IMG/VR virus record: IMGVR_UViG_3300045988_112257
Coordinates: 1-40,438 of that record
Source: a virus
DNA length: 40,438 bases
Strand: one strand, 5' to 3'
How positions within the stretch are numbered: position 1 is the stretch's first letter; the number at the start of each line of letters is the position of its first letter. Positions 1 through 40,438 of this stretch are shown here, piece after piece. The notes beneath the pieces are model-generated. The model was not told the DNA's origin. It searched no databases and saw only the letters and a list, made by a program, of their open reading frames with translations. Both the position numbers and the translations under genes were made by a program.

Positions 1-64
1 ACCTGCGCGATGCTGACCTGCGCGATGCTGACCTGTGCAATGCCAACTTGTACGGTGCCAACCT
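1..64. repeat. Terminal direct repeat. Nt 1-64 are identical to nt 40375-40438, consistent with assembly overlap of a circular or circularly permuted genome.
   Basis: Both ends read acctgcgcgatgctgacctgcgcgatgctgacctgtgcaatgccaacttgtacggtgccaacct. The overlap lies inside one continuous reading frame. Confidence 0.9.
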
Positions 65-461
65 GTACAATGCCAACCTGCGTAATGCTAAAATTGCTAA
101 TGAAGTTAAATGGAATATATACACGACATTTTATCCATTACAGTGCCCTGAGACGGGATCGTTTATCGGATATAAAAAGGCTTCCGGCCATATTGTCGAG
201 TTAGAAATATGCGCAGACGCAAAACGTAGCAGCGCTACATCGCGTAAATGCCGGTGCAGCAAGGCCAAAGTGCTGGGCATAACCAATCTCGATGGTTCGG
301 CGAGCGGTTTGAGCGAAATCGGAAGCGATTACAACAAGAATTTTATTTACCGCATTGGTGAAACCGTAGAGGTTCCCGATTTTGACGATAACCGCTGGAA
401 TGAATGCGCGACAGGCATACATTTTTTCATCACCCGTGAAGAAGCCGTAAAATATAATTAA
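3..461 (+). CDS. Pentapeptide-repeat protein, C-terminal part. It continues from 40227..40438 across the junction, giving about 202 aa in total.
   Basis: Frame 3 is open from the window start and reads [31 protein letters not shown], followed by a globular C-terminal domain ending at the stop at 459-461. The ORF-track Met at 48 is internal. Confidence 0.8.
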   Translation: MRDADLRDADLCNANLYGANLYNANLRNAKIANEVKWNIYTTFYPLQCPETGSFIGYKKASGHIVELEICADAKRSSATSRKCRCSKAKVLGITNLDGSASGLSEIGSDYNKNFIYRIGETVEVPDFDDNRWNECATGIHFFITREEAVKYN

Positions 462-474
462 AAAAGGAGTACCT

Positions 475-915
475 ATGAAAGCGTACATCAACAAGGATCT
501 GAAGGAGCTTATCATCACCCTTGCATCGGTAATCGGCTTCGGTGACGCGCTGGTCAAGGCTGGGCGACTGCACACCGAGGACGAGGACGCAGCAAAATTG
601 ATGATGGGCGCAGCCACCACGATTTCGCAGCACCTTTTGCAGGGGCGGGACGCGGAGCAAGTGACGGCCTTGCAGCGTCAAGCGGGATTCTATGAGATTA
701 TCGCTGTGCCTAAGACTTCGGCACGGATAGACAAAGAATTTTATATCTGCCCGCGCGAAGATTTTGAATCGCTGGTGATAGACGATTTTTCAAACCCTTG
801 CCCATTTTGTGAGCTGGAGGGCAAGGAGGTGCGCAAATGCGGCCGCCGCAGGGCATTGATACGGTGCGGCGTGGTCGGGAACACGGAAGGCGAATGCCCG
901 TATAAGGGAGTGTAA
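475..915 (+). CDS. Hypothetical early protein with a Cys-rich C-terminus (CPFCE...CGRRRALIRC...CPY).
   Basis: ORF with the RBS aaaaaggag 6 nt upstream. Confidence 0.6.
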   Translation: MKAYINKDLKELIITLASVIGFGDALVKAGRLHTEDEDAAKLMMGAATTISQHLLQGRDAEQVTALQRQAGFYEIIAVPKTSARIDKEFYICPREDFESLVIDDFSNPCPFCELEGKEVRKCGRRRALIRCGVVGNTEGECPYKGV

Positions 916-938
916 AAGCCGAAGGAGGGAAAGAAGGC

Positions 939-1172
939 ATGAATTTATACTTTTGCACGGACGATTTGTGGGGGTTAGAGCTATACGTTGCAGCGGAATC
1001 ACGGGGCAAAGCGAAGCGCATGTACTGCGATTATGAATGCGTATGCGATTTTGACATGGTACATACGCACATAATAAGCTGCGATTTTGAAGGCCCTGCG
1101 GGCGTGTATGATGAAAATTGTGAAGCTTTGGAAGCTGCCGGAGTGCGGTATTGTGACGAAACGGAGGATTAA
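939..1172 (+). CDS. Hypothetical protein.
   Basis: ORF preceded by gaaggaggg. It is co-directional and tightly packed with its neighbours. Confidence 0.55.
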   Translation: MNLYFCTDDLWGLELYVAAESRGKAKRMYCDYECVCDFDMVHTHIISCDFEGPAGVYDENCEALEAAGVRYCDETED

Positions 1173-1174
1173 AA

Positions 1175-1498
1175 ATGGATTGGATAAGCGTTAAAGATAG
1201 GTTGCCGGAGGCAGAAAAAGAAGTTTTGCTGTTGTGCAAAACAAGGCTGAGAAGCGGTCGTACATATTGTTATTGCTGTATTGCGGTTTATGTTCCTAAG
1301 GGGATACTGCGTGAAGAATCGAGCTTTAATTGGGATTGGGAATGTTATGGCGAATACTGCGAAGAACATGATGATTACTATGTAAACGCTGGTTGGTACG
1401 AACGGATTTACAATTGGGATGACTATGCTGTGGTGGGCATTGCTGATAAAGTAACTCACTGGATGCCGCTACCAGAACCGCCGAAGGAGGAAAAGTAA
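1175..1498 (+). CDS. DUF551-like phage protein.
   Basis: The N-terminus MDWISVKDRLPE and the C-terminal THWMPLPEPP pattern are typical of DUF551 phage proteins. RBS is ggagg. Confidence 0.6.
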   Translation: MDWISVKDRLPEAEKEVLLLCKTRLRSGRTYCYCCIAVYVPKGILREESSFNWDWECYGEYCEEHDDYYVNAGWYERIYNWDDYAVVGIADKVTHWMPLPEPPKEEK

Positions 1499-1884
1499 TG
1501 AGCAAATATATATGCGCTGCTGTTGCAGCCGAAGTGATAGCAGAAAAGCACGGCATACCGCTTGGCGATTTGGTAGACACATTCAGCGATATTCCCGCCG
1601 CCGATGTTGCCCCGGTGCGGCGCGGACGGTGGATCGAAGAGGATGGCATACAGATTTGCTCAGAATGCGGCGAAGAACATGAATGGGAAGATTACAGAGC
1701 GCCGTACTGCGATACCTGCGGAGCAAAGATGAACAATGAAGGAGCTTGCCCGTATGAAGACATAAGAGATTTTATTATTGCCGATGATGCATGTAGGGAT
1801 TGCGTATATGCTCGGCCTATAAAAAAACTAAAGTACCAGCATTCTTGCCAATATCGGAACGGGCCTAATTGTAATCTAAATTAG
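1498..1884 (+). CDS. Hypothetical zinc-ribbon protein.
   Basis: The start overlaps the upstream stop (TAATG). Motif CSECG...CDTCG is present. Confidence 0.6.
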   Translation: MSKYICAAVAAEVIAEKHGIPLGDLVDTFSDIPAADVAPVRRGRWIEEDGIQICSECGEEHEWEDYRAPYCDTCGAKMNNEGACPYEDIRDFIIADDACRDCVYARPIKKLKYQHSCQYRNGPNCNLN

Positions 1885-1916
1885 TTTTGTAATGAGGGTA
1901 AAACAAAGGAGGATGC

Positions 1917-2003
1917 ATGAAAATCAACATCAACACAGGGAAAATGTGGACGCCCTTTGCCAAGGTTGAAAAAGGAGAGGTTTTTGGCATTGGCGGGGCT
2001 TAA
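1917..2003 (+). pseudogene. 28-codon truncated paralogue of the next gene (MKININTGKMWTPFAKVEKGEVFGIGGA).
   Basis: The RBS plus start aaggaggatgcATGaaaatc is nearly identical to aaggaggacgcATGaaaatc at 2011-2030. The motif KGEVF is shared. Confidence 0.35.
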
Positions 2004-2021
2004 GGATTTTAAGGAGGACGC

Positions 2022-2234
2022 ATGAAAATCGATATAAAGAAAACGGGAGCAATTTTCCGCGAGGTTGGCAAGGGAGAAGTTTTTATGATGGGGAGCGCCG
2101 TATATATGCGGACGACAGCCAAAGAGGATGAACACTTTAACGCTTGGAGCTTTACTCTCAATGATATAGCCCACATTGGGTTAGACGCAAACGTTATAAT
2201 CCTGCAAAAGGCAACGCTGGAGGTAACGATATGA
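2022..2234 (+). CDS. Hypothetical protein.
   Basis: ORF with an aaggagg RBS. Confidence 0.55.
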   Translation: MKIDIKKTGAIFREVGKGEVFMMGSAVYMRTTAKEDEHFNAWSFTLNDIAHIGLDANVIILQKATLEVTI

Positions 2235-2332
2235 CACAGTACGCAGACGAGACGCGGCTATACAGCGTCAAGCCGACGCAATCGTACCATGTGCGCCGGT
2301 GCCCAGAATTTGTGCGGGGATAGGAGGTAGAA

Positions 2333-3013
2333 ATGAAAACACTTAGATACGAGACACGGGATGCAGACGGGAATGACATTGTAAAGGATGTCGCAGTGAA
2401 GGAATTTGCGAGTGCCGATGCTGAGTTTAGATGCCACGTCTGCGGGCGGGAATGCAGCCAGGGCGTTAGAACGACGGATATTATCTCGGGCTCATTTACG
2501 GACTACGCGCTCATCGGGGATTATGTATGCAATGACTGCGCAGACCTTTTTAGCCTGTATTTTTACAGTTACATCAAAGACGCTGACGGGATAAGGCTGC
2601 TAAATGTACGGAGCATTCGGGACGAGATCACGCAGGAGCAAAAGCCGCCGTTTATGTTTGTGATAACTACATCACAGAAAAAGCATCTATTTTATCGAGC
2701 GAGAATGAATCATGTGCCGACACCATTCGCGGTGCAGCTTGAGACCGAGACGATATACACCACAACGAGCAGGATGCGGACGCTGTTTGATTTTGTTGAG
2801 TCGCTTATGACACTTGGGCAATCAAAAAAAGCGTTGGCGGATGGGGAGATGCGCTATGAAGTGATGCAAAAGGTCGGCGCGGGTGCATTTAACTACCTTC
2901 GGCGCGAGCTGAGAGCATCACGGGAGATACAAATACCAATCTACTGCGGACAAAAAAGAGATATAACAGACGAGGAGGCAATATGTTGTATAAATTCAAT
3001 ACTGACAGCGTAA
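2333..3013 (+). CDS. csf1: Csf1-like (Cas8-like) zinc-finger subunit of a type IV-B-like Cas module.
   Basis: A four-Cys finger (CHVCGREC ... CNDC) sits near the N-terminus. The protein is 226 aa and is the first gene of the operon directly upstream of the cas11/cas7/cas5-like genes. RBS is ataggagg. Confidence 0.5.
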   Translation: MKTLRYETRDADGNDIVKDVAVKEFASADAEFRCHVCGRECSQGVRTTDIISGSFTDYALIGDYVCNDCADLFSLYFYSYIKDADGIRLLNVRSIRDEITQEQKPPFMFVITTSQKKHLFYRARMNHVPTPFAVQLETETIYTTTSRMRTLFDFVESLMTLGQSKKALADGEMRYEVMQKVGAGAFNYLRRELRASREIQIPIYCGQKRDITDEEAICCINSILTA

Positions 3014-3417
3014 AACACGCGAGTGCGGCGCTACTGCTCTACGCAATGTACCGCAGCCGCAACAAAAACAGCCCGCTGAATGGGTTGGAGACATGGGACA
3101 GGTTTAACAGCTACATCCGCGGAGCGTGCCTAAAAAGCAGCACCACGGCAGAGTTTATGCAAAAATTCTGCCGCGCGGCGAAGATAGACAGCGTTAAACC
3201 ACGCTATTTGTCAACCGACGATCCTGTGCTAATGCCTGGAACCGGCGAGCTGATAATGAGCGATGCTATAAAGGACTACAGAATACCGATTATCGAGGAT
3301 AACAGTCTGCTGCGCATAATGTCGGATGAATCAATTTATCTGTGTATGCTTGTACGCGACCGCATTCAACGCGAAAAGATGGAGTATAAAGAGGAGGAGG
3401 CCGAATATGAGGACTAG
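2983..3417 (+). CDS. cas11: Cas11-like small subunit. The assignment rests on position and size.
   Basis: 144-aa protein, predicted helical, with an acidic tail. It overlaps csf1 by 31 nt and the cas7 start by 11 nt. RBS is gaggagg. Confidence 0.4.
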   Translation: MLYKFNTDSVKHASAALLLYAMYRSRNKNSPLNGLETWDRFNSYIRGACLKSSTTAEFMQKFCRAAKIDSVKPRYLSTDDPVLMPGTGELIMSDAIKDYRIPIIEDNSLLRIMSDESIYLCMLVRDRIQREKMEYKEEEAEYED

Positions 3418-4294
3418 TATAAAATACAGGCTGCTTTCGCCTGTTTCACACATTGGCGAGACCGCCAGCACCGGGAGCTATTTTCAAACCGTTCTCACGA
3501 CACAAGGGAGGCTGCCTGTAATAACCGGCAACAGCACACGCGGCCAAATCAGGGACAGCGCGGCGCTCCACCTCCTAAACACGCTCGGCATAAAAGTGGA
3601 CAAAGAGATATTCAATGTGCTTTTTTCGGGCGGTAACCTCTCGGGTACGATGCGAGATGATGTGGAACGAGCAAAACAAATTCGCAATTACTATCCGGCG
3701 GTCTCACTCCTTGGCGGCGGCATGGGGACAATGATCATGGCGGGTAAGCTGCTGGTGTCGTTTGGATACCCTGTGTGCACGGAGAGCGAGCAGTTTACGG
3801 GCATAGACAGCGCCCAATCATGGCATGATATGATTGAAGAGATTGAGTTTACACGCACCGACGATACCAAAAACGATATAAAAGCCGGCCGAATAGTTGA
3901 CATAAACGATGATTCCGGGGCGGGGACAGCATCAACGCAGATGCGCTACTCCGTACAGTATATTGCAGCGGGCACGGAGATTGTACAAAACCTTATTACA
4001 CTTGATGGCACAACGCCGCTTGAAATCGGCGCACTGTATGCAGCTATATGCGAGTGGTTTAAGGTGCCGAGGCTTGGCGGCATGGCGGCAAAAGGGTTTG
4101 GCTTGTTCGATGCTGTTGTCGGCGACCGCGATATAGTCCTTAGCGGCGGCAGGATAACGCTAAAACCACAAATTGCAGATCTCATCGATGCATATGAGAC
4201 TTTTGTCCGCGAGGAGGGCGGCGAGCATTTATCACTCCTTGCCGCACCGAAAGGAGGGAAGAAGGGTGGCAAAAAAGCCAACAACGCCGATTAA
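3407..4294 (+). CDS. csf2: Cas7-family RAMP backbone subunit (Csf2-like).
   Basis: Motifs read: IKYRLLSPVSHIG, PVITGNSTRGQIRD, LFSGGN, SLLGGGMG, and a C-terminal glycine-rich loop RLGGMAAKGFG. The start was moved from the ORF-track 3326 to the ATG at 3407, which follows gaggaggagg. Confidence 0.75.
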   Translation: MRTSIKYRLLSPVSHIGETASTGSYFQTVLTTQGRLPVITGNSTRGQIRDSAALHLLNTLGIKVDKEIFNVLFSGGNLSGTMRDDVERAKQIRNYYPAVSLLGGGMGTMIMAGKLLVSFGYPVCTESEQFTGIDSAQSWHDMIEEIEFTRTDDTKNDIKAGRIVDINDDSGAGTASTQMRYSVQYIAAGTEIVQNLITLDGTTPLEIGALYAAICEWFKVPRLGGMAAKGFGLFDAVVGDRDIVLSGGRITLKPQIADLIDAYETFVREEGGEHLSLLAAPKGGKKGGKKANNAD

Positions 4295-4973
4295 AGTCAC
4301 GGCGCACCTGCTTGACGGCAGAGTAAATACAGCAGACGGGATCATCATGCTGGACGCGATATTGTATCATGCGTGGTTTAGCAGACACAAGCCGGAGGTC
4401 TTAGAGGGCTGCGGCAGCACGCAATATGACGGATATACGGGGCTGCCGCTGCGGCAGCTCCCCGATAATAGATGGGCGGCAAGCAGAGGCGTATTTAAGA
4501 CCGAGGGCAAAAACATCGAATACATAAATAGGAGACCCAACTTTTTCGATGCGGACAAGATCGGACATCTTGACATGGAGACGGGTATAATATCGGACAG
4601 CGTAGGCGTATACCGGGCGTACCGCATACCGCGAGTTGTCAGCACTGTCAGCGATATAGAGTTTTATGCCATGGGCGACAAGGCTAAAGTGCAAGACCTA
4701 TTGACGGCGATCCAGGCCGTAGGCAAAAAGCCCGCGGCGGGATATGGCTTTGTGGCCGAATGGAGTGTAGAGGACTGTGACGAGGATTACAGCCTGTGGC
4801 ACCCCGAGTACGGACTTATGCGCCCGGTGGTGGTCGGCAGTGACGAGGCAAAGGGGCTTGAGCTTAGTACATATCCCGTTATGCAATACGGAATAAAGCC
4901 ACCTTACTGGAAACCCTGCAATATGCGTTTGTGCCATGTGCCGATTACCGCGGCGGAGAATGCGACAACATGA
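4266..4973 (+). CDS. csf3: Cas5-family RAMP subunit (Csf3-like).
   Basis: Motifs read: IKVTAHLLDG..., IMLDAILYHAW, and a glycine-rich loop AVGKKPAAGYGF. A GTG start at 4266 follows aaaggaggg. The upstream part of the ORF-track frame lies inside cas7. Confidence 0.6.
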   Translation: MAKKPTTPIKVTAHLLDGRVNTADGIIMLDAILYHAWFSRHKPEVLEGCGSTQYDGYTGLPLRQLPDNRWAASRGVFKTEGKNIEYINRRPNFFDADKIGHLDMETGIISDSVGVYRAYRIPRVVSTVSDIEFYAMGDKAKVQDLLTAIQAVGKKPAAGYGFVAEWSVEDCDEDYSLWHPEYGLMRPVVVGSDEAKGLELSTYPVMQYGIKPPYWKPCNMRLCHVPITAAENATT

Positions 4974-5743
4974 CTATTGACGATTTTGTTAAGATAGGCG
5001 CGCTCAGGTCGGGCATGCGACAATACGCCGAAAAGCGAGACAAAGCAATAAGGCTTTGCGAAGAGCAATTCCGCACGCACAAAAGACCGTATGTTGCAAT
5101 AAGCGGCGGCAAAGACAGCGTTGCTATGGCGTACATTGTGGACGCTGCGGCAAGACGCGCCGGGGCGGATTATAGATTGTGGCTGCATTGCTCGGATGCA
5201 TCGTTCCCCGGCACGGTAGAGACATGCCGCAAGGTGGCCGCGGCGGTTGGCAGAGAACTCGATGTATTTGAAAGCAAGGATTCTGCGTTTGACGCGATAG
5301 CACGTCCGCAAAAGGCTGCATTTGGGAAAAGCGGCGTATTCTTCAGCTCTGTGCGCGAGTACGCAAAGGACAAGGATTTATGCTTTGTGGGTGTTCGGGC
5401 TACGGAGAGCCGGAGACGGATGCGTGCCGCTAAAGCACATGGGCAAGTGTTTGACAGCGCATCAATGGGCGATGTTACGGTTTGCCATCCGCTCCTATGG
5501 TTTACCCTGTATGATGTCGCGGCGGCGCTACACGAGTACAATACACCAATACACCCGATATACAAAAAAATAACAATAGAGCGCGGGGAAAACCGGTGCG
5601 GTGAAGAATCGTTTATCCGGCTCGGTTATATAACGTCACGCGACCTGCTCAACAAAGGCACAGCGGTGTTTCTGCGGATAAACTACCCAGACGAGTTTAA
5701 CAGGCTTGCAGCCGCGTATCCAGAGATACGGCTATGGGTGTAG
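4970..5743 (+). CDS. cysH: PAPS-reductase-family PP-loop protein (cysH-like accessory gene of type IV-B loci).
   Basis: PP-loop motif VAISGGKDSVAMAY. The start forms an ATGA overlap with the csf3 stop. Confidence 0.75.
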   Translation: MTIDDFVKIGALRSGMRQYAEKRDKAIRLCEEQFRTHKRPYVAISGGKDSVAMAYIVDAAARRAGADYRLWLHCSDASFPGTVETCRKVAAAVGRELDVFESKDSAFDAIARPQKAAFGKSGVFFSSVREYAKDKDLCFVGVRATESRRRMRAAKAHGQVFDSASMGDVTVCHPLLWFTLYDVAAALHEYNTPIHPIYKKITIERGENRCGEESFIRLGYITSRDLLNKGTAVFLRINYPDEFNRLAAAYPEIRLWV

Positions 5744-5798
5744 CCGAGGCGGAGGGGAGGTTGAATCCCTTTTTGCGAAAAATCTGGGAGGTAGCAGG

Positions 5799-6293
5799 AT
5801 GGATAAAAGCGATAAGGAAAAAAGACAAAACGAACGCGCGGCAGTAAGGAGGCTGCTGATGTACTGGGGCAATGCAGAGCGCACGCGCACAGACAAAGAG
5901 CGGCAGCTTGTGACAGTGGACGAGGAGATAGAAAGCCAGTACGACCTTCACCCGCAAAGGCTGACGGGCTTGCCGCACGGGAGCGGGGTATCTGATGCCA
6001 CATATAATGCTGCGCTCAAGGCAACGCGCGAGATAAAACGGCTTGAGCGCAAAAAGCAGCGCCTTGAGGCCGAGCTGCAAGAGCTGAACCACCACGCGGG
6101 CATGATAGAATTTGAGGTGATGTGTCTGCCGCCGCTGGAGTGCGAGGTGATAAAGTTGAGGTATGTGGAGTACGGCGTTGCAAAAAGCGGGTACTGGGAA
6201 AAGGTGGCACAGCGGATGCACGTGTCGCAGGATTGGGCAAAGGCGCTGGAGCGGCACGGCGTGGAACGGCTGATAAATCGCATAGCCCCATAA
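5799..6293 (+). CDS. Sigma-70 region-4-like phage transcriptional regulator (ArpU/RinA-type late activator candidate).
   Basis: The C-terminal segment ECEVIKLRYVEY...W.KVAQRMHVSQDWAKALERHGVERL looks like an HTH. The gene sits just upstream of the terminase genes. The start was moved to the ATG at 5799, after gggagg. Confidence 0.45.
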   Translation: MDKSDKEKRQNERAAVRRLLMYWGNAERTRTDKERQLVTVDEEIESQYDLHPQRLTGLPHGSGVSDATYNAALKATREIKRLERKKQRLEAELQELNHHAGMIEFEVMCLPPLECEVIKLRYVEYGVAKSGYWEKVAQRMHVSQDWAKALERHGVERLINRIAP

Positions 6294-6342
6294 AAGTCAA
6301 CACGATAAAACACGATTTATATGCTATACTGATATCATCAGA

Positions 6343-6370
6343 AAAGGGCTTCCGCAGAGGGAGCCCTTTT
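6343..6370 (+). terminator. Hairpin terminator after the regulator gene.
   Basis: The arm aagggcttcc pairs with gggagccctt around the loop gcaga and is followed by tttt. Confidence 0.5.
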
Positions 6371-6383
6371 GTATGGAGCAAAT

Positions 6384-6512
6384 ATGGAACCTATAAAGTG
6401 GATACACACACCCGCCACCTGTAAAGAGTGCAAGCATTATGACAAAAACAAAAGGCGGTGCAGCCTAAGCCGGTGCAGATACCCCGCGCGAAGAGGGGGC
6501 GGCACGAGGTGA
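6384..6512 (+). CDS. Small Cys-rich ORF (42 aa, ...CKECKHYDKNKRRCSLSRC...).
   Basis: Translated by hand. Its stop overlaps a GTG at 6509 that opens the next frame. Confidence 0.25.
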   Translation: MEPIKWIHTPATCKECKHYDKNKRRCSLSRCRYPARRGGGTR

Positions 6513-6745
6513 ATTTAAGGCGTGTAGCACATAGATTGCAGCAGGCTTTGTGTGCAAAGGGGATAAGGGTAAAAATAAATCAAGTACAAAGCTACTCTGA
6601 AAAGGCTGAAAGGATGGTGAATAAATACGTGATAATCCAGACTGAAAAGCAGATGGATGGCAGAAATAAAAATACCACGCTACTTGAATCCTATCAGCTT
6701 GCAGAAGTAGTAAAGCTACTTGCAGGACTGTACAAGGATGCCTAA
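6509..6745 (+). CDS. Hypothetical protein upstream of terS.
   Basis: This is the distal part of ORF 6458..6745. The start is uncertain (GTG 6509 after gagg, or ATG 6458). Confidence 0.35.
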   Translation: MNLRRVAHRLQQALCAKGIRVKINQVQSYSEKAERMVNKYVIIQTEKQMDGRNKNTTLLESYQLAEVVKLLAGLYKDA

Positions 6746-7136
6746 AACCGACAAGCTAACCCCCAAGCAAAAAGCCTTTGCAGATTACTATATACAGTCT
6801 GGCAATGCAGCAGAAGCCGCACGCAAGGCGGGATACTCTGAGAAAACCGCGCGTTTTTCTGGCGCAGAAAACCTTACAAAGGCCAACATTCAGGCATATA
6901 TCTCTGAGCGTATGCAGTCAGATGAGAAAAAGCGTATAGCAGATGCAGATGAGGTAATGAGGTTTTACAGCGCCGTTATGCGCGGTGAAGTTAAAGACAG
7001 TTTCGGGCTTGATGCAGCTTTGGCAGACCGATTAAAAGCCGGTGATGCGCTGATGAAGCGCTTTATTGCAATGCAGGGCAAGGCGGCAGAGAATGAATGT
7101 GAAGACCTTACGCCGCTGGCGAATATGCTGAAATAG
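6738..7136 (+). CDS. terS: Terminase small subunit.
   Basis: LTPKQKAFADYYIQSGNAAEAARKAGYSEKTA is the typical Terminase_2 HTH N-terminus. The gene lies directly upstream of terL. Confidence 0.85.
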   Translation: MPKTDKLTPKQKAFADYYIQSGNAAEAARKAGYSEKTARFSGAENLTKANIQAYISERMQSDEKKRIADADEVMRFYSAVMRGEVKDSFGLDAALADRLKAGDALMKRFIAMQGKAAENECEDLTPLANMLK

Positions 7137-7149
7137 GAGGGCGGGACGC

Positions 7150-8472
7150 ATGAAAAAGACCGCCACCATACCGTGGCAGCCGTTGAGCGAGAAGCATAAG
7201 GCATACATTCTGCGCGGCATGAACGCCCGAATGTGCGTAGCTGAGGGCGCAATCAGAAGCGGAAAGACCATCGACCATTGCATAATGGCGGCGGCATATT
7301 TAGAAACGTGTCCTGACAAGATACATTTAGCGTCAGGCAGCACCATAGCCAACGCGAAGCTTAATATTGGGGTGTGCAACGGGTTTGGCCTTGAAAACCT
7401 TTTCCGTGGGCGTTGCCGCTGGGGGAAGTACAAGGAGAATCAAGCGCTTTTCCTTGCCACTCAGACAGGGGAAAAGATTGTCGTTTTCACGGGCGGGAAG
7501 AACTCAGACAGCTATAAGCGGATACTGGGCAATTCTTACGGCCTGTGGATAGCCACGGAAATAAACGAGCATTATGACAGTGACGATAGCCGCGAAAGCT
7601 TTGTAAAAGTGGCTAATGGCCGTCAGCTTGCAGCCGTGCGGCCTTATACACTATGGGACATGAACCCTTGCAGTCCGCGCCACCCGATATACACGGAGTA
7701 CATAGACAAGTACCGCGACAACGGCATGAAAGGCTATGTATACGAGCATTTCACAATACGGGATAACCTATCGATAAGTGAGGAACGGCAGGCGGAAATA
7801 ACCGCGCAGTATGACCCCAAAACCGTATGGTACAGGCGTGACATACTGGGCGAGAGATGCACGGCGGAGGGGCTTGTGTACCCGAGCTTTGCGGACACGC
7901 CCGAAAGGTATATCATCGATGCGCCGCCTGCTATTCAGTATGCCAATATCGGCGTGGACTTTGGCGGGACTAAATCCGGCCACGCCTTCACGCTAACGGG
8001 CTTCACGCACGGGTATAAAGAAATTGTGGTTCTGGACGAATATTACCATGATAACGCTAAGGATGGCCGCTTTAACCCTGACCAGCTTAACGCGGCTTTT
8101 ATAGACTTTGTACGGAGGGCACAGCAGAAATACAGGGTTGCAATCGCCCGATGCGACAGCGCGGAGCAGACGCTAATTGAGGGCTTACGCTCAGCCGCAA
8201 GCAAGGCGGGCGTTCCGATAGGCATTGAAAACGCGATAAAGGGCGCGATAAACGACCGCATAGCCTTTTACAACTCGTTGATGGCGCAGGAGCGGTTTAA
8301 GATTATGAGCCATTGCAAAGCGACAATAGAGGCGTTGCAAACGGCCATATACGATGCGGACAAGATAGACGATGAACGCCTCGACAACGGCACAACAAAC
8401 ATAGACAGTCTTGACAGTATGGAATACTCAACGGAGGTTGAGCAGTCGTCGATTATGTACATAAGGAGATAG
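7150..8472 (+). CDS. terL: Terminase large subunit (PBSX/headful-type).
   Basis: Walker-A-like motif GAIRSGKT. Size is 440 aa, and it sits between terS and the portal gene. Confidence 0.85.
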   Translation: MKKTATIPWQPLSEKHKAYILRGMNARMCVAEGAIRSGKTIDHCIMAAAYLETCPDKIHLASGSTIANAKLNIGVCNGFGLENLFRGRCRWGKYKENQALFLATQTGEKIVVFTGGKNSDSYKRILGNSYGLWIATEINEHYDSDDSRESFVKVANGRQLAAVRPYTLWDMNPCSPRHPIYTEYIDKYRDNGMKGYVYEHFTIRDNLSISEERQAEITAQYDPKTVWYRRDILGERCTAEGLVYPSFADTPERYIIDAPPAIQYANIGVDFGGTKSGHAFTLTGFTHGYKEIVVLDEYYHDNAKDGRFNPDQLNAAFIDFVRRAQQKYRVAIARCDSAEQTLIEGLRSAASKAGVPIGIENAIKGAINDRIAFYNSLMAQERFKIMSHCKATIEALQTAIYDADKIDDERLDNGTTNIDSLDSMEYSTEVEQSSIMYIRR

Positions 8473-8473
8473 C

Positions 8474-9826
8474 ATGCAAGCAATAACCGAATATTTGACG
8501 CGCAACGGGTACACGGCGGTTGACGATGCCTATTATGCGCAAATCGCCCTGTGGCAGTCGTGGTATCAGGGCAAGGTGAACAGCTTCCACACTTACACGC
8601 AGTACAACGGACAGCGCAAGGTAACACGGCAACGCAAGACAATGGGAATGGCTAAACGTTTCTGCGAGGATTGGGCGGCATTGCTGCTCAATGAAAAGGT
8701 GCGCATAAGCGTGGGGAACGAAGCGGCGCAGGCGGCAATGGACGAGATACTAAAGCGCAACCGTTTCAGTGTGAGGGCTAACCAGCTTGTGGAGCTGGCG
8801 TTCGCCCTTGGCACGGGCGCATTCGTTGAGTATCTGGACGGCGGCGAGGTAGTGATAGACTATGTGCGCGGGAGCATGGTATACCCGCTGGCATGGGATA
8901 ACGGCATCATTACGGAGTGTGCCTTTGCGTCAGAGCGCAAGCAGGGCGCAGAGAAGTATATATACCTGAATATCCACCGCAAGGATGGGCAAGGGCGATA
9001 CGTTGTCGAAAACAAAATGTTCCGCCGTAACGGCGACACCATAAGCCCCGCCGACCTTCCCGAAGGTGTAGCGGATGAGGTGGTGACGGGTTCAGAGATA
9101 CCGTTCTACCAGATAATCACGCCGAATATCGTCAACAACGCGGATTTATCGTCCCCGATGGGCATATCGGTATACGCCAACGCGATAGACAACCTCCAAA
9201 ACATAGACCTTGTTTTCGATGCGTATGATAACGAGTTCCGGCTCGGTAAAAAGCGTGTGCTTGTCCCGCTTACGCTTACGCAGACCACAATGGCCGACAG
9301 CGGGGTAACAAAGCCCGTTTTTGACGATAATGACGTTGAGTTTTATGTGATTGATACCGGAGAGCAGAATACACAGAAAATTGAGGAAATGAACGGTGCG
9401 CTGCGGTATGACGCTTTTGAGGCAGGCATAAAGACCGCTATAAACCTTGCGGCCTATAAATGCGGCTTTGGCGAAAATCGATACCGCTTTGAGGGCGGCA
9501 CGGCTATGACTGCAACGCAGGTGATATCGCAGGACAGCGACCTTTTCCGCAATCTGAAAAAACACGAGCTTATACTCGATGCGGCCTTGCAGGGGCTTAT
9601 AAGAGCTATCGCGCAGATGGCGGGCATAGGCATAGGCGAAATAACCATAGAATTTGACGATAGTATCATCGAGGACGAGGACAAGGAGCGGCAACGCTTC
9701 ATGCAGGAGATTCGGGAGGGCTTACGGCAGCCGTGGGAATACCGCGTCAAATACTTTGGCGAGGCCGAAGAACAGGCGAAGGCAATGACGGCTATACAGA
9801 CTATCGCGGAAGGGTTTGAGGCATAA
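8474..9826 (+). CDS. Portal protein (SPP1 gp6-like).
   Basis: The N-terminal pattern YAQIALWQSWYQGKV..FH.Y..YNG is characteristic of this portal family. Size is 450 aa. Confidence 0.85.
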   Translation: MQAITEYLTRNGYTAVDDAYYAQIALWQSWYQGKVNSFHTYTQYNGQRKVTRQRKTMGMAKRFCEDWAALLLNEKVRISVGNEAAQAAMDEILKRNRFSVRANQLVELAFALGTGAFVEYLDGGEVVIDYVRGSMVYPLAWDNGIITECAFASERKQGAEKYIYLNIHRKDGQGRYVVENKMFRRNGDTISPADLPEGVADEVVTGSEIPFYQIITPNIVNNADLSSPMGISVYANAIDNLQNIDLVFDAYDNEFRLGKKRVLVPLTLTQTTMADSGVTKPVFDDNDVEFYVIDTGEQNTQKIEEMNGALRYDAFEAGIKTAINLAAYKCGFGENRYRFEGGTAMTATQVISQDSDLFRNLKKHELILDAALQGLIRAIAQMAGIGIGEITIEFDDSIIEDEDKERQRFMQEIREGLRQPWEYRVKYFGEAEEQAKAMTAIQTIAEGFEA

Positions 9827-10938
9827 TGCTTACCCCCGAATACATTGACCGTGCGCCTGATGAGCTTGTGGAGCTGTACCGTCAAGCCGAAGATGATATC
9901 CTGCGGGATATGGCGAAGCGCATAAGCAGCGCTGATTTGTATATATCCTCCACGCAGTGGCAGGAGCGAAAATTACAGGCCATGGGCATGACGCACAAAG
10001 AGATTGTGCGGCGGCTGGCGGCATTAACCCGCAAGAGCAACGCGGAAATAGAGAGCATCATAAGCGATGCAGGAGCGCGGGCGTTAAGCCTTGATGCGGA
10101 CTTTATGCAGACCTATAAGGGCATATCGTCTGCACCGTGGGTAAAAACCCTGATTGCAACAGGTATAACACGCACACAAGGCACATTTAGGAATCTATCC
10201 CTTACCACGGCAAAGACTGCCACAGCGCAGTTTGAGCGGGTTTTAGACCGTGCGTATATGCAGGTAAGCACGGGCGCATTTGCGCAGGATAAGGCTATAT
10301 TGATGGCGGTTAAAGACCTGTGCGCGAGGGGCGTTGAGGCTATCACATACCCCACGGGGCACAGGGATTACATTGATGTAGCCGTGCGGCGGTCGATAAT
10401 CACTGGGCTAAACCAGACGGCGGGCGAGGTGTCCGACAGGTTTGCCCGCGAATATGATTACGACCTTGTGGAGGTGTCTGCCCACGCTGGCGCAAGGCCG
10501 TCCCATGCCGAATGGCAAGGCAAGGTATACAGCCGCAAGGGCAAGACGGAGAAATATGAGGACTTCTATGCCGCCACGGGCTACGGCACGGGGGCGGGGC
10601 TGTGCGGATGGAATTGCCGCCACTCTTTCAGCGCGTATCAGGAGGGACAGGCGCGGGCGTATACCCCCGAAATGCTGGCCAAGTTTGAAGCGAAGGATTA
10701 CAGCTATAACGGCAAGGCCATGACGGAGTATGAGGCCACGCAGAAGCAGAGATACATTGAGCGGCAGATAAGGCGGTATAAGCGTGAAGCAATGGCCACA
10801 AGAGACATAGGGCAGGACGCGGAAGCAGCCGAGGCAAAGGTGTATGAATGGCAGCGGCGGTTAACTGACTTTTGCCGACAAACAGGACTTAAAAAGAGTT
10901 TCCCCCGCGCGGTTGTGCCGGGGTATGGGCGCGATTAA
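9826..10938 (+). CDS. Head morphogenesis protein (SPP1 gp7 / Mu F-like).
   Basis: Motif HAGARPSHAEWQGKVY...GLCGWNCRHSF. The gene follows the portal gene with an ATGA-type overlap. Confidence 0.8.
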   Translation: MLTPEYIDRAPDELVELYRQAEDDILRDMAKRISSADLYISSTQWQERKLQAMGMTHKEIVRRLAALTRKSNAEIESIISDAGARALSLDADFMQTYKGISSAPWVKTLIATGITRTQGTFRNLSLTTAKTATAQFERVLDRAYMQVSTGAFAQDKAILMAVKDLCARGVEAITYPTGHRDYIDVAVRRSIITGLNQTAGEVSDRFAREYDYDLVEVSAHAGARPSHAEWQGKVYSRKGKTEKYEDFYAATGYGTGAGLCGWNCRHSFSAYQEGQARAYTPEMLAKFEAKDYSYNGKAMTEYEATQKQRYIERQIRRYKREAMATRDIGQDAEAAEAKVYEWQRRLTDFCRQTGLKKSFPRAVVPGYGRD

Positions 10939-11060
10939 CACCGCGCTTTTTCTATGCACAAAATCCCGCAAGGGTTTTGGATATATCACGCGCAAGCGGG
11001 CTGACGAGCATTATACGGATTATAGAGCCGACGGGCTGAAAACGGAAAAGGAGAAAAATA

Positions 11061-11609
11061 ATGGCAGAAGAAAACAACCAGAACCAGCAGCAGAACCAGC
11101 AGCAGAACCAGCCGAACGCGGAACAGATAGCTAACAGCATTGTGGCCGCGATAGAGGCAAGGAGCAAGCGGACAGAAAACGGTATAGTGAAAAGCTATGC
11201 GGAGCAGTACGGTATGACAGAAGCCGAAATTACGCAGATCCTTGACAGCGCAAAGAAGCAGAAGGCGGCACAGCCTACACCGGAGCAGCAAGCCGCAATG
11301 GACAAGCGGCTTGAAATGGCAAATGGGCGTTTGATATCTGCCGAGATAAAGGCCGTCGGCGGCAACCTTGGGCTTTTGGACGCGGACGCGGCAAGCGCGT
11401 TAATGGACAAATCCAAAGTAAAGGTTAAAGACGATGGCACAGTAGAGGGCGTGAAGGAAGCCCTTGAAGCACTGAAGAAAAGCAAGCCTTACCTTTTCAA
11501 CGCCGCGCCCCAAAGGACGGGAATGCGGCAGAACGGAACGGAGGGCAAAGAACCCCCGCACGCGGCAGCCAACGCGGCTTTGCGTGCTTTGTTTACGAAA
11601 GGAGAATAA
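11061..11609 (+). CDS. Scaffolding protein.
   Basis: Q/N-rich, helical 182-aa protein immediately upstream of the major capsid gene. Confidence 0.6.
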   Translation: MAEENNQNQQQNQQQNQPNAEQIANSIVAAIEARSKRTENGIVKSYAEQYGMTEAEITQILDSAKKQKAAQPTPEQQAAMDKRLEMANGRLISAEIKAVGGNLGLLDADAASALMDKSKVKVKDDGTVEGVKEALEALKKSKPYLFNAAPQRTGMRQNGTEGKEPPHAAANAALRALFTKGE

Positions 11610-11615
11610 AAACAC

Positions 11616-12791
11616 ATGGCAATAATTGACAGAAGCGCGGCTGAAGCCCTTATACAGGAGCAGATTGTAGCGGAGATTTTTCAGAAGCCCGTAGAGGATT
11701 CGACCTTCCTGCGGCTTGCACGCCGTATGCCTGACATGACTTCCAACCAGACCCGCATAAGGGTACTTGATACCCTGCCCATGGCCTACTGGGTATCGGG
11801 CGACACGGGCTTTAAGCAGACCGCCGAACAGGCGTGGGACAACGTATACATCAATGCTGAGGAGCTGGCGGTTATAGTCCCCATCCCCGAAGCTGTGCTG
11901 GCCGATGCGTCCATAGACATAATGGCGCAGGTAACGCCGCGTGTGCGTGAGCAGTTTGGCCGCGCGGTTGACCTTGCGACCATTTTCGGTATAAATAAGC
12001 CCGCGTCTTGGCGTGCCGACATAATCACCACCGCGCGACAGGCGGGCAACAACGTGACTGGCGGCACTCTGACTTATGATAACCTTCTGGGCGAGGGCGG
12101 CCTCTTTGAGAAGGTCGAAGTCGGCGGCAACGCCATTAACGGCGTAGTTGCTGCCCTTGCCGCTCGCGCCAAACTGCGCGGCATAAAGACCACGGACGGC
12201 CTCCCCATCTTCAAGGCGGATTCCATGCAGGGCGTGACCAACTATGCCCTTGACGGTGCGCCCGTATACTTCCCCACCAACGGCGGCTTTGACCCCTCCG
12301 TTGCGCTTATGATTGCGGGCGATTGGAATCAGGCGGTATACGCTATCCGTCAGGACGTGACCGTCAAGATACTCGACCAGGCAATCATACAAGACCCGTC
12401 CAGCAAGGCTATTGTCTATAACCTTGCACAGCAGGACATGATTGCCCTGCGCGTGGTTTTCCGTATGGGCTGGGCGCTGCCTAATCCCGTATCCGCGATA
12501 GACGCTGGCCGCACCATGTGCCCGTTTGCCTATATCGAGCCTACCACCGCCGTTACCACGCAGAAAGTAACCTTTACCGTTACCGATGGCGCGACCTCAC
12601 CCGCCGCGATAGCTGGCGCGAAGGTTGAGGTTGACGGGGTGCGCAAGATTACCGGAGCAGACGGCAAGGCCGAATTTAATCTGCGCAAGGGAACTTACGC
12701 CTACAAGGTAAGCAAAAAGGACGCGACCACCGTGACCGGCTCCGTGACCGTTGCGGCGGCTGCCGTCAACGAGGCCGTTACCCTGAAATAA
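11616..12791 (+). CDS. Major capsid protein (HK97 fold) with a C-terminal beta-sandwich extension.
   Basis: Capsid-family pattern ...AYWVSGDTGFKQT...NAEELAVIVPIPEAVLADASIDI. The last ~76 aa (12561-12788) look like a CarboxypepD_reg/Ig-like domain. Confidence 0.8.
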   Translation: MAIIDRSAAEALIQEQIVAEIFQKPVEDSTFLRLARRMPDMTSNQTRIRVLDTLPMAYWVSGDTGFKQTAEQAWDNVYINAEELAVIVPIPEAVLADASIDIMAQVTPRVREQFGRAVDLATIFGINKPASWRADIITTARQAGNNVTGGTLTYDNLLGEGGLFEKVEVGGNAINGVVAALAARAKLRGIKTTDGLPIFKADSMQGVTNYALDGAPVYFPTNGGFDPSVALMIAGDWNQAVYAIRQDVTVKILDQAIIQDPSSKAIVYNLAQQDMIALRVVFRMGWALPNPVSAIDAGRTMCPFAYIEPTTAVTTQKVTFTVTDGATSPAAIAGAKVEVDGVRKITGADGKAEFNLRKGTYAYKVSKKDATTVTGSVTVAAAAVNEAVTLK

Positions 12792-12839
12792 TCTGTGAAT
12801 GCGGCGGGGCAAAACCCCCGCCGAGTTAAGGAGGCAAGA

Positions 12840-13238
12840 ATGTGCCCGAATATGTATTTGAGCCTACAAGAGTATATCCGCTTTGGCGGCGATATATCTA
12901 TACACGCGGAAGAATACAGCCGCCTTGAATACGCCGCCCGCAGAAGGATTGACTTATACACCTTCGGGCGCGTAAAGCATATGCGGGAAGTGCCCGAGGC
13001 CGTGAAGCGGCTCATGTTTGAGATGATACACCCGCAAGCCCTGAGCGCAACCGCCGCAAACAGCACCGCGCCCGTTGCGTCTTTCAGCACGGACGGATAT
13101 AGCGAAACCTATGTAAACACGCATACCTCCGAATATCTCAGGTATAGCGGTCAGAAAGAGAAAGCGCTCATATACGAGTATTTGGCGGGTGTGACCGATG
13201 ATAACGGCGTTGCCCTGCTATATAGCGGAGGTGCGTGA
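12840..13238 (+). CDS. Head-tail connector/adaptor protein. The assignment is positional.
   Basis: ATG at 12840 follows taaggagg. It is the first gene after the capsid gene. Confidence 0.4.
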   Translation: MCPNMYLSLQEYIRFGGDISIHAEEYSRLEYAARRRIDLYTFGRVKHMREVPEAVKRLMFEMIHPQALSATAANSTAPVASFSTDGYSETYVNTHTSEYLRYSGQKEKALIYEYLAGVTDDNGVALLYSGGA

Positions 13239-13239
13239 A

Positions 13240-13590
13240 ATGCAGCTGTGCAATGATACCGCAAGCCTTTTCAATAAGCTGCCTGATGGTCAGCGCGGGT
13301 ACACATGGCGAAAGACCCTGCTACGGGGCGTATCATGGTACGCCAAGGACATATCCAGCGTGACCAATGACGGCTTACAGACCGCGCGGCAATTCATAGT
13401 CCGCATACCCGATACAACGGGCTACGGGGACAAATGGACGCTGCACACGGGTGATTACATGGTAAAGGGGGACGTGGAATACACCCCCGCAATGGCCGAG
13501 GAATATGCGCCCGATGTTATGACCGTGACCGCCGTTATTGATAATCGCCGCGCCCCGAATGCCCCGCATATAAAGGTGCTTGGCGCATGA
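13240..13590 (+). CDS. Head closure / head-tail joining protein. The assignment is positional.
   Basis: ATG at 13240 follows ggagg and lies 1 nt after the upstream stop. Confidence 0.4.
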   Translation: MQLCNDTASLFNKLPDGQRGYTWRKTLLRGVSWYAKDISSVTNDGLQTARQFIVRIPDTTGYGDKWTLHTGDYMVKGDVEYTPAMAEEYAPDVMTVTAVIDNRRAPNAPHIKVLGA

Positions 13591-14027
13591 TTATAAAGGC
13601 TGAATTTAAGTGGAACAAAAGCGTTGAACAGCTTTTGCGCGACCGTAACCTTGAAAGCGGCGGCAAGGTACAGGCGGCGATTGATAATGCCGTTTTACGG
13701 TACATAGACCCCTATGTGCCAATGGAAACGGGCGTTTTCAAGAACAAGGCGCGGCAGGATTCAAGCCCCGGCAAAATCGTGTATAATGACCCACGGGCGC
13801 GGTACTTGTACTACGGCGAGGTATACGGCCCCAATATCCCGCGATTTGAGGGCGGGGAGCTTGTGGGCTTTTTCTCACCCAAGGGACAGCCGAAGCACCC
13901 GACAGGGCGCGAGCTGCACTATCGCGGAGAACCGATGCGCGGGGCGTTTTGGTTTGAGCGCATGAAGGCCGACCACGGCAAGGATATTTTGAAGGAGGCG
14001 CAGGATGCCGCAAATAAACAATATTAG
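13587..14027 (+). CDS. Head-tail joining protein (HK97 gp10-like/minor capsid-like).
   Basis: ATGA overlap with the upstream gene. Motif YIDPYVPMETG. Confidence 0.4.
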   Translation: MIIKAEFKWNKSVEQLLRDRNLESGGKVQAAIDNAVLRYIDPYVPMETGVFKNKARQDSSPGKIVYNDPRARYLYYGEVYGPNIPRFEGGELVGFFSPKGQPKHPTGRELHYRGEPMRGAFWFERMKADHGKDILKEAQDAANKQY

Positions 14028-14442
14028 TCAGTTGCGGAGCTGGCTTTTCGGTTGCCCCGCCATACCTCAAAACGCGGCCATATCCATTGATTACATGGAC
14101 GGAAGCGCGGCTGAGTACGCGATATATTCTGTGCCATCAAGTATAAGATATCGCGAGAACGTCCTTGGCGAATATGTACCCGATGATATACAGTCCGTGG
14201 ACTATATCCTATGCTCAAGCGAGAATTACGGCGCGGACATAGAGCGGAACGCGGATAACCTTGGGATATATCAGAAAATTGTGAGCTGGATTATAGCGCA
14301 GAACGCGGCGCGCAAATTTCCTAAATGGGCGGACGGGACTATACAAAGCCTTGTCCCGACACTAACGGCAAACCCGACACAGGCGGGCGCGAATGTTGCC
14401 CGCTATCAGATAAACATTAAAGTCACTTACAGGAGGCTATAA
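14005..14442 (+). CDS. Tail completion/terminator protein. The assignment is positional.
   Basis: ORF between the connector genes and the major tail gene. Confidence 0.35.
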   Translation: MPQINNISQLRSWLFGCPAIPQNAAISIDYMDGSAAEYAIYSVPSSIRYRENVLGEYVPDDIQSVDYILCSSENYGADIERNADNLGIYQKIVSWIIAQNAARKFPKWADGTIQSLVPTLTANPTQAGANVARYQINIKVTYRRL

Positions 14443-14970
14443 ATGGCAAAGAAACCCAGAAAAGCATTTTTACAGGCCGTAGCATACAGCACGGACGCAA
14501 CCGTTTCCGTAGAGAAACTTTCGGCGGCGCAGTGGAGCGTGCTCGGCCACGATACGGACGATTTGTCCCATGAGATGAACCCCGACACAAGCACCAGCAA
14601 GAATGTCCTCGGCGAATCGCGCTTTGTGCATAACGGCTATGAACCGGAAGTATCCGTTGACACCTTCTACGCCGATGCGGATGAGGCTATCTATGAAACT
14701 CTGGTCAAGAACGCCATGACCGAGGATTTCAGCGAGGCAAACAACACGGGTTATTACGCCAAGTGCGAACTCAACACCTTCACCGAAGGAACCACCACGG
14801 CCACGGGCACGGCATATGTACAGCGTTGCTGGATAATCCCGCAGTCCATGGGCGGCGATACTTCCGGCTTCCAGATACCCTTCAATGTCAACCCGTTCGG
14901 CGCGGTGCAAAAGTTTAATGTGTCCTATAACTGGACTACCTACGCCGTGACATTCACAGCGGCTTCATAA
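14443..14970 (+). CDS. Major tail protein. The assignment is positional.
   Basis: 175-aa ORF that begins directly after the upstream stop. Its position is typical for a siphovirus tail tube gene. Confidence 0.5.
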   Translation: MAKKPRKAFLQAVAYSTDATVSVEKLSAAQWSVLGHDTDDLSHEMNPDTSTSKNVLGESRFVHNGYEPEVSVDTFYADADEAIYETLVKNAMTEDFSEANNTGYYAKCELNTFTEGTTTATGTAYVQRCWIIPQSMGGDTSGFQIPFNVNPFGAVQKFNVSYNWTTYAVTFTAAS

Positions 14971-15026
14971 GGCGTTGCAACGGGGCTGTACGGCGTTTAT
15001 CCTCCCGCCATGGTATAAAACCCCGC

Positions 15027-15056
15027 TTGACAACATACCCCCGCAGGGGCGATAAT
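15027..15056 (+). promoter_or_regulatory. Sigma-70-type promoter in front of the zinc-ribbon cassette.
   Basis: TTGACA (15027-15032), an 18-nt spacer, then GATAAT (15051-15056). An inverted repeat cccccgcag/ctgcggggg (15038-15046 and 15070-15078) brackets the -10 element. Confidence 0.55.
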
Positions 15057-15087
15057 TAGGCCATCAAATCTGCGGGGGTATCAAACC

Positions 15088-15615
15088 ATGAAGTGTAAAA
15101 AATGCGGCACGGAATTTGAGGGTAAGTTTTGCCCAAACTGTGGCACAAAGCAGAAACGCAAACACCCTGTATTGCTCGTCGTGCTGGGAATTATTGTAGG
15201 ACTTATTATTATAGGCTCGATAGGCAACGCGATTGGTGGAGACGGCGAGGCCATAACCACGCCGGATCCGACGCAAAGCCCAATACAGCCCACAAAGGAA
15301 CCAATACCAGAACATACTGCGGAGCCTACGCCCGAACCCACGGAAGAACCGACACCAGAACCAACACCGGAACCCACGCCCAACAAACTTACAATGGATA
15401 AGTTTAAGGCATTGGAAACCGGAATGACGTATGAACAAGTGGTCGCCGTGCTTGGTATGGAGGGCGAACTTGGCAGCGTTGTGGACATTGGAGAAGCGCA
15501 ATTCAGAACCGAAACATACACATTCCAAAACAGCTTTTTGGACGGTGGCGGGAATATTATAGTACAGATTCAGGGCGGCGGCCTTGTGACAAAGGCGCAG
15601 TACGGGCTTGACTGA
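15088..15615 (+). CDS. Zinc-ribbon / single-TM / Pro-rich linker / small extracellular domain protein.
   Basis: MKCKKCGTEFEGKFCPNCG is followed by the hydrophobic helix VLLVVLGIIVGLIIIGSIG, then EPTPEPTEEPTPEPTPEPTP, then a KFKALETGMTYEQVVAVLG-type domain. Confidence 0.7.
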   Translation: MKCKKCGTEFEGKFCPNCGTKQKRKHPVLLVVLGIIVGLIIIGSIGNAIGGDGEAITTPDPTQSPIQPTKEPIPEHTAEPTPEPTEEPTPEPTPEPTPNKLTMDKFKALETGMTYEQVVAVLGMEGELGSVVDIGEAQFRTETYTFQNSFLDGGGNIIVQIQGGGLVTKAQYGLD

Positions 15616-15636
15616 TATTTGATTGGGAGGATACAA

Positions 15637-16239
15637 ATGAAGTGCAAAAAGTGCGGTGCCGAGGTTAAGGGCAACTATTGCCCGAATTGCGGGGCGAAGG
15701 TTGAAAAGTCGAATGCAAAGACGGTGATTATAATTGTTGCGGCGGTATGCGCAATAATATTGATACGGGCTTGCATGTCGGATATTGTAATTGCAGACCT
15801 TAACGAGCCTGATAAAACACCGTTGCCGTTGACCACGGCTGAACCGACTGCCGAGCCCCATATATATGTATTGGAGACAAGCGCAATCAAGGTGCAATAT
15901 GTGTCGCATGAGCTTGTAACCAATTACGATAACGAGACGCTCCTATTGGTCAAATTTGAATATACAAACAAGGCCAAAGACCCGAAATCGTTTGGCTGGG
16001 CAACAACTATTAAGGCATACCAAGACGGCGTTGAAATTGAGAGTAGCCCCGTGTCGTGGCTTAAAAGCGAAACACCAGTAGAGTATCAAAACCGATGGTT
16101 GGAAGTGCAACAGGGCACAACAATAACAGCCGCTGAAACATTTAAGCTGAGGAACATGGAATCCCCTGTGGATATAACGGTAATGGAATGGCCAGGCATA
16201 GGGAGCGAAAAAACGGAATTGACGTTAGATATTAAGTGA
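15637..16239 (+). CDS. Zinc-ribbon / single-TM / extracellular beta-domain protein. Its N-terminus is paralogous to 15088.
   Basis: MKCKKCGAEVKGNYCPNCG, then the TM segment VIIIVAAVCAIILI. ATG at 15637 follows gggagg. Confidence 0.7.
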   Translation: MKCKKCGAEVKGNYCPNCGAKVEKSNAKTVIIIVAAVCAIILIRACMSDIVIADLNEPDKTPLPLTTAEPTAEPHIYVLETSAIKVQYVSHELVTNYDNETLLLVKFEYTNKAKDPKSFGWATTIKAYQDGVEIESSPVSWLKSETPVEYQNRWLEVQQGTTITAAETFKLRNMESPVDITVMEWPGIGSEKTELTLDIK

Positions 16240-16254
16240 TTGGGGGATTAAGCC

Positions 16255-16869
16255 GTGAGAATAGTTGAATTGAAGTGCCCAAATTGCAATGGCGACATTA
16301 CAATAAACACGGATAGAAACTCTGCTTTCTGCCCATACTGCGGAACACGGCTAAAGGTTGAGGAGGCGCAGCAAATCCCCGATACAATTAAGGTTAACCG
16401 TGAATGGGAAGCTAATAACTACGTTCTTCGGGCACAGGAATATGAGTGTGTTGGGGATATAGATAACGCGGAAATTTACTATAACCGTGCGCTTGACGCT
16501 GACGTTAATAATGCGAGGGCGCGCGACGGCTATAATCGTATGCAACGAATTATAACCGAGCACAACGTATCAATACAGTATATCCAATCGAGTTCCGATC
16601 CGCTTGTAAGGCTGATTGTCAAAGAGGCGGGGCAGACCTTGTGCAAGATAAGACGCGGCGAAGGGATTAATCTTTTGCTGCCTATCGGCGAACACCCGCT
16701 TTTGTTTTATCAGGGTGGCAGCCCTAAAGCATATGTACGGGTAACAATTAGGAGCCGCCACGACAGAGCCAAGATATACACACAGACGGGTATGTTATGG
16801 AATAAGACTTCTGCGGAAGGTACGGCCGAAGTAATGGCTAAAAAAGCAATGTATAAGATAAGAAATTAA
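16255..16869 (+). CDS. Zinc-ribbon protein with a TPR-like segment.
   Basis: GTG start. Motif CPNCNG...CPYCG, then YYNRALDADVNNARA. Confidence 0.55.
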   Translation: MRIVELKCPNCNGDITINTDRNSAFCPYCGTRLKVEEAQQIPDTIKVNREWEANNYVLRAQEYECVGDIDNAEIYYNRALDADVNNARARDGYNRMQRIITEHNVSIQYIQSSSDPLVRLIVKEAGQTLCKIRRGEGINLLLPIGEHPLLFYQGGSPKAYVRVTIRSRHDRAKIYTQTGMLWNKTSAEGTAEVMAKKAMYKIRN

Positions 16870-16878
16870 GGAGATAAC

Positions 16879-17307
16879 ATGGCAACACTATCTTTTGAAA
16901 CTGGCATAAAAACATTTGACATAAACGGCGACCCGAACAGGGTCGTTTCTTTTAACCCTTCCGACCTTAATTTCATCCATCGTCTGTACGATGGATACAT
17001 GAAACTTGATGCTTTGCAGCGCAAGTATAGCCTGCAAGCCGATAAGGCGCCGGAAGCAACCAAAATGATGGCCATAGCGCATGAGGCAGACCTTGAAATA
17101 CGGAAGATTGTAGATGGTATTTTTGCCGCGCCCGTATCTGAAATAGTCTTTGAGGGGCAAGCCACAAACGCTATTACGGGTGACGGTTGCCCGCTGTGGC
17201 TTGGCTTTCTGGTTGCAATAATGGCAAACTGTGACGAAACCGTAACGGAGCGCGAGAACGCGAAAAATCCTAAGCTGGAAGCCCTCATTGCCAAATACAA
17301 TAAATGA
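16879..17307 (+). CDS. Tail assembly chaperone.
   Basis: Acidic 142-aa ORF two genes upstream of the tape measure gene. Confidence 0.55.
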   Translation: MATLSFETGIKTFDINGDPNRVVSFNPSDLNFIHRLYDGYMKLDALQRKYSLQADKAPEATKMMAIAHEADLEIRKIVDGIFAAPVSEIVFEGQATNAITGDGCPLWLGFLVAIMANCDETVTERENAKNPKLEALIAKYNK

Positions 17308-17867
17308 ACTACACACTCCCAACAAGCGTAAACATTGACGGGGTTGAACACCCCATACGTTCAGATTATCGTGTTATATTGGATATTATATCTGCTCTGA
17401 ATGACGATGATTTTACCGAAAGAGAAAAGGCCGTAGCTATGATGCGGCTTTTTTTTGTTGATGCTTACGCTGTAACGGATTGGGCGAAAGGACTTGAAGC
17501 GGCTGCAAGATTTATAGCGTGCGGGAGGGATGAGGGCAGCACAAAACGCCCGCGTGTTATAGATTGGGATAAGGATTTTCCGTATATGGTATCAGCTATA
17601 AACAAGGTTGCGGGGCGGGAAATACGCGCCGACGAATATTGCCATTGGTGGACGTTTATAGGGTACTTTGACGCGATAGACGGGGAAAGCACGTTTGCAA
17701 ATATTGTCAACATACGCCATAAAAAGGCTAAAGGGAAAAAACTTGAAAAATGGGAGCAGGAATTTTACAACGCGAACCGTGACCTGTGCGACATAAAGAA
17801 CAAGCAACACGGGACGAGCAAGGAGAGCTTTGCGGCGTTGTGTGAATCATTGGCGGCAGAGGAGTAA
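17304..17867 (+). CDS. Phage Gp15-family tail assembly protein.
   Basis: The N-terminus YTLPTSVNIDGVEHPIRSDYRVILDI is typical of the Gp15 family. ATGA overlap with the upstream gene, directly upstream of the tape measure gene. Confidence 0.6.
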   Translation: MNYTLPTSVNIDGVEHPIRSDYRVILDIISALNDDDFTEREKAVAMMRLFFVDAYAVTDWAKGLEAAARFIACGRDEGSTKRPRVIDWDKDFPYMVSAINKVAGREIRADEYCHWWTFIGYFDAIDGESTFANIVNIRHKKAKGKKLEKWEQEFYNANRDLCDIKNKQHGTSKESFAALCESLAAEE

Positions 17868-17874
17868 ATAAAAA

Positions 17875-20142
17875 ATGGTAGATGGCAGCATTATTTTTGA
17901 TACCGCGTTGGATACAGGCGGCTTTGAAAAAGGGGTGCAGCAACTTGGGAAAACAAACAAAGCCGCCGCAAATAGCGTGAATGAAACATCACGAGCTATA
18001 GAGGCACAAGTAAAAAAAGTCGAGCGGCTTCGCCAAGAACTGTTGCTTGCGCAAGATGTTTATAAAGAGGCAGAATATAGAGGGTTTAACACCGAGAACG
18101 CCGCCGTTGGCGTATATAACGCAAAACGCGCGGTAGCAAGTGCAACGGCTGAACTAAGAACAATGCAGAAGGCCGCAGATGATGTAGCCGCAGCTACTGA
18201 TAAACTCCCAACCAGTGCAGAAAAAGCGGCAGAAGCCGCGAAGAAGGCAGCCAAGGAAACCGAAGGAATAGGCAAGGCGGCAAAAAAGTCCGAAAACCAA
18301 GTGAGCGGGCTTGAAAAACGGCTCGTTAGGCTTGCCCAGCGGGTTTTGGTATTTAATGTTATCTTAAAAGCCTTGAACGCGTTTCGTGACTATCTGGGGA
18401 AAGCCCTAAAAACATCAAAGGAGTTTACGGCGGCATGGAATAATCTACGCGGGGCATTGCTCACGGCATTTCAACCGATATGGGAAACCATATTGCCGTG
18501 GCTGACAAAATTTGTAAATGTGCTTGCCAAGGTTATAACGTGGGTTGCGGCGTTTTTTTCGTGGCTCACTGGCAGGAGCCTTGCGGCAAGCTCAAAAAAT
18601 GCGAAAAACCTATACAAAGAAGCTAACGCGATAGAAGCCACTGGCAAGGCGGCAGACAAGGCCAAACTATCCCTTGCGGCGTTTGACGAGATAAATAACC
18701 TATCATCCAACAAGGATACTGGCAGCGGGGGCGGGAGCAGCGGTGTTACAACGCCCACGTTCGAGGTTGATACAAGCTATCTCGAAAAAGTTGAGGGCAT
18801 AATGAAGAAAATCGGCGGATGGGTGCTTGCCATAGCCGCAGGGCTTGGTGCGTGGAAGATAGCAAGCGCATTTGGCGCTGACCTAAAGAAGTGCATAGGA
18901 TGGTTTATGACAATATCCGGCCTTGTGCTTGGCATTACCGGCTTTTTAGACGCATGGAATGAAGGACTTAATTGGGATAATTTAATCCAGATACTCACGG
19001 GGGCGGCCTTGTTTGCTGGCGGCCTTGCTGTGCTGTTTGGCAAGGTTGGCGGTGCTATCGGGCTTATAATTGACGGCATTGCACTTATTGTAATAGGCAT
19101 TAAGGAATGGGTTGAACAGGGCGAGCTAACAGACCAAGCATTTGTAGCAATAGAGGCGGGAATAATCGCAATAGGCGCGGCACTTGCATTGCTGATTAGC
19201 CCGTGGGCGTTGGTTGTCGCTGCGATCGCCGGTGTTGCGCTTGCCGTATACAAATACTGGGACGAAATATCCGCATTTTTCCAGGGCGTTTGGGAGAAAA
19301 TAAGCGCCTTTTTTGTCGGCATATGGGAGAAAGCCAAAGAGATTTTTGCGCCCGTGGTGCAATGGTTTGACGATAATATAATAACTCCCCTTGTCGAATT
19401 TTTCAGAGGTTGGGCAGAGAGGACGGCAGCGGTATTTGAAGGCTGCTGGATTATTATTCAAGCCGTCTGGAAAATCGTTTCGGAGTGGTTTGACCAAAAC
19501 GTTATCCAGCCCGTTGTGACTTTTTTCAAGAAGCTTGGTGAGGACATTTCCCGCATATTCAAGGAGGCGTGGGAGGTAATAAAGCCAATATGGAACGCCG
19601 TGGCGGGGTGGTTTAACCAACACGTAATACAGCCAATAGTTAAGTTTTTTACCTCCGCATGGGACAAAATCAAAAATGCGTTTGTTACTGCTTTTGAAGC
19701 TATTTCGGCATTTGCAAAGAGCATTTTTAATAGCGTTATATCCATGGTGGAGGGTATTGTGAACCGCGTTATTAAAGCTATAAACGGCATAATTGGCGGG
19801 TTTAATAAGGTCGTAACGTGGGCGGCTGGGGTTATCGGCAAGGATTGGGGAGGAGTTGCGCTCCTGCCGGAAGTGCATTTGCCGAGACTGGCAGAGGGCA
19901 CGGTTGTACCCGCAAACCGCGAGTTTTTAGCCATGCTGGGCGATAACAAACGCGAAACCGAAATTGTATCGCCGTTATCAACCATGAAACAAGCGCTGAA
20001 AGAGGCGTTAAAGGAAAGCGGCATGGGCGGCAACATGAACGTTCAAGTTTTCCTTGACGGTCAAAAAGTATATGACAGCGTGGTTGACTACTCAAAGCGC
20101 GACATACGCCGCACGGGGCGATATCCGATTTTAGGAGAATAA
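17875..20142 (+). CDS. Tape measure protein.
   Basis: 755 aa, with a coiled-coil N-terminus, central hydrophobic segments and repeated W..I..WF..N.I.P units. Confidence 0.85.
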   Translation: MVDGSIIFDTALDTGGFEKGVQQLGKTNKAAANSVNETSRAIEAQVKKVERLRQELLLAQDVYKEAEYRGFNTENAAVGVYNAKRAVASATAELRTMQKAADDVAAATDKLPTSAEKAAEAAKKAAKETEGIGKAAKKSENQVSGLEKRLVRLAQRVLVFNVILKALNAFRDYLGKALKTSKEFTAAWNNLRGALLTAFQPIWETILPWLTKFVNVLAKVITWVAAFFSWLTGRSLAASSKNAKNLYKEANAIEATGKAADKAKLSLAAFDEINNLSSNKDTGSGGGSSGVTTPTFEVDTSYLEKVEGIMKKIGGWVLAIAAGLGAWKIASAFGADLKKCIGWFMTISGLVLGITGFLDAWNEGLNWDNLIQILTGAALFAGGLAVLFGKVGGAIGLIIDGIALIVIGIKEWVEQGELTDQAFVAIEAGIIAIGAALALLISPWALVVAAIAGVALAVYKYWDEISAFFQGVWEKISAFFVGIWEKAKEIFAPVVQWFDDNIITPLVEFFRGWAERTAAVFEGCWIIIQAVWKIVSEWFDQNVIQPVVTFFKKLGEDISRIFKEAWEVIKPIWNAVAGWFNQHVIQPIVKFFTSAWDKIKNAFVTAFEAISAFAKSIFNSVISMVEGIVNRVIKAINGIIGGFNKVVTWAAGVIGKDWGGVALLPEVHLPRLAEGTVVPANREFLAMLGDNKRETEIVSPLSTMKQALKEALKESGMGGNMNVQVFLDGQKVYDSVVDYSKRDIRRTGRYPILGE

Positions 20143-20145
20143 GCA

Positions 20146-20553
20146 ATGGCATTTGAAGGGTATTTGATGAAATCGTTTGGGACAACGTTCCCGCATAAGT
20201 ATATACAGATATCAACATATCAGACCACGCCGAGCCAACGGCAAGACCTCGACAGTTATCAGGACAGCAAAGGCAATTTGCACCGAACCGTCGTTCCGCA
20301 TGACCGCTCAAAGATAGTCTTTAAGACGATTGACGACCTAAAGCTTGCCGAGAAGCAGGAAATACAGGCGTTCTTTAACGGGGCTATGACCAACGCGCGG
20401 GAACGCAAGATAATCCTGACGTACTGGAATGACGAGGATAATATGTACAAGATGGGGTCCTTTTACATTCCTGATGTTACCTACCCCATAAAGCGGATTA
20501 TGGGGAACGATATCGTATATGATTCGGTTGAGTATCACCTAATCGAATACTAA
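20146..20553 (+). CDS. Distal tail protein-like component. The assignment is positional.
   Basis: It is the first gene after the tape measure gene. Confidence 0.4.
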   Translation: MAFEGYLMKSFGTTFPHKYIQISTYQTTPSQRQDLDSYQDSKGNLHRTVVPHDRSKIVFKTIDDLKLAEKQEIQAFFNGAMTNARERKIILTYWNDEDNMYKMGSFYIPDVTYPIKRIMGNDIVYDSVEYHLIEY

Positions 20554-20562
20554 GGAGGGCGC

Positions 20563-23025
20563 ATGAAAAGCTGGACGGATGAACAAAAAGCAAAATGGCG
20601 GAACAGCGATTCACGCCAAATTAAAGCAGAAATTGAACTTGGGCATTATACATGGGTGCCGCCCCCGCCCGAACCTGACGAACCGGACGTAGGCGAACCC
20701 GAACCGGGGGAAGTTAAAATAGCTTACAAAATAGAGCCTGGCGAGATTGTAGGGAACTCCACCAAGATAGACGAGGCCATATCCGATGCGGAAACCATCA
20801 AATATGGCACGGTACAGCCCGCAGCACTTGAAATACAGATTGTCGAAGATAGCGAGGAAGTAAGTGAGGTAGAGAGGTATAGCCAACATCTGGACGGATA
20901 CGTTAAAGGGCGCATCTGGGATTATGCGATAGGCCACAAGATAACGGTATATCTATGGGATACAAGTAATGTGTTTGAAATGAGGTCTCCTTATGTCGCT
21001 GAATTTTACATTGCTGGGGTTAAAGGCGAGGGCACGACAAAATTTAAGACTATCACGGCATATGACGCACTGAGCCTTTTTGACAAAGACGTTTCCGACT
21101 GGTACAACGGCCTTGACTTCAACGGGCTTACCCTTAAAGCGTTCCGTGAGAGCCTATGCACATATTGCGGCGTGGAATTTGAGAGCGTAACACTGCCCAA
21201 CGACAGCATGACCATAAGCCGCACAATGTCCGCAACGTCCATATCGGGGCGCGATATCCTTTCCGCGTGCTGCGAGCTCAACGGCTGCTGGCCTAAGATA
21301 GAGCTATGGGCAGCCGTACCGCCGGATTGGGATATCTCATTCATGGGAACGATAAATAAGCTCCGCTGGGTGACGCTTGGCAGCACCTCGTGCGAAACGT
21401 TTGATTACAGCCAATACGATTACACCTTCCGTCCCGACAGCACCCGCGAGGAATACGACTGCAAGGGCATTAACGCCGTTATCATACGGGCAACCGATGA
21501 TGATGTGGGCGGGCACTACCCCGCAACCGTGCAGGATAACCCGTATATAATTCAGGGCAATTTCTTATGCTTTGGCAAGACCACGGCGGAGCTTACCACC
21601 ATAGCGCAGAACGTATATAACCAAATAGCGAACAAGCCATACAGGCCGCACAAAACGGTTATAGCGGGGCGGCCATACCTTGAACCGGGTGACAAGGTGA
21701 CGGTGAAATTCGCCGAGGGCAACGGCGGGACATTTGACACCTATATACTCAAGCGCACAATGACGGGCGAGGCCGCCCTGCTGGATACCTATGAAGCCAA
21801 GGGGCAAAAGGAGCATCGGGAGCAGTACGGCATTTCCCAACAGATACAGCAGATACAGGGCAGGACAAACGAACTGACCCGAACGGTTGACGAAACCGTA
21901 AACACCATTACCCGCATCGAGTACCTCACCCCCGTTTTGTCGAAAACCGACCCGTCAACGGACTGGACGGACGATGAAAAGGCGGCAAAGGCGGGCTACC
22001 AATGGTTTGACGGTACTGACTTGCGCATATGGGACGGGGCTGCATGGAAGCTTACCATATACCCCGACTATAACCAAAGCACACAGCCCACAAACGCCAA
22101 GGAAGGGGAATACTGGTATAACCCGACAACGGGCGAGATAAAGAAGCTTGTCGGGGACACATGGACTGCCGATAGCACGGTATGCATACCCACAACATGG
22201 ACGCAGACCATGCAGACACAGCTAAAAATTACCGCCGAGGGCGTACAAAGCACCGTCACAAAGGACAACATCATATCCACCATAAATCAGAGCGCGGAGA
22301 GCGTGAGCATAAACGCAAGCAAGATTGACTTGACGGGCTATGTCACCATAAACTCCCTGAAAGCGGGGGGAACAACGCAGATTGACGGCGGGCGCATAAC
22401 CACGGGAAAAGTAGCGGCAGCGCGTATCGATGTTGATAATCTGTACGTTAAGCACCTGAGCGCGGCTGATGGTACTTTTTCGGGAACGCTTAACGCGGCG
22501 AACGGCACCTTTACCGGAACGCTGCAAGCCGCGAGTGGTACCTTTTCATCCCTTGACGCTGCGGGTGGGTATGTCCATTTTGGGTATGATTATATATCCG
22601 TTTACGGGGTCGAAATAGGGTGGATACCAAAAATAGCATCACAGATATGTATAGTGCCATCCGGCGCAGGCGTTGGCAACGTTGGCATAGGCGATTATTA
22701 TTGGGACCAAGTTAAAGCTAACCGCCACCCAACTGCATCATCGAGACGATACAAAAAGAACATACTCGCTGCAACTGAAACGGACTTTAGCGATATAAGC
22801 AAAGTCCGCATTGTGACATTTAACAATAAAACCGGCAGCGACGCAGGGCGGCAGATAGGCGTTATCGCGGAAGAACTGTATAAAGTATTCCCCTATGCTG
22901 TGTGCCTAAATGATGCCGGCGAGCCTGACGGCGTGGAATATGGCAAGTTGTCACTGCTTGCCATTGAAGCAATACAAAAACTTGAAAAGCGTGTGAAAAA
23001 CTTGGAAGAAAGGAGACTTATATGA
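20563..23025 (+). CDS. Tail-associated/tail fibre protein with a C-terminal intramolecular chaperone (peptidase S74-type) domain.
   Basis: 820 aa. The C-terminal ~95 aa (from 22738) read SSRRYKKNI...IGVIAEEL...GVEYGKLSLLAIEAIQKLEKRVKNLE. Confidence 0.65.
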   Translation: MKSWTDEQKAKWRNSDSRQIKAEIELGHYTWVPPPPEPDEPDVGEPEPGEVKIAYKIEPGEIVGNSTKIDEAISDAETIKYGTVQPAALEIQIVEDSEEVSEVERYSQHLDGYVKGRIWDYAIGHKITVYLWDTSNVFEMRSPYVAEFYIAGVKGEGTTKFKTITAYDALSLFDKDVSDWYNGLDFNGLTLKAFRESLCTYCGVEFESVTLPNDSMTISRTMSATSISGRDILSACCELNGCWPKIELWAAVPPDWDISFMGTINKLRWVTLGSTSCETFDYSQYDYTFRPDSTREEYDCKGINAVIIRATDDDVGGHYPATVQDNPYIIQGNFLCFGKTTAELTTIAQNVYNQIANKPYRPHKTVIAGRPYLEPGDKVTVKFAEGNGGTFDTYILKRTMTGEAALLDTYEAKGQKEHREQYGISQQIQQIQGRTNELTRTVDETVNTITRIEYLTPVLSKTDPSTDWTDDEKAAKAGYQWFDGTDLRIWDGAAWKLTIYPDYNQSTQPTNAKEGEYWYNPTTGEIKKLVGDTWTADSTVCIPTTWTQTMQTQLKITAEGVQSTVTKDNIISTINQSAESVSINASKIDLTGYVTINSLKAGGTTQIDGGRITTGKVAAARIDVDNLYVKHLSAADGTFSGTLNAANGTFTGTLQAASGTFSSLDAAGGYVHFGYDYISVYGVEIGWIPKIASQICIVPSGAGVGNVGIGDYYWDQVKANRHPTASSRRYKKNILAATETDFSDISKVRIVTFNNKTGSDAGRQIGVIAEELYKVFPYAVCLNDAGEPDGVEYGKLSLLAIEAIQKLEKRVKNLEERRLI

Positions 23026-23192
23026 ACAAGGCTGAGAAACGGGTCATAGAGAGCATATATGCCACTTTGGAGCAGACCATGCCCGTAACATCATACAGGG
23101 ACGTTGAAGCTAAATGCGGTGTGTTGCAATCGCTCAAACGGCTATATAACGGCGAGTTTGAGGACAAAGCGGAAAAGGAGAACGAAGGATGA
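23022..23192 (+). CDS. Small hypothetical protein (56 aa).
   Basis: Translated by hand. It has ATGA overlaps at both ends. Confidence 0.4.
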   Translation: MNKAEKRVIESIYATLEQTMPVTSYRDVEAKCGVLQSLKRLYNGEFEDKAEKENEG

Positions 23193-24406
23193 CCTACAAC
23201 ATCACCCTAACTGCCAACCACCAATCTTTGACCGCTGAATATCTCCCCCTTGCCGCAAACTCCGTGCAGTACCTTACCGCAAAGGTGGTATGCGAGACCG
23301 AGGACTGGACGGGGCGCGAGATTAAAGCAATGTTTGGGCAGGGCTGCACGGTACACGAGATAACCGTGACAGACGGGGAGATAACCGCCAAGCAGCAGCT
23401 TAACCTTACAGCGGGCGACTGGTGCGTGTGGCTTGTGGGCAACTCCGCACGGGATGGGGAAGTAATCCCGCGCATTACCACAAACATTGCGCATATCAGC
23501 GTAGCCCCGACAGGCGGCACGGAGGGTAATCCCTTCCCCACAATCCCGCCCACGGCGGAGGAGCAGCTACGGGCAGACATGGGCAATCTTTCCGACCTGA
23601 CCACGAAGGACAAAAGCAGCCTTGTGGCGGCGATAAACGAGGCGGCAGCGAGCGGCGGTGCCGCCGATGCCGTGACATACACCCCCCAAACCCTGACGGA
23701 AGAACAGAAGTCACAGGCCAGAACGAATATCGGGGCTGAAAAAGCAGGAACGGGATACACCAAGCCCGCTGACGGCATACCCAAATCCGACCTTGCGAAG
23801 AGCGTGCAGACAAGCCTTGCCAAGGCTGATACGGCTATATCCCTCGGTCTGACCTCTGCCACCCCCGGCCAGATAATCAAAGTAAAGACCGTGCAGGACG
23901 GCAAGCCGACGGAGTGGGAAGCGGTGGATATGGATGCAGAAAAATTACCAAAGTTCACGAAACTTCTTACATACACGATAACCGAAAATGAGCTTGCGGC
24001 ATCTCCGATAGCGTTTGTATGGGGAACTGCTCAAATTCCGAACTTGAACGATTTTAATGTTTTTGTGCTCACAATAGCGCGTCCTGACGGGGCAAAAATA
24101 GAATTTAGCAAGTGGGTGAGGCTCGAGATAAATAGAACCTTGTTGGGCAATATTTGCGGAACAGAAACGGCGGCAAGCTCACAATATACAATTACCGCCA
24201 ACAGGCTCTTTGGTTTTTGGATATCGGGAACCTACTATAACCCCAGCGACATTAGCGTGCCGGTTTTAGTGTCGCCGCGGTCAGCCCTAACATACCAATC
24301 AGATCTACCGGATTCCGAGCCTGTCACGTCGATTGGATTTACAAGTTACCTTGCCGATTATGGTTTGACGGCTGGAATTGTTGTGGAGATATGGGGGGCA
24401 AAATAA
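23189..24406 (+). CDS. Tail fibre / receptor-binding candidate.
   Basis: 405-aa ORF in the distal tail module. No recognisable motif was read. Confidence 0.35.
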   Translation: MTYNITLTANHQSLTAEYLPLAANSVQYLTAKVVCETEDWTGREIKAMFGQGCTVHEITVTDGEITAKQQLNLTAGDWCVWLVGNSARDGEVIPRITTNIAHISVAPTGGTEGNPFPTIPPTAEEQLRADMGNLSDLTTKDKSSLVAAINEAAASGGAADAVTYTPQTLTEEQKSQARTNIGAEKAGTGYTKPADGIPKSDLAKSVQTSLAKADTAISLGLTSATPGQIIKVKTVQDGKPTEWEAVDMDAEKLPKFTKLLTYTITENELAASPIAFVWGTAQIPNLNDFNVFVLTIARPDGAKIEFSKWVRLEINRTLLGNICGTETAASSQYTITANRLFGFWISGTYYNPSDISVPVLVSPRSALTYQSDLPDSEPVTSIGFTSYLADYGLTAGIVVEIWGAK

Positions 24407-24570
24407 TGAAAATATGTGAAAACGGCATAATCCGCGATATGACCGCGGAAGAGATAGCAGAGCTTGAAGCGCTTGCGGCAGAACAGCCCACGCCCGAACC
24501 TACACCGGAAGAAAGAATAGCAACGCTTGAAGAAGCGTTAAATATGCTATTATCGGGGGTGACGGAATGA
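24406..24570 (+). CDS. Small XkdX-like phage protein (54 aa).
   Basis: Translated by hand as MKICENGIIRDMTAEEIAELE...ERIATLEEALNMLL. It overlaps both neighbours. Confidence 0.4.
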   Translation: MKICENGIIRDMTAEEIAELEALAAEQPTPEPTPEERIATLEEALNMLLSGVTE

Positions 24571-24764
24571 CGGACGAACTGCGTAATAAAATCCTTGCGT
24601 ACAACCGCAGGATAAAGGCTGACCGTGCGGAGCGGGACGAGCTGCAAGCCAAGCTTGACCGCATCCGTGAGGCAGTAGATGGTATGACGGGGCTGCCAAG
24701 CGTATCAAAGCTGGCGGCATTTTTAGAGACTGTCAAAGAGATTATAAAGCCGAAGGAGGGCTAA
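24567..24764 (+). CDS. Small coiled-coil protein.
   Basis: ORF with an ATGA overlap to the upstream gene. Confidence 0.45.
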   Translation: MTDELRNKILAYNRRIKADRAERDELQAKLDRIREAVDGMTGLPSVSKLAAFLETVKEIIKPKEG

Positions 24765-24770
24765 AAAATA

Positions 24771-25514
24771 GTGAAAAGATACTTTGCAATGGTGCTTGCC
24801 GTTGTGCTGCTGTGCATATGCACGGGCGCACTGGCTATGGGCTGGGGACGCGCGGACAATCCGCCCCCGACCTACACCGTGACCGTCACTAAGCTGGACA
24901 AGGTGGCGACCACAAGCGGCGCGGCCTATACCCCTGCACCGGGCAAGGCTGCTACAGTCGGCACGGTGGTATACTTTACGGCAAAATTTGCAGATGCCGA
25001 AGGCAATTCCGTGCAGGGCACTATCAATCTTACGGATATGGACGTGCTGTATCTTGACGGCGATGTAGTCGCCGCGATAGTCACAGGCGCATACCCCGCC
25101 GTGCGGGCGGTATACGAGTATACCACCCCATTGGCGGAGCTGACCTATGACGGCAAGCCCGTGACCATAAGCGGGGATACTGTGACCATAGGCAGCTTGA
25201 CATTCGTCCGCCGCAATGGCGTGGCGGTAGATGTGTCCATAGCGGGCGGCCTTGCCGACCTGACCCGCGAGTTGAACACGCTGAGTATGACGCTTGACGA
25301 CATCTACGCGGGCAGGGTATACATGGACGATGCCGCGCTTGTGGCAAATCTCGGGCAGCACATCAAAGCCGAGGCCACGGCGGTATGGGGTGCTGATGGC
25401 GTGGTAGTGCGCACACCCGGCTTGCCGCAGACCGGCTCCGCGCCCGTGTATATAGGATTTGTGATGATACTGGCGGCTTTGGCCTTGGGGGTGCGTGTAT
25501 GGGCAAAAAGATAG
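24771..25514 (+). CDS. Secreted LPXTG cell-wall-anchored surface protein.
   Basis: GTG start. Signal peptide MKRYFAMVLAVVLLCICTGALA. The C-terminus has LPQTGS, the hydrophobic stretch APVYIGFVMILAALALGV, and the basic tail RVWAKR. Confidence 0.7.
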   Translation: MKRYFAMVLAVVLLCICTGALAMGWGRADNPPPTYTVTVTKLDKVATTSGAAYTPAPGKAATVGTVVYFTAKFADAEGNSVQGTINLTDMDVLYLDGDVVAAIVTGAYPAVRAVYEYTTPLAELTYDGKPVTISGDTVTIGSLTFVRRNGVAVDVSIAGGLADLTRELNTLSMTLDDIYAGRVYMDDAALVANLGQHIKAEATAVWGADGVVVRTPGLPQTGSAPVYIGFVMILAALALGVRVWAKR

Positions 25515-26176
25515 ACGATTTTGTCGCATACCTGAATAGCCATCTGGGCGACGCTTACGTCTGGGGCGCGCAGGGCGAAAGGGTAGACAACCGCGCCGAC
25601 CTCGAAAAATGGGTGCGGCGCAAGGAAACCTCACGCCGCGAGACCGAACGCGCCCTTGCGTACATCAAAAAAGCCGCCAAAACGCCGCTGTATGCTTATG
25701 ATTGCAGCGGCCTTATCGTTCATTGGCTTAGGGACATACGCGGGCTGATAGACAGCGATACCAACGCCCAAGGCTTATACAGACAGTGCAAGCAGCAGGG
25801 CAAGCTTGCCGCGTGGCAGATGCAAGCGGGGGATTTGGTATTTAGGTACAGCTTCGCCAAGGGCAAAATGGGACACGTGGGCGTGTATGTCGGCAACGGC
25901 ATGGTGATAGAGGCACAAGGCCGTGACGCTGGCGTAGTGATGCGCCATCTGTCTTACGGCGGCTGGACACATCAGGGCAGACACCCCGCGCTGGCCGAGG
26001 ATACCGCCCCAACCGTCTTTAGGCTGACATCGCCCATGATGCGCGGCGAAAACGTGGAGCTTATGCAGACCGCATTGAACGCCTGCGGTTACGATTGCGG
26101 CAAGGCCGATGGAATATGCGGCAAAGCCACAATGACGGCTGTAAAGGCGTTTGCAACAGCGCATACAGAGGTGTAA
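25499..26176 (+). CDS. Endolysin: NlpC/P60 endopeptidase with a C-terminal PG_binding_1 domain.
   Basis: Catalytic Cys context YAYDCSGLI, His context GHVGVYVGNGMVIEA, and C-terminal MQTALNACGYDCGKADGICGKATMTAVKAF. Confidence 0.8.
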   Translation: MGKKIDDFVAYLNSHLGDAYVWGAQGERVDNRADLEKWVRRKETSRRETERALAYIKKAAKTPLYAYDCSGLIVHWLRDIRGLIDSDTNAQGLYRQCKQQGKLAAWQMQAGDLVFRYSFAKGKMGHVGVYVGNGMVIEAQGRDAGVVMRHLSYGGWTHQGRHPALAEDTAPTVFRLTSPMMRGENVELMQTALNACGYDCGKADGICGKATMTAVKAFATAHTEV

Positions 26177-26177
26177 C

Positions 26178-26492
26178 ATGGAATGGTGGGGATGGTGTGC
26201 ATCAATACTGGGGGCGATTGTCCTTATTGCGCAGGGCATAAAGGCGGTAAGGGAAATAATAGCCCCCGCATTATCTATGCGCGAGAAGCTGGAGAAGGTG
26301 CTTGAGCATGATTCAAACGATCTGAAACGGTTTGATGAAATCAACACAAAATTTGCGCGGCAGGAAGTCACAAACCAAGCTATTATAACCGGCCTTGTGG
26401 CCCTGATAAACCATGAGATTGACGGAAACGGAATTGACGGGCTGAAAAACGCTCGTGCAGAACTTTTGCAACACATAATTGAAAGGAGATAA
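26178..26492 (+). CDS. Lysis-cassette membrane protein.
   Basis: N-terminal TM segment WWGWCASILGAIVLIAQGI followed by a helical region. It lies between the endolysin and holin genes. Confidence 0.4.
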   Translation: MEWWGWCASILGAIVLIAQGIKAVREIIAPALSMREKLEKVLEHDSNDLKRFDEINTKFARQEVTNQAIITGLVALINHEIDGNGIDGLKNARAELLQHIIERR

Positions 26493-26494
26493 AA

Positions 26495-26773
26495 ATGACG
26501 AACGAATTTTTTACCTGGGCGGTGCTTTTGACTTACGCGGGGGCGACCCTTGCAACCAGCCTTGTAACCCAGCTTATCAAGGGCGTGGGCTTTATCGACA
26601 AGATACCCACGCGCCTGACCAGCTATGTAATTGCGCTTGTGGTGCTTATTGCCGCCACCTTTTTCACCGGCGGCCTGACCCTTGAGGCGGGTGCGCTGTG
26701 CGTGATAAATGCCGTGGTTGTGTCCCTTGCCGCCAATGGCGCGTATGATGCCATAGCCCGCGACCGGAAGTAA
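26495..26773 (+). CDS. Holin.
   Basis: 92 aa with multiple hydrophobic helices and a charged C-terminus (ARDRK). It is adjacent to the endolysin gene. Confidence 0.6.
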   Translation: MTNEFFTWAVLLTYAGATLATSLVTQLIKGVGFIDKIPTRLTSYVIALVVLIAATFFTGGLTLEAGALCVINAVVVSLAANGAYDAIARDRK

Positions 26774-26840
26774 GCTTGCCGCCGCCCCTCTGCGACACTA
26801 AAAAGGTCGGAGGTGATAGGCCGATGAGAAGCCGGCCTGT

Positions 26841-27080
26841 GTGGTGGACAAAAATATTTTGCAGACCCTATCCCGTGCGGAGTGGGAAGGGATAATCTAC
26901 CAGCGGATTTTCAGCGAGCGTGACCGCTGGCTTGTGGCGCGGCATTTGCTGGATGGTGTACCGTATGACAGGCTTACAGCGGAGTATCAGGCGCGGTACA
27001 CAGATGCGCCGCTGGAGTATGACCAAATCCGCCGCCGATACAAGGCAGCGGAGAGAACCCTTATAAAATATGCCCCCTAA
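26841..27080 (+). CDS. Small helical, possibly sigma-r4/HTH-like protein.
   Basis: GTG-initiated ORF. The strong RBS ggaggtga at 26809-26816 serves an out-of-frame ATG at 26824 instead, so the start is uncertain. Confidence 0.4.
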   Translation: MVDKNILQTLSRAEWEGIIYQRIFSERDRWLVARHLLDGVPYDRLTAEYQARYTDAPLEYDQIRRRYKAAERTLIKYAP

Positions 27081-27099
27081 TGGGGGCTTTTTTATTTTT
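27072..27099 (+). terminator. Rho-independent terminator.
   Basis: gccccc-taat-gggggc followed by ttttttattttt. The stop codon lies in the loop. Confidence 0.75.
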
Positions 27100-27105
27100 G
27101 GGGGC

Positions 27106-27134
27106 TTGACATATGCTTGATGCTGTGGTATTTT
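27106..27134 (+). promoter_or_regulatory. Promoter of the mini-array transcript.
   Basis: TTGACA (27106-27111), a 17-nt spacer, then an extended -10 TGgTATTTT (27126-27134). Repeat 1 begins 7 nt downstream. Confidence 0.6.
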
Positions 27135-27140
27135 AATAAT

Positions 27141-27231
27141 GTCATCCGGCAACGGATGAGGATTGAAATATTTAACTTTTCGTTTTTGCGTCTGGGACGC
27201 ATGCCACCCGCTTGCGGGTGTGGATTGAAAC
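27141..27231 (+). CRISPR. Mini-array or solitary-repeat unit. Two type I-C-like repeat hairpins (27141-27169 and 27203-27231) flank one 33-nt spacer (27170-27202).
   Basis: R1 is GT-CATCCG-GCAA-CGGATG-AGGATTGAAAT. R2 is GC-CACCCG-CTTG-CGGGTG-TGGATTGAAAC. Both share the same architecture: a 6-bp stem, a 4-nt loop and an 11-nt handle of the ..GGATTGAAA[T/C] type known from I-C repeats. The stem carries a compensatory T>C / A>G change. The two repeats match at only 20 of 29 positions. Confidence 0.55.
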
Positions 27232-27267
27232 ATTATTTATCTTTGGTGGGGTTTCAAACCAAAGAAA

Positions 27268-27296
27268 AAGATGCACCGCAGTGTATCTTTTTTTTC
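27268..27296. terminator. Bidirectional rho-independent terminator, closing both the mini-array transcript and the convergent gene 27307..27576.
   Basis: aagatgcac-cgca-gtgtatctt (9-bp stem with one G-U pair), followed by a T-run on the + strand and tttttcttt on the - strand. Confidence 0.7.
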
Positions 27297-27306
27297 TTTC
27301 CCCCGG

Positions 27307-27576
27307 TTATTTCACCCAACCCCAAAGATTTATCCAGTTTTTGGGACAAATTATCCGGTACATATAGGGCGGATTCCTCCAGTTGAGCCAGTCGAATATC
27401 CAGGCATCACCCCATTCATTATCAGCCGCCAGTGCATCCAGCTCCGGTATCCGCTCGTCCGATACGCAGTACACCCCGTAGCCCTCGTCCGTGATGTAGT
27501 GGCGTAAAAACTCCATGTGGTACTTTTCGGCTAAGGCCATCAGCGTGGCCTTGGTTCTCGGCATCCTTGCTTCCAT
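27307..27576 (-). CDS. Hypothetical small Trp-rich protein (89 aa).
   Basis: Second gene of the leftward unit driven by the 27982 promoter. Confidence 0.55.
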   Translation of the reverse strand: MEARMPRTKATLMALAEKYHMEFLRHYITDEGYGVYCVSDERIPELDALAADNEWGDAWIFDWLNWRNPPYMYRIICPKNWINLWGWVK

Positions 27577-27623
27577 TTTTTCTCTCCTTTGGGGCGGTGC
27601 TGCCGCCCCTTACCCTCTGTGTC

Positions 27624-27908
27624 TTAGCGGTTCAGCGTCTCGGCGGCGTGCTTGGCTACTGCCGCATCGTAGGCGGATTCGCAGTCCTCGTAGCTGTCAA
27701 AGTCTATATCCAGCTCATAGCACAGCGCCTCGACAAGATTCGGCTCCCACTCGGCATCGTCGTCTATGGCCGCTATAAGCTCATCTGCCGTAGCCGCGCG
27801 GACCTCGTTGCGGGGGAAGTCTTTTTCTGCTACCCGCCACATGGGGATAAAATCTTCGCCATACTGCTCGCGGGTCTCGGTGCCTTCAATCGCTTTGTAA
27901 ACCTTCAT
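27624..27908 (-). CDS. Small highly acidic protein (94 aa). Candidate anti-defence or DNA-mimic protein.
   Basis: Hand count gives 25 D/E versus 9 K/R. It is the first gene after a consensus promoter, and gggag lies upstream of the ATG. Confidence 0.6.
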   Translation of the reverse strand: MKVYKAIEGTETREQYGEDFIPMWRVAEKDFPRNEVRAATADELIAAIDDDAEWEPNLVEALCYELDIDFDSYEDCESAYDAAVAKHAAETLNR

Positions 27909-28019
27909 TTTTTTAACTCCCTCTGGGGCTTCAGCCCCTTGCTTTATCTTATGGCTATATTATACAGCAGATTTTATACTTTGTCAAGCGTTTTGCCTGA
28001 CAAAATTAAAAATATTTTT
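27909..28019 (-). promoter_or_regulatory. Consensus promoter, operator-like inverted repeat and conserved leader (copy A).
   Basis: On the minus strand: TTGACA (27987-27982), 17 nt, TATAAT (27964-27959). The palindrome TTGTCA-N11-TGACAA (27981-28003) overlaps the -35. The leader contains the hairpin ggggctgaagcccc. About 110 nt are shared with 29127-29238. Confidence 0.75.
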
Positions 28020-28022
28020 GCC

Positions 28023-28502
28023 CTACATATATATGCCGAAAACCTCTGCCAATGTGGCCTTGTGCTTTTGGGGGATTGGCCGCCTGCCACTCGTCCAGTC
28101 AGATACGGCCTGTCGGCTCATGCCACAAACATTGCCGACTTGCTCCAACGTTAGCCCCTTTTCGCGCATCTTTTCCGCAAGATAGTCGGGGTCGTTAAGG
28201 ATGGGGGCTGCCTTGCCGCGATAAAAAGCCAAGTCCCACATACATTGCTGCTGCGCGCTTATGACCTTATCACCATCGTCAAAATCTTCGGGGGCAAGCG
28301 GCTGGATCGCGTCGCTTATGGCGCGATCAAGGGGGGGCGTCATTTTGCGGGCGGCCATCAGCCACCGCATAGACATTGCAAAGCCGTGTGCCGGGCGGCG
28401 TTGCGCCTCCGCGAATAGCGCCGGCTCGCTAAGCTTATCGGGGCTGACTTGCCACGCCAGCCCGTAGATATACCCAAGTGTTTTTACTGCTTCATCTCGC
28501 AT
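28023..28502 (-). CDS. HTH (XRE-type) DNA-binding protein. Aca-like candidate regulator.
   Basis: C-terminal LTLEQVGNVCGMSRQAVSDWTSGRRPIP helix-turn-helix. It is the second gene of the unit driven by the 29201 promoter. Confidence 0.65.
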   Translation of the reverse strand: MRDEAVKTLGYIYGLAWQVSPDKLSEPALFAEAQRRPAHGFAMSMRWLMAARKMTPPLDRAISDAIQPLAPEDFDDGDKVISAQQQCMWDLAFYRGKAAPILNDPDYLAEKMREKGLTLEQVGNVCGMSRQAVSDWTSGRRPIPQKHKATLAEVFGIYM

Positions 28503-28517
28503 TTTTTCTCTCCTTTT

Positions 28518-29126
28518 TTATTTTAATAACATGGGCAGCAGCGCGTCGCGATTTGCCATTATGTACTCCCAGCACTGCCGTATCATAGCGGGCTGTATGG
28601 CTTCTCTGCTGCCGAATACCTCTATTTGCCGCCCGCTGAGTAGCTCTATGCCGACAAGGCATCTCTTGGCGCGGCGTTCCTCCGGCGGCGTTGTGCCGTA
28701 GTCTCGCGCATATATGCCGTAGGCATCCACAAATTCAACCGGGGTTATGTTGGCCAAGCCGGACTCTATGTTATTGATTTCGTATTCGGCGGGTTCCTTG
28801 GCTTCTTCGTTTGCGGTTTCTTCCGTTTTCTCAGTTTCGGGCTCTTCGGTTTCGGTGCGGGGGACGTAGACCACGATGGTCTTTGTTTCTTTGTTGTAGC
28901 TGCCGCGCTCGGTCTTGCATTCGCCATAGTTTTCTTTGTATTCGCGGTAGGACATTTCTACGGCTTCGCAACCTTCGGCGTTCTCGGCGTTTATGTGGGC
29001 TTCGTAGCAATCGGGGCAGTCGCCGTAAGTCTCATACCACTTGATTTTGCGTTCGCGTTGTTCGTTCGTGCCAAACAGCTCTATCGTAGCAGTGTGACCG
29101 CAGGAAAATGTTACATCGTACTTCAT
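28518..29126 (-). CDS. Hypothetical protein with an N-terminal Cys/His cluster and an acidic linker (202 aa).
   Basis: Contains FSCGH...GDCPDCYEAH and TETEEPETEKTEE. It is the first gene after the consensus promoter. Confidence 0.6.
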   Translation of the reverse strand: MKYDVTFSCGHTATIELFGTNEQRERKIKWYETYGDCPDCYEAHINAENAEGCEAVEMSYREYKENYGECKTERGSYNKETKTIVVYVPRTETEEPETEKTEETANEEAKEPAEYEINNIESGLANITPVEFVDAYGIYARDYGTTPPEERRAKRCLVGIELLSGRQIEVFGSREAIQPAMIRQCWEYIMANRDALLPMLLK

Positions 29127-29238
29127 AATTTTTAACTCCCTTCGGGGCTTGTCGCCCTTGCTTTATCTTATGGCCTTATTATAGCATGCAATTCCATTCT
29201 TGTCAAGCATTTTGCCTGACAAAATTAAAAAATATTTT
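29127..29238 (-). promoter_or_regulatory. Consensus promoter, operator-like inverted repeat and conserved leader (copy B).
   Basis: On the minus strand: TTGACA (29206-29201), 17 nt, TATAAT (29183-29178). TTGTCA-N11-TGACAA lies at 29200-29222. The leader and upstream blocks are near-identical to copy A, while the -35/-10 spacer differs. Confidence 0.75.
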
Positions 29239-29330
29239 TCCCCCGCTAAATGCCCGCAAAATTCCCTCCTCGCGCACAGGGCGCGGGGCTTAATTTTTGC
29301 GAAAATTAAGGCATAAGGAGGCGAGAAAAA

Positions 29331-29762
29331 ATGTGGAATCCTAACCCCTTTTTTGGCGGCTATCAGCAGCCCCAGCAGTACCAGCAGCGCACCGAAATTG
29401 CCCAAGTCAATGGCGAGGGCGGGGCGAAGGCGTACAACCTTGCGCCCAATAGCAGCATCCTGTTGCTGGACACCACCGCGCCCATAGTCTGGCACAAGTG
29501 TACTGACAGCGCGGGGTATCCTACATTAACCCCGTACACCATCACACCGTATCAGCCTGCGCCGCCCGTAGACATAAATGACCTCGCGGCGAGAATATCA
29601 AAATTGGAGGACAAATTAAATGCCGAATCCCATACTGCAAGCAATGAAAACTGGAAGCCAGCAGACCCCGCAAATATCCCCGCAGCTAATCGCCCAGGCG
29701 AAAAGCATGATGGGAATGCCCGCGCAAATGCAGCAGGTAATGCGGATGCTCGGCGGGCGTGA
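29331..29762 (+). CDS. Hypothetical Q/P-rich protein.
   Basis: RBS aaggagg. The N-terminus reads MWNPNPFFGGYQQPQQYQQ, followed by a conserved-looking core VNGEGGAKAYNLAPNSSILLLD. The last 143 nt overlap the next ORF, so the true 3' end is uncertain. Confidence 0.5.
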   Translation: MWNPNPFFGGYQQPQQYQQRTEIAQVNGEGGAKAYNLAPNSSILLLDTTAPIVWHKCTDSAGYPTLTPYTITPYQPAPPVDINDLAARISKLEDKLNAESHTASNENWKPADPANIPAANRPGEKHDGNARANAAGNADARRA

Positions 29763-29838
29763 CCCCCAGCAGATGTTTTATAGTCTGTGCCAGCAGCGCG
29801 GCATAGACCCTGAAAGCATCTTATCACAGATACGATAA
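29620..29838 (+). CDS. Hypothetical small helical protein (72 aa).
   Basis: ggagg lies 8 nt upstream of the ATG. Confidence 0.45.
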   Translation: MPNPILQAMKTGSQQTPQISPQLIAQAKSMMGMPAQMQQVMRMLGGRDPQQMFYSLCQQRGIDPESILSQIR

Positions 29839-29890
29839 ATCACGCGCGATTTATATACCAAAAAAATAAAATTATGAAGGAGAAAAGACA

Positions 29891-30517
29891 ATGGATAATG
29901 TACCCTCTTTGGCGGATATTGCCGCCGTAACGGACAAAAACGACGGCCTTGGCGGTAGCATGGGCGGAGGTTTTTGGATTTTCGCTCTTATCGTGCTTTT
30001 GGCTATGATGGGCGGAGGCTTTGGCGGCTGGGGCAATCGCGGCAACGGTGACTACGGCCAGTACGCGACCGCAGCGACGCAGCAGGAAATCCTTTTCGGC
30101 CAGCATTTTGGCCAGCTTAATGACCGCTTGACCAACATCGGCAACGGCATATGCAGCCTTGGCTACGATATGCAGGGCAACATCGGCCAGCTTGGGAAGG
30201 AAATGGCGCTGGCGCAGAACGGCACGAATATGGCCGTGATGCAGTCCGCGAACGGCATACAGTCCCAGATGGCGGACTGCTGCTGCGCCGTACAGCGTGG
30301 CATGGATGCCATCAACGCCAATATCGACGCAAAATTCGCGGCGCTCGAAAAGGCGCAGCTTGAGCAGCGCATAGCCCAGCTTGAGCAGGCTAATAATCAG
30401 CTTTTCGTCCGCGAGCAGCTGACGGGCGTGGTACGCTACCCCAACGGCTACACTTACAACGCCGGAAATAGCCCGTTTTGCGGCTCCGGCTGCGGCTGCG
30501 GCAATAGCTGCTGCTAA
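29891..30517 (+). CDS. Membrane protein with Gly-rich segments, a coiled coil and a Cys-rich C-terminus.
   Basis: GGGFWIFALIVLLAMMGGGFGGWGNRGNG, then DCCCAV, then AQLEQRIAQLEQ, and a C-terminal FCGSGCGCGNSCC. Confidence 0.6.
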   Translation: MDNVPSLADIAAVTDKNDGLGGSMGGGFWIFALIVLLAMMGGGFGGWGNRGNGDYGQYATAATQQEILFGQHFGQLNDRLTNIGNGICSLGYDMQGNIGQLGKEMALAQNGTNMAVMQSANGIQSQMADCCCAVQRGMDAINANIDAKFAALEKAQLEQRIAQLEQANNQLFVREQLTGVVRYPNGYTYNAGNSPFCGSGCGCGNSCC

Positions 30518-30591
30518 CGCATGACACCATCCGGCTTTGCCGTGACTATCGGGGCGGCTTGACCGCCCCTTGATTATGAAAGGAGAAAATT

Positions 30592-31002
30592 ATGGCTTGC
30601 AAGAATATATGCCGGCTTTGCCCCCACCTCATTATATCCCAGTCCGTGACATTTGTGGCGGGTACTGGGCTCATTATCAATCTGCCCGCAGGCGTGTACG
30701 CCAACGGCGAGAAGTATTGCATCGTCGTGGCGCAGAGCATACCCGATACCACCACTATATCCGCGCCCGTATATATCACCATCGGCACAGGCACGGCGCA
30801 GTATCCCCTGATAAACCGCTGCTGCGCACAGGTGACCGCGTGCAGCATGCGTAAGCGCACCAAATACAGCACCGTGGTATCCACCACCCCCACGGGCGGG
30901 ACTTTTAAGCTGCTCGGCAACCCGCCTTGTGCACCCAATAACGACCTTACGGGGCTGACTGGCGGAGCCGTCGCCACCGTGGCGGAGGCGGCTAAAAAAT
31001 GA
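30592..31002 (+). CDS. Cys-rich beta-rich protein of unknown function.
   Basis: MACKNICRLCP at the N-terminus and NRCCAQVTAC internally. RBS aaaggag. Confidence 0.55.
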   Translation: MACKNICRLCPHLIISQSVTFVAGTGLIINLPAGVYANGEKYCIVVAQSIPDTTTISAPVYITIGTGTAQYPLINRCCAQVTACSMRKRTKYSTVVSTTPTGGTFKLLGNPPCAPNNDLTGLTGGAVATVAEAAKK

Positions 31003-31307
31003 AGCTAATTAATGACCTGTCCGACCAGATTTGCGAAGAAATCGCAGACGCTGAAAAGTATGCTAAGTGGGCGCTTGCGGTCAAGGACGATATGCCGACC
31101 GTAGCGCAGACCCTGTACACCATATCGGGGCAGGAGCTGACCCACGCATCCATGCTGCACGACCTTGTAGCCCGCGCTATATCGGACTACAAGGCGAAGC
31201 ATGGCGACCCTCCCGCCGATATGCTGACGCTGTACAAATATTTGCACGGCAAGCAGATAGACAAGACGGAACGTGTAAAAAGGTATCAGGAAATGTATAA
31301 GGCGTAA
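30999..31307 (+). CDS. Small helical-bundle (ferritin-like?) protein.
   Basis: ATGA overlap with the upstream gene. Helical heptad-like sequence EEIADAEKYAKWA...GQELTHASMLHDL. Confidence 0.45.
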   Translation: MKLINDLSDQICEEIADAEKYAKWALAVKDDMPTVAQTLYTISGQELTHASMLHDLVARAISDYKAKHGDPPADMLTLYKYLHGKQIDKTERVKRYQEMYKA

Positions 31308-31326
31308 TCTATTTACACCAACCCCC

Positions 31327-31346
31327 GGCAACTTTGCGGCAACTTT
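31327..31346. repeat. Pair of GGCAACTTT units with 11-nt spacing. Candidate integrase arm-type sites, left pair.
   Basis: cGGCAACTTTgcGGCAACTTTtt. The same arrangement recurs at 31546-31565. Confidence 0.45.
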
Positions 31347-31463
31347 TTATTGCGCGTCCGTGCTAACGGCTGTTTGTGAAAATGCCTAAATATCTATGGT
31401 TTGTGGTACAATTACGTACTTTTGTGGGCAAAAAATCCAAGTAGCTGCCGGATACCAAAGAAG

Positions 31464-31495
31464 AAAAGCACTCATAAAAATGGGTGCTTTTTCTT
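31464..31495. terminator. Bidirectional terminator between the cargo module and int.
   Basis: aaaagcactc-ataaaaat-gggtgctttt, with T-runs on both strands. Confidence 0.7.
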
Positions 31496-31512
31496 AGTAT
31501 TTTAGGCGTTTT

Positions 31513-32655
31513 TTAATTACCGCCGTTGCCGTGCGCTTTGGGGCTGGCAACTTTACGGCAACTTTTTTCAAATGCGCCCTGTAACTGCTTTGCACTGTAT
31601 TTTTCCTTCTGCGCCGAAAGGTGTGAATATATTTCAAGCGTGATTTTCGCGTTGGCATGGCCTAAATATCTTTGGGCGGAAAGCACGTCCACGCCCGCGT
31701 TATATAGTACACTGGCATAATTATGCCGAAGGTAATGCGGGGTTATGACCGATATCATCCGCCCGCCCTTTTCAATCGCGTCAATCTCCGGCGCGATATC
31801 ATATAGCCGCGCCATTAAGTCGTCCCATAGGCGGTATCGTGTCGCATTGCGGTGATATGACCCTGTAGACGACGGTACTACATACGACTGCGGCAGCCCG
31901 CGCACGGGGCGCAGCTTGTCCGCCAGTTCGCGCGGCATGGGGATTGTCCGCACGGACTTATCCGTTTTGGGTGCATCTATCTCCCCTGTCTTGCCCGCCG
32001 CCTGCTGCTCTATGCGGATTGTCCCCGCCTTGAAGTCAATGTGCCGCCATTGCAGGCCGCAGGCCTCGCCGTAGCGCATACCCGTGTAGTACAGCAGGGC
32101 AAGCATTAATGTGCCGTCCTCGTCCATCAGGCGCAGAACCGCATCCGTCTCCGCGTCCGTCAATGCCCTGCGCGTCTCCTTGGGCTTGGATGGGATTGTA
32201 AGCCCGACCGTGATATCCCGCGGGATAAGCCCCTGACTATACGCCCGCTGAAATACCCCGCGCAGGATTGTAGATATGTTGCCTATTATGGCGGCGCATG
32301 TGTCGGCCTTGGCGTTCAGCAGCCGCTGCAAGTCCTCCGTGGTGATAGCCGTCAGCCTTCGCCCCGCAAGCGCGGGAAAGATGTGCTTATATAGCGCCGT
32401 GCGGTATGACATCTGCGCGGATACGCCTATATGCGGCTGCTTGTACACCTCGTACCATGTCAGTGCGTATCGGTCAAAAAGTACTCCCTCCGGTGCAGCG
32501 TTTGCGCCCGTGACGTACTTTTCACGCGCCGCTGCCTTAGCCGCTTCTAATTCTTTTTTGGTGCGTCCTGACACATACTTGACTATGCTTTTCCCGCTTG
32601 CGTCCGTGCCGACTGTGATTTTTGCACGGTAGCGCCCATCTTTTTGCTTCGCCAT
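31513..32655 (-). CDS. int: Tyrosine recombinase / phage integrase.
   Basis: Catalytic signature contexts TGMRYGEACGL (Arg), HYLRHNYAS (H-x-x-R) and LGHANAKITLEIYSHL (His...Tyr). Confidence 0.9.
   Translation of the reverse strand: MAKQKDGRYRAKITVGTDASGKSIVKYVSGRTKKELEAAKAAAREKYVTGANAAPEGVLFDRYALTWYEVYKQPHIGVSAQMSYRTALYKHIFPALAGRRLTAITTEDLQRLLNAKADTCAAIIGNISTILRGVFQRAYSQGLIPRDITVGLTIPSKPKETRRALTDAETDAVLRLMDEDGTLMLALLYYTGMRYGEACGLQWRHIDFKAGTIRIEQQAAGKTGEIDAPKTDKSVRTIPMPRELADKLRPVRGLPQSYVVPSSTGSYHRNATRYRLWDDLMARLYDIAPEIDAIEKGGRMISVITPHYLRHNYASVLYNAGVDVLSAQRYLGHANAKITLEIYSHLSAQKEKYSAKQLQGAFEKSCRKVASPKAHGNGGN
31546..31565. repeat. Pair of GGCAACTTT units (right pair), located inside the 3' end of int.
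   Basis: tGGCAACTTTacGGCAACTTTtt. Confidence 0.45.
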
Positions 32656-32763
32656 TTCATTGCCCCCTTTGTGATTTTATGATATAATAGGGGCGAGCGT
32701 AGTTCGGCTATATCTCGCTCCCTTCCCTTTGTACCGTGCGGATTGCAGCCGCACGGAATTTTT

Positions 32764-33699
32764 TTACATGTTCATCAAATCGTAAAATACATTCTCCGAT
32801 ATTATCTGCAAGTCCGCCCCCTTTGCGATCAGGCTTTCAGCCCGTTTCAGTTTGCTGCTTTTGCCGTCCTTGATCCTGCTGTAGTCGCTCGCGCCGAGGA
32901 TTAGGAAATTGGTGTCCTTGGTGACCCCGTTGTCGCACAGTCCGCCGACATTTACCACGGCCTGCGCCGCGTCCAGGCGCACCATTTTGGCAAGCGTGCC
33001 AGTAAATACGCAATGTTTGCCGTATAGCGGGTGCATCTCGTCCACCGCCGTACCGTCTGCGGTAAGCGCGTGCAAGTCTGGGCGGGCGCTGCCATGGCTT
33101 GCCATCGCCGCCGTGAAATCGTCCCTGCCTATGCCCGCGTCTATATGTGCCAGCAATGCCTTATAACAGTCAATCGTAGCATGGCAGTCACCTATAGCGC
33201 GATGGGCTTGCGCGTGGTCAACGCCGAGCGCGTTCACAATATCCCTAAGCCTGTGGTGCTTCAAGTCGGGCAGCACTCGGCGGGATATGCGCATGGTGTC
33301 TATATAGCCATTGCTCACGGGCGATAAACCCTGACGTTCACAATTATCATAGATAAAATTGATGTCAAAATTTATATTATGGCCTAAAATGATATCGTCG
33401 CCCAGAAATTCACGGGCGGCGGGAAGCACCTCCGGCAGCGCCGGGGCGGCTGCAAGCATATCGTTTGTGATGCCCGTCAGCTCCGTCACAAATTCGTCTA
33501 TCTCCACGCCTGGGTTTACCAGCGTGCTATACTCCGCCGCTACTTCGCCGTGGCGGACGCGCACCATGCCTATTTCTATGATGCTATCCCATTCCGGGTC
33601 AAGCCCTGTCGTCTCCAAGTCCAGCGCAACAAAATCCTCCGGCAGCGCATTTACGGCCTTGCCCTTGTTTTCGCGGACTTTTGCAAGCTTTTTTTTCAT
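32764..33699 (-). CDS. DEDD (DnaQ/epsilon-like) 3'-5' exonuclease fused to a C-terminal BRCT domain.
   Basis: Exo I FVALDLETTGL, Exo II HNINFDINF, Exo III HRAIGDCHAT. BRCT-like segment CVFTGTL...GGLCDNGVTKDTNFLILG. The start was moved to the ATG at 33699, after gacaggagga. Confidence 0.75.
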   Translation of the reverse strand: MKKKLAKVRENKGKAVNALPEDFVALDLETTGLDPEWDSIIEIGMVRVRHGEVAAEYSTLVNPGVEIDEFVTELTGITNDMLAAAPALPEVLPAAREFLGDDIILGHNINFDINFIYDNCERQGLSPVSNGYIDTMRISRRVLPDLKHHRLRDIVNALGVDHAQAHRAIGDCHATIDCYKALLAHIDAGIGRDDFTAAMASHGSARPDLHALTADGTAVDEMHPLYGKHCVFTGTLAKMVRLDAAQAVVNVGGLCDNGVTKDTNFLILGASDYSRIKDGKSSKLKRAESLIAKGADLQIISENVFYDLMNM

Positions 33700-33725
33700 G
33701 TCGTTTCCTCCTGTCTTTTTACAAA

Positions 33726-34196
33726 TTACAAAATTGAGCCTTTCATGCCCTGCGCGGCTTCTGCGTGCCGCCTGAGCCATCCCACGGCGGGGTTTAACAC
33801 ATCGCACAAAAACAGCCCTATCAATATTCCGGTTACGCTTACGCTGTACACCACCGCCCACCGAAGCCATTTGCCAAGATGCTGTATGCGCCTATCCTTT
33901 TCCGCAAGCAGCAGCCTGACTGCGTTGGTGTACCTCTGTGTAGGCTCTTCGGCCTCCTGCGGCACGGCTCCGTAAATCTCGTCCACAAATTCATGCATTG
34001 TCGCGCCTAAGCCTTGGGTAACAAGTATTTCATAAGTTGCCATTGGCGTTCCGGTTGTGCCTTGCAGCGTGCGGGTAAGCGTGGAGGCGGCTATGCCGCT
34101 ACGCTTTGACACGTCCTGCAAGGAGATCCCTCGCTTTTCACGCATTCGCGTAAACGCATCTGCGTATTTCCGATTATTGTCCTCAAAAATGCCCAT
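33726..34196 (-). CDS. Membrane-tethered XRE-type HTH regulator.
   Basis: HTH ISLQDVSKRSGIAASTLTRTLQG and a C-terminal TM segment WAVVYSVSVTGILIGLFLC. The start was moved to the ATG at 34196, after aaggggag. Confidence 0.6.
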   Translation of the reverse strand: MGIFEDNNRKYADAFTRMREKRGISLQDVSKRSGIAASTLTRTLQGTTGTPMATYEILVTQGLGATMHEFVDEIYGAVPQEAEEPTQRYTNAVRLLLAEKDRRIQHLGKWLRWAVVYSVSVTGILIGLFLCDVLNPAVGWLRRHAEAAQGMKGSIL

Positions 34197-34526
34197 TTCT
34201 CTCCCCTTTTCCATTTTCGGTGTTGCCTTTTTCCATTTTCGGATGCGCCAATTCCGTTTCTGGCGCGCTTTTCCGTTTTTGGCCATATCCATTTTGCTAT
34301 GTGTGTAGTAATCTGTACTTGCGCATAGGGGCGCACTCACGGGGGCGGCGCAACCTTACCTTGCTTCTCCGCCGCCCCCTCCACCCACCATAGATTATAT
34401 GATGTATGGTGTCTGTGATATGGTATCATATCTTAACAATTTTTTGCACGGAGGATAATACGATGACCAAGAAAGAAAACGCGCTGCTTAATGCCATTCG
34501 CGACCCCCAGAAGCTTGCCGAAATCA

Positions 34527-34838
34527 TCAACGTTCTACAATCCGATCGATTATCGCGCGGGCTTCCGGCGATGCCTTGCGATAAGCAAGTATTAACTGAA
34601 ACTCTGCATCAGTAACGAGCCGGTGTGAGTTCATCTCGCTTTGTTTCCCGTATAAGTAATTCATATCAACGTTGTATATATCGGCAATTGCTTCGAGCTC
34701 TTCGCGCTGAGGTTCGCGCTTGCCGCACTCGAGCATAGATATGTAGCTGCGCGACATTCCGAGTTTTTCTGCCAAATCTGCTTGGGTGTCCTTGTTTAGT
34801 ATGCGCAGCTCCTTTATCCTGTCATTTAACCCGCCCAT
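34527..34838 (-). CDS. CI-like repressor (XRE HTH).
   Basis: TQADLAEKLGMSRSYISMLECGKREP. The gene is divergent from the cro-like gene. An alternative GTG start lies at 34850. Confidence 0.75.
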   Translation of the reverse strand: MGGLNDRIKELRILNKDTQADLAEKLGMSRSYISMLECGKREPQREELEAIADIYNVDMNYLYGKQSEMNSHRLVTDAEFQLILAYRKASPEARAIIDRIVER

Positions 34839-34868
34839 ATATATAATCACCCCTTTCTCTATATATTA

Positions 34869-34944
34869 TGTCACAGGTCGTGACAAAAAGCAAGAAGAAA
34901 ATGTCACAAAAAGTGTTGACACATATAGTGTCAAGATGTATAAT
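34869..34944. promoter_or_regulatory. Lysis-lysogeny switch region with palindromic operators and the rightward consensus promoter.
   Basis: TGTCAC-aggtc-GTGACA at 34869-34885. A half-degenerate TGTCAC-aaaaa-GTGTTG at 34902-34918. TTGACAC-atata-GTGTCAA at 34916-34934, which overlaps the -35. Promoter TTGACA (34916-34921), 17 nt, TATAAT (34939-34944). Confidence 0.75.
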
Positions 34945-34973
34945 GTATCCATAAACCAAAAGGAGGAAAAAAG

Positions 34974-35180
34974 ATGCCAGACAAAACTGCGGTTGGGATG
35001 AGGCTTAGAGCTTATCGCAAGGCAAAAGGAGTATCGAGAGACACAGCCGCCGCCGAGATCGGTATATCATCAGCTGCGCTTGGTATGTATGAGCTTGGCG
35101 CGAGAACCCCGCGCGATGAAGTAAAAATGGAAATCGCATCGTACTACGGGCACTCCGTGCAAGATATATTTTTTGCCTAA
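34974..35180 (+). CDS. Cro-like HTH regulator.
   Basis: 68 aa with GVSRDTAAAEIGISSAALGMYELGARTP. RBS aaggagg. Confidence 0.75.
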   Translation: MPDKTAVGMRLRAYRKAKGVSRDTAAAEIGISSAALGMYELGARTPRDEVKMEIASYYGHSVQDIFFA

Positions 35181-35183
35181 AAG

Positions 35184-35200
35184 TGACACTATAAGTGTCA
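35184..35200. promoter_or_regulatory. Additional 17-bp operator copy downstream of cro.
   Basis: TGACAC-tataa-GTGTCA, with the same half-sites and spacing as 34917-34933. Confidence 0.55.
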
Positions 35201-35237
35201 AAGAAAGACGCATAAAGAAGGAGGAAAGAGCACAATA

Positions 35238-35516
35238 ATGTTTGCAATTCAAAATCGGCGGACAGGTAAGTTCTTGTTTGGCACGGACTACCGCTACAAT
35301 CCTCCCCGGCAGCGAACGAGCTTCGACGAAATGCGTACCTACCCCGATTTGAGCTACGCTGTGGCTGACTACAACAACCGCAGGTGTGGAGAAGATTATC
35401 GCATTGTAGTCCTCAAATCGGTAGAGGTCGAGCGAGTTATCGACTATGCGGAGCACTTGGACTACGATATGCGGCCTACAACAACCGCAGGTGTGGAGAA
35501 GATCGTCGCATTGTAG
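35238..35516 (+). CDS. Hypothetical protein. Its 3' end runs into an out-of-frame duplicate of its own internal segment.
   Basis: RBS gaaggagg. See the 50-nt direct repeat 35369-35418 / 35476-35525. Confidence 0.5.
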   Translation: MFAIQNRRTGKFLFGTDYRYNPPRQRTSFDEMRTYPDLSYAVADYNNRRCGEDYRIVVLKSVEVERVIDYAEHLDYDMRPTTTAGVEKIVAL

Positions 35517-35716
35517 TCCTCAAATATGCATGGATAAGCGCCGCCGAGGTTATGTGCGGCATGAAAGTTGAAGATTTTATAGACATGATGATGGCAGAGA
35601 CGAAAGCGGCAATCAAGGAAATGGAGGCATAAAAATGAGGACATGCCCAGACTGTGGCGCGAATCTTGACAGCGGGGAGCGCTGCGACTGCGAAATGGAA
35701 GGAAAGGAGAAGCAAA

Positions 35717-36016
35717 ATGGAGTTGGAAAAGATGCTGCGCGAAATGATACAGCAAGCCGTGGACGAGCGTATAAACGATGCCGCAGCGGTGGAAGATCGC
35801 ATGGTGCGGGCGCACGGAGAATACGTCCCCACCACACAGGCCGCTGAACTGCTTAATGTCAGCCCCGTCACCGTGCGGCGGATGCTGGCCGATGGGCGGC
35901 TTACGGGCACAGGCGGGGAAAAGCCGCTGGTGATGGTGCGGAGCATGGCGCACATGGCAGAGACGGGCAGGACGCGGAAGCAGAAATACCCCGATTTTGC
36001 CATTATAGGGAGGTAA
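35717..36016 (+). CDS. Excisionase-like / MerR-type HTH DNA-binding protein.
   Basis: TTQAAELLNVSPVTVRRMLADGRL. ATG at 35717 follows aaaggagaagc. The ORF-track start 35654 has no RBS. Confidence 0.55.
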   Translation: MELEKMLREMIQQAVDERINDAAAVEDRMVRAHGEYVPTTQAAELLNVSPVTVRRMLADGRLTGTGGEKPLVMVRSMAHMAETGRTRKQKYPDFAIIGR

Positions 36017-36331
36017 GCTATGGCAAAAATGACAAAAGCGGAATTTATCGCCCGCGCCGTGGCGGACAGAATGAAGGACAAGCTGCGCGGGCAGAAAGAA
36101 GCGTATTGGGTGCGGTCGGCGCATATCGACGCAGAAAGGCGTAAAAAAAGATGAACGTATGGTATATCGCATTATGGGTGTACATGCTGGCGGGCGAGGC
36201 TGTCATGCTGATAATCGCCTTTAGAATTTGCTATGAGCAAGTTAAAAAAGCCCCGCAATCGGGGGAAAAGCGCACCCACAAGGCGTAAAAGCAAGTTATA
36301 AGCAAGTTAGTCGCAAAGCAAGGAGGACAAA

Positions 36332-36868
36332 ATGGAAGCAAAAGAAAAGCCCGTCGGGGGAGTTAGAACACCGACAGGCACCGATAAAGCAGGGGAAAAC
36401 CCCTCTGCTGAAAGTATATCATATCGTCTGCCTTTTGGTCAAGCCGTGCCCTTTGTGGCATATGAAAAAGTCGCGGGCGGGGCGAAGGGGCTTGTGAGAA
36501 TTGGGCAGGAGGTGTGCCCGAAGTTCGACAAAAGCAACTACTCAAAGACAAAGAAGCCGGACGAGACGGGCGTGACGCTGTATAAACCCATCATCAAGGC
36601 ATGGCAAGGCGCATACCCCGAAATAGCCGCCAAACAGCCCCGTAGGCATGAGCCGCATGACAGGCCGAAGAAGATTACCATTAGGGTATCAAAAGACCTG
36701 TACAGGCAGTTGCAACAAGCCCAGAAGGGGCGCACGATGCAAAGCACCATCATGGATATGATTATGGATTGCATAATGAACCCCGGCAAGACGCGGATGG
36801 AGCTTTGGGCAGAGAATGCAGTCTTAAAAGCACAGATAATCAAACTAAAGGAGGAAACGGAGAAATGA
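36332..36868 (+). CDS. Hypothetical protein.
   Basis: RBS aaggagg. It precedes the recombination genes. Confidence 0.55.
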   Translation: MEAKEKPVGGVRTPTGTDKAGENPSAESISYRLPFGQAVPFVAYEKVAGGAKGLVRIGQEVCPKFDKSNYSKTKKPDETGVTLYKPIIKAWQGAYPEIAAKQPRRHEPHDRPKKITIRVSKDLYRQLQQAQKGRTMQSTIMDMIMDCIMNPGKTRMELWAENAVLKAQIIKLKEETEK

Positions 36869-37341
36869 CACTGTATGAAATCGATAAGGAAATCCAAGCC
36901 CTTATCACCGAGGATGGCGAGATTGAGGACATTGAGCGCTTTGACGCGCTGGCAATGGAGCGCGACAAGAAGATTGAAAATGTGGGCTGCTGGGTGAAGA
37001 ACCTTGATGCAGAAGCAGCGGCCATGCGCGAGGAAGAAAAGACCCTTGCCGAAAGGCGGCACAGGCTTGAAAACAAGGCCGAAAGGCTCAAAGCATACCT
37101 TGACCACGCACTTGACGGCGCGAAATTTGAAAGCCCCCGTGTGGCTATCAGCTATCGCAAGTCTAAAGCCGTGGAGATACAGGACGAGGCGGTATTTAAG
37201 GCATGGGCTAAGGATTATGCGCCCGCCCTGCTTAAAGTGGCCTACACCATAGATAAGACGGGCGTAAAAAATTACATAGCAAGCGGCGCGGAATGCCCGT
37301 GCGCGGAGATTGCGGAAAGAAAGTCAATGCTGGTGAAGTGA
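36865..37341 (+). CDS. Siphovirus Gp157-like protein.
   Basis: MTLYEIDKEIQALI...ERFDALAMERDKKIENVGCWVKNLDAEAAAMREEEK is the typical pattern. ATGA overlap with the upstream gene, adjacent to the annealase. Confidence 0.7.
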   Translation: MTLYEIDKEIQALITEDGEIEDIERFDALAMERDKKIENVGCWVKNLDAEAAAMREEEKTLAERRHRLENKAERLKAYLDHALDGAKFESPRVAISYRKSKAVEIQDEAVFKAWAKDYAPALLKVAYTIDKTGVKNYIASGAECPCAEIAERKSMLVK

Positions 37342-37425
37342 CATGGAATGGTGGTTAATGCAGGAGGGCGAATGCCCTGAGTACCCCACGGGAACACCCG
37401 TTGAGAATTGGGAAGGAGATAAAAA

Positions 37426-37974
37426 GTGATGGAAGCAAGGAAATTTAACCCGAATGACCACTTGATACAGCTCAAAGGCAAGGATTATCTGCAAGTCATG
37501 TGGCGGCTGGTTTGGTTTAGGGAGGATAAGCCACTGTGGGCAATCACCACGCAGATGATAGCCCACGACACTGAGGCAAAGCACTGCATTTTCAAGGCTG
37601 AAATCCTTGACGAAAACGGCCTTGTGAAGTCAACTGGAACGGGCAGCGAAAGCATAAAGGACTTCGGCGATTACATCGAAAAGGCCGAAACGAAGGCGGT
37701 AGGCCGCGCCCTGGCTATGCTGGGATACGGCACGCAGTTTGCGCCGGAGCTGGATGAGGGCGACAGGATAGTCGATAGCCCCATCCCCGCCAAGCCTGAC
37801 CCTGAGCGGGCGCAGTACCTAAAGGCCATAGCCACAAGCGGGATTGATGCACGGCTGATAGATGCATCGTGCTATAAGCGGTACAAGAAGCCCCTTGAAA
37901 AGCTTACCACGGAGCAGCTTGCAGAAGTCGCCGTGCTGATGGCGCAGAGCAGACCGGACAATGCGAGCGCGTAA
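37426..37974 (+). CDS. Rad52-like (Sak-type) single-strand annealing protein.
   Basis: YLQVMWRLVWFRE and KAETKAVGRALAMLGYG motifs. The start is GTG 37426 or ATG 37429. Confidence 0.55.
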   Translation: MMEARKFNPNDHLIQLKGKDYLQVMWRLVWFREDKPLWAITTQMIAHDTEAKHCIFKAEILDENGLVKSTGTGSESIKDFGDYIEKAETKAVGRALAMLGYGTQFAPELDEGDRIVDSPIPAKPDPERAQYLKAIATSGIDARLIDASCYKRYKKPLEKLTTEQLAEVAVLMAQSRPDNASA

Positions 37975-38488
37975 TTGCAAGATATCACGCGATTTTACCA
38001 CAGGGCAATGGTCGGTGTCGTTTGACATCGACCGCCCCGAAGATATCCCACAGGGCGAGCTTGACTTGACCATAAAGCCGTATAAGCCCAAGAGAAGCCT
38101 ATCGGCAAATGCCTATATGTGGGTGCTGGTGGGCAAGCTGGCAGACGCGACGGGGATTAGCAGCACCGATATATATCGCAACACGGTCAAGCAGTTGGGC
38201 ATATCACAGCTAATCGTAATCAATGCCGCCGCTGTCCCCGCGTTCAAGCGGGTGTGGGAGCAGTACGGTCTTGGCTGGTTTGTGGATGATGTGGACGAGG
38301 ATACGGGAGGCAGCGTGATACTCCGCGCGTACTACGGCAGCAGCACATACAACCGCAAGCAGATGGCGGCCTTGATAGACCTTGTGGTGCAGGATTGCGA
38401 GCAGCTGGGAATAGAGACCCTGAGCCCCGCTGAATTGGCGGGGCTGGTGGACAGGTGGGAAGCGGATACAGGACGCAAGAAAGGATAA
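37961..38488 (+). CDS. ninB: NinB/Orf-family recombination mediator.
   Basis: KRSLSANAYMWVLVGKLA and GSSTYNRKQMAALIDLV align by eye with lambda NinB (RSLDQNRKLWACLGDVS and GQSTSRMRVGEFAELLE). Confidence 0.6.
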   Translation: MRARNCKISRDFTTGQWSVSFDIDRPEDIPQGELDLTIKPYKPKRSLSANAYMWVLVGKLADATGISSTDIYRNTVKQLGISQLIVINAAAVPAFKRVWEQYGLGWFVDDVDEDTGGSVILRAYYGSSTYNRKQMAALIDLVVQDCEQLGIETLSPAELAGLVDRWEADTGRKKG

Positions 38489-38492
38489 AAGC

Positions 38493-38873
38493 ATGAACCA
38501 TGTGAGCATGATAGGGCGATTGACCAAAATCCCCGACATACGGCAGACCAATACGGGCAAAAACGTATGCAGCTTTACGCTGGCGGTAAACCGCCGCTAC
38601 AAGGACGCACAGGGCAACGCCGCGGCAGACTTCTTCTCCGTACAAGCGTGGGAAAAACTGGCCGAGCTGTGCGCACGCTATCTGGACAAGGGCAGCAAGG
38701 TATTTATATCGGGCGAGCTGCGTAACCGGAGCTACGAGGCAAAGGACGGCAGCAAGCGGACTGTGACCGAGATAATCGCAAACGAGGTTGAGTTCTTGTC
38801 GCCCAAGGCCGAACCCGCAACGCCGCCCGTGGAGGAATGGGAGCAGGTCGAGGACAGCGATTTGCCGTTTTAA
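38493..38873 (+). CDS. ssb: Single-stranded DNA-binding protein.
   Basis: OB-fold N-terminus MNHVSMIGRLTKIPDIRQT..G..VCSFTLAVNR and an acidic C-terminal tip DSDLPF. Confidence 0.9.
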   Translation: MNHVSMIGRLTKIPDIRQTNTGKNVCSFTLAVNRRYKDAQGNAAADFFSVQAWEKLAELCARYLDKGSKVFISGELRNRSYEAKDGSKRTVTEIIANEVEFLSPKAEPATPPVEEWEQVEDSDLPF

Positions 38874-38882
38874 GGTGCGACT

Positions 38883-39638
38883 ATGCCGAACAGAATCATA
38901 AAGGAGAGCATAACGACAAGCGAAAAGTTAGCATCCCTTTCAGATTTTGAGTTTCGGCTTTGGATAGGATTGATTACTCAGGCTGACGATGCAGGGCGCG
39001 GAGATGCCCGCCCTGCCGTAATACGAGGCCGCATCTTCCCGTTTCGGGAAAGGTTGACAGTTAAAGACGTTGGATGTTCCCTCCGCGCGTTGGCGGATAA
39101 AGGCTGCATCGCCCTCTACGAGATAGACGGGAGACCCTACTTTTATTTCCCAAATTGGAGCAAGCATCAGCGAGTTCGAGACTGCAAACCCAAGTACCCC
39201 GAACCCACGGAGGACAGCTTGCGGCAAGTTGCGGCAGATTGCGGCGAAGCGCGGCAGAGTGCGGCTATAATCCAATCCAATCCAATACAATCCGAATCCG
39301 AATCCAAGAGGGATAGCGCGCCCGCGAAGCACGCCTACGGCGAATTTGACAATGTGCTTTTAACGGACGCAGAGTTAGACAAACTCAAAAACCGCCTCAC
39401 AGACTGGGCGGAACGCATAGAGCGGCTATCACAGTACCTCAAAAATAAGCCTAAAAAGCACTATGAGAGCCACTATGCCACAATCCTAACGTGGGCGGCA
39501 AAAGACGCAAAGGAGGACGCGGAGCGCAAGCAATCCGCCACGCCGCGCCCTAACCGCCAACGGGATTTAGGGAACAGCCGCGTATACAGTGCGGCAGAGC
39601 TTGACAGGATGGGTTACGACCTTTTGGGAGGTGATTAG
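38883..39638 (+). CDS. Phage replisome organiser / DnaD-like replication initiation protein.
   Basis: N-terminal IKESITTSEKLASLSDFEFRLWIGLITQADDAGRGD pattern and a C-terminal YATILTWAAKD segment. Confidence 0.6.
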   Translation: MPNRIIKESITTSEKLASLSDFEFRLWIGLITQADDAGRGDARPAVIRGRIFPFRERLTVKDVGCSLRALADKGCIALYEIDGRPYFYFPNWSKHQRVRDCKPKYPEPTEDSLRQVAADCGEARQSAAIIQSNPIQSESESKRDSAPAKHAYGEFDNVLLTDAELDKLKNRLTDWAERIERLSQYLKNKPKKHYESHYATILTWAAKDAKEDAERKQSATPRPNRQRDLGNSRVYSAAELDRMGYDLLGGD

Positions 39639-39640
39639 GT

Positions 39641-39853
39641 ATGCCGACACTTGAAATTATCCAGATAACCAACGGCGCAACGAGGTGTTTGCGCACGGCG
39701 AAAAGTTACCCCGAGCTTTACAAGGCGTATCGGCGCATGCAAGCCGAAGGCGCATTTGTGCGGATGCGGATAGACGGCAGGGTGCTGCCGATTTACGAGG
39801 CGGACAGCCGCGCGTCGAATGCCGACCGGTCTGCGGCATGGAGGAGCTTATGA
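39641..39853 (+). CDS. Hypothetical protein.
   Basis: RBS gggaggtga. Confidence 0.5.
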   Translation: MPTLEIIQITNGATRCLRTAKSYPELYKAYRRMQAEGAFVRMRIDGRVLPIYEADSRASNADRSAAWRSL

Positions 39854-40230
39854 GACGCACATACACACCGCCAACCGTGCCCTTGGAGGACGCAGAGCAG
39901 CGGATAATCTTTCAATGGGCGGCAATGGAGACCGCCGCCCGCCCCGAGCTGGGGCTGCTGTACGCCATACCCAACGGCGGCAAGCGGGCGATTAAGACCG
40001 CAATCGCGTTAAAGGCGCAGGGCGTGAAAGCGGGCGTGCCTGATATGTGCTTGCCCGTGGCGCATGGCGGGTATCACGGTTTGTATATCGAGTTAAAGCG
40101 GCAAAAGGGCGGTACGGTGAGCGAGACGCAAAAAAGCTGGATAACCGCGCTTGCGGAGCAAGGATATAAAGCCGTGGTTTGCAAGGGAGCGGACGAAGCA
40201 ACAAAGGTGATAAAGGAGTATCTGCAATGA
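39850..40230 (+). CDS. VRR-NUC domain nuclease.
   Basis: GVPDMCL...[22 protein letters not shown] carries the PD-(D/E)xK core of VRR-NUC. ATGA overlap, with the start at 39850 after ggaggag. Confidence 0.8.
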
Positions 40231-40438
40231 AAAAAATATCCGATACGGAATTAAAGGCAATTATCTATAAGCACGCAAAATGGGTAAGAGGTGAGGATGA
40301 CGGGGATTGTGCCAACTTGTACGGTGCCAACCTGTGCGATGCTGACCTGCGCGATGCTGACCTGTGCGATGCTGACCTGCGCGATGCTGACCTGCGCGAT
40401 GCTGACCTGTGCAATGCCAACTTGTACGGTGCCAACCT
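40227..40438 (+). CDS. Pentapeptide-repeat protein, N-terminal part. It is truncated by the window end and continues at nt 65 of the window after the 64-nt overlap.
   Basis: ATGA overlap with the VRR-NUC stop. It reads [51 protein letters not shown]... built from 15-nt tandem DNA units. Confidence 0.8.

What the first reader, a model, noticed from the sequence alone, without database searches (positions are those of the whole stretch)
2333..5743. CRISPR-less type IV-B-like Cas effector operon (csf1-cas11-csf2-csf3) with a cysH-like PP-loop gene, carried by a temperate siphovirus
**Seen in the sequence**
- Five co-directional genes have overlapping stops and starts (31, 11, 29 and 4 nt), each behind a GGAGG-type RBS.
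- Gene 3 (3407..4294) has Cas7/RAMP hallmarks: IKYRLLSPVSHIG, PVITGNSTRGQIRD, SLLGGGMG and a C-terminal glycine-rich loop RLGGMAAKGFG.
- Gene 4 (4266..4973) is a second RAMP with LDAILYHAW and the G-rich loop GKKPAAGYGF, which is Cas5/Csf3-like.
- Gene 1 has a CxxC...CxxC finger as in Csf1.
- Gene 2 is a 144-aa protein in the cas11 position.
- Gene 5 has the PP-loop SGGKDS of the PAPS-reductase/CysH family.
- No cas6, cas1/2, helicase or nuclease gene and no adjacent array are present.

**Established knowledge**
- This gene content and order defines subtype IV-B in the current CRISPR-Cas classification.
- The biological role of IV-B, and that of its cysH-like partner, is still unresolved.
- IV-B is reported mainly from plasmid-like elements.

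**Inference**
- A compact version sitting in the early/middle region of a Firmicutes-type temperate phage, just upstream of the late activator and terminase, suggests a phage-beneficial role.
- Possible roles are sequestration or hijacking of host crRNAs, inter-element competition, or RNA-guided regulation.
Basis: partly seen in the sequence, partly recalled or inferred. Interest (0 to 1): 0.88.

Follow-up and report, generated by a model that had tools for sequence, protein, structure and literature searches.

The report
Phage-borne type IV-B Cas cassette
A temperate phage of gut Clostridia carries an intact, array-less type IV-B CRISPR-Cas effector operon with its usual CysH-like partner enzyme; this kind of system is already known from plasmids and some phages, and its function is still unknown.

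Summary
Window 2333-5743 encodes csf1, cas11, csf2 (cas7), csf3 (cas5) and a CysH-like PP-loop enzyme. The stop/start overlaps are 31, 11, 29 and 4 nt. PADLOC type IV models match the four Cas genes at E 1e-33 to 1e-51. A Csf2 model finds solved type IV Csf2 chains first. Gene 5 aligns over its full length with the CysH-like gene of a Rhodococcus IV-B plasmid. It keeps SGGKDS and has no conserved cysteine.

The whole ~40.4-kb circular phage genome has no CRISPR array, Cas6, Cas1/2, helicase or nuclease partner. The cassette closes the early operon, just upstream of the late regulator and terminase. All five genes are under purifying selection.

More than 400 protein clusters at about 60% identity come from phage-sized contigs, and the few genome hits are Clostridia MAGs. 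IV-B on prophages and free phages is already in the literature, so this is a new member of a known kind. Function is still inferred.

Side lead: in sister loci the CysH slot holds a radical SAM enzyme, and every member of that enzyme family I checked lies next to csf3.

The parts
2333..3013 (+). csf1, the type IV large subunit (226 aa) with a four-cysteine zinc finger
   Evidence: PADLOC Csf1_0_IV E 2.5e-33. NCBIfam TIGR03114 E 2e-13, below its curated cut-off. C34, C37, C66 and C69 are invariant in 8 divergent loci. GGAGG RBS.
2983..3417 (+). cas11, the type IV small subunit (144 aa)
   Evidence: PADLOC typeIV_Cas11 models E 8.8e-35 and 9e-35 over the full length. The 31-nt overlap with csf1 is conserved in L011, L016, L019 and L020.
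3407..4294 (+). csf2, the Cas7 backbone subunit (295 aa)
   Evidence: PADLOC Csf2_0_IV E 6.6e-51. phrog_22746 E 2.7e-75. PDB sequence hits: Cas7c 11fs 5e-13 and IV-B Csf2 7jhy 4e-4. AF2 model pLDDT 76; Foldseek ranks 1-31 are all type IV Csf2 chains, followed by Csm3.
4266..4973 (+). csf3, the Cas5 subunit (235 aa, GTG start)
   Evidence: PADLOC Csf3_0_IV E 8.2e-42. TIGR03116 E 7.8e-16. PDB Csf3 8rc3_F E 6e-5. The G-rich loop VGKKxAxGYG is conserved. The 29-nt overlap with csf2 is conserved in other loci.
4970..5743 (+). Cas-associated CysH-like PP-loop ATP-pyrophosphatase-family protein (257 aa)
   Evidence: Pfam PAPS_reduct E 8.1e-8, above its cut-off. SGGKDS is invariant and no cysteine is invariant in 30 homologues. 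hhalign to the Rhodococcus pREL1 IV-B cysH: prob 97.6, E 2.8e-12, extending to the C-terminus. hhalign to Skermania phage SPI1 orf44: prob 97.1. AF2 pLDDT 90.7; the fold is that of the adenine-nucleotide alpha-hydrolases. ATGA overlap with csf3.

Best explanation
**Identity (shown).** This is an intact type IV-B CRISPR-Cas effector cassette, csf1-cas11-csf2-csf3, with the subtype's usual CysH-like partner. It sits at the end of the early/middle rightward operon of a ~40.4-kb temperate siphovirus-like phage of Clostridia. The five genes are linked by overlapping stops and starts, which suits production of one multi-subunit complex.

**Mode of action (inferred from the solved Mycobacterium IV-B complex and the IV-A complexes).**
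- Csf2 polymerises on an RNA of about 55-60 nt.
- Cas11 forms the minor filament.
- Csf3 and Csf1 cap the complex.
- The phage supplies no guide, no Cas6, no helicase and no nuclease. The complex must therefore act by binding rather than cutting, on RNA it finds in the cell: host crRNAs or other small RNAs, or phage transcripts.
- The CysH-like protein keeps the ATP-binding PP-loop but has no redox cysteine. It is most likely an ATP alpha-hydrolase or adenylylating enzyme that acts on, or is recruited by, the complex.

**Biological role (inferred).** The cassette sits inside the lytic operon and not in the lysogeny module. The role I think most likely is counter-defence or conflict with other mobile elements during lytic development.

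**My probabilities**
- Identity: about 0.97.
- RNA-bound, non-nucleolytic complex: about 0.7.
- Counter-defence or inter-element role in the lytic cycle: about 0.4.
For: - Profile matches to all four type IV subunits.
- Structural match of Csf2 to type IV Csf2 chains.
- Full-length homology of gene 5 to a plasmid IV-B CysH-like protein, and loss of any conserved cysteine.
- The PP-loop fold.
- No array, Cas6, helicase or nuclease partner anywhere in the circular genome.
- Purifying selection on all five genes.
- The same cassette in about 20 independent phage or prophage loci, always close to the late regulator or terminase.
- The cassette lies in one co-directional gene run that starts at cro (34974) and continues to the late regulator (5799-6293) and terS/terL. 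In the stretch scanned (1400-7200) there is no promoter-like site just upstream of csf1, and the only terminator-like + strand sites lie inside csf2 and terS.
- Properties of the IV-B complex come from PMC7937560. CasCysH features come from PMC8175902.
Against: - No RNA partner, target or activity can be read from sequence.
- The Mycobacterium complex bound heterogeneous RNA and did not enrich co-expressed crRNAs (PMC7937560). This weakens the crRNA-sponge and trans-loading ideas.
- IV-B correlates negatively with other CRISPR systems in host genomes (PMC7038947).
- Expression timing is inferred from gene order only.
- NCBIfam csf1/2/3 scores (50-58 bits) are far below the curated equivalog cut-offs (130-140), so these proteins are distant from the IV-A-type references.
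Confidence: 0.55

Rival explanations
1. The Csf filament is mainly a scaffold or targeting device for a nucleic-acid-modifying enzyme. The gene after csf3 is the real effector, and the complex directs ATP-dependent (CysH-like or QueC-like) or radical-SAM chemistry onto bound RNA or DNA. This could mark phage nucleic acid before packaging or inactivate host RNAs.
For: - The slot after csf3 is always an enzyme, but not always the same one. Three CysH-like subfamilies share under 30% identity while the Csf proteins stay 50-70% identical.
- In L036 and L039 the slot holds an orthologous ~418-aa radical SAM protein whose start overlaps the csf3 stop.
- In L017 it holds a QueC-like PP-loop ATPase.
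- In 7 of 7 contigs looked up, the radical SAM family lies next to a Csf3 gene.
- The closest solved folds to the CysH-like model include the tRNA-base-modifying PP-loop enzymes TtuA, NcsA and TilS.
Against: - Gene adjacency in a phage region that commonly holds DNA-modification genes may be coincidental for L017.
- No substrate is known.
- Fold matches are weak (TM 0.45-0.57) and generic for the superfamily.
- The sample is only about 21 loci plus 7 look-ups.
Confidence: 0.25
2. The cassette is a lysogen-protecting or superinfection-exclusion system. It is expressed from the prophage, loads host crRNAs in trans, and silences competing phages or plasmids in the manner of type IV-A.
For: - Type IV-A systems silence targets without cutting and serve plasmid competition (PMC7038947, PMC12669027).
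- The phage is temperate.
- Trans use of foreign crRNAs has long been proposed for IV-B (PMC8175902).
Against: - The cassette lies in the rightward lytic operon, far from the lysogeny module (26868-34850, minus strand). It has no promoter-like site just upstream of csf1 and no flanking terminator-like site.
- It has no helicase, which IV-A needs.
- The Mycobacterium complex did not load I-E crRNAs (PMC7937560).
Confidence: 0.12
3. The cassette is a phage-internal regulator. The complex binds phage transcripts or DNA to time the switch from early to late expression or to packaging.
For: The cassette sits immediately upstream of the late regulator and terminase in the window. It lies within a few kb of terminase genes in L005, L011, L032, L034, L041 and L042.
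Against: - Most related phages lack the cassette. Only 17 IMG/VR contigs were found by pattern scan and 1 of 50,697 deposited phage records holds a relative. It is therefore accessory, not core.
- No conserved non-coding RNA or repeat lies near it.
Confidence: 0.06
4. The cassette is a decaying relic, and gene 5 is an ordinary phage PAPS-reductase auxiliary metabolic gene that merely lies next to it.
For: - The Pfam RAMPs score falls just under its cut-off (21.8 against 22.1 bits).
- Gene 5 hits phrog_2302, 'PAPS reductase'.
- In L020 the cysH-like gene is split by a frameshift.
Against: - dN/dS is 0-0.25.
- The motifs are intact and the zinc-finger cysteines invariant.
- The overlap lengths are conserved.
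- Gene 5 has no conserved redox cysteine and is homologous end to end with plasmid IV-B CysH-like proteins.
Confidence: 0.02

Closest known systems
Type IV-B Csf complex of Mycobacterium sp. JS623 megaplasmid (PDB 7JHY; PMC7937560)
   Same: It has the same four subunits plus a cysH-like neighbour. It also lacks an array, Cas6, a helicase and a nuclease. The Csf2 fold matches (Foldseek E 9e-10).
   Different: Sequence similarity is very low (phmmer E 4e-4). The carrier is a plasmid, not a phage. The putative catalytic Asp42 loop of JS623 Csf2 corresponds here to an invariant SHIGE(T/V)(A/S)STGSYF loop with His15 and Glu18 but no Asp.
Actinobacterial plasmid IV-B cassettes, e.g. Rhodococcus erythropolis pREL1 (NC_007491)
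   Same: The gene order is csf1-cas11-csf2-csf3 with similar protein sizes. The CysH-like protein is homologous over its full length.
   Different: On the plasmid the cysH-like gene is divergently transcribed upstream of csf1. In the phage clade it is co-directional and downstream, with a start that overlaps the csf3 stop. Csf2 identity is only 27%.
Skermania phage SPI1 orf40-44 (KR011061), a cultured actinophage
   Same: It has the same five-gene order, csf1-cas11-csf2-csf3-cysH-like, in a phage genome. It is the only record among 50,697 deposited phage records with a Csf2 relative.
   Different: All five genes are annotated as hypothetical. Csf2 identity is 31%. The host is actinobacterial. 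The cassette lies next to lysis and nucleotide-metabolism genes rather than the terminase.
Fuxivirus (Bathyarchaeia virus) type IV-B locus (PMC10848311)
   Same: It is a virus-encoded IV-B with a CysH-like protein of the Cas-associated branch.
   Different: Fuxivirus has a two-repeat mini-array. None is found here or in 15 related loci.
Type IV-A systems (P. oleovorans, K. pneumoniae; PDB 8RC3, 7XFZ)
   Same: The Csf2 and Csf3 folds are the best structural and sequence matches among solved chains. Action is nuclease-free.
   Different: IV-A has DinG, Cas6/Csf5 and an array, and lacks Cas11 and CysH.
PDB 11fs/11hc/11hd 'Cas7c' and 'Cas5c' chains (probably a type IV-C complex; I could not find the paper)
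   Same: These give the best PDB sequence match to Csf2 (E 5.3e-13).
   Different: The large subunit here is a 226-aa Csf1, not a Cas10-like HD protein. The Cas5c match is insignificant (E 0.66).

Membership tests
[quoted passage not shown] | Csf1 signature large subunit with a zinc finger | tested here: met
   PADLOC Csf1_0_IV E 2.5e-33. Four invariant Cys.
[quoted passage not shown] | Csf2 (Cas7-like RAMP backbone) | tested here: met
   PADLOC E 6.6e-51. Foldseek ranks 1-31 are type IV Csf2 chains.
[quoted passage not shown] | Csf3 (Cas5-like RAMP) | tested here: met
   PADLOC E 8.2e-42. PDB Csf3 E 6e-5. Conserved G-rich loop.
[quoted passage not shown] | Scores above the NCBIfam equivalog cut-offs for csf1, csf2 and csf3 | tested here: inconclusive
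   E-values are 2e-13 to 8e-16, but the bit scores of 50-58 are below the cut-offs of 130-140. These are trusted cut-offs of particular reference models, not a defining trait of the type. They show that the proteins are distant from those references.
Subtype IV-B | Cas11 small subunit present | tested here: met
   PADLOC typeIV_Cas11 E 9e-35.
Subtype IV-B | No DinG (IV-A/E) or RecD (IV-D) helicase | tested here: met
   All ORFs of 400 aa or more in the circular genome are terminase, portal, tape-measure or tail genes. The tested ORFs give no helicase hit.
Subtype IV-B | No Cas10-like HD large subunit (IV-C) | tested here: met
   The large subunit is a 226-aa Csf1.
Subtype IV-B | No Cas6 and no CRISPR array | tested here: met
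   Repeat scans, TRF and Rfam including the CRISPR-DR models were negative. No Cas6 hit in PADLOC among Cas6-sized ORFs.
Subtype IV-B | Adjacent cysH-like gene | tested here: met
   Gene at 4970-5743. Pfam PAPS_reduct 32.9 bits against a cut-off of 22.5. 4-nt overlap with csf3.
Cas-associated CysH-like (CasCysH; PMC8175902) | PP-motif SGGxDS/T instead of the CysH P-loop | tested here: met
   SGGKDS is invariant in 30 homologues.
Cas-associated CysH-like (CasCysH; PMC8175902) | Loss of the C-terminal catalytic cysteine | tested here: met
   No invariant or nearly invariant Cys in A3. The window's Cys in NRCGEES is Q, L, N and others in homologues.
Cas-associated CysH-like (CasCysH; PMC8175902) | Homology to the CysH-like proteins of canonical IV-B loci | tested here: met
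   hhalign prob 97.6, E 2.8e-12 to pREL1, including the C-terminal ...P.IR.(F/W)V tail. Prob 97.1 to SPI1. Prob 95.4 to the Rhodovastum plasmid.
Cas-associated CysH-like (CasCysH; PMC8175902) | Placement inside the Cas-associated clade of a CysH phylogeny | not tested
   No tree was built with bona fide and viral CysH references.
Subtype IV-B | Assembly of a Csf2/Cas11 filament on RNA | not testable with these tools
   This needs expression, pull-down and RNA sequencing.
Temperate siphovirus-like phage | Integrase, repressor/Cro switch, terminase, portal, capsid, tape measure, no sheath | tested here: met
   PHROG hits. Cro-like ORF at 34974-35180. No ORF over 210 aa between capsid and tape measure. 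A 64-nt terminal overlap indicates a closed circle.

The most novel reading that the evidence does not exclude
In phages, type IV-B-like Csf filaments may be modular carriers for interchangeable nucleic-acid-modifying enzymes. The enzymes seen in the slot after csf3 are a CysH-like PP-loop ATPase, a QueC-like ATPase or a B12-type radical SAM enzyme. The system would then be an RNA-scaffolded or RNA-guided chemical modification machine, not a binding-only 'sponge'. The radical-SAM-linked cassettes would be an undescribed type IV variant.
Probability: 0.15. Interest if true: 0.85.

Novelty: new member of a known kind. Interest (0 to 1): 0.4.

Why it matters
**Why the finding itself matters**
- Type IV-B is the least understood CRISPR-Cas subtype. 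No target, guide or activity is known, and the role of its CysH-like partner is open.
- This window adds little that is new in kind. It does show that a well-conserved, purifying-selected IV-B clade is widespread in temperate phages of gut Clostridia.
- In these phages the cassette sits inside the lytic operon next to the packaging genes. That argues for a role during phage development rather than in plasmid maintenance.

**Two practical leads**
- A cultured phage-host pair, Skermania phage SPI1 on S. piniformis, carries the same five genes without annotation. It could be used for genetics.
- A radical SAM family takes the CysH place next to csf3. This points to the accessory enzyme as the key to function.

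Tried and rejected
**Arrays and repeats**
- I looked for an array, mini-array or solitary repeat in the window and in 15 related loci. None was found.
- The 28-nt repeat at 1906 and 2011 is the RBS and start of a small ORF and its truncated duplicate, not CRISPR repeats.
- The 55-nt repeat at 35364 and 35471 is a coding duplication (YNNRRCGED.RIVVLK) in early small ORFs.
- The 47-nt repeat upstream of csf1 in L038 lies inside an upstream protein-coding ORF that continues into csf1's start.

**RNA partner**
- I looked for a conserved non-coding gap that could encode an RNA partner. The cassettes are tightly packed, and any gaps hold inserted ORFs (HAD-like and others).

**Gene 5**
- I tested the Cys in NRCGEES as an ECGLH-like catalytic cysteine. 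It is not conserved.
- I tested whether gene 5 is a generic viral PAPS reductase. This is rejected by full-length homology to plasmid IV-B CysH-like proteins.

**Searches that returned nothing useful**
- DNA-level search of the cassette against deposited phages: no match.
- Csf1 and Cas11 against PDB sequences: nothing significant.
- Literature searches for a IV-B function after 2022, and for the paper behind PDB 11fs: nothing.

Full report
**1. Observation**

The stop/start overlaps are 31, 11, 29 and 4 nt. Four starts have a GGAGG-type ribosome-binding site. The fifth has only GGAG plus an ATGA overlap. All quoted peptide motifs are present.

**2. Identity of the genes**

PADLOC's type IV models match all four Cas genes over nearly their full length:
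- Csf1_0_IV, E 2.5e-33
- Cas11, E 9e-35
- Csf2_0_IV, E 6.6e-51
- Csf3_0_IV, E 8.2e-42

NCBIfam csf1, csf2 and csf3 match at E 2e-13 to 8e-16, but the scores are far below the curated equivalog cut-offs. The proteins are therefore distant from the references those equivalog models represent. Pfam RAMPs falls just under its threshold, and PAPS_reduct passes for gene 5. PHROGs holds the Csf2 and Csf3 families as 'unknown function' (phrog_22746 and phrog_34599).

Against solved structures:
- Csf2 matches 'Cas7c' of 11fs (E 5e-13) and the Mycobacterium IV-B Csf2 7jhy (E 4e-4) by sequence.
- Csf3 matches IV-A Csf3.
- An AlphaFold model of Csf2 (pLDDT 76) finds type IV Csf2 chains at Foldseek ranks 1-31, including 7jhy, and then type III Csm3.
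- The four zinc-finger cysteines of Csf1 and the glycine-rich loop of Csf3 are invariant across eight divergent loci.

**3. Subtype**

The features that separate IV-B from the other subtypes are met:
- Cas11 is present.
- The large subunit is a small Csf1, not a Cas10-like HD protein.
- A cysH-like gene is adjacent.
- There is no helicase, Cas6, Cas1/2 or array. Repeat, tandem-repeat, tRNA and Rfam searches, including a permissive Rfam scan, found nothing relevant.
- Every ORF of 400 aa or more is a packaging or tail gene, and Cas6-sized ORFs have no PADLOC Cas hit.

**4. Genome context**

The last 64 nt of the window equal the first 64 nt. The contig is therefore a closed circle of about 40,374 bp. 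Its genes include:
- integrase (31513-32655, minus strand)
- HTH repressor (34527-34850, minus strand) facing a Cro-like gene (34974-35180)
- Gam, NinB, a replication initiator and a RusA-like resolvase
- terS, terL, portal, MuF-like protein, major capsid, tape measure and tail fibre

No sheath-sized ORF lies between capsid and tape measure. The cassette is the last block of the rightward early operon. It lies directly before a phrog_36 transcriptional regulator (5799-6293) and the terminase. Within the stretch scanned (1400-7200) no promoter-like site lies just upstream of csf1, and the terminator-like + strand sites are inside csf2 (3738) and terS (7047). Timing of expression is inferred from this layout and was not measured.

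**5. Relatives**

- Csf2 has more than 414 relatives at 90%-identity clustering, most at about 60% identity. Many come from 35-55-kb contigs, and one is named 'CRISPR type IV/AFERR-associated protein [Caudoviricetes sp.]'.
- Among 1.84 billion 50%-identity representatives there are 772 hits at E<=1e-3 and 30 at E<=1e-30.
- Pattern scans found 17 IMG/VR contigs and 6 species-representative genomes. All six genomes are Clostridia MAGs (Ruminococcus, Subdoligranulum, Ruminococcaceae).
- In about 20 independent loci the order csf1-cas11-csf2-csf3 is invariant, and the 31- and 29-nt overlaps recur.
- The cassette is always within a few kb of terminase genes, although the phages have different structural modules.
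- Against three 93-98%-identical relatives, dN/dS is 0-0.25 for all five genes.
- In PLSDB, 52 plasmids hold a Csf2 relative. All are below 35% identity, 39 are from Rhodococcus, and no Firmicutes genus appears among the ten organism names the output lists (one more is unnamed).
- Among 50,697 deposited phage records only Skermania phage SPI1 has a relative. Its orf40-44 are an unannotated csf1-cas11-csf2-csf3-cysH-like cassette.

**6. The CysH-like gene**

- In 30 homologues SGGKDS is invariant and no cysteine is conserved. The window's Cys in NRCGEES is variable. This matches the published description of Cas-associated CysH: a PP-motif and loss of the catalytic cysteine (PMC8175902).
- Profile comparison aligns it end to end with the CysH-like protein of Rhodococcus pREL1 (prob 97.6, E 2.8e-12). 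The alignment includes a C-terminal helical extension and a terminal ...P.IR.(F/W)V tail that lie outside the Pfam domain.
- The AlphaFold model (pLDDT 90.7) has the adenine-nucleotide alpha-hydrolase fold. The nearest solved structures are TtuA, the PAPS domain of FAD synthase, CysH, NcsA and TilS. All are at modest TM-scores of 0.45-0.57.
- It is therefore best read as an ATP-pyrophosphatase-type enzyme, not a sulfonucleotide reductase.

**7. Accessory plasticity (side finding)**

- The Csf proteins stay 50-70% identical across loci, but the enzyme after csf3 changes.
- Seventeen of 21 loci have a CysH-like protein. These fall into three subfamilies that share under 30% identity.
- L017 has a QueC-like PP-loop ATPase after an unassigned 246-aa protein.
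- L036 and L039 have an orthologous ~418-aa B12-binding-type radical SAM protein whose start overlaps the csf3 stop.
- That radical SAM family has about 41 clusters. In all seven members whose contigs I looked up, it lies next to a Csf3 gene. The architectures vary, and some include Cas6f or a UvrD helicase.
- I found no mention of this association in the papers I could search.

**8. Mechanism**

Shown:
- The gene content and intact motifs.
- Overlapping stops and starts throughout the cassette.
- Purifying selection.
- The absence of a guide source, Cas6, helicase and nuclease.

Inferred from the solved IV-B and IV-A complexes (PMC7937560; PDB 8RC3, 7XFZ):
- A Csf2/Cas11 double filament forms on an RNA of roughly 55-60 nt and is capped by Csf3 and Csf1.
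- It acts by binding.

Inferred from position: the cassette is used during lytic development. The most likely role is counter-defence or conflict with other elements, and the CysH-like enzyme probably carries out ATP-dependent chemistry on or near the complex.

The crRNA-sponge and trans-guide ideas are weakened by two published results. The Mycobacterium complex did not enrich crRNAs (PMC7937560). IV-B also correlates negatively with other CRISPR systems (PMC7038947). The interchangeable enzymes in sister loci make a 'targeted modification' model a serious rival.

One further detail concerns the flexible loop that corresponds to the Csm3/Csf2 catalytic loop. In this clade it is the invariant sequence SHIGE(T/V)(A/S)STGSYF, with His15 and Glu18 but no aspartate. 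RNase activity can be neither assumed nor excluded.

**9. Comparison and novelty**

IV-B loci on plasmids 'or predicted prophages' were described in 2018 (bioRxiv 10.1101/270033). IV-B in prophages of Firmicutes was noted in 2020 (PMC7038947), 'some free phages' in 2022 (PMC8730458), and an archaeal virus IV-B in 2024 (PMC10848311). The 2025 classification still lists IV-B as array-less and without an effector nuclease (PMC12669027).

The window is therefore a new member of a known kind. It differs from the plasmid archetype in three ways. The cysH-like gene is co-directional and downstream with a start overlapping the csf3 stop, whereas on pREL1 it is divergent and upstream. Sequence identity is below 35%. 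The cassette sits in a phage lytic operon.

I score interest at 0.4. The annotation is solid and useful, and the side leads are real. The central claim would not surprise a specialist, and the hosts are uncultured anaerobes.

**10. Dead ends**

These are listed under 'tried and rejected'. In brief:
- The repeats near csf1 and in the early region are coding duplications.
- No conserved non-coding partner was found.
- There is no DNA-level similarity to deposited phages.
- I found no paper on IV-B function after 2022, and none for PDB 11fs.

Noticed in passing
L036 8793-10052; L039 3642-4898; L041-L046 (gene at 5001-62xx in each): A family of ~410-460-aa B12-binding-type radical SAM proteins (about 41 clusters) takes the CysH position after csf3. 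In 7 of 7 contigs looked up it lies directly next to a Csf3 gene. The architectures vary and include csf1-cas11-csf2-csf3-rSAM, rSAM-Csf3, forms with Cas6f, and forms with a UvrD helicase. I found no description of this association in the searchable papers.
   Followed up: partly
L005 12265-12999; L011 11536-12309; window 4970-5743: The CysH-like partner falls into three subfamilies that share under 30% identity, while the four Csf proteins of the same loci stay 50-70% identical. This suggests either swapping or much faster evolution of the accessory enzyme.
   Followed up: partly
L017 9483-10868 (Ruminococcus MAG CACZCM010000044): In this locus csf3 is followed by a 246-aa protein with no family hit and then a QueC-like PP-loop ATPase (PF06508, E 1e-15). 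There is no PAPS-reductase-family gene.
   Followed up: partly
L021 3714-7347 (Skermania phage SPI1, KR011061, orf40-44): A cultured actinophage carries a complete csf1-cas11-csf2-csf3-cysH-like cassette. All five genes are annotated as hypothetical proteins. It is the only record among 50,697 deposited phage records with a Csf2 relative.
   Followed up: yes
window 40375-40438 and 1-64; gene 40227 -> junction -> 461: The window ends overlap by exactly 64 nt, so the contig is a closed circle of about 40,374 bp. A pentapeptide-repeat protein gene (A(D/N)L(x)x repeats; C-terminal part matches phrog_9562) spans the junction in the early operon.
   Followed up: partly
window 32764-33870 (-): A DnaQ-like DEDDh exonuclease lies next to the integrase. 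It hits PADLOC 'DEDDh, CAS-associated' (E 5e-41) and the candidate defence system PDC-S48 (E 5e-39). It may be a lysogeny-module moron.
   Followed up: no
window 35364-35418 and 35471-35525: A 55-nt direct repeat (93% identical, 107 nt apart) lies in the early region. It encodes YNNRRCGED(Y/R)RIVVLK in two overlapping small ORFs in different frames. It is a partial gene duplication, not an array.
   Followed up: yes
window 1906-1933 and 2011-2038: A 28-nt repeat upstream of csf1 is the RBS and start of the 70-aa ORF 2022-2234 and of a truncated 28-aa duplicate (1918-2004).
   Followed up: yes
window 3419-4264 compared with L001, L002 and L004: Among near-identical relatives, dS of csf2 (about 0.26) is two to four times that of the four neighbouring genes (0.06-0.13). 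This hints at recombination inside the cassette.
   Followed up: no
L040 3645-8526; L043 2324-8956: These are more distant type IV-like variants in viral or metagenomic contigs. L040 has a Cas6f/Csy4-like gene and a TGT-like gene between a csf1-like gene and cas11, with an integrase downstream. L043 has rSAM-Csf3 followed by a UvrD-family helicase next to an IS110 transposase.
   Followed up: no
L020 4266-5464: The cysH-like gene of this Clostridia MAG is split into two ORFs by a frameshift. This is either an assembly error or a pseudogene.
   Followed up: no
PDB 11fs, 11hc, 11hd: Chains named Cas7c and Cas5c, probably from a type IV-C complex, give the best solved-structure sequence match to this Csf2 (E 5e-13). 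That is better than the solved IV-B Csf2. I could not find the associated paper.
   Followed up: partly

Follow-up and report, generated by a model that had tools for sequence, protein, structure and literature searches.

The window analysed here, by which we mean the whole 40,438-nt stretch of DNA (IMG/VR record IMGVR_UViG_3300045988_112257), is a circular temperate gut phage of ~40.4 kb that carries a small RNA gene between its lysis and lysogeny modules. Together with a convergent protein gene, ORF89, the RNA gene forms an accessory cassette of 474 bp (27117-27590), which the 92%-identical relative MT835524 lacks (Table 1). The preliminary description of this DNA had proposed a complete unit of promoter, repeat R1, 33 nt, repeat R2 and terminator, and every element of that unit was located in its place by inspection of the sequence. 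The promoter agrees with the consensus at 10 of 12 positions, has the extended -10 TG, and shows single-base changes only among 29 loci. The terminator of the preceding gene, ORF79, is kept in all relatives and insulates the RNA gene against read-through. Transcription is predicted to start at about 27141, the first base of R1, and to run in the sense orientation of type I-C repeats. At the other end, the terminator reads as a hairpin followed by a U-run on the minus strand as well, and relatives show compensatory changes in its stem (GATGCAC/GTGCATC versus GATGCGC/GCGCATC). Promoter and terminator make the locus, as far as sequence can tell, a stand-alone gene on the phage, as had been claimed. 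The predicted fold of the 160-nt transcript has a z-score of -4.9, and none of 200 shuffled sequences (0/200) folds as well.

Table 1. Features of the RNA locus, its neighbours and the type IV-B module (positions in the window).
Feature	Position	Strand	Description
Type IV-B module	2333-5743	+	Csf1 (2333-3013), Cas11 (2983-3417), Csf2/Cas7 (3326-4294), Csf3/Cas5 (4173-4973), CysH-like gene (4931-5743)
ORF79	26841-27080		Gene 5' of the RNA gene
ORF79 terminator	27072-27097	+	Upstream intrinsic terminator; GCCCCCTAATGGGGGC then T-run
Promoter of RNA gene	27106-27134	+	-35 TTGACA (27106-27111), 17-nt spacer, extended -10 TGgTATTTT (27126-27134; TG 27126-27127, -10 TATTTT 27129-27134)
R1	27141-27169	+	29-nt putative type I-C repeat mimic; 6-7-bp stem (27143-48/27153-58), GCAA (GNRA) tetraloop, 11-nt tail AGGATTGAAAT
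psiS1	27170-27202	+	Pseudo-spacer, 33 nt; conserved hairpin GCGTC-TGG-GACGC at 27188-27200
R2	27203-27231	+	Second 29-nt putative I-C repeat mimic; 6-bp stem (27205-10/27215-20), CTTG tetraloop, tail TGGATTGAAAC (27221-27231)
psiS2	27232-27261	+	Variable loop (27232-27250) plus anti-handle GTTTCAAACCA (27251-27261)
Shared terminator	27262-27297	both	Bidirectional, intrinsic; hairpin 27262-27295 then T-run; common to RNA gene (+) and ORF89 (-)
ORF89	27307-27576	-	89 aa; convergent with RNA gene; same cassette
ORF94	27624-27908	-
Promoter of ORF94 and ORF89	27959-27987	-	Perfect consensus, TTGACA-17-TATAAT, 12/12; drives both genes towards the shared terminator

R1 and R2 are both hairpin-plus-GGATTGAAAY units, offset by 62 nt, and the exact motif GGATTGAAAY occurs only twice in the 40 kb, each time 3' of a perfect 6-bp hairpin. 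A recount by hand gave the same values as before for their likeness: the two units share 20 of 29 positions, and their stems differ by a compensatory change of a T-A to a C-G pair. The segment between them, psiS1, consists of a variable, A/T-rich stretch of ~13 nt, a T-run and a hairpin; this internal hairpin was absent from the preliminary description.

The I-C-like nature that had been suggested for the two units is supported by several comparisons. The 3' tail of I-C repeats, (T/A)GGATTGAAA(C/T), which provides the 11-nt 5' handle, is present exactly in both R1 and R2, and the I-C hallmark of a G+C-rich hairpin with a 6-7-bp stem lies directly 5' of it. Comparison with a repeat database, as had been proposed, gave CRISPR-DR9 as the best Rfam match of both units, below its gathering score of 45 bits (R2, 22.4 bits, E = 0.009; R1, 17.6 bits). 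The GT form of R2 that is found in relatives is identical to the 32-nt repeat of locus L282 apart from a 3-nt deletion in the loop, and R2 of the window differs from that repeat by one further base. The L282 repeat, GTCACCCGCTTCACGCGGGTGTGGATTGAAAC, forms a 17-copy array adjoining cas5c, cas8c and cas1c (Cas5c, 1.5e-73; Cas8c, 1.3e-149; plus Cas1c). It shares with the phage units the 5' GTC, the stem sequence and the 11-nt handle, but canonical repeats of this type stand in arrays of identical copies, whereas R1 and R2 lie outside any such array and the phage locus has no leader, adaptation or interference genes. With 29 nt and a 4-nt loop, the units also fall below the usual I-C length, since repeats in the arrays inspected, including 120 genome loci among the matches listed, were longer at about 32-37 nt.

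In relatives of the phage we found 22 distinct versions of the locus, 18 with two repeat mimics and four with one, all set in the same promoter/terminator frame. The hairpin-plus-handle architecture, whose conservation in related phages had been put forward as a check, is kept across all 22. The R2 handle is 100% conserved among the 18 two-repeat versions and the hairpins are conserved at 94-97%, compared with 59% for the psiS2 loop; the loops and the stretch just 3' of each handle vary freely. Conservation of psiS1 is 85% over its first 13 nt and 97% in its hairpin. This segment has been kept by descent, varying through point mutations and indels of the T-run only (5, 6 or 7 bases, which gives 33, 34 or 35 nt), and it is wholly lost from the four one-repeat versions. 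The same 10-mers recur at either position, so that ATTTAACTTT, which is found in psiS1 of the window, is psiS2 in L033, and the seed variants of the psiS segments include, besides ATTTAACTTT, ATTTGATTTT, ATTTGACTTT, ATTTGTTTTT, ATCTACTATT and ATTATTTATC. Covariation statistics on the family alignment, in which 97.6% of cells are paired and columns are mostly invariant, are uninformative because the sequences are too similar.

The stretch downstream of R2 had tentatively been read as a further spacer of 33-35 nt, with the terminator hairpin standing in for a third repeat. This reading is not supported, as the stretch is predicted to fold back on the R2 handle: the anti-handle is complementary to the R2 tail at 10 of 11 positions (91%), and minimum free energy folding places the two in a duplex in 15 of the 18 two-repeat versions and in the three one-repeat versions that have kept the anti-handle. 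The 30 nt 3' of R2 hold no free second spacer, and the pairing had been overlooked. In the family alignment, 93% of the cells of this helix (helix 4) are paired, the partner of U5 is A or G, and the changes seen preserve pairing, from U-A to U-G. Handle/anti-handle pairs are also present in the independent solitary units L122, L229 and L193. Across solitary repeats in general, anti-handles on the 3' side are weakly enriched: 6/69 have one, compared with 2% of internal repeats, and half of these six cases belong to the RNA family of this phage. We therefore treat the anti-handle as characteristic of this family and a small number of others, and not of I-C solitary repeats at large. A similar idea is found in the leader-repeat hairpins of Cas13 arrays (PMC13187072), where intramolecular pairing reportedly hides part of a repeat and an unwanted crRNA is avoided. 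Those hairpins belong to another CRISPR type and occupy another position, so the likeness is an analogy only; by that analogy, the anti-handle could block crRNA production at the last repeat.

We looked for sequences that psiS1 or psiS2 might recognize. Neither the exact 33-mer of psiS1, nor its conserved 20-mer, nor patterns of psiS1 and psiS2 with every sixth position left free found a protospacer in the 2.9 million viral contigs of IMG/VR, and BLAST found none among the INPHARED phages or the PLSDB plasmids. A blastn-short comparison with all collected loci, including the relative that lacks the cassette, gave no convincing protospacer; two partial matches, in L321 and L080, lack a TTC PAM and are taken as chance similarities. 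Scans for a TTC PAM plus seed came up empty, whether run on the window, on the phage family or on the host flanks, and none of 2,156 spacers from the collected I-C arrays matches the window. The searches that the preliminary description had recommended for the spacer and the downstream nucleotides, with attention to the TTC PAM, thus yielded no protospacer, and on present evidence psiS1 is not a demonstrable guide. In the window, divergent repeats are found where an adaptive array would have identical ones, and there are no I-C cas genes. Judged by these features, the locus is not an adaptive array, because the relatives share one inherited pseudo-spacer with changes in the length of its T-run.

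The convergent gene of the cassette encodes a protein with no match in Pfam, PHROG or PADLOC. Its AF2 model is confident (pLDDT 88) and found no structural match with Foldseek, and neither family nor structure searches linked it to a known Acr. The ORF89 family comprises 58 clusters with the motif YRIxCPxxWxDLWGW. A homologue with 35% identity adjoins an independent I-C solitary repeat in L148/L318, and the contexts of four other homologues have no such repeat. Nearly all of the relatives checked have ORF79 alongside the RNA locus, and the index of the assembly collection lists this gene in 1,669 blocks. Unrelated phages and bacteria have independent solitary repeats in the same style (L122, L161, L148/L318, L229 and L193), and similar units of promoter, compact I-C repeat and terminator are found in at least three other lineages. 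Integrated prophage copies have Christensenellales-like flanks: exact look-up of flank proteins returned MAG names of Christensenellaceae/Christensenellales, and a search with the AddB protein of the host flank reached only "Eubacteriales" at 45% identity. Examples of prophage-bearing contigs, 62-200 kb in length, are ERZ27244945 k141_9748, ERZ27244961 k141_231538 and ERZ28563613 scaffold_599. A search for Cas7c homologues returned Lachnospiraceae proteins only. We take the host to be Christensenellales-like, and the presence of a I-C system in it is an assumption.

With a rough probability of 0.45, we suggest that the locus is a constitutive phage small-RNA gene that mimics host I-C pre-crRNA, and hence a candidate Racr-like RNA anti-CRISPR. 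Cas5c is the processing nuclease of type I-C systems and remains on the 5' handle. A host Cas5c, if the assumed I-C system is present, would bind the hairpins of the mimic, and the two-repeat form would give a product of crRNA size, in which 33-35 nt lie between an 11-nt handle and a 3' hairpin; having no target, this product would therefore occupy Cas5c, Cas7 and Cas8c. In the final repeat, or the single one, pairing with the anti-handle further downstream would tie up the handle, so that cleavage or Cas7 loading there should be blocked, and a stable dead-end complex could result. RNA made from the junction of lysis and lysogeny genes in the prophage would in this way weaken the I-C interference that the phage or prophage meets, with the convergent ORF89 protein as a possible partner, for example a candidate Acr. 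Conservation of the hairpin and of the GGATTGAAAY handle of 11 nt, the parts that would contact Cas proteins, together with free variation of the loops, is a pattern of selection that would fit a decoy. The preliminary description had offered a choice of guide or decoy; the decoy fits what we found, and the guide gained no support, psiS1 being inherited, lost in four versions and devoid of a protospacer. It is possible that the RNA is a regulatory guide of the Cracr type with a seed of only ~10 nt, as discussed below. Some observations sit less easily with a decoy. A decoy has no obvious need for a well-conserved, crRNA-sized 33-nt segment with its own hairpin, and the variable positions fall at the seed location of type I systems, which would also fit a regulatory guide. 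ORF89 resembles no known Acr, and the host is known as Christensenellales-like only, with its I-C system assumed.

Solitary I-C repeats of phages have been catalogued as Racr candidates, and one of them, RacrIC1, a prophage element of Bifidobacterium pseudocatenulatum, inhibits a type I-C system (Camara-Wilpert et al. 2023, PMC10651486). In the same work a non-targeting crRNA alone lowered type I-F interference through competition (PMC10651486). The phage locus shares with Racrs a type I-C repeat mimic borne on a phage or prophage, its own transcription signals (the promoter lies 7 nt upstream of R1, well inside the 250 bp used to define Racrs), and a position on a virus outside any CRISPR-Cas locus of the same type, with no same-type cas genes nearby. 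Like them it is accessory and lies beside a small uncharacterised gene. Racrs are defined by a single repeat; the window has two, and the four one-repeat versions in relatives have one. A neighbouring acr gene is a supportive and not a defining trait of Racrs, and the neighbour here is ORF89, which belongs to no known family and has a homologue next to an independent I-C solitary repeat. The phage locus differs from Racrs in having two divergent repeats around a conserved crRNA-sized segment, in repeats cut to 29 nt with GNRA and CUUG tetraloops, and in a last handle that is paired to an anti-handle. RacrIC1 is co-transcribed downstream of acrIC5, whereas ORF89 is convergent and unlike known Acrs. 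The phage repeat sequences are absent from those supplementary tables of the Racr paper that we examined (PMC10651486). The locus is most likely a candidate of this recently described kind with some unusual anatomy, and not a new class of element.

A somewhat unlikely alternative is that the RNA is a viral copy of a host crRNA-like regulator (CreR/CreA), that is, a Cracr. After processing by Cas5c, the RNAs would load into the host I-C Cascade and, through a PAM-proximal match of ~9-12 nt, park it on the promoter of host cas genes (or of the creT toxin); Cas synthesis would be shut down and immune crRNAs outcompeted as well, with psiS1 and psiS2 serving as two seeds for promoter variants of related host strains. 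The psiR-psiS-psiR-psiS-terminator layout is that of the two-spacer I-C Cracr arrays (n=9), and the phage locus shares with the Cracrs of Liu et al. (bioRxiv 10.1101/2024.10.29.618823), whose I-C examples are predicted, the degenerate repeats, the spacer-like segment, the terminator and the Caudoviricetes genome. It has the psiR-psiS-(psiR or terminator) architecture by which they are recognized, and its repeats are mutually degenerate (20/29), like those of crlRNA genes. A cluster of variable positions in the ~10-13 nt that directly follow each handle, recurrence of the same 10-mers at either psiS position, A/T-rich, promoter-like seeds and T-run indels that fall outside the seed all point the same way. 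However, what defines Cracrs is that 9 or more PAM-proximal nt match the promoter of host cas genes or of creT, together with similarity to host CreR/CreA, and neither was found in the sequences examined. Apart from the phage copies, a metagenome scan with the compact repeat yielded just one further solitary repeat on a phage and a single environmental array, with no CreR-like host copy or target; a genome scan allowing loops of 3-10 nt gave, among the matches listed, environmental repeats of 36-37 nt and no gut host; and the TTC-plus-seed scans described above were empty. In the predicted folds, the handle/anti-handle hairpin has the psiS2 "seed" as its loop and inner stem, which explains the variability of this stretch without a target, and psiS1 may be a degenerate copy of a psiS2-like unit. 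Host CreR/CreA (bioRxiv 10.1101/2023.03.10.532045) and phage regulatory mini-arrays (Shmakov et al., 10.1101/2023.03.03.530964) are related kinds of element.

It is improbable that the RNA has nothing to do with CRISPR, as a regulator of the ORF94-ORF89 operon or of the lysis/lysogeny junction, or is the decaying remnant of a captured array. It does run convergently into a strongly promoted operon with which it has a terminator in common, no target was found, and the host I-C system is assumed; a relic, however, would hardly have kept its consensus-like promoter intact, both hairpins perfect and the 11-nt handle unchanged in 22 versions whose neighbouring positions vary, and similar units arose in at least three other lineages. 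We consider it quite improbable that the locus is a genuine mini-CRISPR array, with which the host I-C Cascade would use the 33-nt spacer to destroy a rival phage or plasmid in superinfection exclusion. The middle product would have the canonical size of a I-C crRNA, and virus-borne mini-arrays against related viruses are known: those of archaeal SPV-type viruses likewise have two repeats and one spacer on the virus and need host Cas proteins. Their spacers reportedly match related viruses, whereas psiS1 matches none of the viruses searched and is inherited, not acquired. The searches of viral contigs, INPHARED phages, plasmids and the cassette-less relative that found no protospacer also count against a mini-array, as do indels that would break the register of the spacer, versions with one repeat and no spacer, and a stable hairpin inside the spacer itself. 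Highly improbable, in our estimate, is the reading in which this RNA supplies the component that the phage-encoded, array-less type IV-B (Csf) complex lacks, perhaps after maturation by host Cas5c, which would excise a defined small RNA and leave the phage with a self-supplied RNA-guided binder. The phage does carry such a module, as had been reported, and it is complete by PADLOC (E-values of 2.5e-33, 8.8e-35, 5.2e-51 and 1.3e-41) and Pfam (PAPS_reduct and RAMPs), without an array, cas6 or dinG; the motif scan of the window found no repeat-like motif near its genes. IV-B systems lack an array and Cas6 of their own, and it is an open question where their RNA comes from (PMC8175902). The module lies on the same 40-kb genome as the RNA gene, and all three IMG/VR contigs with this module that could be checked (3/3) also carry the RNA locus. 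Yet gene and module are 22 kb apart, and the RNA locus occurs on 22 IMG/VR contigs against four with close IV-B homologues, a mismatch that is suggestive and not proof because many contigs are partial. The handle is the canonical I-C handle recognised by Cas5c, independent solitary repeats of this style occur in unrelated phages and bacteria, and the RNA found in the solved IV-B complex was heterogeneous and not the crRNA expressed with it (PMC8175902). The preliminary description had named a guide fed into this module as one option, and no evidence was found that ties the RNA to it. If the link were true, the RNA source that has long been sought for type IV-B would be at hand, and the complex would have a function: it could be a binder programmed by the phage, or it could soak up crRNA as a sponge alongside the mimic.

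The occurrence of a IV-B module and an RNA mimic on one 40-kb phage offers a compact system in which to address the question of IV-B RNA binding. The ORF89 family, whose fold is predicted with confidence and resembles no known protein, could reasonably be considered as a new anti-CRISPR or accessory protein. If the RNA anti-CRISPR reading is true, a widespread example from the human gut would join the small set of RNA anti-CRISPRs and extend it to Christensenellales-type hosts. The trimmed 29-nt mimics, hyperstable tetraloops and masked last handle hint at a minimal determinant of Cas5c binding, and this anatomy suggests how conversion of the mimic into a functional crRNA may be avoided.

As read from its sequence, the RNA gene has the anatomy that defines phage repeat-mimic RNAs. 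Direct reading of 26700-27700 confirmed every element listed in the preliminary description, and both repeat units, R1 and R2, follow the formula GY + CAYCCG + 4-nt loop + CGGRTG + WGGATTGAAAY. The exact motif GGATTGAAAY has two matches in the 40-kb window, one per repeat unit and none besides. The predicted transcript is more stable than its shuffles (z = -4.9; 0/200 shuffles as good), and the best Rfam match for both units is CRISPR-DR9, at 22.4 and 17.6 bits, which is under the gathering score of 45. Two features had been overlooked: the tail of R2 (27221-27231) is complementary to GTTTCAAACCA at 27251-27261, and the 33-nt segment between the repeats (psiS1) contains a hairpin, GCGTC-TGG-GACGC, at 27188-27200. 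The terminator is bidirectional and is shared with ORF89, a convergent gene. On either side of the T-run that separates the upstream terminator from the -35 box is an exact 9-nt direct repeat, TGGGGGCTT (27081-27089 and 27099-27107).

Features of the RNA gene and its phage
Feature	Coordinates	Strand	Remarks
IV-B module	2333-5743	+	Csf1, Cas11, Csf2/Cas7, Csf3/Cas5, CysH-like; complete
NlpC/P60 endolysin	25499-26176		
Stop of ORF79 (upstream gene)	27080		then terminator 27072-27087 and T-run
Promoter	27106-27134	+	-35 TTGACA 27106-27111, 17-nt spacer, extended -10 TGgTATTTT 27126-27134; score 10/12
R1	27141-27169	+	direct reading
psiS1 (33-nt segment)	27170-27202	+	direct reading
R2	27203-27231	+	direct reading
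Long terminator hairpin	27262-27295		folding/inverted-repeat search
ORF89	27307-27576	-	89 aa, convergent with RNA gene
ORF94/ORF89 promoter	27987-27959	-	12/12 sigma-70 consensus, TTGACA-17-TATAAT; directly downstream of repressor gene
HTH repressor	28023-28502	-	
Tyrosine integrase	31513-32655		

Lysis genes on one side and the repressor on the other flank the RNA gene in this temperate, siphovirus-like gut phage, whose genome also codes for a terminase, an SPP1-type portal and a minor capsid protein. Since the window begins and ends with the same 64 nt (1-64 and 40375-40438), it represents a circularly assembled complete genome of ~40,374 bp. A 92% identical relative, MT835524, lacks exactly 27117-27590, that is, the RNA gene and the convergent 89-aa ORF, and retains the -35 box. 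Identical integrase genes are found on many ~40-kb circular gut contigs, and integrated copies occur on 62-200-kb contigs; the genes flanking them recur without change in MAGs that bear the name Christensenellaceae or Christensenellales, and a flanking AddB protein matched "Eubacteriales" only, at 45% identity. The closest isolated phage is Acutalibacter phage Fontainebleau (portal identity 38%). Adjoining the integrase is an RNase T-type exonuclease fused to a BRCT domain (32764-33870, minus strand), and the host flank of one integrated copy (L334, 14873-20240) holds a defence-type cluster of an HD protein, McrBC-like genes, an AAA ATPase and LigT, followed by AddB.

The repeats are mimics of type I-C repeats, as had been proposed. 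Many I-C arrays were among the matches listed in our genome scan, from which 120 genome loci were tabulated. One of those listed, in a Phycisphaeraceae MAG (L282), has 17 copies of GTCACCCGCTTCACGCGGGTGTGGATTGAAAC adjoining Cas5c, Cas8c and Cas1c; removing the loop nucleotides CAC converts this repeat into GTCACCCGCTTGCGGGTGTGGATTGAAAC, the precise R2 sequence of several relatives, and the R2 of the window is one base further away. Among the matches listed, the I-C arrays inspected, including the 120 genome loci, have repeats longer than 29 nt, mostly ~32-37 nt, and the 29-nt form, with a 6-bp stem and a GNRA or CUUG tetraloop, occurs in stand-alone units only. The loops in the window's phage family are GCAA or GTAA in R1 and CTTG in R2. 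Stand-alone units of promoter, I-C repeat and terminator are also present in the unrelated phages L122 (~9636, minus strand), L161 (~8499), L148 (~750, minus strand) and L318 (~13012), all with compact 29-nt repeats and GNRA tetraloops (GTAA in L122, GAAA in L161 and GGAA in L148/L318, three further lineages), and likewise in two bacterial genomes, L229 and L193, with loops of 5 nt. A metagenome scan for the compact repeat gave 15 family copies, one of the independent phage units and one environmental array, with no copy within a cas locus. Other viral contigs carry longer arrangements: L170 has the 32-nt I-C repeat closest to R2 twice as a solitary copy and once as a mini-array of three repeats (6461, 8287 and 8845-8990), and many contigs (L058 at 5130-5300, L007, L055, L078, L079, L092, L107, L108 and L116) have I-C mini-arrays of two or three repeats with a degenerate 5' half in the first one. 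The two spacers of L058 are near-copies of one another, a look described for Cracr arrays.

The same promoter/terminator frame holds two repeats in 18 distinct versions and one repeat in 4, as collected by scanning IMG/VR, metagenomes and assemblies. All two-repeat versions have one common psiS1 sequence, with substitutions mainly within the first 13 nt and a T-run of 5, 6 or 7 bases that makes the segment 33, 34 or 35 nt long. This pattern in psiS1 reflects descent with modification and not spacer acquisition, and the RNA gene is not an adaptive array, a candidate we rejected since the segment is inherited with its substitutions and T-run indels. In three one-repeat versions the repeat is joined straight onto the post-R2 sequence; one of these versions is an R1/R2 chimera, the product to be expected if the repeats recombined, and the fourth version retains R1 and half of the segment. 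Mean pairwise identity is 100% for the R2 handle (the 11-nt repeat tail), 94-97% for the hairpins, 85% for the first 13 nt of psiS1, 80% for the anti-handle (the stretch complementary to the R2 tail) and 59% for the loop of psiS2, the post-R2 segment. Compensatory changes are present in the terminator and standard pairs make up 97.6% of pair cells overall, with most columns invariant, so that covariation statistics do not discriminate; the structure rests on thermodynamics, the compensatory pair between R1 and R2 and recurrence across independent lineages.

Pairing between the last repeat's tail and GG(T)TTTCARRCC ~10-20 nt downstream is predicted in the MFE folds for 15 of 18 two-repeat versions, as well as for the three one-repeat versions in which the anti-handle is retained. 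Handle A4 is always mismatched and U5 is opposite A or G, and the observed changes are therefore those that pairing tolerates. The first post-handle bases pair with TAGGT in most versions, and the change from ATTTG to ATCTA makes this pairing stronger. Given the predicted fold, the "variable seed" of psiS2 would be largely hairpin loop and inner stem. The suggestion that the terminator could replace a third repeat for a downstream spacer is thus not supported, the post-R2 stretch being predicted to fold back onto the R2 handle. psiS1 (ATTTGATTTTTCGTTTTT) itself looks like a degenerate copy of the handle/anti-handle unit with a weak, G-U-rich anti-handle, and this resemblance suggests that the two-repeat form originated by tandem duplication. 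Comparable anti-handles follow independent solitary I-C repeats in L122 (9/10 Watson-Crick), L229 (Paenibacillus aceti) and L193 (Tautonia); enrichment over all solitary repeats is modest. A gut I-C array on the minus strand of L034 has, 4 nt past its terminal repeat, GTTTAAATCC, complementary to its own handle (9/10), which may be a way to stop extraneous crRNA from the array end.

Phage repeat-mimic RNAs have been described in two classes, Racrs and Cracrs (PMC10651486; bioRxiv 10.1101/2024.10.29.618823). A Racr consists of a solitary repeat unit and acts by sequestering Cas proteins; for type I-C there is a validated case, RacrIC1, and a non-targeting crRNA, too, lowered type I-F interference through competition (PMC10651486). 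Cracrs, viral copies of host CreR/CreA regulators and often two-"spacer" arrays, repress cas or creT promoters via a PAM-proximal stretch of 9 nt or more; for I-C, nine Cracr arrays are predicted (bioRxiv 10.1101/2024.10.29.618823). We tentatively regard the RNA gene as a candidate Racr-like decoy, with a probability of roughly 0.45, because conservation falls on the parts that contact Cas proteins and variation on hairpin loops, one-repeat versions survive in relatives and the last handle is masked; a masked handle would make a non-productive Cas5c substrate. A Cracr-type regulator is the next most probable reading, at a clearly lower probability: the architecture fits and the same 10-mers recur in psiS1 and psiS2. 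Within the phage family and host flanks, TTC plus seed had 0 matches at 9 nt, and at 8 nt one match versus 5.9 for shuffled seeds. Both are preferred to an unrelated small RNA or relic, which is improbable.

The decoy option of the preliminary description fits, as does its view of the repeats as phage-borne I-C mimics; its guide option is not supported. IMG/VR searches with the exact psiS1 33-mer, a conserved 20-mer and psiS1/psiS2 patterns with every sixth base free matched nothing but the loci themselves. INPHARED phages, PLSDB plasmids, the window, the relative without the cassette and the remaining fetched loci likewise yielded no protospacer, and none of 2,156 fetched I-C array spacers matched the phage. 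With the segment inherited and indels that would put a full-length guide out of register, the RNA is not demonstrably a guide, and a true targeting mini-array is a shade less probable still than a relic. The IV-B module is indeed on the phage, with no array, Cas6 or DinG. Since IV-B complexes have no settled RNA source (PMC8175902), we keep the reading that the RNA serves the phage's own complex, as the least probable of all. Close Csf2 homologues are on four IMG/VR contigs, three of them also with the RNA locus, but the locus itself is on 22 contigs; MT835524 lacks both. RNA locus and module are likely independent, rather than provenly so, because many contigs are partial.

The ORF89 family comprises ~58 clusters at 50% identity, with members of 80-90 aa and the motif PITxE...IPELD...YRIxCPxxWxDLWGW, whose C-terminal part is CPxxWxDLWGW. 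ORF89 had no match in Pfam, PHROG or PADLOC, and its confident AF2 model (pLDDT 88, pTM 0.78) had none in the PDB or BFVD. In L148/L318 a 35%-identical homologue (L148 425-676) has the same convergent layout beside an independent compact I-C solitary repeat, so that this arrangement is found in two divergent phage lineages; in L336 a homologue is ~450 nt from a degenerate I-C repeat, and four other short contexts had no repeat. The association is suggestive of ORF89 as a possible anti-CRISPR-type partner of the RNA gene. The RNA gene joins the candidate RNA anti-CRISPRs already described from phages (SRU/mini-array, Racr/Cracr), and its unusual anatomy merits testing.

Follow-up and report, generated by a model that had tools for sequence, protein, structure and literature searches.

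The window analysed here is a 40,438-nucleotide stretch of viral DNA (IMG/VR record IMGVR_UViG_3300045988_112257, positions 1 to 40,438), in which an island of small leftward genes lies between the lysis genes and the prophage end. Its four open reading frames, all on the minus strand, stand as originally described, and each is a member of a conserved protein family, so we regard them as real genes. They are arranged in two operons. Promoter B drives a gene for a 202-aa protein (28518..29126), followed by the gene for a 159-aa helix-turn-helix (HTH) protein (28023..28502; here HTH159), and promoter A drives the gene for a very acidic 94-aa protein (27624..27908), followed by that for an 89-aa protein (27307..27576). 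There is no terminator between the HTH159 gene, which ends at 28023, and promoter A, and read-through from promoter B into operon A is therefore possible. The island shares a bidirectional intrinsic terminator (27263..27297; a hairpin at about 27265–27295 flanked by an A-run and a T-run) with a convergent small RNA gene, an arrangement that had also been proposed from the first reading of the sequence.

The 202-aa protein (pI 4.7) comprises an N-terminal zinc-ribbon-like domain (CGH...CPDC) that matches zinc-ribbon PHROG 16123 (5.5 × 10−12), an acidic linker and a C-terminal domain; the slot that its gene occupies is variable among relatives. HTH159 combines a ~100-aa N-terminal domain with a C-terminal XRE-type HTH, residues 108–157 of which match Pfam HTH_3 (E = 1.5 × 10−7; score 31.7 bits, cutoff 23). 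The family to which the protein belongs is very small, with 16 clusters at identities of at least 80%. The 94-aa protein has a pI of 4.1 and a net charge of −16, and the 89-aa protein belongs to a family of ~80-aa proteins (58 representative clusters) with the motif Y-R-I-x-C-P-x-x-W-F-D-L-W-G-W. AlphaFold2 gave a confident alpha/beta model for the 89-aa protein (pLDDT 86) and a model with a pLDDT of 83 for the 94-aa protein; Foldseek recovered no PDB fold relative of either with E < 0.1, and their fold matches in BFVD were to uncharacterised phage proteins only.

Scans with Pfam, PHROGs, NCBIfam and PADLOC covered the four proteins of the island, five neighbouring proteins and, from relatives, ten variants of the cargo; they returned nothing beyond HTH_3, the zinc-ribbon PHROG and an AcrIC5 domain in one relative (see below); PADLOC defence models produced only marginal matches to the HTH region (E of at least 0.019). 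The four window proteins had no sequence match to known Acr, Aca, anti-defence or defence families. A phmmer search of HTH159 against all PDB chains, which include structures of Aca1 and Aca2 (PMC8633003, PMC8434428), found generic XRE matches only (E of at least 0.012), none of them named Aca, and the 202-, 94- and 89-aa proteins were without matches in the PDB sequence search.

Both operons start from copies of one minus-strand promoter module. The predicted repeat is real and extends over ~115 nt (27909–28023 and 29128–29242), with two conserved blocks: 27910–27964 matches 29129–29183 (55 nt, 85% identity) and 27981–28023 matches 29200–29242 (43 nt, 88% identity). Between the blocks lie the −35/−10 spacers, which over 16–17 nt have almost no identity across the copies, as had been noticed at the outset. 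Each copy carries a perfect promoter (TTGACA-17-TATAAT, 12/12): the core of promoter B spans 29178..29206 (−35 TTGACA at 29206–29201, 17-nt spacer, TGn-extended −10 TATAAT at 29183–29178) and that of promoter A spans 27959..27987 (−35 TTGACA at 27987–27982, 17-nt spacer, −10 TATAAT at 27964–27959). The whole 40-kb window contains three exact matches to this arrangement, where 0.18 would be expected at up to one mismatch, and the third (34916–34944) is in the lysogeny switch. Transcription is predicted to start at ~29171 for promoter B, on the basis of a constant TATAAT-N5-C-A spacing, and at ~27952 for promoter A.

The inverted repeat described over the −35 (TTGTCA-N11-TGACAA) is present at these two sites only within the window (0.06 expected), and it is the core of a longer element than first described: a 23-bp near-palindrome, TTGTCAGGC-AAAAY-GCTTGACAA, that matches at 8/9 positions per arm and contains the −35 in its right arm at both promoters. 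We refer to the two copies as putative operator B (29200..29222; TTGTCAGGC-AAAAT-GCTTGACAA) and putative operator A (27981..28003; TTGTCAGGC-AAAAC-GCTTGACAA). Comparison of the repeats also places an A/T palindrome, AAAAATATTTTT, upstream of each operator (29228..29239 for B and 28008..28019 for A); it is kept in most copies of the module and may serve as an UP element or as a second site. A scan of genome contigs for the operator yielded only two matches, in alphaproteobacterial metagenome-assembled genomes, and these look like chance.

Downstream of each promoter is a leader on the minus strand. Leader B (29127..29173) consists of CCATAAGATAAAGCAAGGG (29173–29155), a hairpin, GGGCGACAAGCCCC (29157–29144), and the ribosome-binding site GGGAG (29140–29136), and leader A (27909..27954) has CCATAAGATAAAGCAAGGG at 27954–27936, the hairpin GGGGCTGAAGCCCC at 27938–27925 and GGGAG at 27921–27917. 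Its conservation, claimed from the start, is borne out by CCATAAGATAAAGCAAGGG, which is identical in the two copies and found nowhere else in the window, and the proposed ribosome-binding sites are indeed located 8–9 nt ahead of each ATG. The GC hairpin exists at 27925–27938 and 29144–29157 (−10.2 and −7.6 kcal/mol), but it is small and, because the folding z-scores are only about −0.7 to −0.8, not significant by itself. Its stem is kept and its loop varies in relatives. We rejected a role as attenuator or riboswitch, since the hairpin is small and energetically ordinary and changes only in the loop, without covariation. Rfam scans of the island and of three related loci (L001, L012 and L063) found no leader family, and we dismissed sub-threshold matches to msr and sX5 in these scans as chance.

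The leader is widespread. TATAAT-N5-CATAAGATAAAG is found at more than 119 phage promoters, and the leader's initial 12 nt (AUAAGAUAAAG) recur at over 100 promoters that are otherwise unrelated, in Firmicute phages with GC contents of 25–58%. This distribution indicates that the leader is a generic promoter-proximal sequence of strong Firmicute phage promoters rather than one specific to the island. We thus rejected it as a marker of anti-defence genes, as the motif also precedes genes for integrases, Cro-like proteins and nucleases and many unrelated small genes; being generic, it adds nothing specific to an anti-defence reading. Shared ancestry alone may not account for AUAAGAUAAAG: it could function in immediate-early expression, as an RNA element or an initial-transcribed element, for example by stabilising the 5′ end, enhancing translation or binding a host factor.

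A link between the regulator and the two promoters comes from about 40 related loci. In the ~25 loci with HTH159, the TTGTCA..TGACAA palindrome is present at every one of the 2–3 promoters, and its spacing follows the variant of the protein: variant I (SRQ[AS]VSDWTSG[RK]RPIP) is accompanied by N11 operators (28/28) and variant II (SRQAVHDWVCGTSQIR) by N10 operators (14/14), counts that are drawn from few related phage lineages and so do not represent independent events. The amino-acid differences between the variants cluster within the recognition helix and beyond it, and the proteins are otherwise ~90% identical. Two loci (L016 and L065) have a 64-aa RHH-like protein instead of HTH159, and there the palindrome gives way at both promoters to TAGGTATATACCTA, located in the spacer, and the leader is unaltered; the RHH-like protein is paired with this different palindrome in 4/4 cases. 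The operators of all 2–3 promoter copies change jointly with the regulator. They do not follow the phage repressor, because one relative with variant II (L069) has a lysogeny-switch operator identical to that of the window, which has variant I. Cassettes are also lost: in L014 and L068, cassette 1, including the HTH gene, was removed by a crossover inside the promoter repeat, and the −35 that remains is weakened to CTGACA. The original prediction that the product of 28023..28502 co-regulates both operons hence gains comparative support, from operators that track the regulator in all copies and do so independently of the lysogeny-switch operator, and we propose that HTH159 is an Aca-like repressor of both promoters.

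A connection to CRISPR inhibition is provided by a relative in which a 94-aa homologue (P0071; 90% identity) is fused in frame to AcrIC5. The C-terminal 56 aa of P0071 match AcrIC5 PF22147 (E = 1.1 × 10−21, 77 bits against a cutoff of 27), and its locus (L030), the single 3-kb contig from which the fusion is known, shares its leader and terminator with the window island and has an RHH-like gene downstream. AcrIC5 itself is absent from the window and present only as this fusion; the AcrIC5 profile does not match the 94-, 89- or 202-aa protein even at E values up to 1, and the 94-aa protein has only a 10-residue motif, E(Q/K)YGEDF(I/V)xM, in common with AcrIC5. Owing to the fusion of its 90%-identical homologue, the 94-aa protein is the best anti-CRISPR candidate of the island.

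The convergent small RNA gene (mini-array; 27106..27232, plus strand) has its own promoter (TTGACA-17-TATTTT, 27106–27134) and terminator. Two divergent I-C-like repeats (27139–27170 and 27201–27232), which form repeat-like hairpins ending in GGATTGAAA(C/T), surround a conserved 30-nt ‘spacer’. Its repeat reaches only E = 0.08 and 22.4 bits against Rfam CRISPR-DR9, below the gathering score of 45. Because there are two repeats with a conserved spacer, a mini-array or a crRNA-like RNA fits this gene at least as well as an RNA anti-CRISPR (Racr). We consider it a neighbour of the promoter-operon island and not part of the main finding. A repeat-like hairpin RNA gene also adjoins an extra cassette in L001. 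These small RNA genes beside cassettes, together with the AcrIC5 fusion under the same leader and terminator, lend support by association to the early proposal of an anti-defence locus, and it is by this association that an anti-defence function of the island is suggested. Nothing that we observed speaks against either part of that proposal, co-regulation or anti-defence.

Repression by one Aca protein of both its own operon and an adjacent anti-defence operon has been published (Feussner et al., NAR 2026, PMC13551039; PMC12282945); among such loci, Aca14 (RHH) is validated, Aca1, Aca2, Aca4 and Aca12 are predicted, and Aca11 and Aca13 are further cases (PMC13551039; PMC12282945). The island resembles these acr–aca loci in several respects. 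The gene for a small DNA-binding protein follows the cargo within an operon that has a strong promoter, here as the second gene of operon B; near-identical inverted repeats lie over the core promoters of its own and the adjacent operon, here over the −35 of both; the cargo is small and, through the fusion in L030, linked to a known Acr; and HTH and RHH regulators are interchangeable. By contrast, HTH159 has no detectable sequence similarity to the Aca proteins deposited in the PDB, its family is very small, and it carries the extra ~100-aa N-terminal domain. A further difference is that the whole promoter–operator–leader unit of the island is duplicated (~115 nt), with a diversified −35/−10 spacer, and may act as a recombination joint.

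The AcrIC5–RacrIC1 locus of a Bifidobacterium pseudocatenulatum prophage (Camara-Wilpert et al., Nature 2023, PMC10651486) is likewise from a human-gut prophage and has a type I-C repeat-like RNA gene directly adjoining a protein inhibitor of type I-C CRISPR–Cas, for which the island offers only candidates. There the RNA lies 11 nt downstream of acrIC5 and is transcribed together with it, whereas the RNA gene of the window is convergent and has its own promoter, and it differs from RacrIC1 in its two divergent repeats and conserved ‘spacer’. Virus-borne mini-arrays and viral crRNA-like regulatory RNAs have also been described (bioRxiv 10.1101/2024.10.29.618823; review PMC11656645); like these mini-arrays, the window element is a two-repeat array without cas genes that has degenerate repeats and a conserved, not acquired, spacer.

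We weighed other explanations for the island. It could be an ordinary moron or accessory cassette of a prophage, expressed in the lysogen under a local repressor and either of benefit to the host or acting to exclude phages (defence, superinfection exclusion or lysogenic conversion). Phage morons, which are autonomous units of promoter, gene and terminator in late or accessory regions of temperate phages, share with the island the site between lysis genes and prophage end, the own promoters and terminator, and presence or absence among relatives; the window proteins lack Acr homology, and in other phages integrase, Cro-like and nuclease genes are expressed from the same type of leader and promoter. 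Differences from morons are the dedicated repressor, the matching operators on two operons and the link to anti-CRISPR elements. No PADLOC defence match was found, AcrIC5 is fused to a 94-aa homologue in the same slot, and CRISPR-repeat mimics adjoin the island, all of which count against this explanation. Small, strongly acidic proteins are typical of DNA-mimic inhibitors, and the cargo is of this kind, which argues in the same direction. Overall, we consider a moron of this sort unlikely, although it is the least unlikely of the three alternatives.

The palindromes might instead be bound by the main repressor or Cro of the phage, or by a host factor, so that the island is slaved to the lysis–lysogeny switch. 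The promoter at 34916–34944 is also perfect and its palindrome (TTGACAC-N5-GTGTCAA) is built from the same TTGACA/TGTCAA hexamers, and the islands of L014 and L068 retain an operator although they lack an HTH159 gene; yet the order and spacing of half-sites differ between island and switch operators, the operator class (I or II) tracks the recognition-helix variant of HTH159, the island operator switches between L069 and the window while the lysogeny-switch operator is identical, and replacement of HTH159 by the RHH-like protein coincides with a full operator swap at both promoters. Control by the switch is accordingly improbable. A HigBA-type toxin–antitoxin pair, with the upstream gene as toxin and HTH159 as an XRE antitoxin autoregulated at the promoter palindrome, would fit the gene order and the palindrome, and the weak PDB sequence matches of HTH159 include the antitoxin MbcA (E = 0.03). 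However, the gene upstream of HTH159 is of at least four unrelated kinds (encoding proteins of 202 aa, 140–148 aa, 187 aa and 227–243 aa), which is not expected of a cognate toxin, no toxin family was matched in the searches of the island proteins, and the second operon lacks its own regulator. We regard this explanation as very improbable; it and control by CI were down-weighted on the gene pairings in relatives and on the co-variation of regulator and operator.

We therefore favour, as the probable explanation, an Aca-type, self-repressed anti-defence island in a temperate siphovirus of a human-gut Firmicute, directed most likely against type I-C CRISPR–Cas. For the window’s own proteins we infer DNA binding, repression, a timing of expression and anti-CRISPR activity that would operate as follows. 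The portable unit (A/T tract, 23-bp operator over the −35, consensus sigma-A promoter, short stable leader and strong ribosome-binding site) would be used twice, each time to drive a short operon. On entry of the phage, host RNA polymerase would fire both promoters at once, and cargo would be made from promoter B (202 aa) and promoter A (94 aa and 89 aa), possibly with read-through from B into operon A. HTH159, as product of the second gene of operon B, would accumulate until its dimer binds the palindromes over the −35 and shuts both promoters, one regulator thus acting in cis and in trans. The convergent mini-array may contribute an RNA that acts as a repeat decoy or is crRNA-like, and the conserved flanks of the promoter unit would provide homology for the gain, loss and swapping of cassettes and even of the regulator.

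A more tentative proposal is that the ~115-nt promoter–operator–leader unit is a portable joint for cassette exchange without an integrase, with AUAAGAUAAAG possibly as a functional RNA or initial-transcribed element. The homology arms of such a joint would be the A/T palindrome and operator upstream and 18–45 nt of leader downstream. These arms could let related phages insert, delete or swap anti-defence cassettes, RNA decoys, and the regulator along with its operator, and keeping the −35/−10 spacer different between copies would limit deletion.

The exact HTH159 sequence is on 344 contigs, which makes this a phage lineage that is very common in human-gut metagenomes. On the sequence evidence, the island probably adds a member to the known class of anti-defence operons that are co-regulated by an Aca protein, of the swappable type I-C anti-CRISPR kind described recently; as control of its own and a neighbouring operon by one Aca protein is already published, the novelty lies in the family and lineage and not in the principle. 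With the island comes a compact group of candidates for the inhibition of type I-C CRISPR–Cas in gut Firmicutes (the acidic 94-aa protein, the 89-aa family, the zinc-ribbon cargo family and the RNA mimic), and the variants of regulator and operator (N11, N10, and RHH with a different palindrome) should be useful for the study of co-evolution between Aca-type repressors and their sites. The strict promoter–operator–leader syntax is, in addition, a handle for finding more anti-defence cassettes in uncultivated gut phages. We also observed the same design, in unrelated sequence, in a [Ruminococcus] lactaris prophage.

The minus strand of the window between 27307 and 29242 carries two tandem operons, each with an upstream copy of one module of approximately 115 nt. 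In a self-comparison of the window, the copies align in two conserved blocks (55 nt at 85% identity and 43 nt at 88%), and the 16–17 nt between the blocks, which correspond exactly to the -35/-10 spacer, have almost no identity. Both copies (promoter A, 27959–27987; promoter B, 29178–29206) contain TTGACA-17-TATAAT with 12 of 12 hexamer positions matched, which bears out the original prediction of two repeats with perfect promoters and unrelated spacers. The exact sequence occurs three times in the 40-kb window, compared with 0.18 occurrences expected at one mismatch or fewer; the third copy (34916–34944, plus strand) is at the lysogeny switch. The operator is a 23-bp near-palindrome, TTGTCAGGC-AAAAY-GCTTGACAA, with the -35 hexamer within its right arm; it is longer than the inverted repeat predicted there, and its only two sites in the window are the module copies. 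A perfect A/T palindrome (AAAAATATTTTT) lies upstream of the operator, and CCATAAGATAAAGCAAGGG, the same in both copies, lies downstream of the -10, followed by a short GC hairpin and then GGGAG 8–9 nt ahead of the ATG. The conserved leader, hairpin and GGGAG that had been proposed are all present, although, at -10.2 and -7.6 kcal/mol, the hairpin is weak and not unusual relative to shuffled sequences.

Promoter B is followed by genes for proteins of 202 aa (28518–29126) and, 15 nt later, 159 aa (28023–28502), and promoter A by genes for proteins of 94 aa (27624–27908) and 89 aa (27307–27576), all on the minus strand. Because homologues exist elsewhere, all four are real genes. No terminator was found between the 159-aa gene and promoter A, which starts directly past the stop codon of that gene. 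The island ends at a terminator hairpin flanked by an A-run and a T-run (~27265–27295), which also ends the convergent plus-strand mini-array. An identical 17-nt sequence, CATTTTTTCTCTCCTTT (ribosome-binding site and start codon, minus strand), occurs at 27574–27590 and 28500–28516, and forms the translation start region of the second gene in each operon. The C terminus of the 159-aa protein is an XRE-type helix–turn–helix (HTH; Pfam HTH_3, 1.5e-7); its N-terminal ~100 aa had no match in Pfam or in a search of PDB sequences. The 94-aa protein is highly acidic (pI 4.1, net charge -16), and the 202-aa protein also has a net charge of -16.

Scans with the operator and leader sequences gathered approximately 40 related loci, in which the usual layout is promoter P1, a variable gene, the gene for the 159-aa HTH protein (HTH159), promoter P2, an acidic 94- or 97-aa gene, the 89-aa gene and the mini-array. 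HTH159 occurs as two variants that differ mainly within and shortly after the recognition helix and are otherwise ~90% identical. The half-site spacing of the operators is N11 with variant I (28 of 28) and N10 with variant II (14 of 14), counts that represent a few lineages and not independent events, and the change is always found in every promoter copy of a genome. In two loci (L016 and L065), a 64-aa protein resembling ribbon–helix–helix (RHH) regulators replaces HTH159; the TTGTCA..TGACAA palindrome is gone from both promoters, TAGGTATATACCTA lies between the -35 and -10 at both, and the leader is unchanged. The operator thus appears to be tied to the local regulator, the pattern predicted for a cognate repressor–operator pair.

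We consider an Aca-type anti-defence circuit to be the best reading of the island as a whole, and a moderately probable one. Two very strong promoters would fire on phage entry, and the HTH protein from operon B would then close both, in keeping with published acr–aca logic. Aca proteins can repress their own and an adjacent anti-defence operon, and RHH proteins can take the place of HTH Acas (PMC13551039); the same control of own and adjacent operons, and the same replacement, are proposed here. Control of the island by the phage repressor is less well supported: L069, which has variant II, shares its lysogeny-switch promoter and operator with the window, which has variant I, and the island operator is therefore independent of phage immunity. 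The readings of the island as a plain moron or defence cassette, or of its genes as a toxin–antitoxin pair, are also less well supported than an Aca-type circuit. The principle of such a circuit is already known; what is new is a narrow regulator family without similarity to deposited Acas, candidate inhibitor families, natural operator and regulator variants, and a duplicated promoter unit that may serve as a recombination joint.

An anti-CRISPR role for the window's own proteins is suggested by association only. The 94-, 89- and 202-aa proteins had no match in Pfam, PHROG function, NCBIfam, PADLOC or PDB sequences, and AlphaFold2 models of the 89-aa (pLDDT 86, alpha/beta) and 94-aa (pLDDT 83, mostly helical) proteins had no significant PDB fold match. 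The association comes from P0071, a 153-aa protein from locus L030, of which the N-terminal 94 residues are 90% identical to the window 94-aa protein and the C-terminal 56 residues match the full Pfam AcrIC5 model (E 1.1e-21; 77 bits compared with a cutoff of 27). L030 has a consensus promoter with a palindrome different from that of the window, the same leader, hairpin, ribosome-binding site and terminator, and a downstream 61-aa ORF with several sub-threshold RHH matches. Of the 58 representative clusters in the 89-aa family, one has an HTH fusion. The 202-aa zinc-ribbon family also occurs in an unrelated prophage, from [Ruminococcus] lactaris (L025), in the same post-lysis position and beside an HTH gene; the design is that of the window island, whereas the promoter sequences are unrelated. 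There, two duplicated TTGACA-17-TATATT promoters (4360–4457 and 4915–5002) share the operator-like repeats CACTAAATTAGTG / CACCAATTTAGTG, and the genes they drive encode a 139-aa HTH protein in one case and a 166-aa zinc-ribbon cargo homologue in the other.

The cassettes turn over between phages. MT835524 (L001) is without window 27117–27590, the stretch that holds the mini-array and the 89-aa gene. A third cassette is inserted in it, exactly at one of the promoter copies, and comprises a gene for a small hairpin RNA under its own promoter, a gene for a 227-aa protein and one further promoter copy, the third. Three promoters are also found in L063 and contig 111583. Four unrelated genes fill the slot after P1 in different phages, and five or six spacer variants are freely combined with different downstream genes. 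L014 (473–574) and L068 (~9015) have a single hybrid promoter, with a P1-type upstream flank and a P2-type operator, spacer and gene; cassette 1 is lost along with the HTH gene, the outcome that would be expected of a crossover inside the promoter repeat. In both, CTGACA replaces TTGACA as the -35, a change that may compensate for loss of the repressor. The cargo of six loci (L011, L012, L016, L039, L072 and L112) is a mosaic of a few shared modules that recombine among phages: a CGH..CPxC zinc ribbon, an N-terminal 'SKIMKRAWE' helix, a 'GTxKQIxWAxxIR...FIDNR' domain and a 'YKSGNIS...NGE' domain.

The leader has a much wider distribution. The 18-mer CATAAGATAAAGCAAGGG was found at 61 metagenome loci, at ~45 of which it lies 5 nt past the -10 hexamer, and the operators of these promoters are all different. 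TATAAT-N5-CATAAGATAAAG occurs at more than 119 viral loci among the matches listed (GC content 25–58%), and 100 of the 129 promoters listed have at least 5 of 6 TTGACA positions at 16–18 nt, the -35 not being part of the search pattern. Genes behind the listed leaders are mostly small unknowns, together with integrase, Cro-like HTH and exonuclease genes. In Streptococcus thermophilus phage SW7 (L092, record 25245–25328), the palindrome ATCATATATGAT and a CATAAGATAAAG leader accompany the promoter of SW7_026, which sits between an annotated 'Acr-like protein' gene (SW7_024) and a cro-like gene. Given these varied genes and loci, the leader marks strong host-polymerase phage promoters generally, not anti-defence operons specifically. 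CATAAGATAAAG[CAAGGG] forms the first 12–18 nt of the leader (window 27942–27953 and 29161–29172, minus strand; loci L031–L207), and many contigs have several copies of CATAAGATAAAG, with five in 2 kb in L131. The leader of low-GC phages continues into a long hairpin, AAGATAAAGCAAGGG...CCCTTGCAATATCTT, behind which is a tiny conserved ORF of 29–33 aa (MYTDYGYIGKADNILYATEQEALEANPNN, or MKGYYTAYGYMGYVNGKYQLF...), often twice per locus (L018, L024, L032, L036, L042, L043, L053, L057, L066, L070, L082, L088 and L089).

The mini-array (27106–27232, plus strand) includes a promoter of its own and a pair of divergent I-C-like repeats, with compensatory changes between the two stems. Some 15 phages have the 30-nt 'spacer' in conserved form, and in L004 and L011 the mini-array has collapsed to one repeat; the element has the look of a repeat decoy or a crRNA-like RNA, not of an array of acquired spacers. 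In L001 (5364–5489), TTGACT-17-TATAAT drives a strongly folded RNA of ~90 nt (z -4.5) beside the third cassette, with no Rfam match. It contains GTTCCCCGCGTAAGCGGGGGTGA, presumably resembling a type I-E repeat, and its repeat-like hairpin is different from that of the window mini-array; L012 has apparently the same element. There is an experimentally demonstrated precedent in a gut prophage, in which a type I-C RNA anti-CRISPR lies directly next to an AcrIC5 homologue (PMC10651486).

The window is a temperate siphovirus, with an NlpC/P60 endolysin (25499–26176) and a tyrosine integrase (31513–32655), and matches 'Siphoviridae sp. ct91l7' and MT835524, from human faeces. The exact HTH protein sequence is found in 344 contigs. 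The phage is integrated in an 88-kb metagenome contig in which host genes start shortly past a 102-aa gene, and the island is therefore 2–4 kb from the prophage end. The sequence at 34916–34944, presumably the early promoter and operators of the lysogeny switch, is identical in L069, L078, L208 and L210; a perfect palindrome, TTGACAC-ATATA-GTGTCAA, lies over its hexamers and between them, with more TGTCAC repeats upstream. Adjoining the integrase are an RNase_T exonuclease that has a BRCT-like tail and, with it, an HTH_31 protein (32764–34340, minus strand). The same pair is found in L030 (361–1792), after an apparent truncated integrase start and directly upstream of the AcrIC5-fusion operon.
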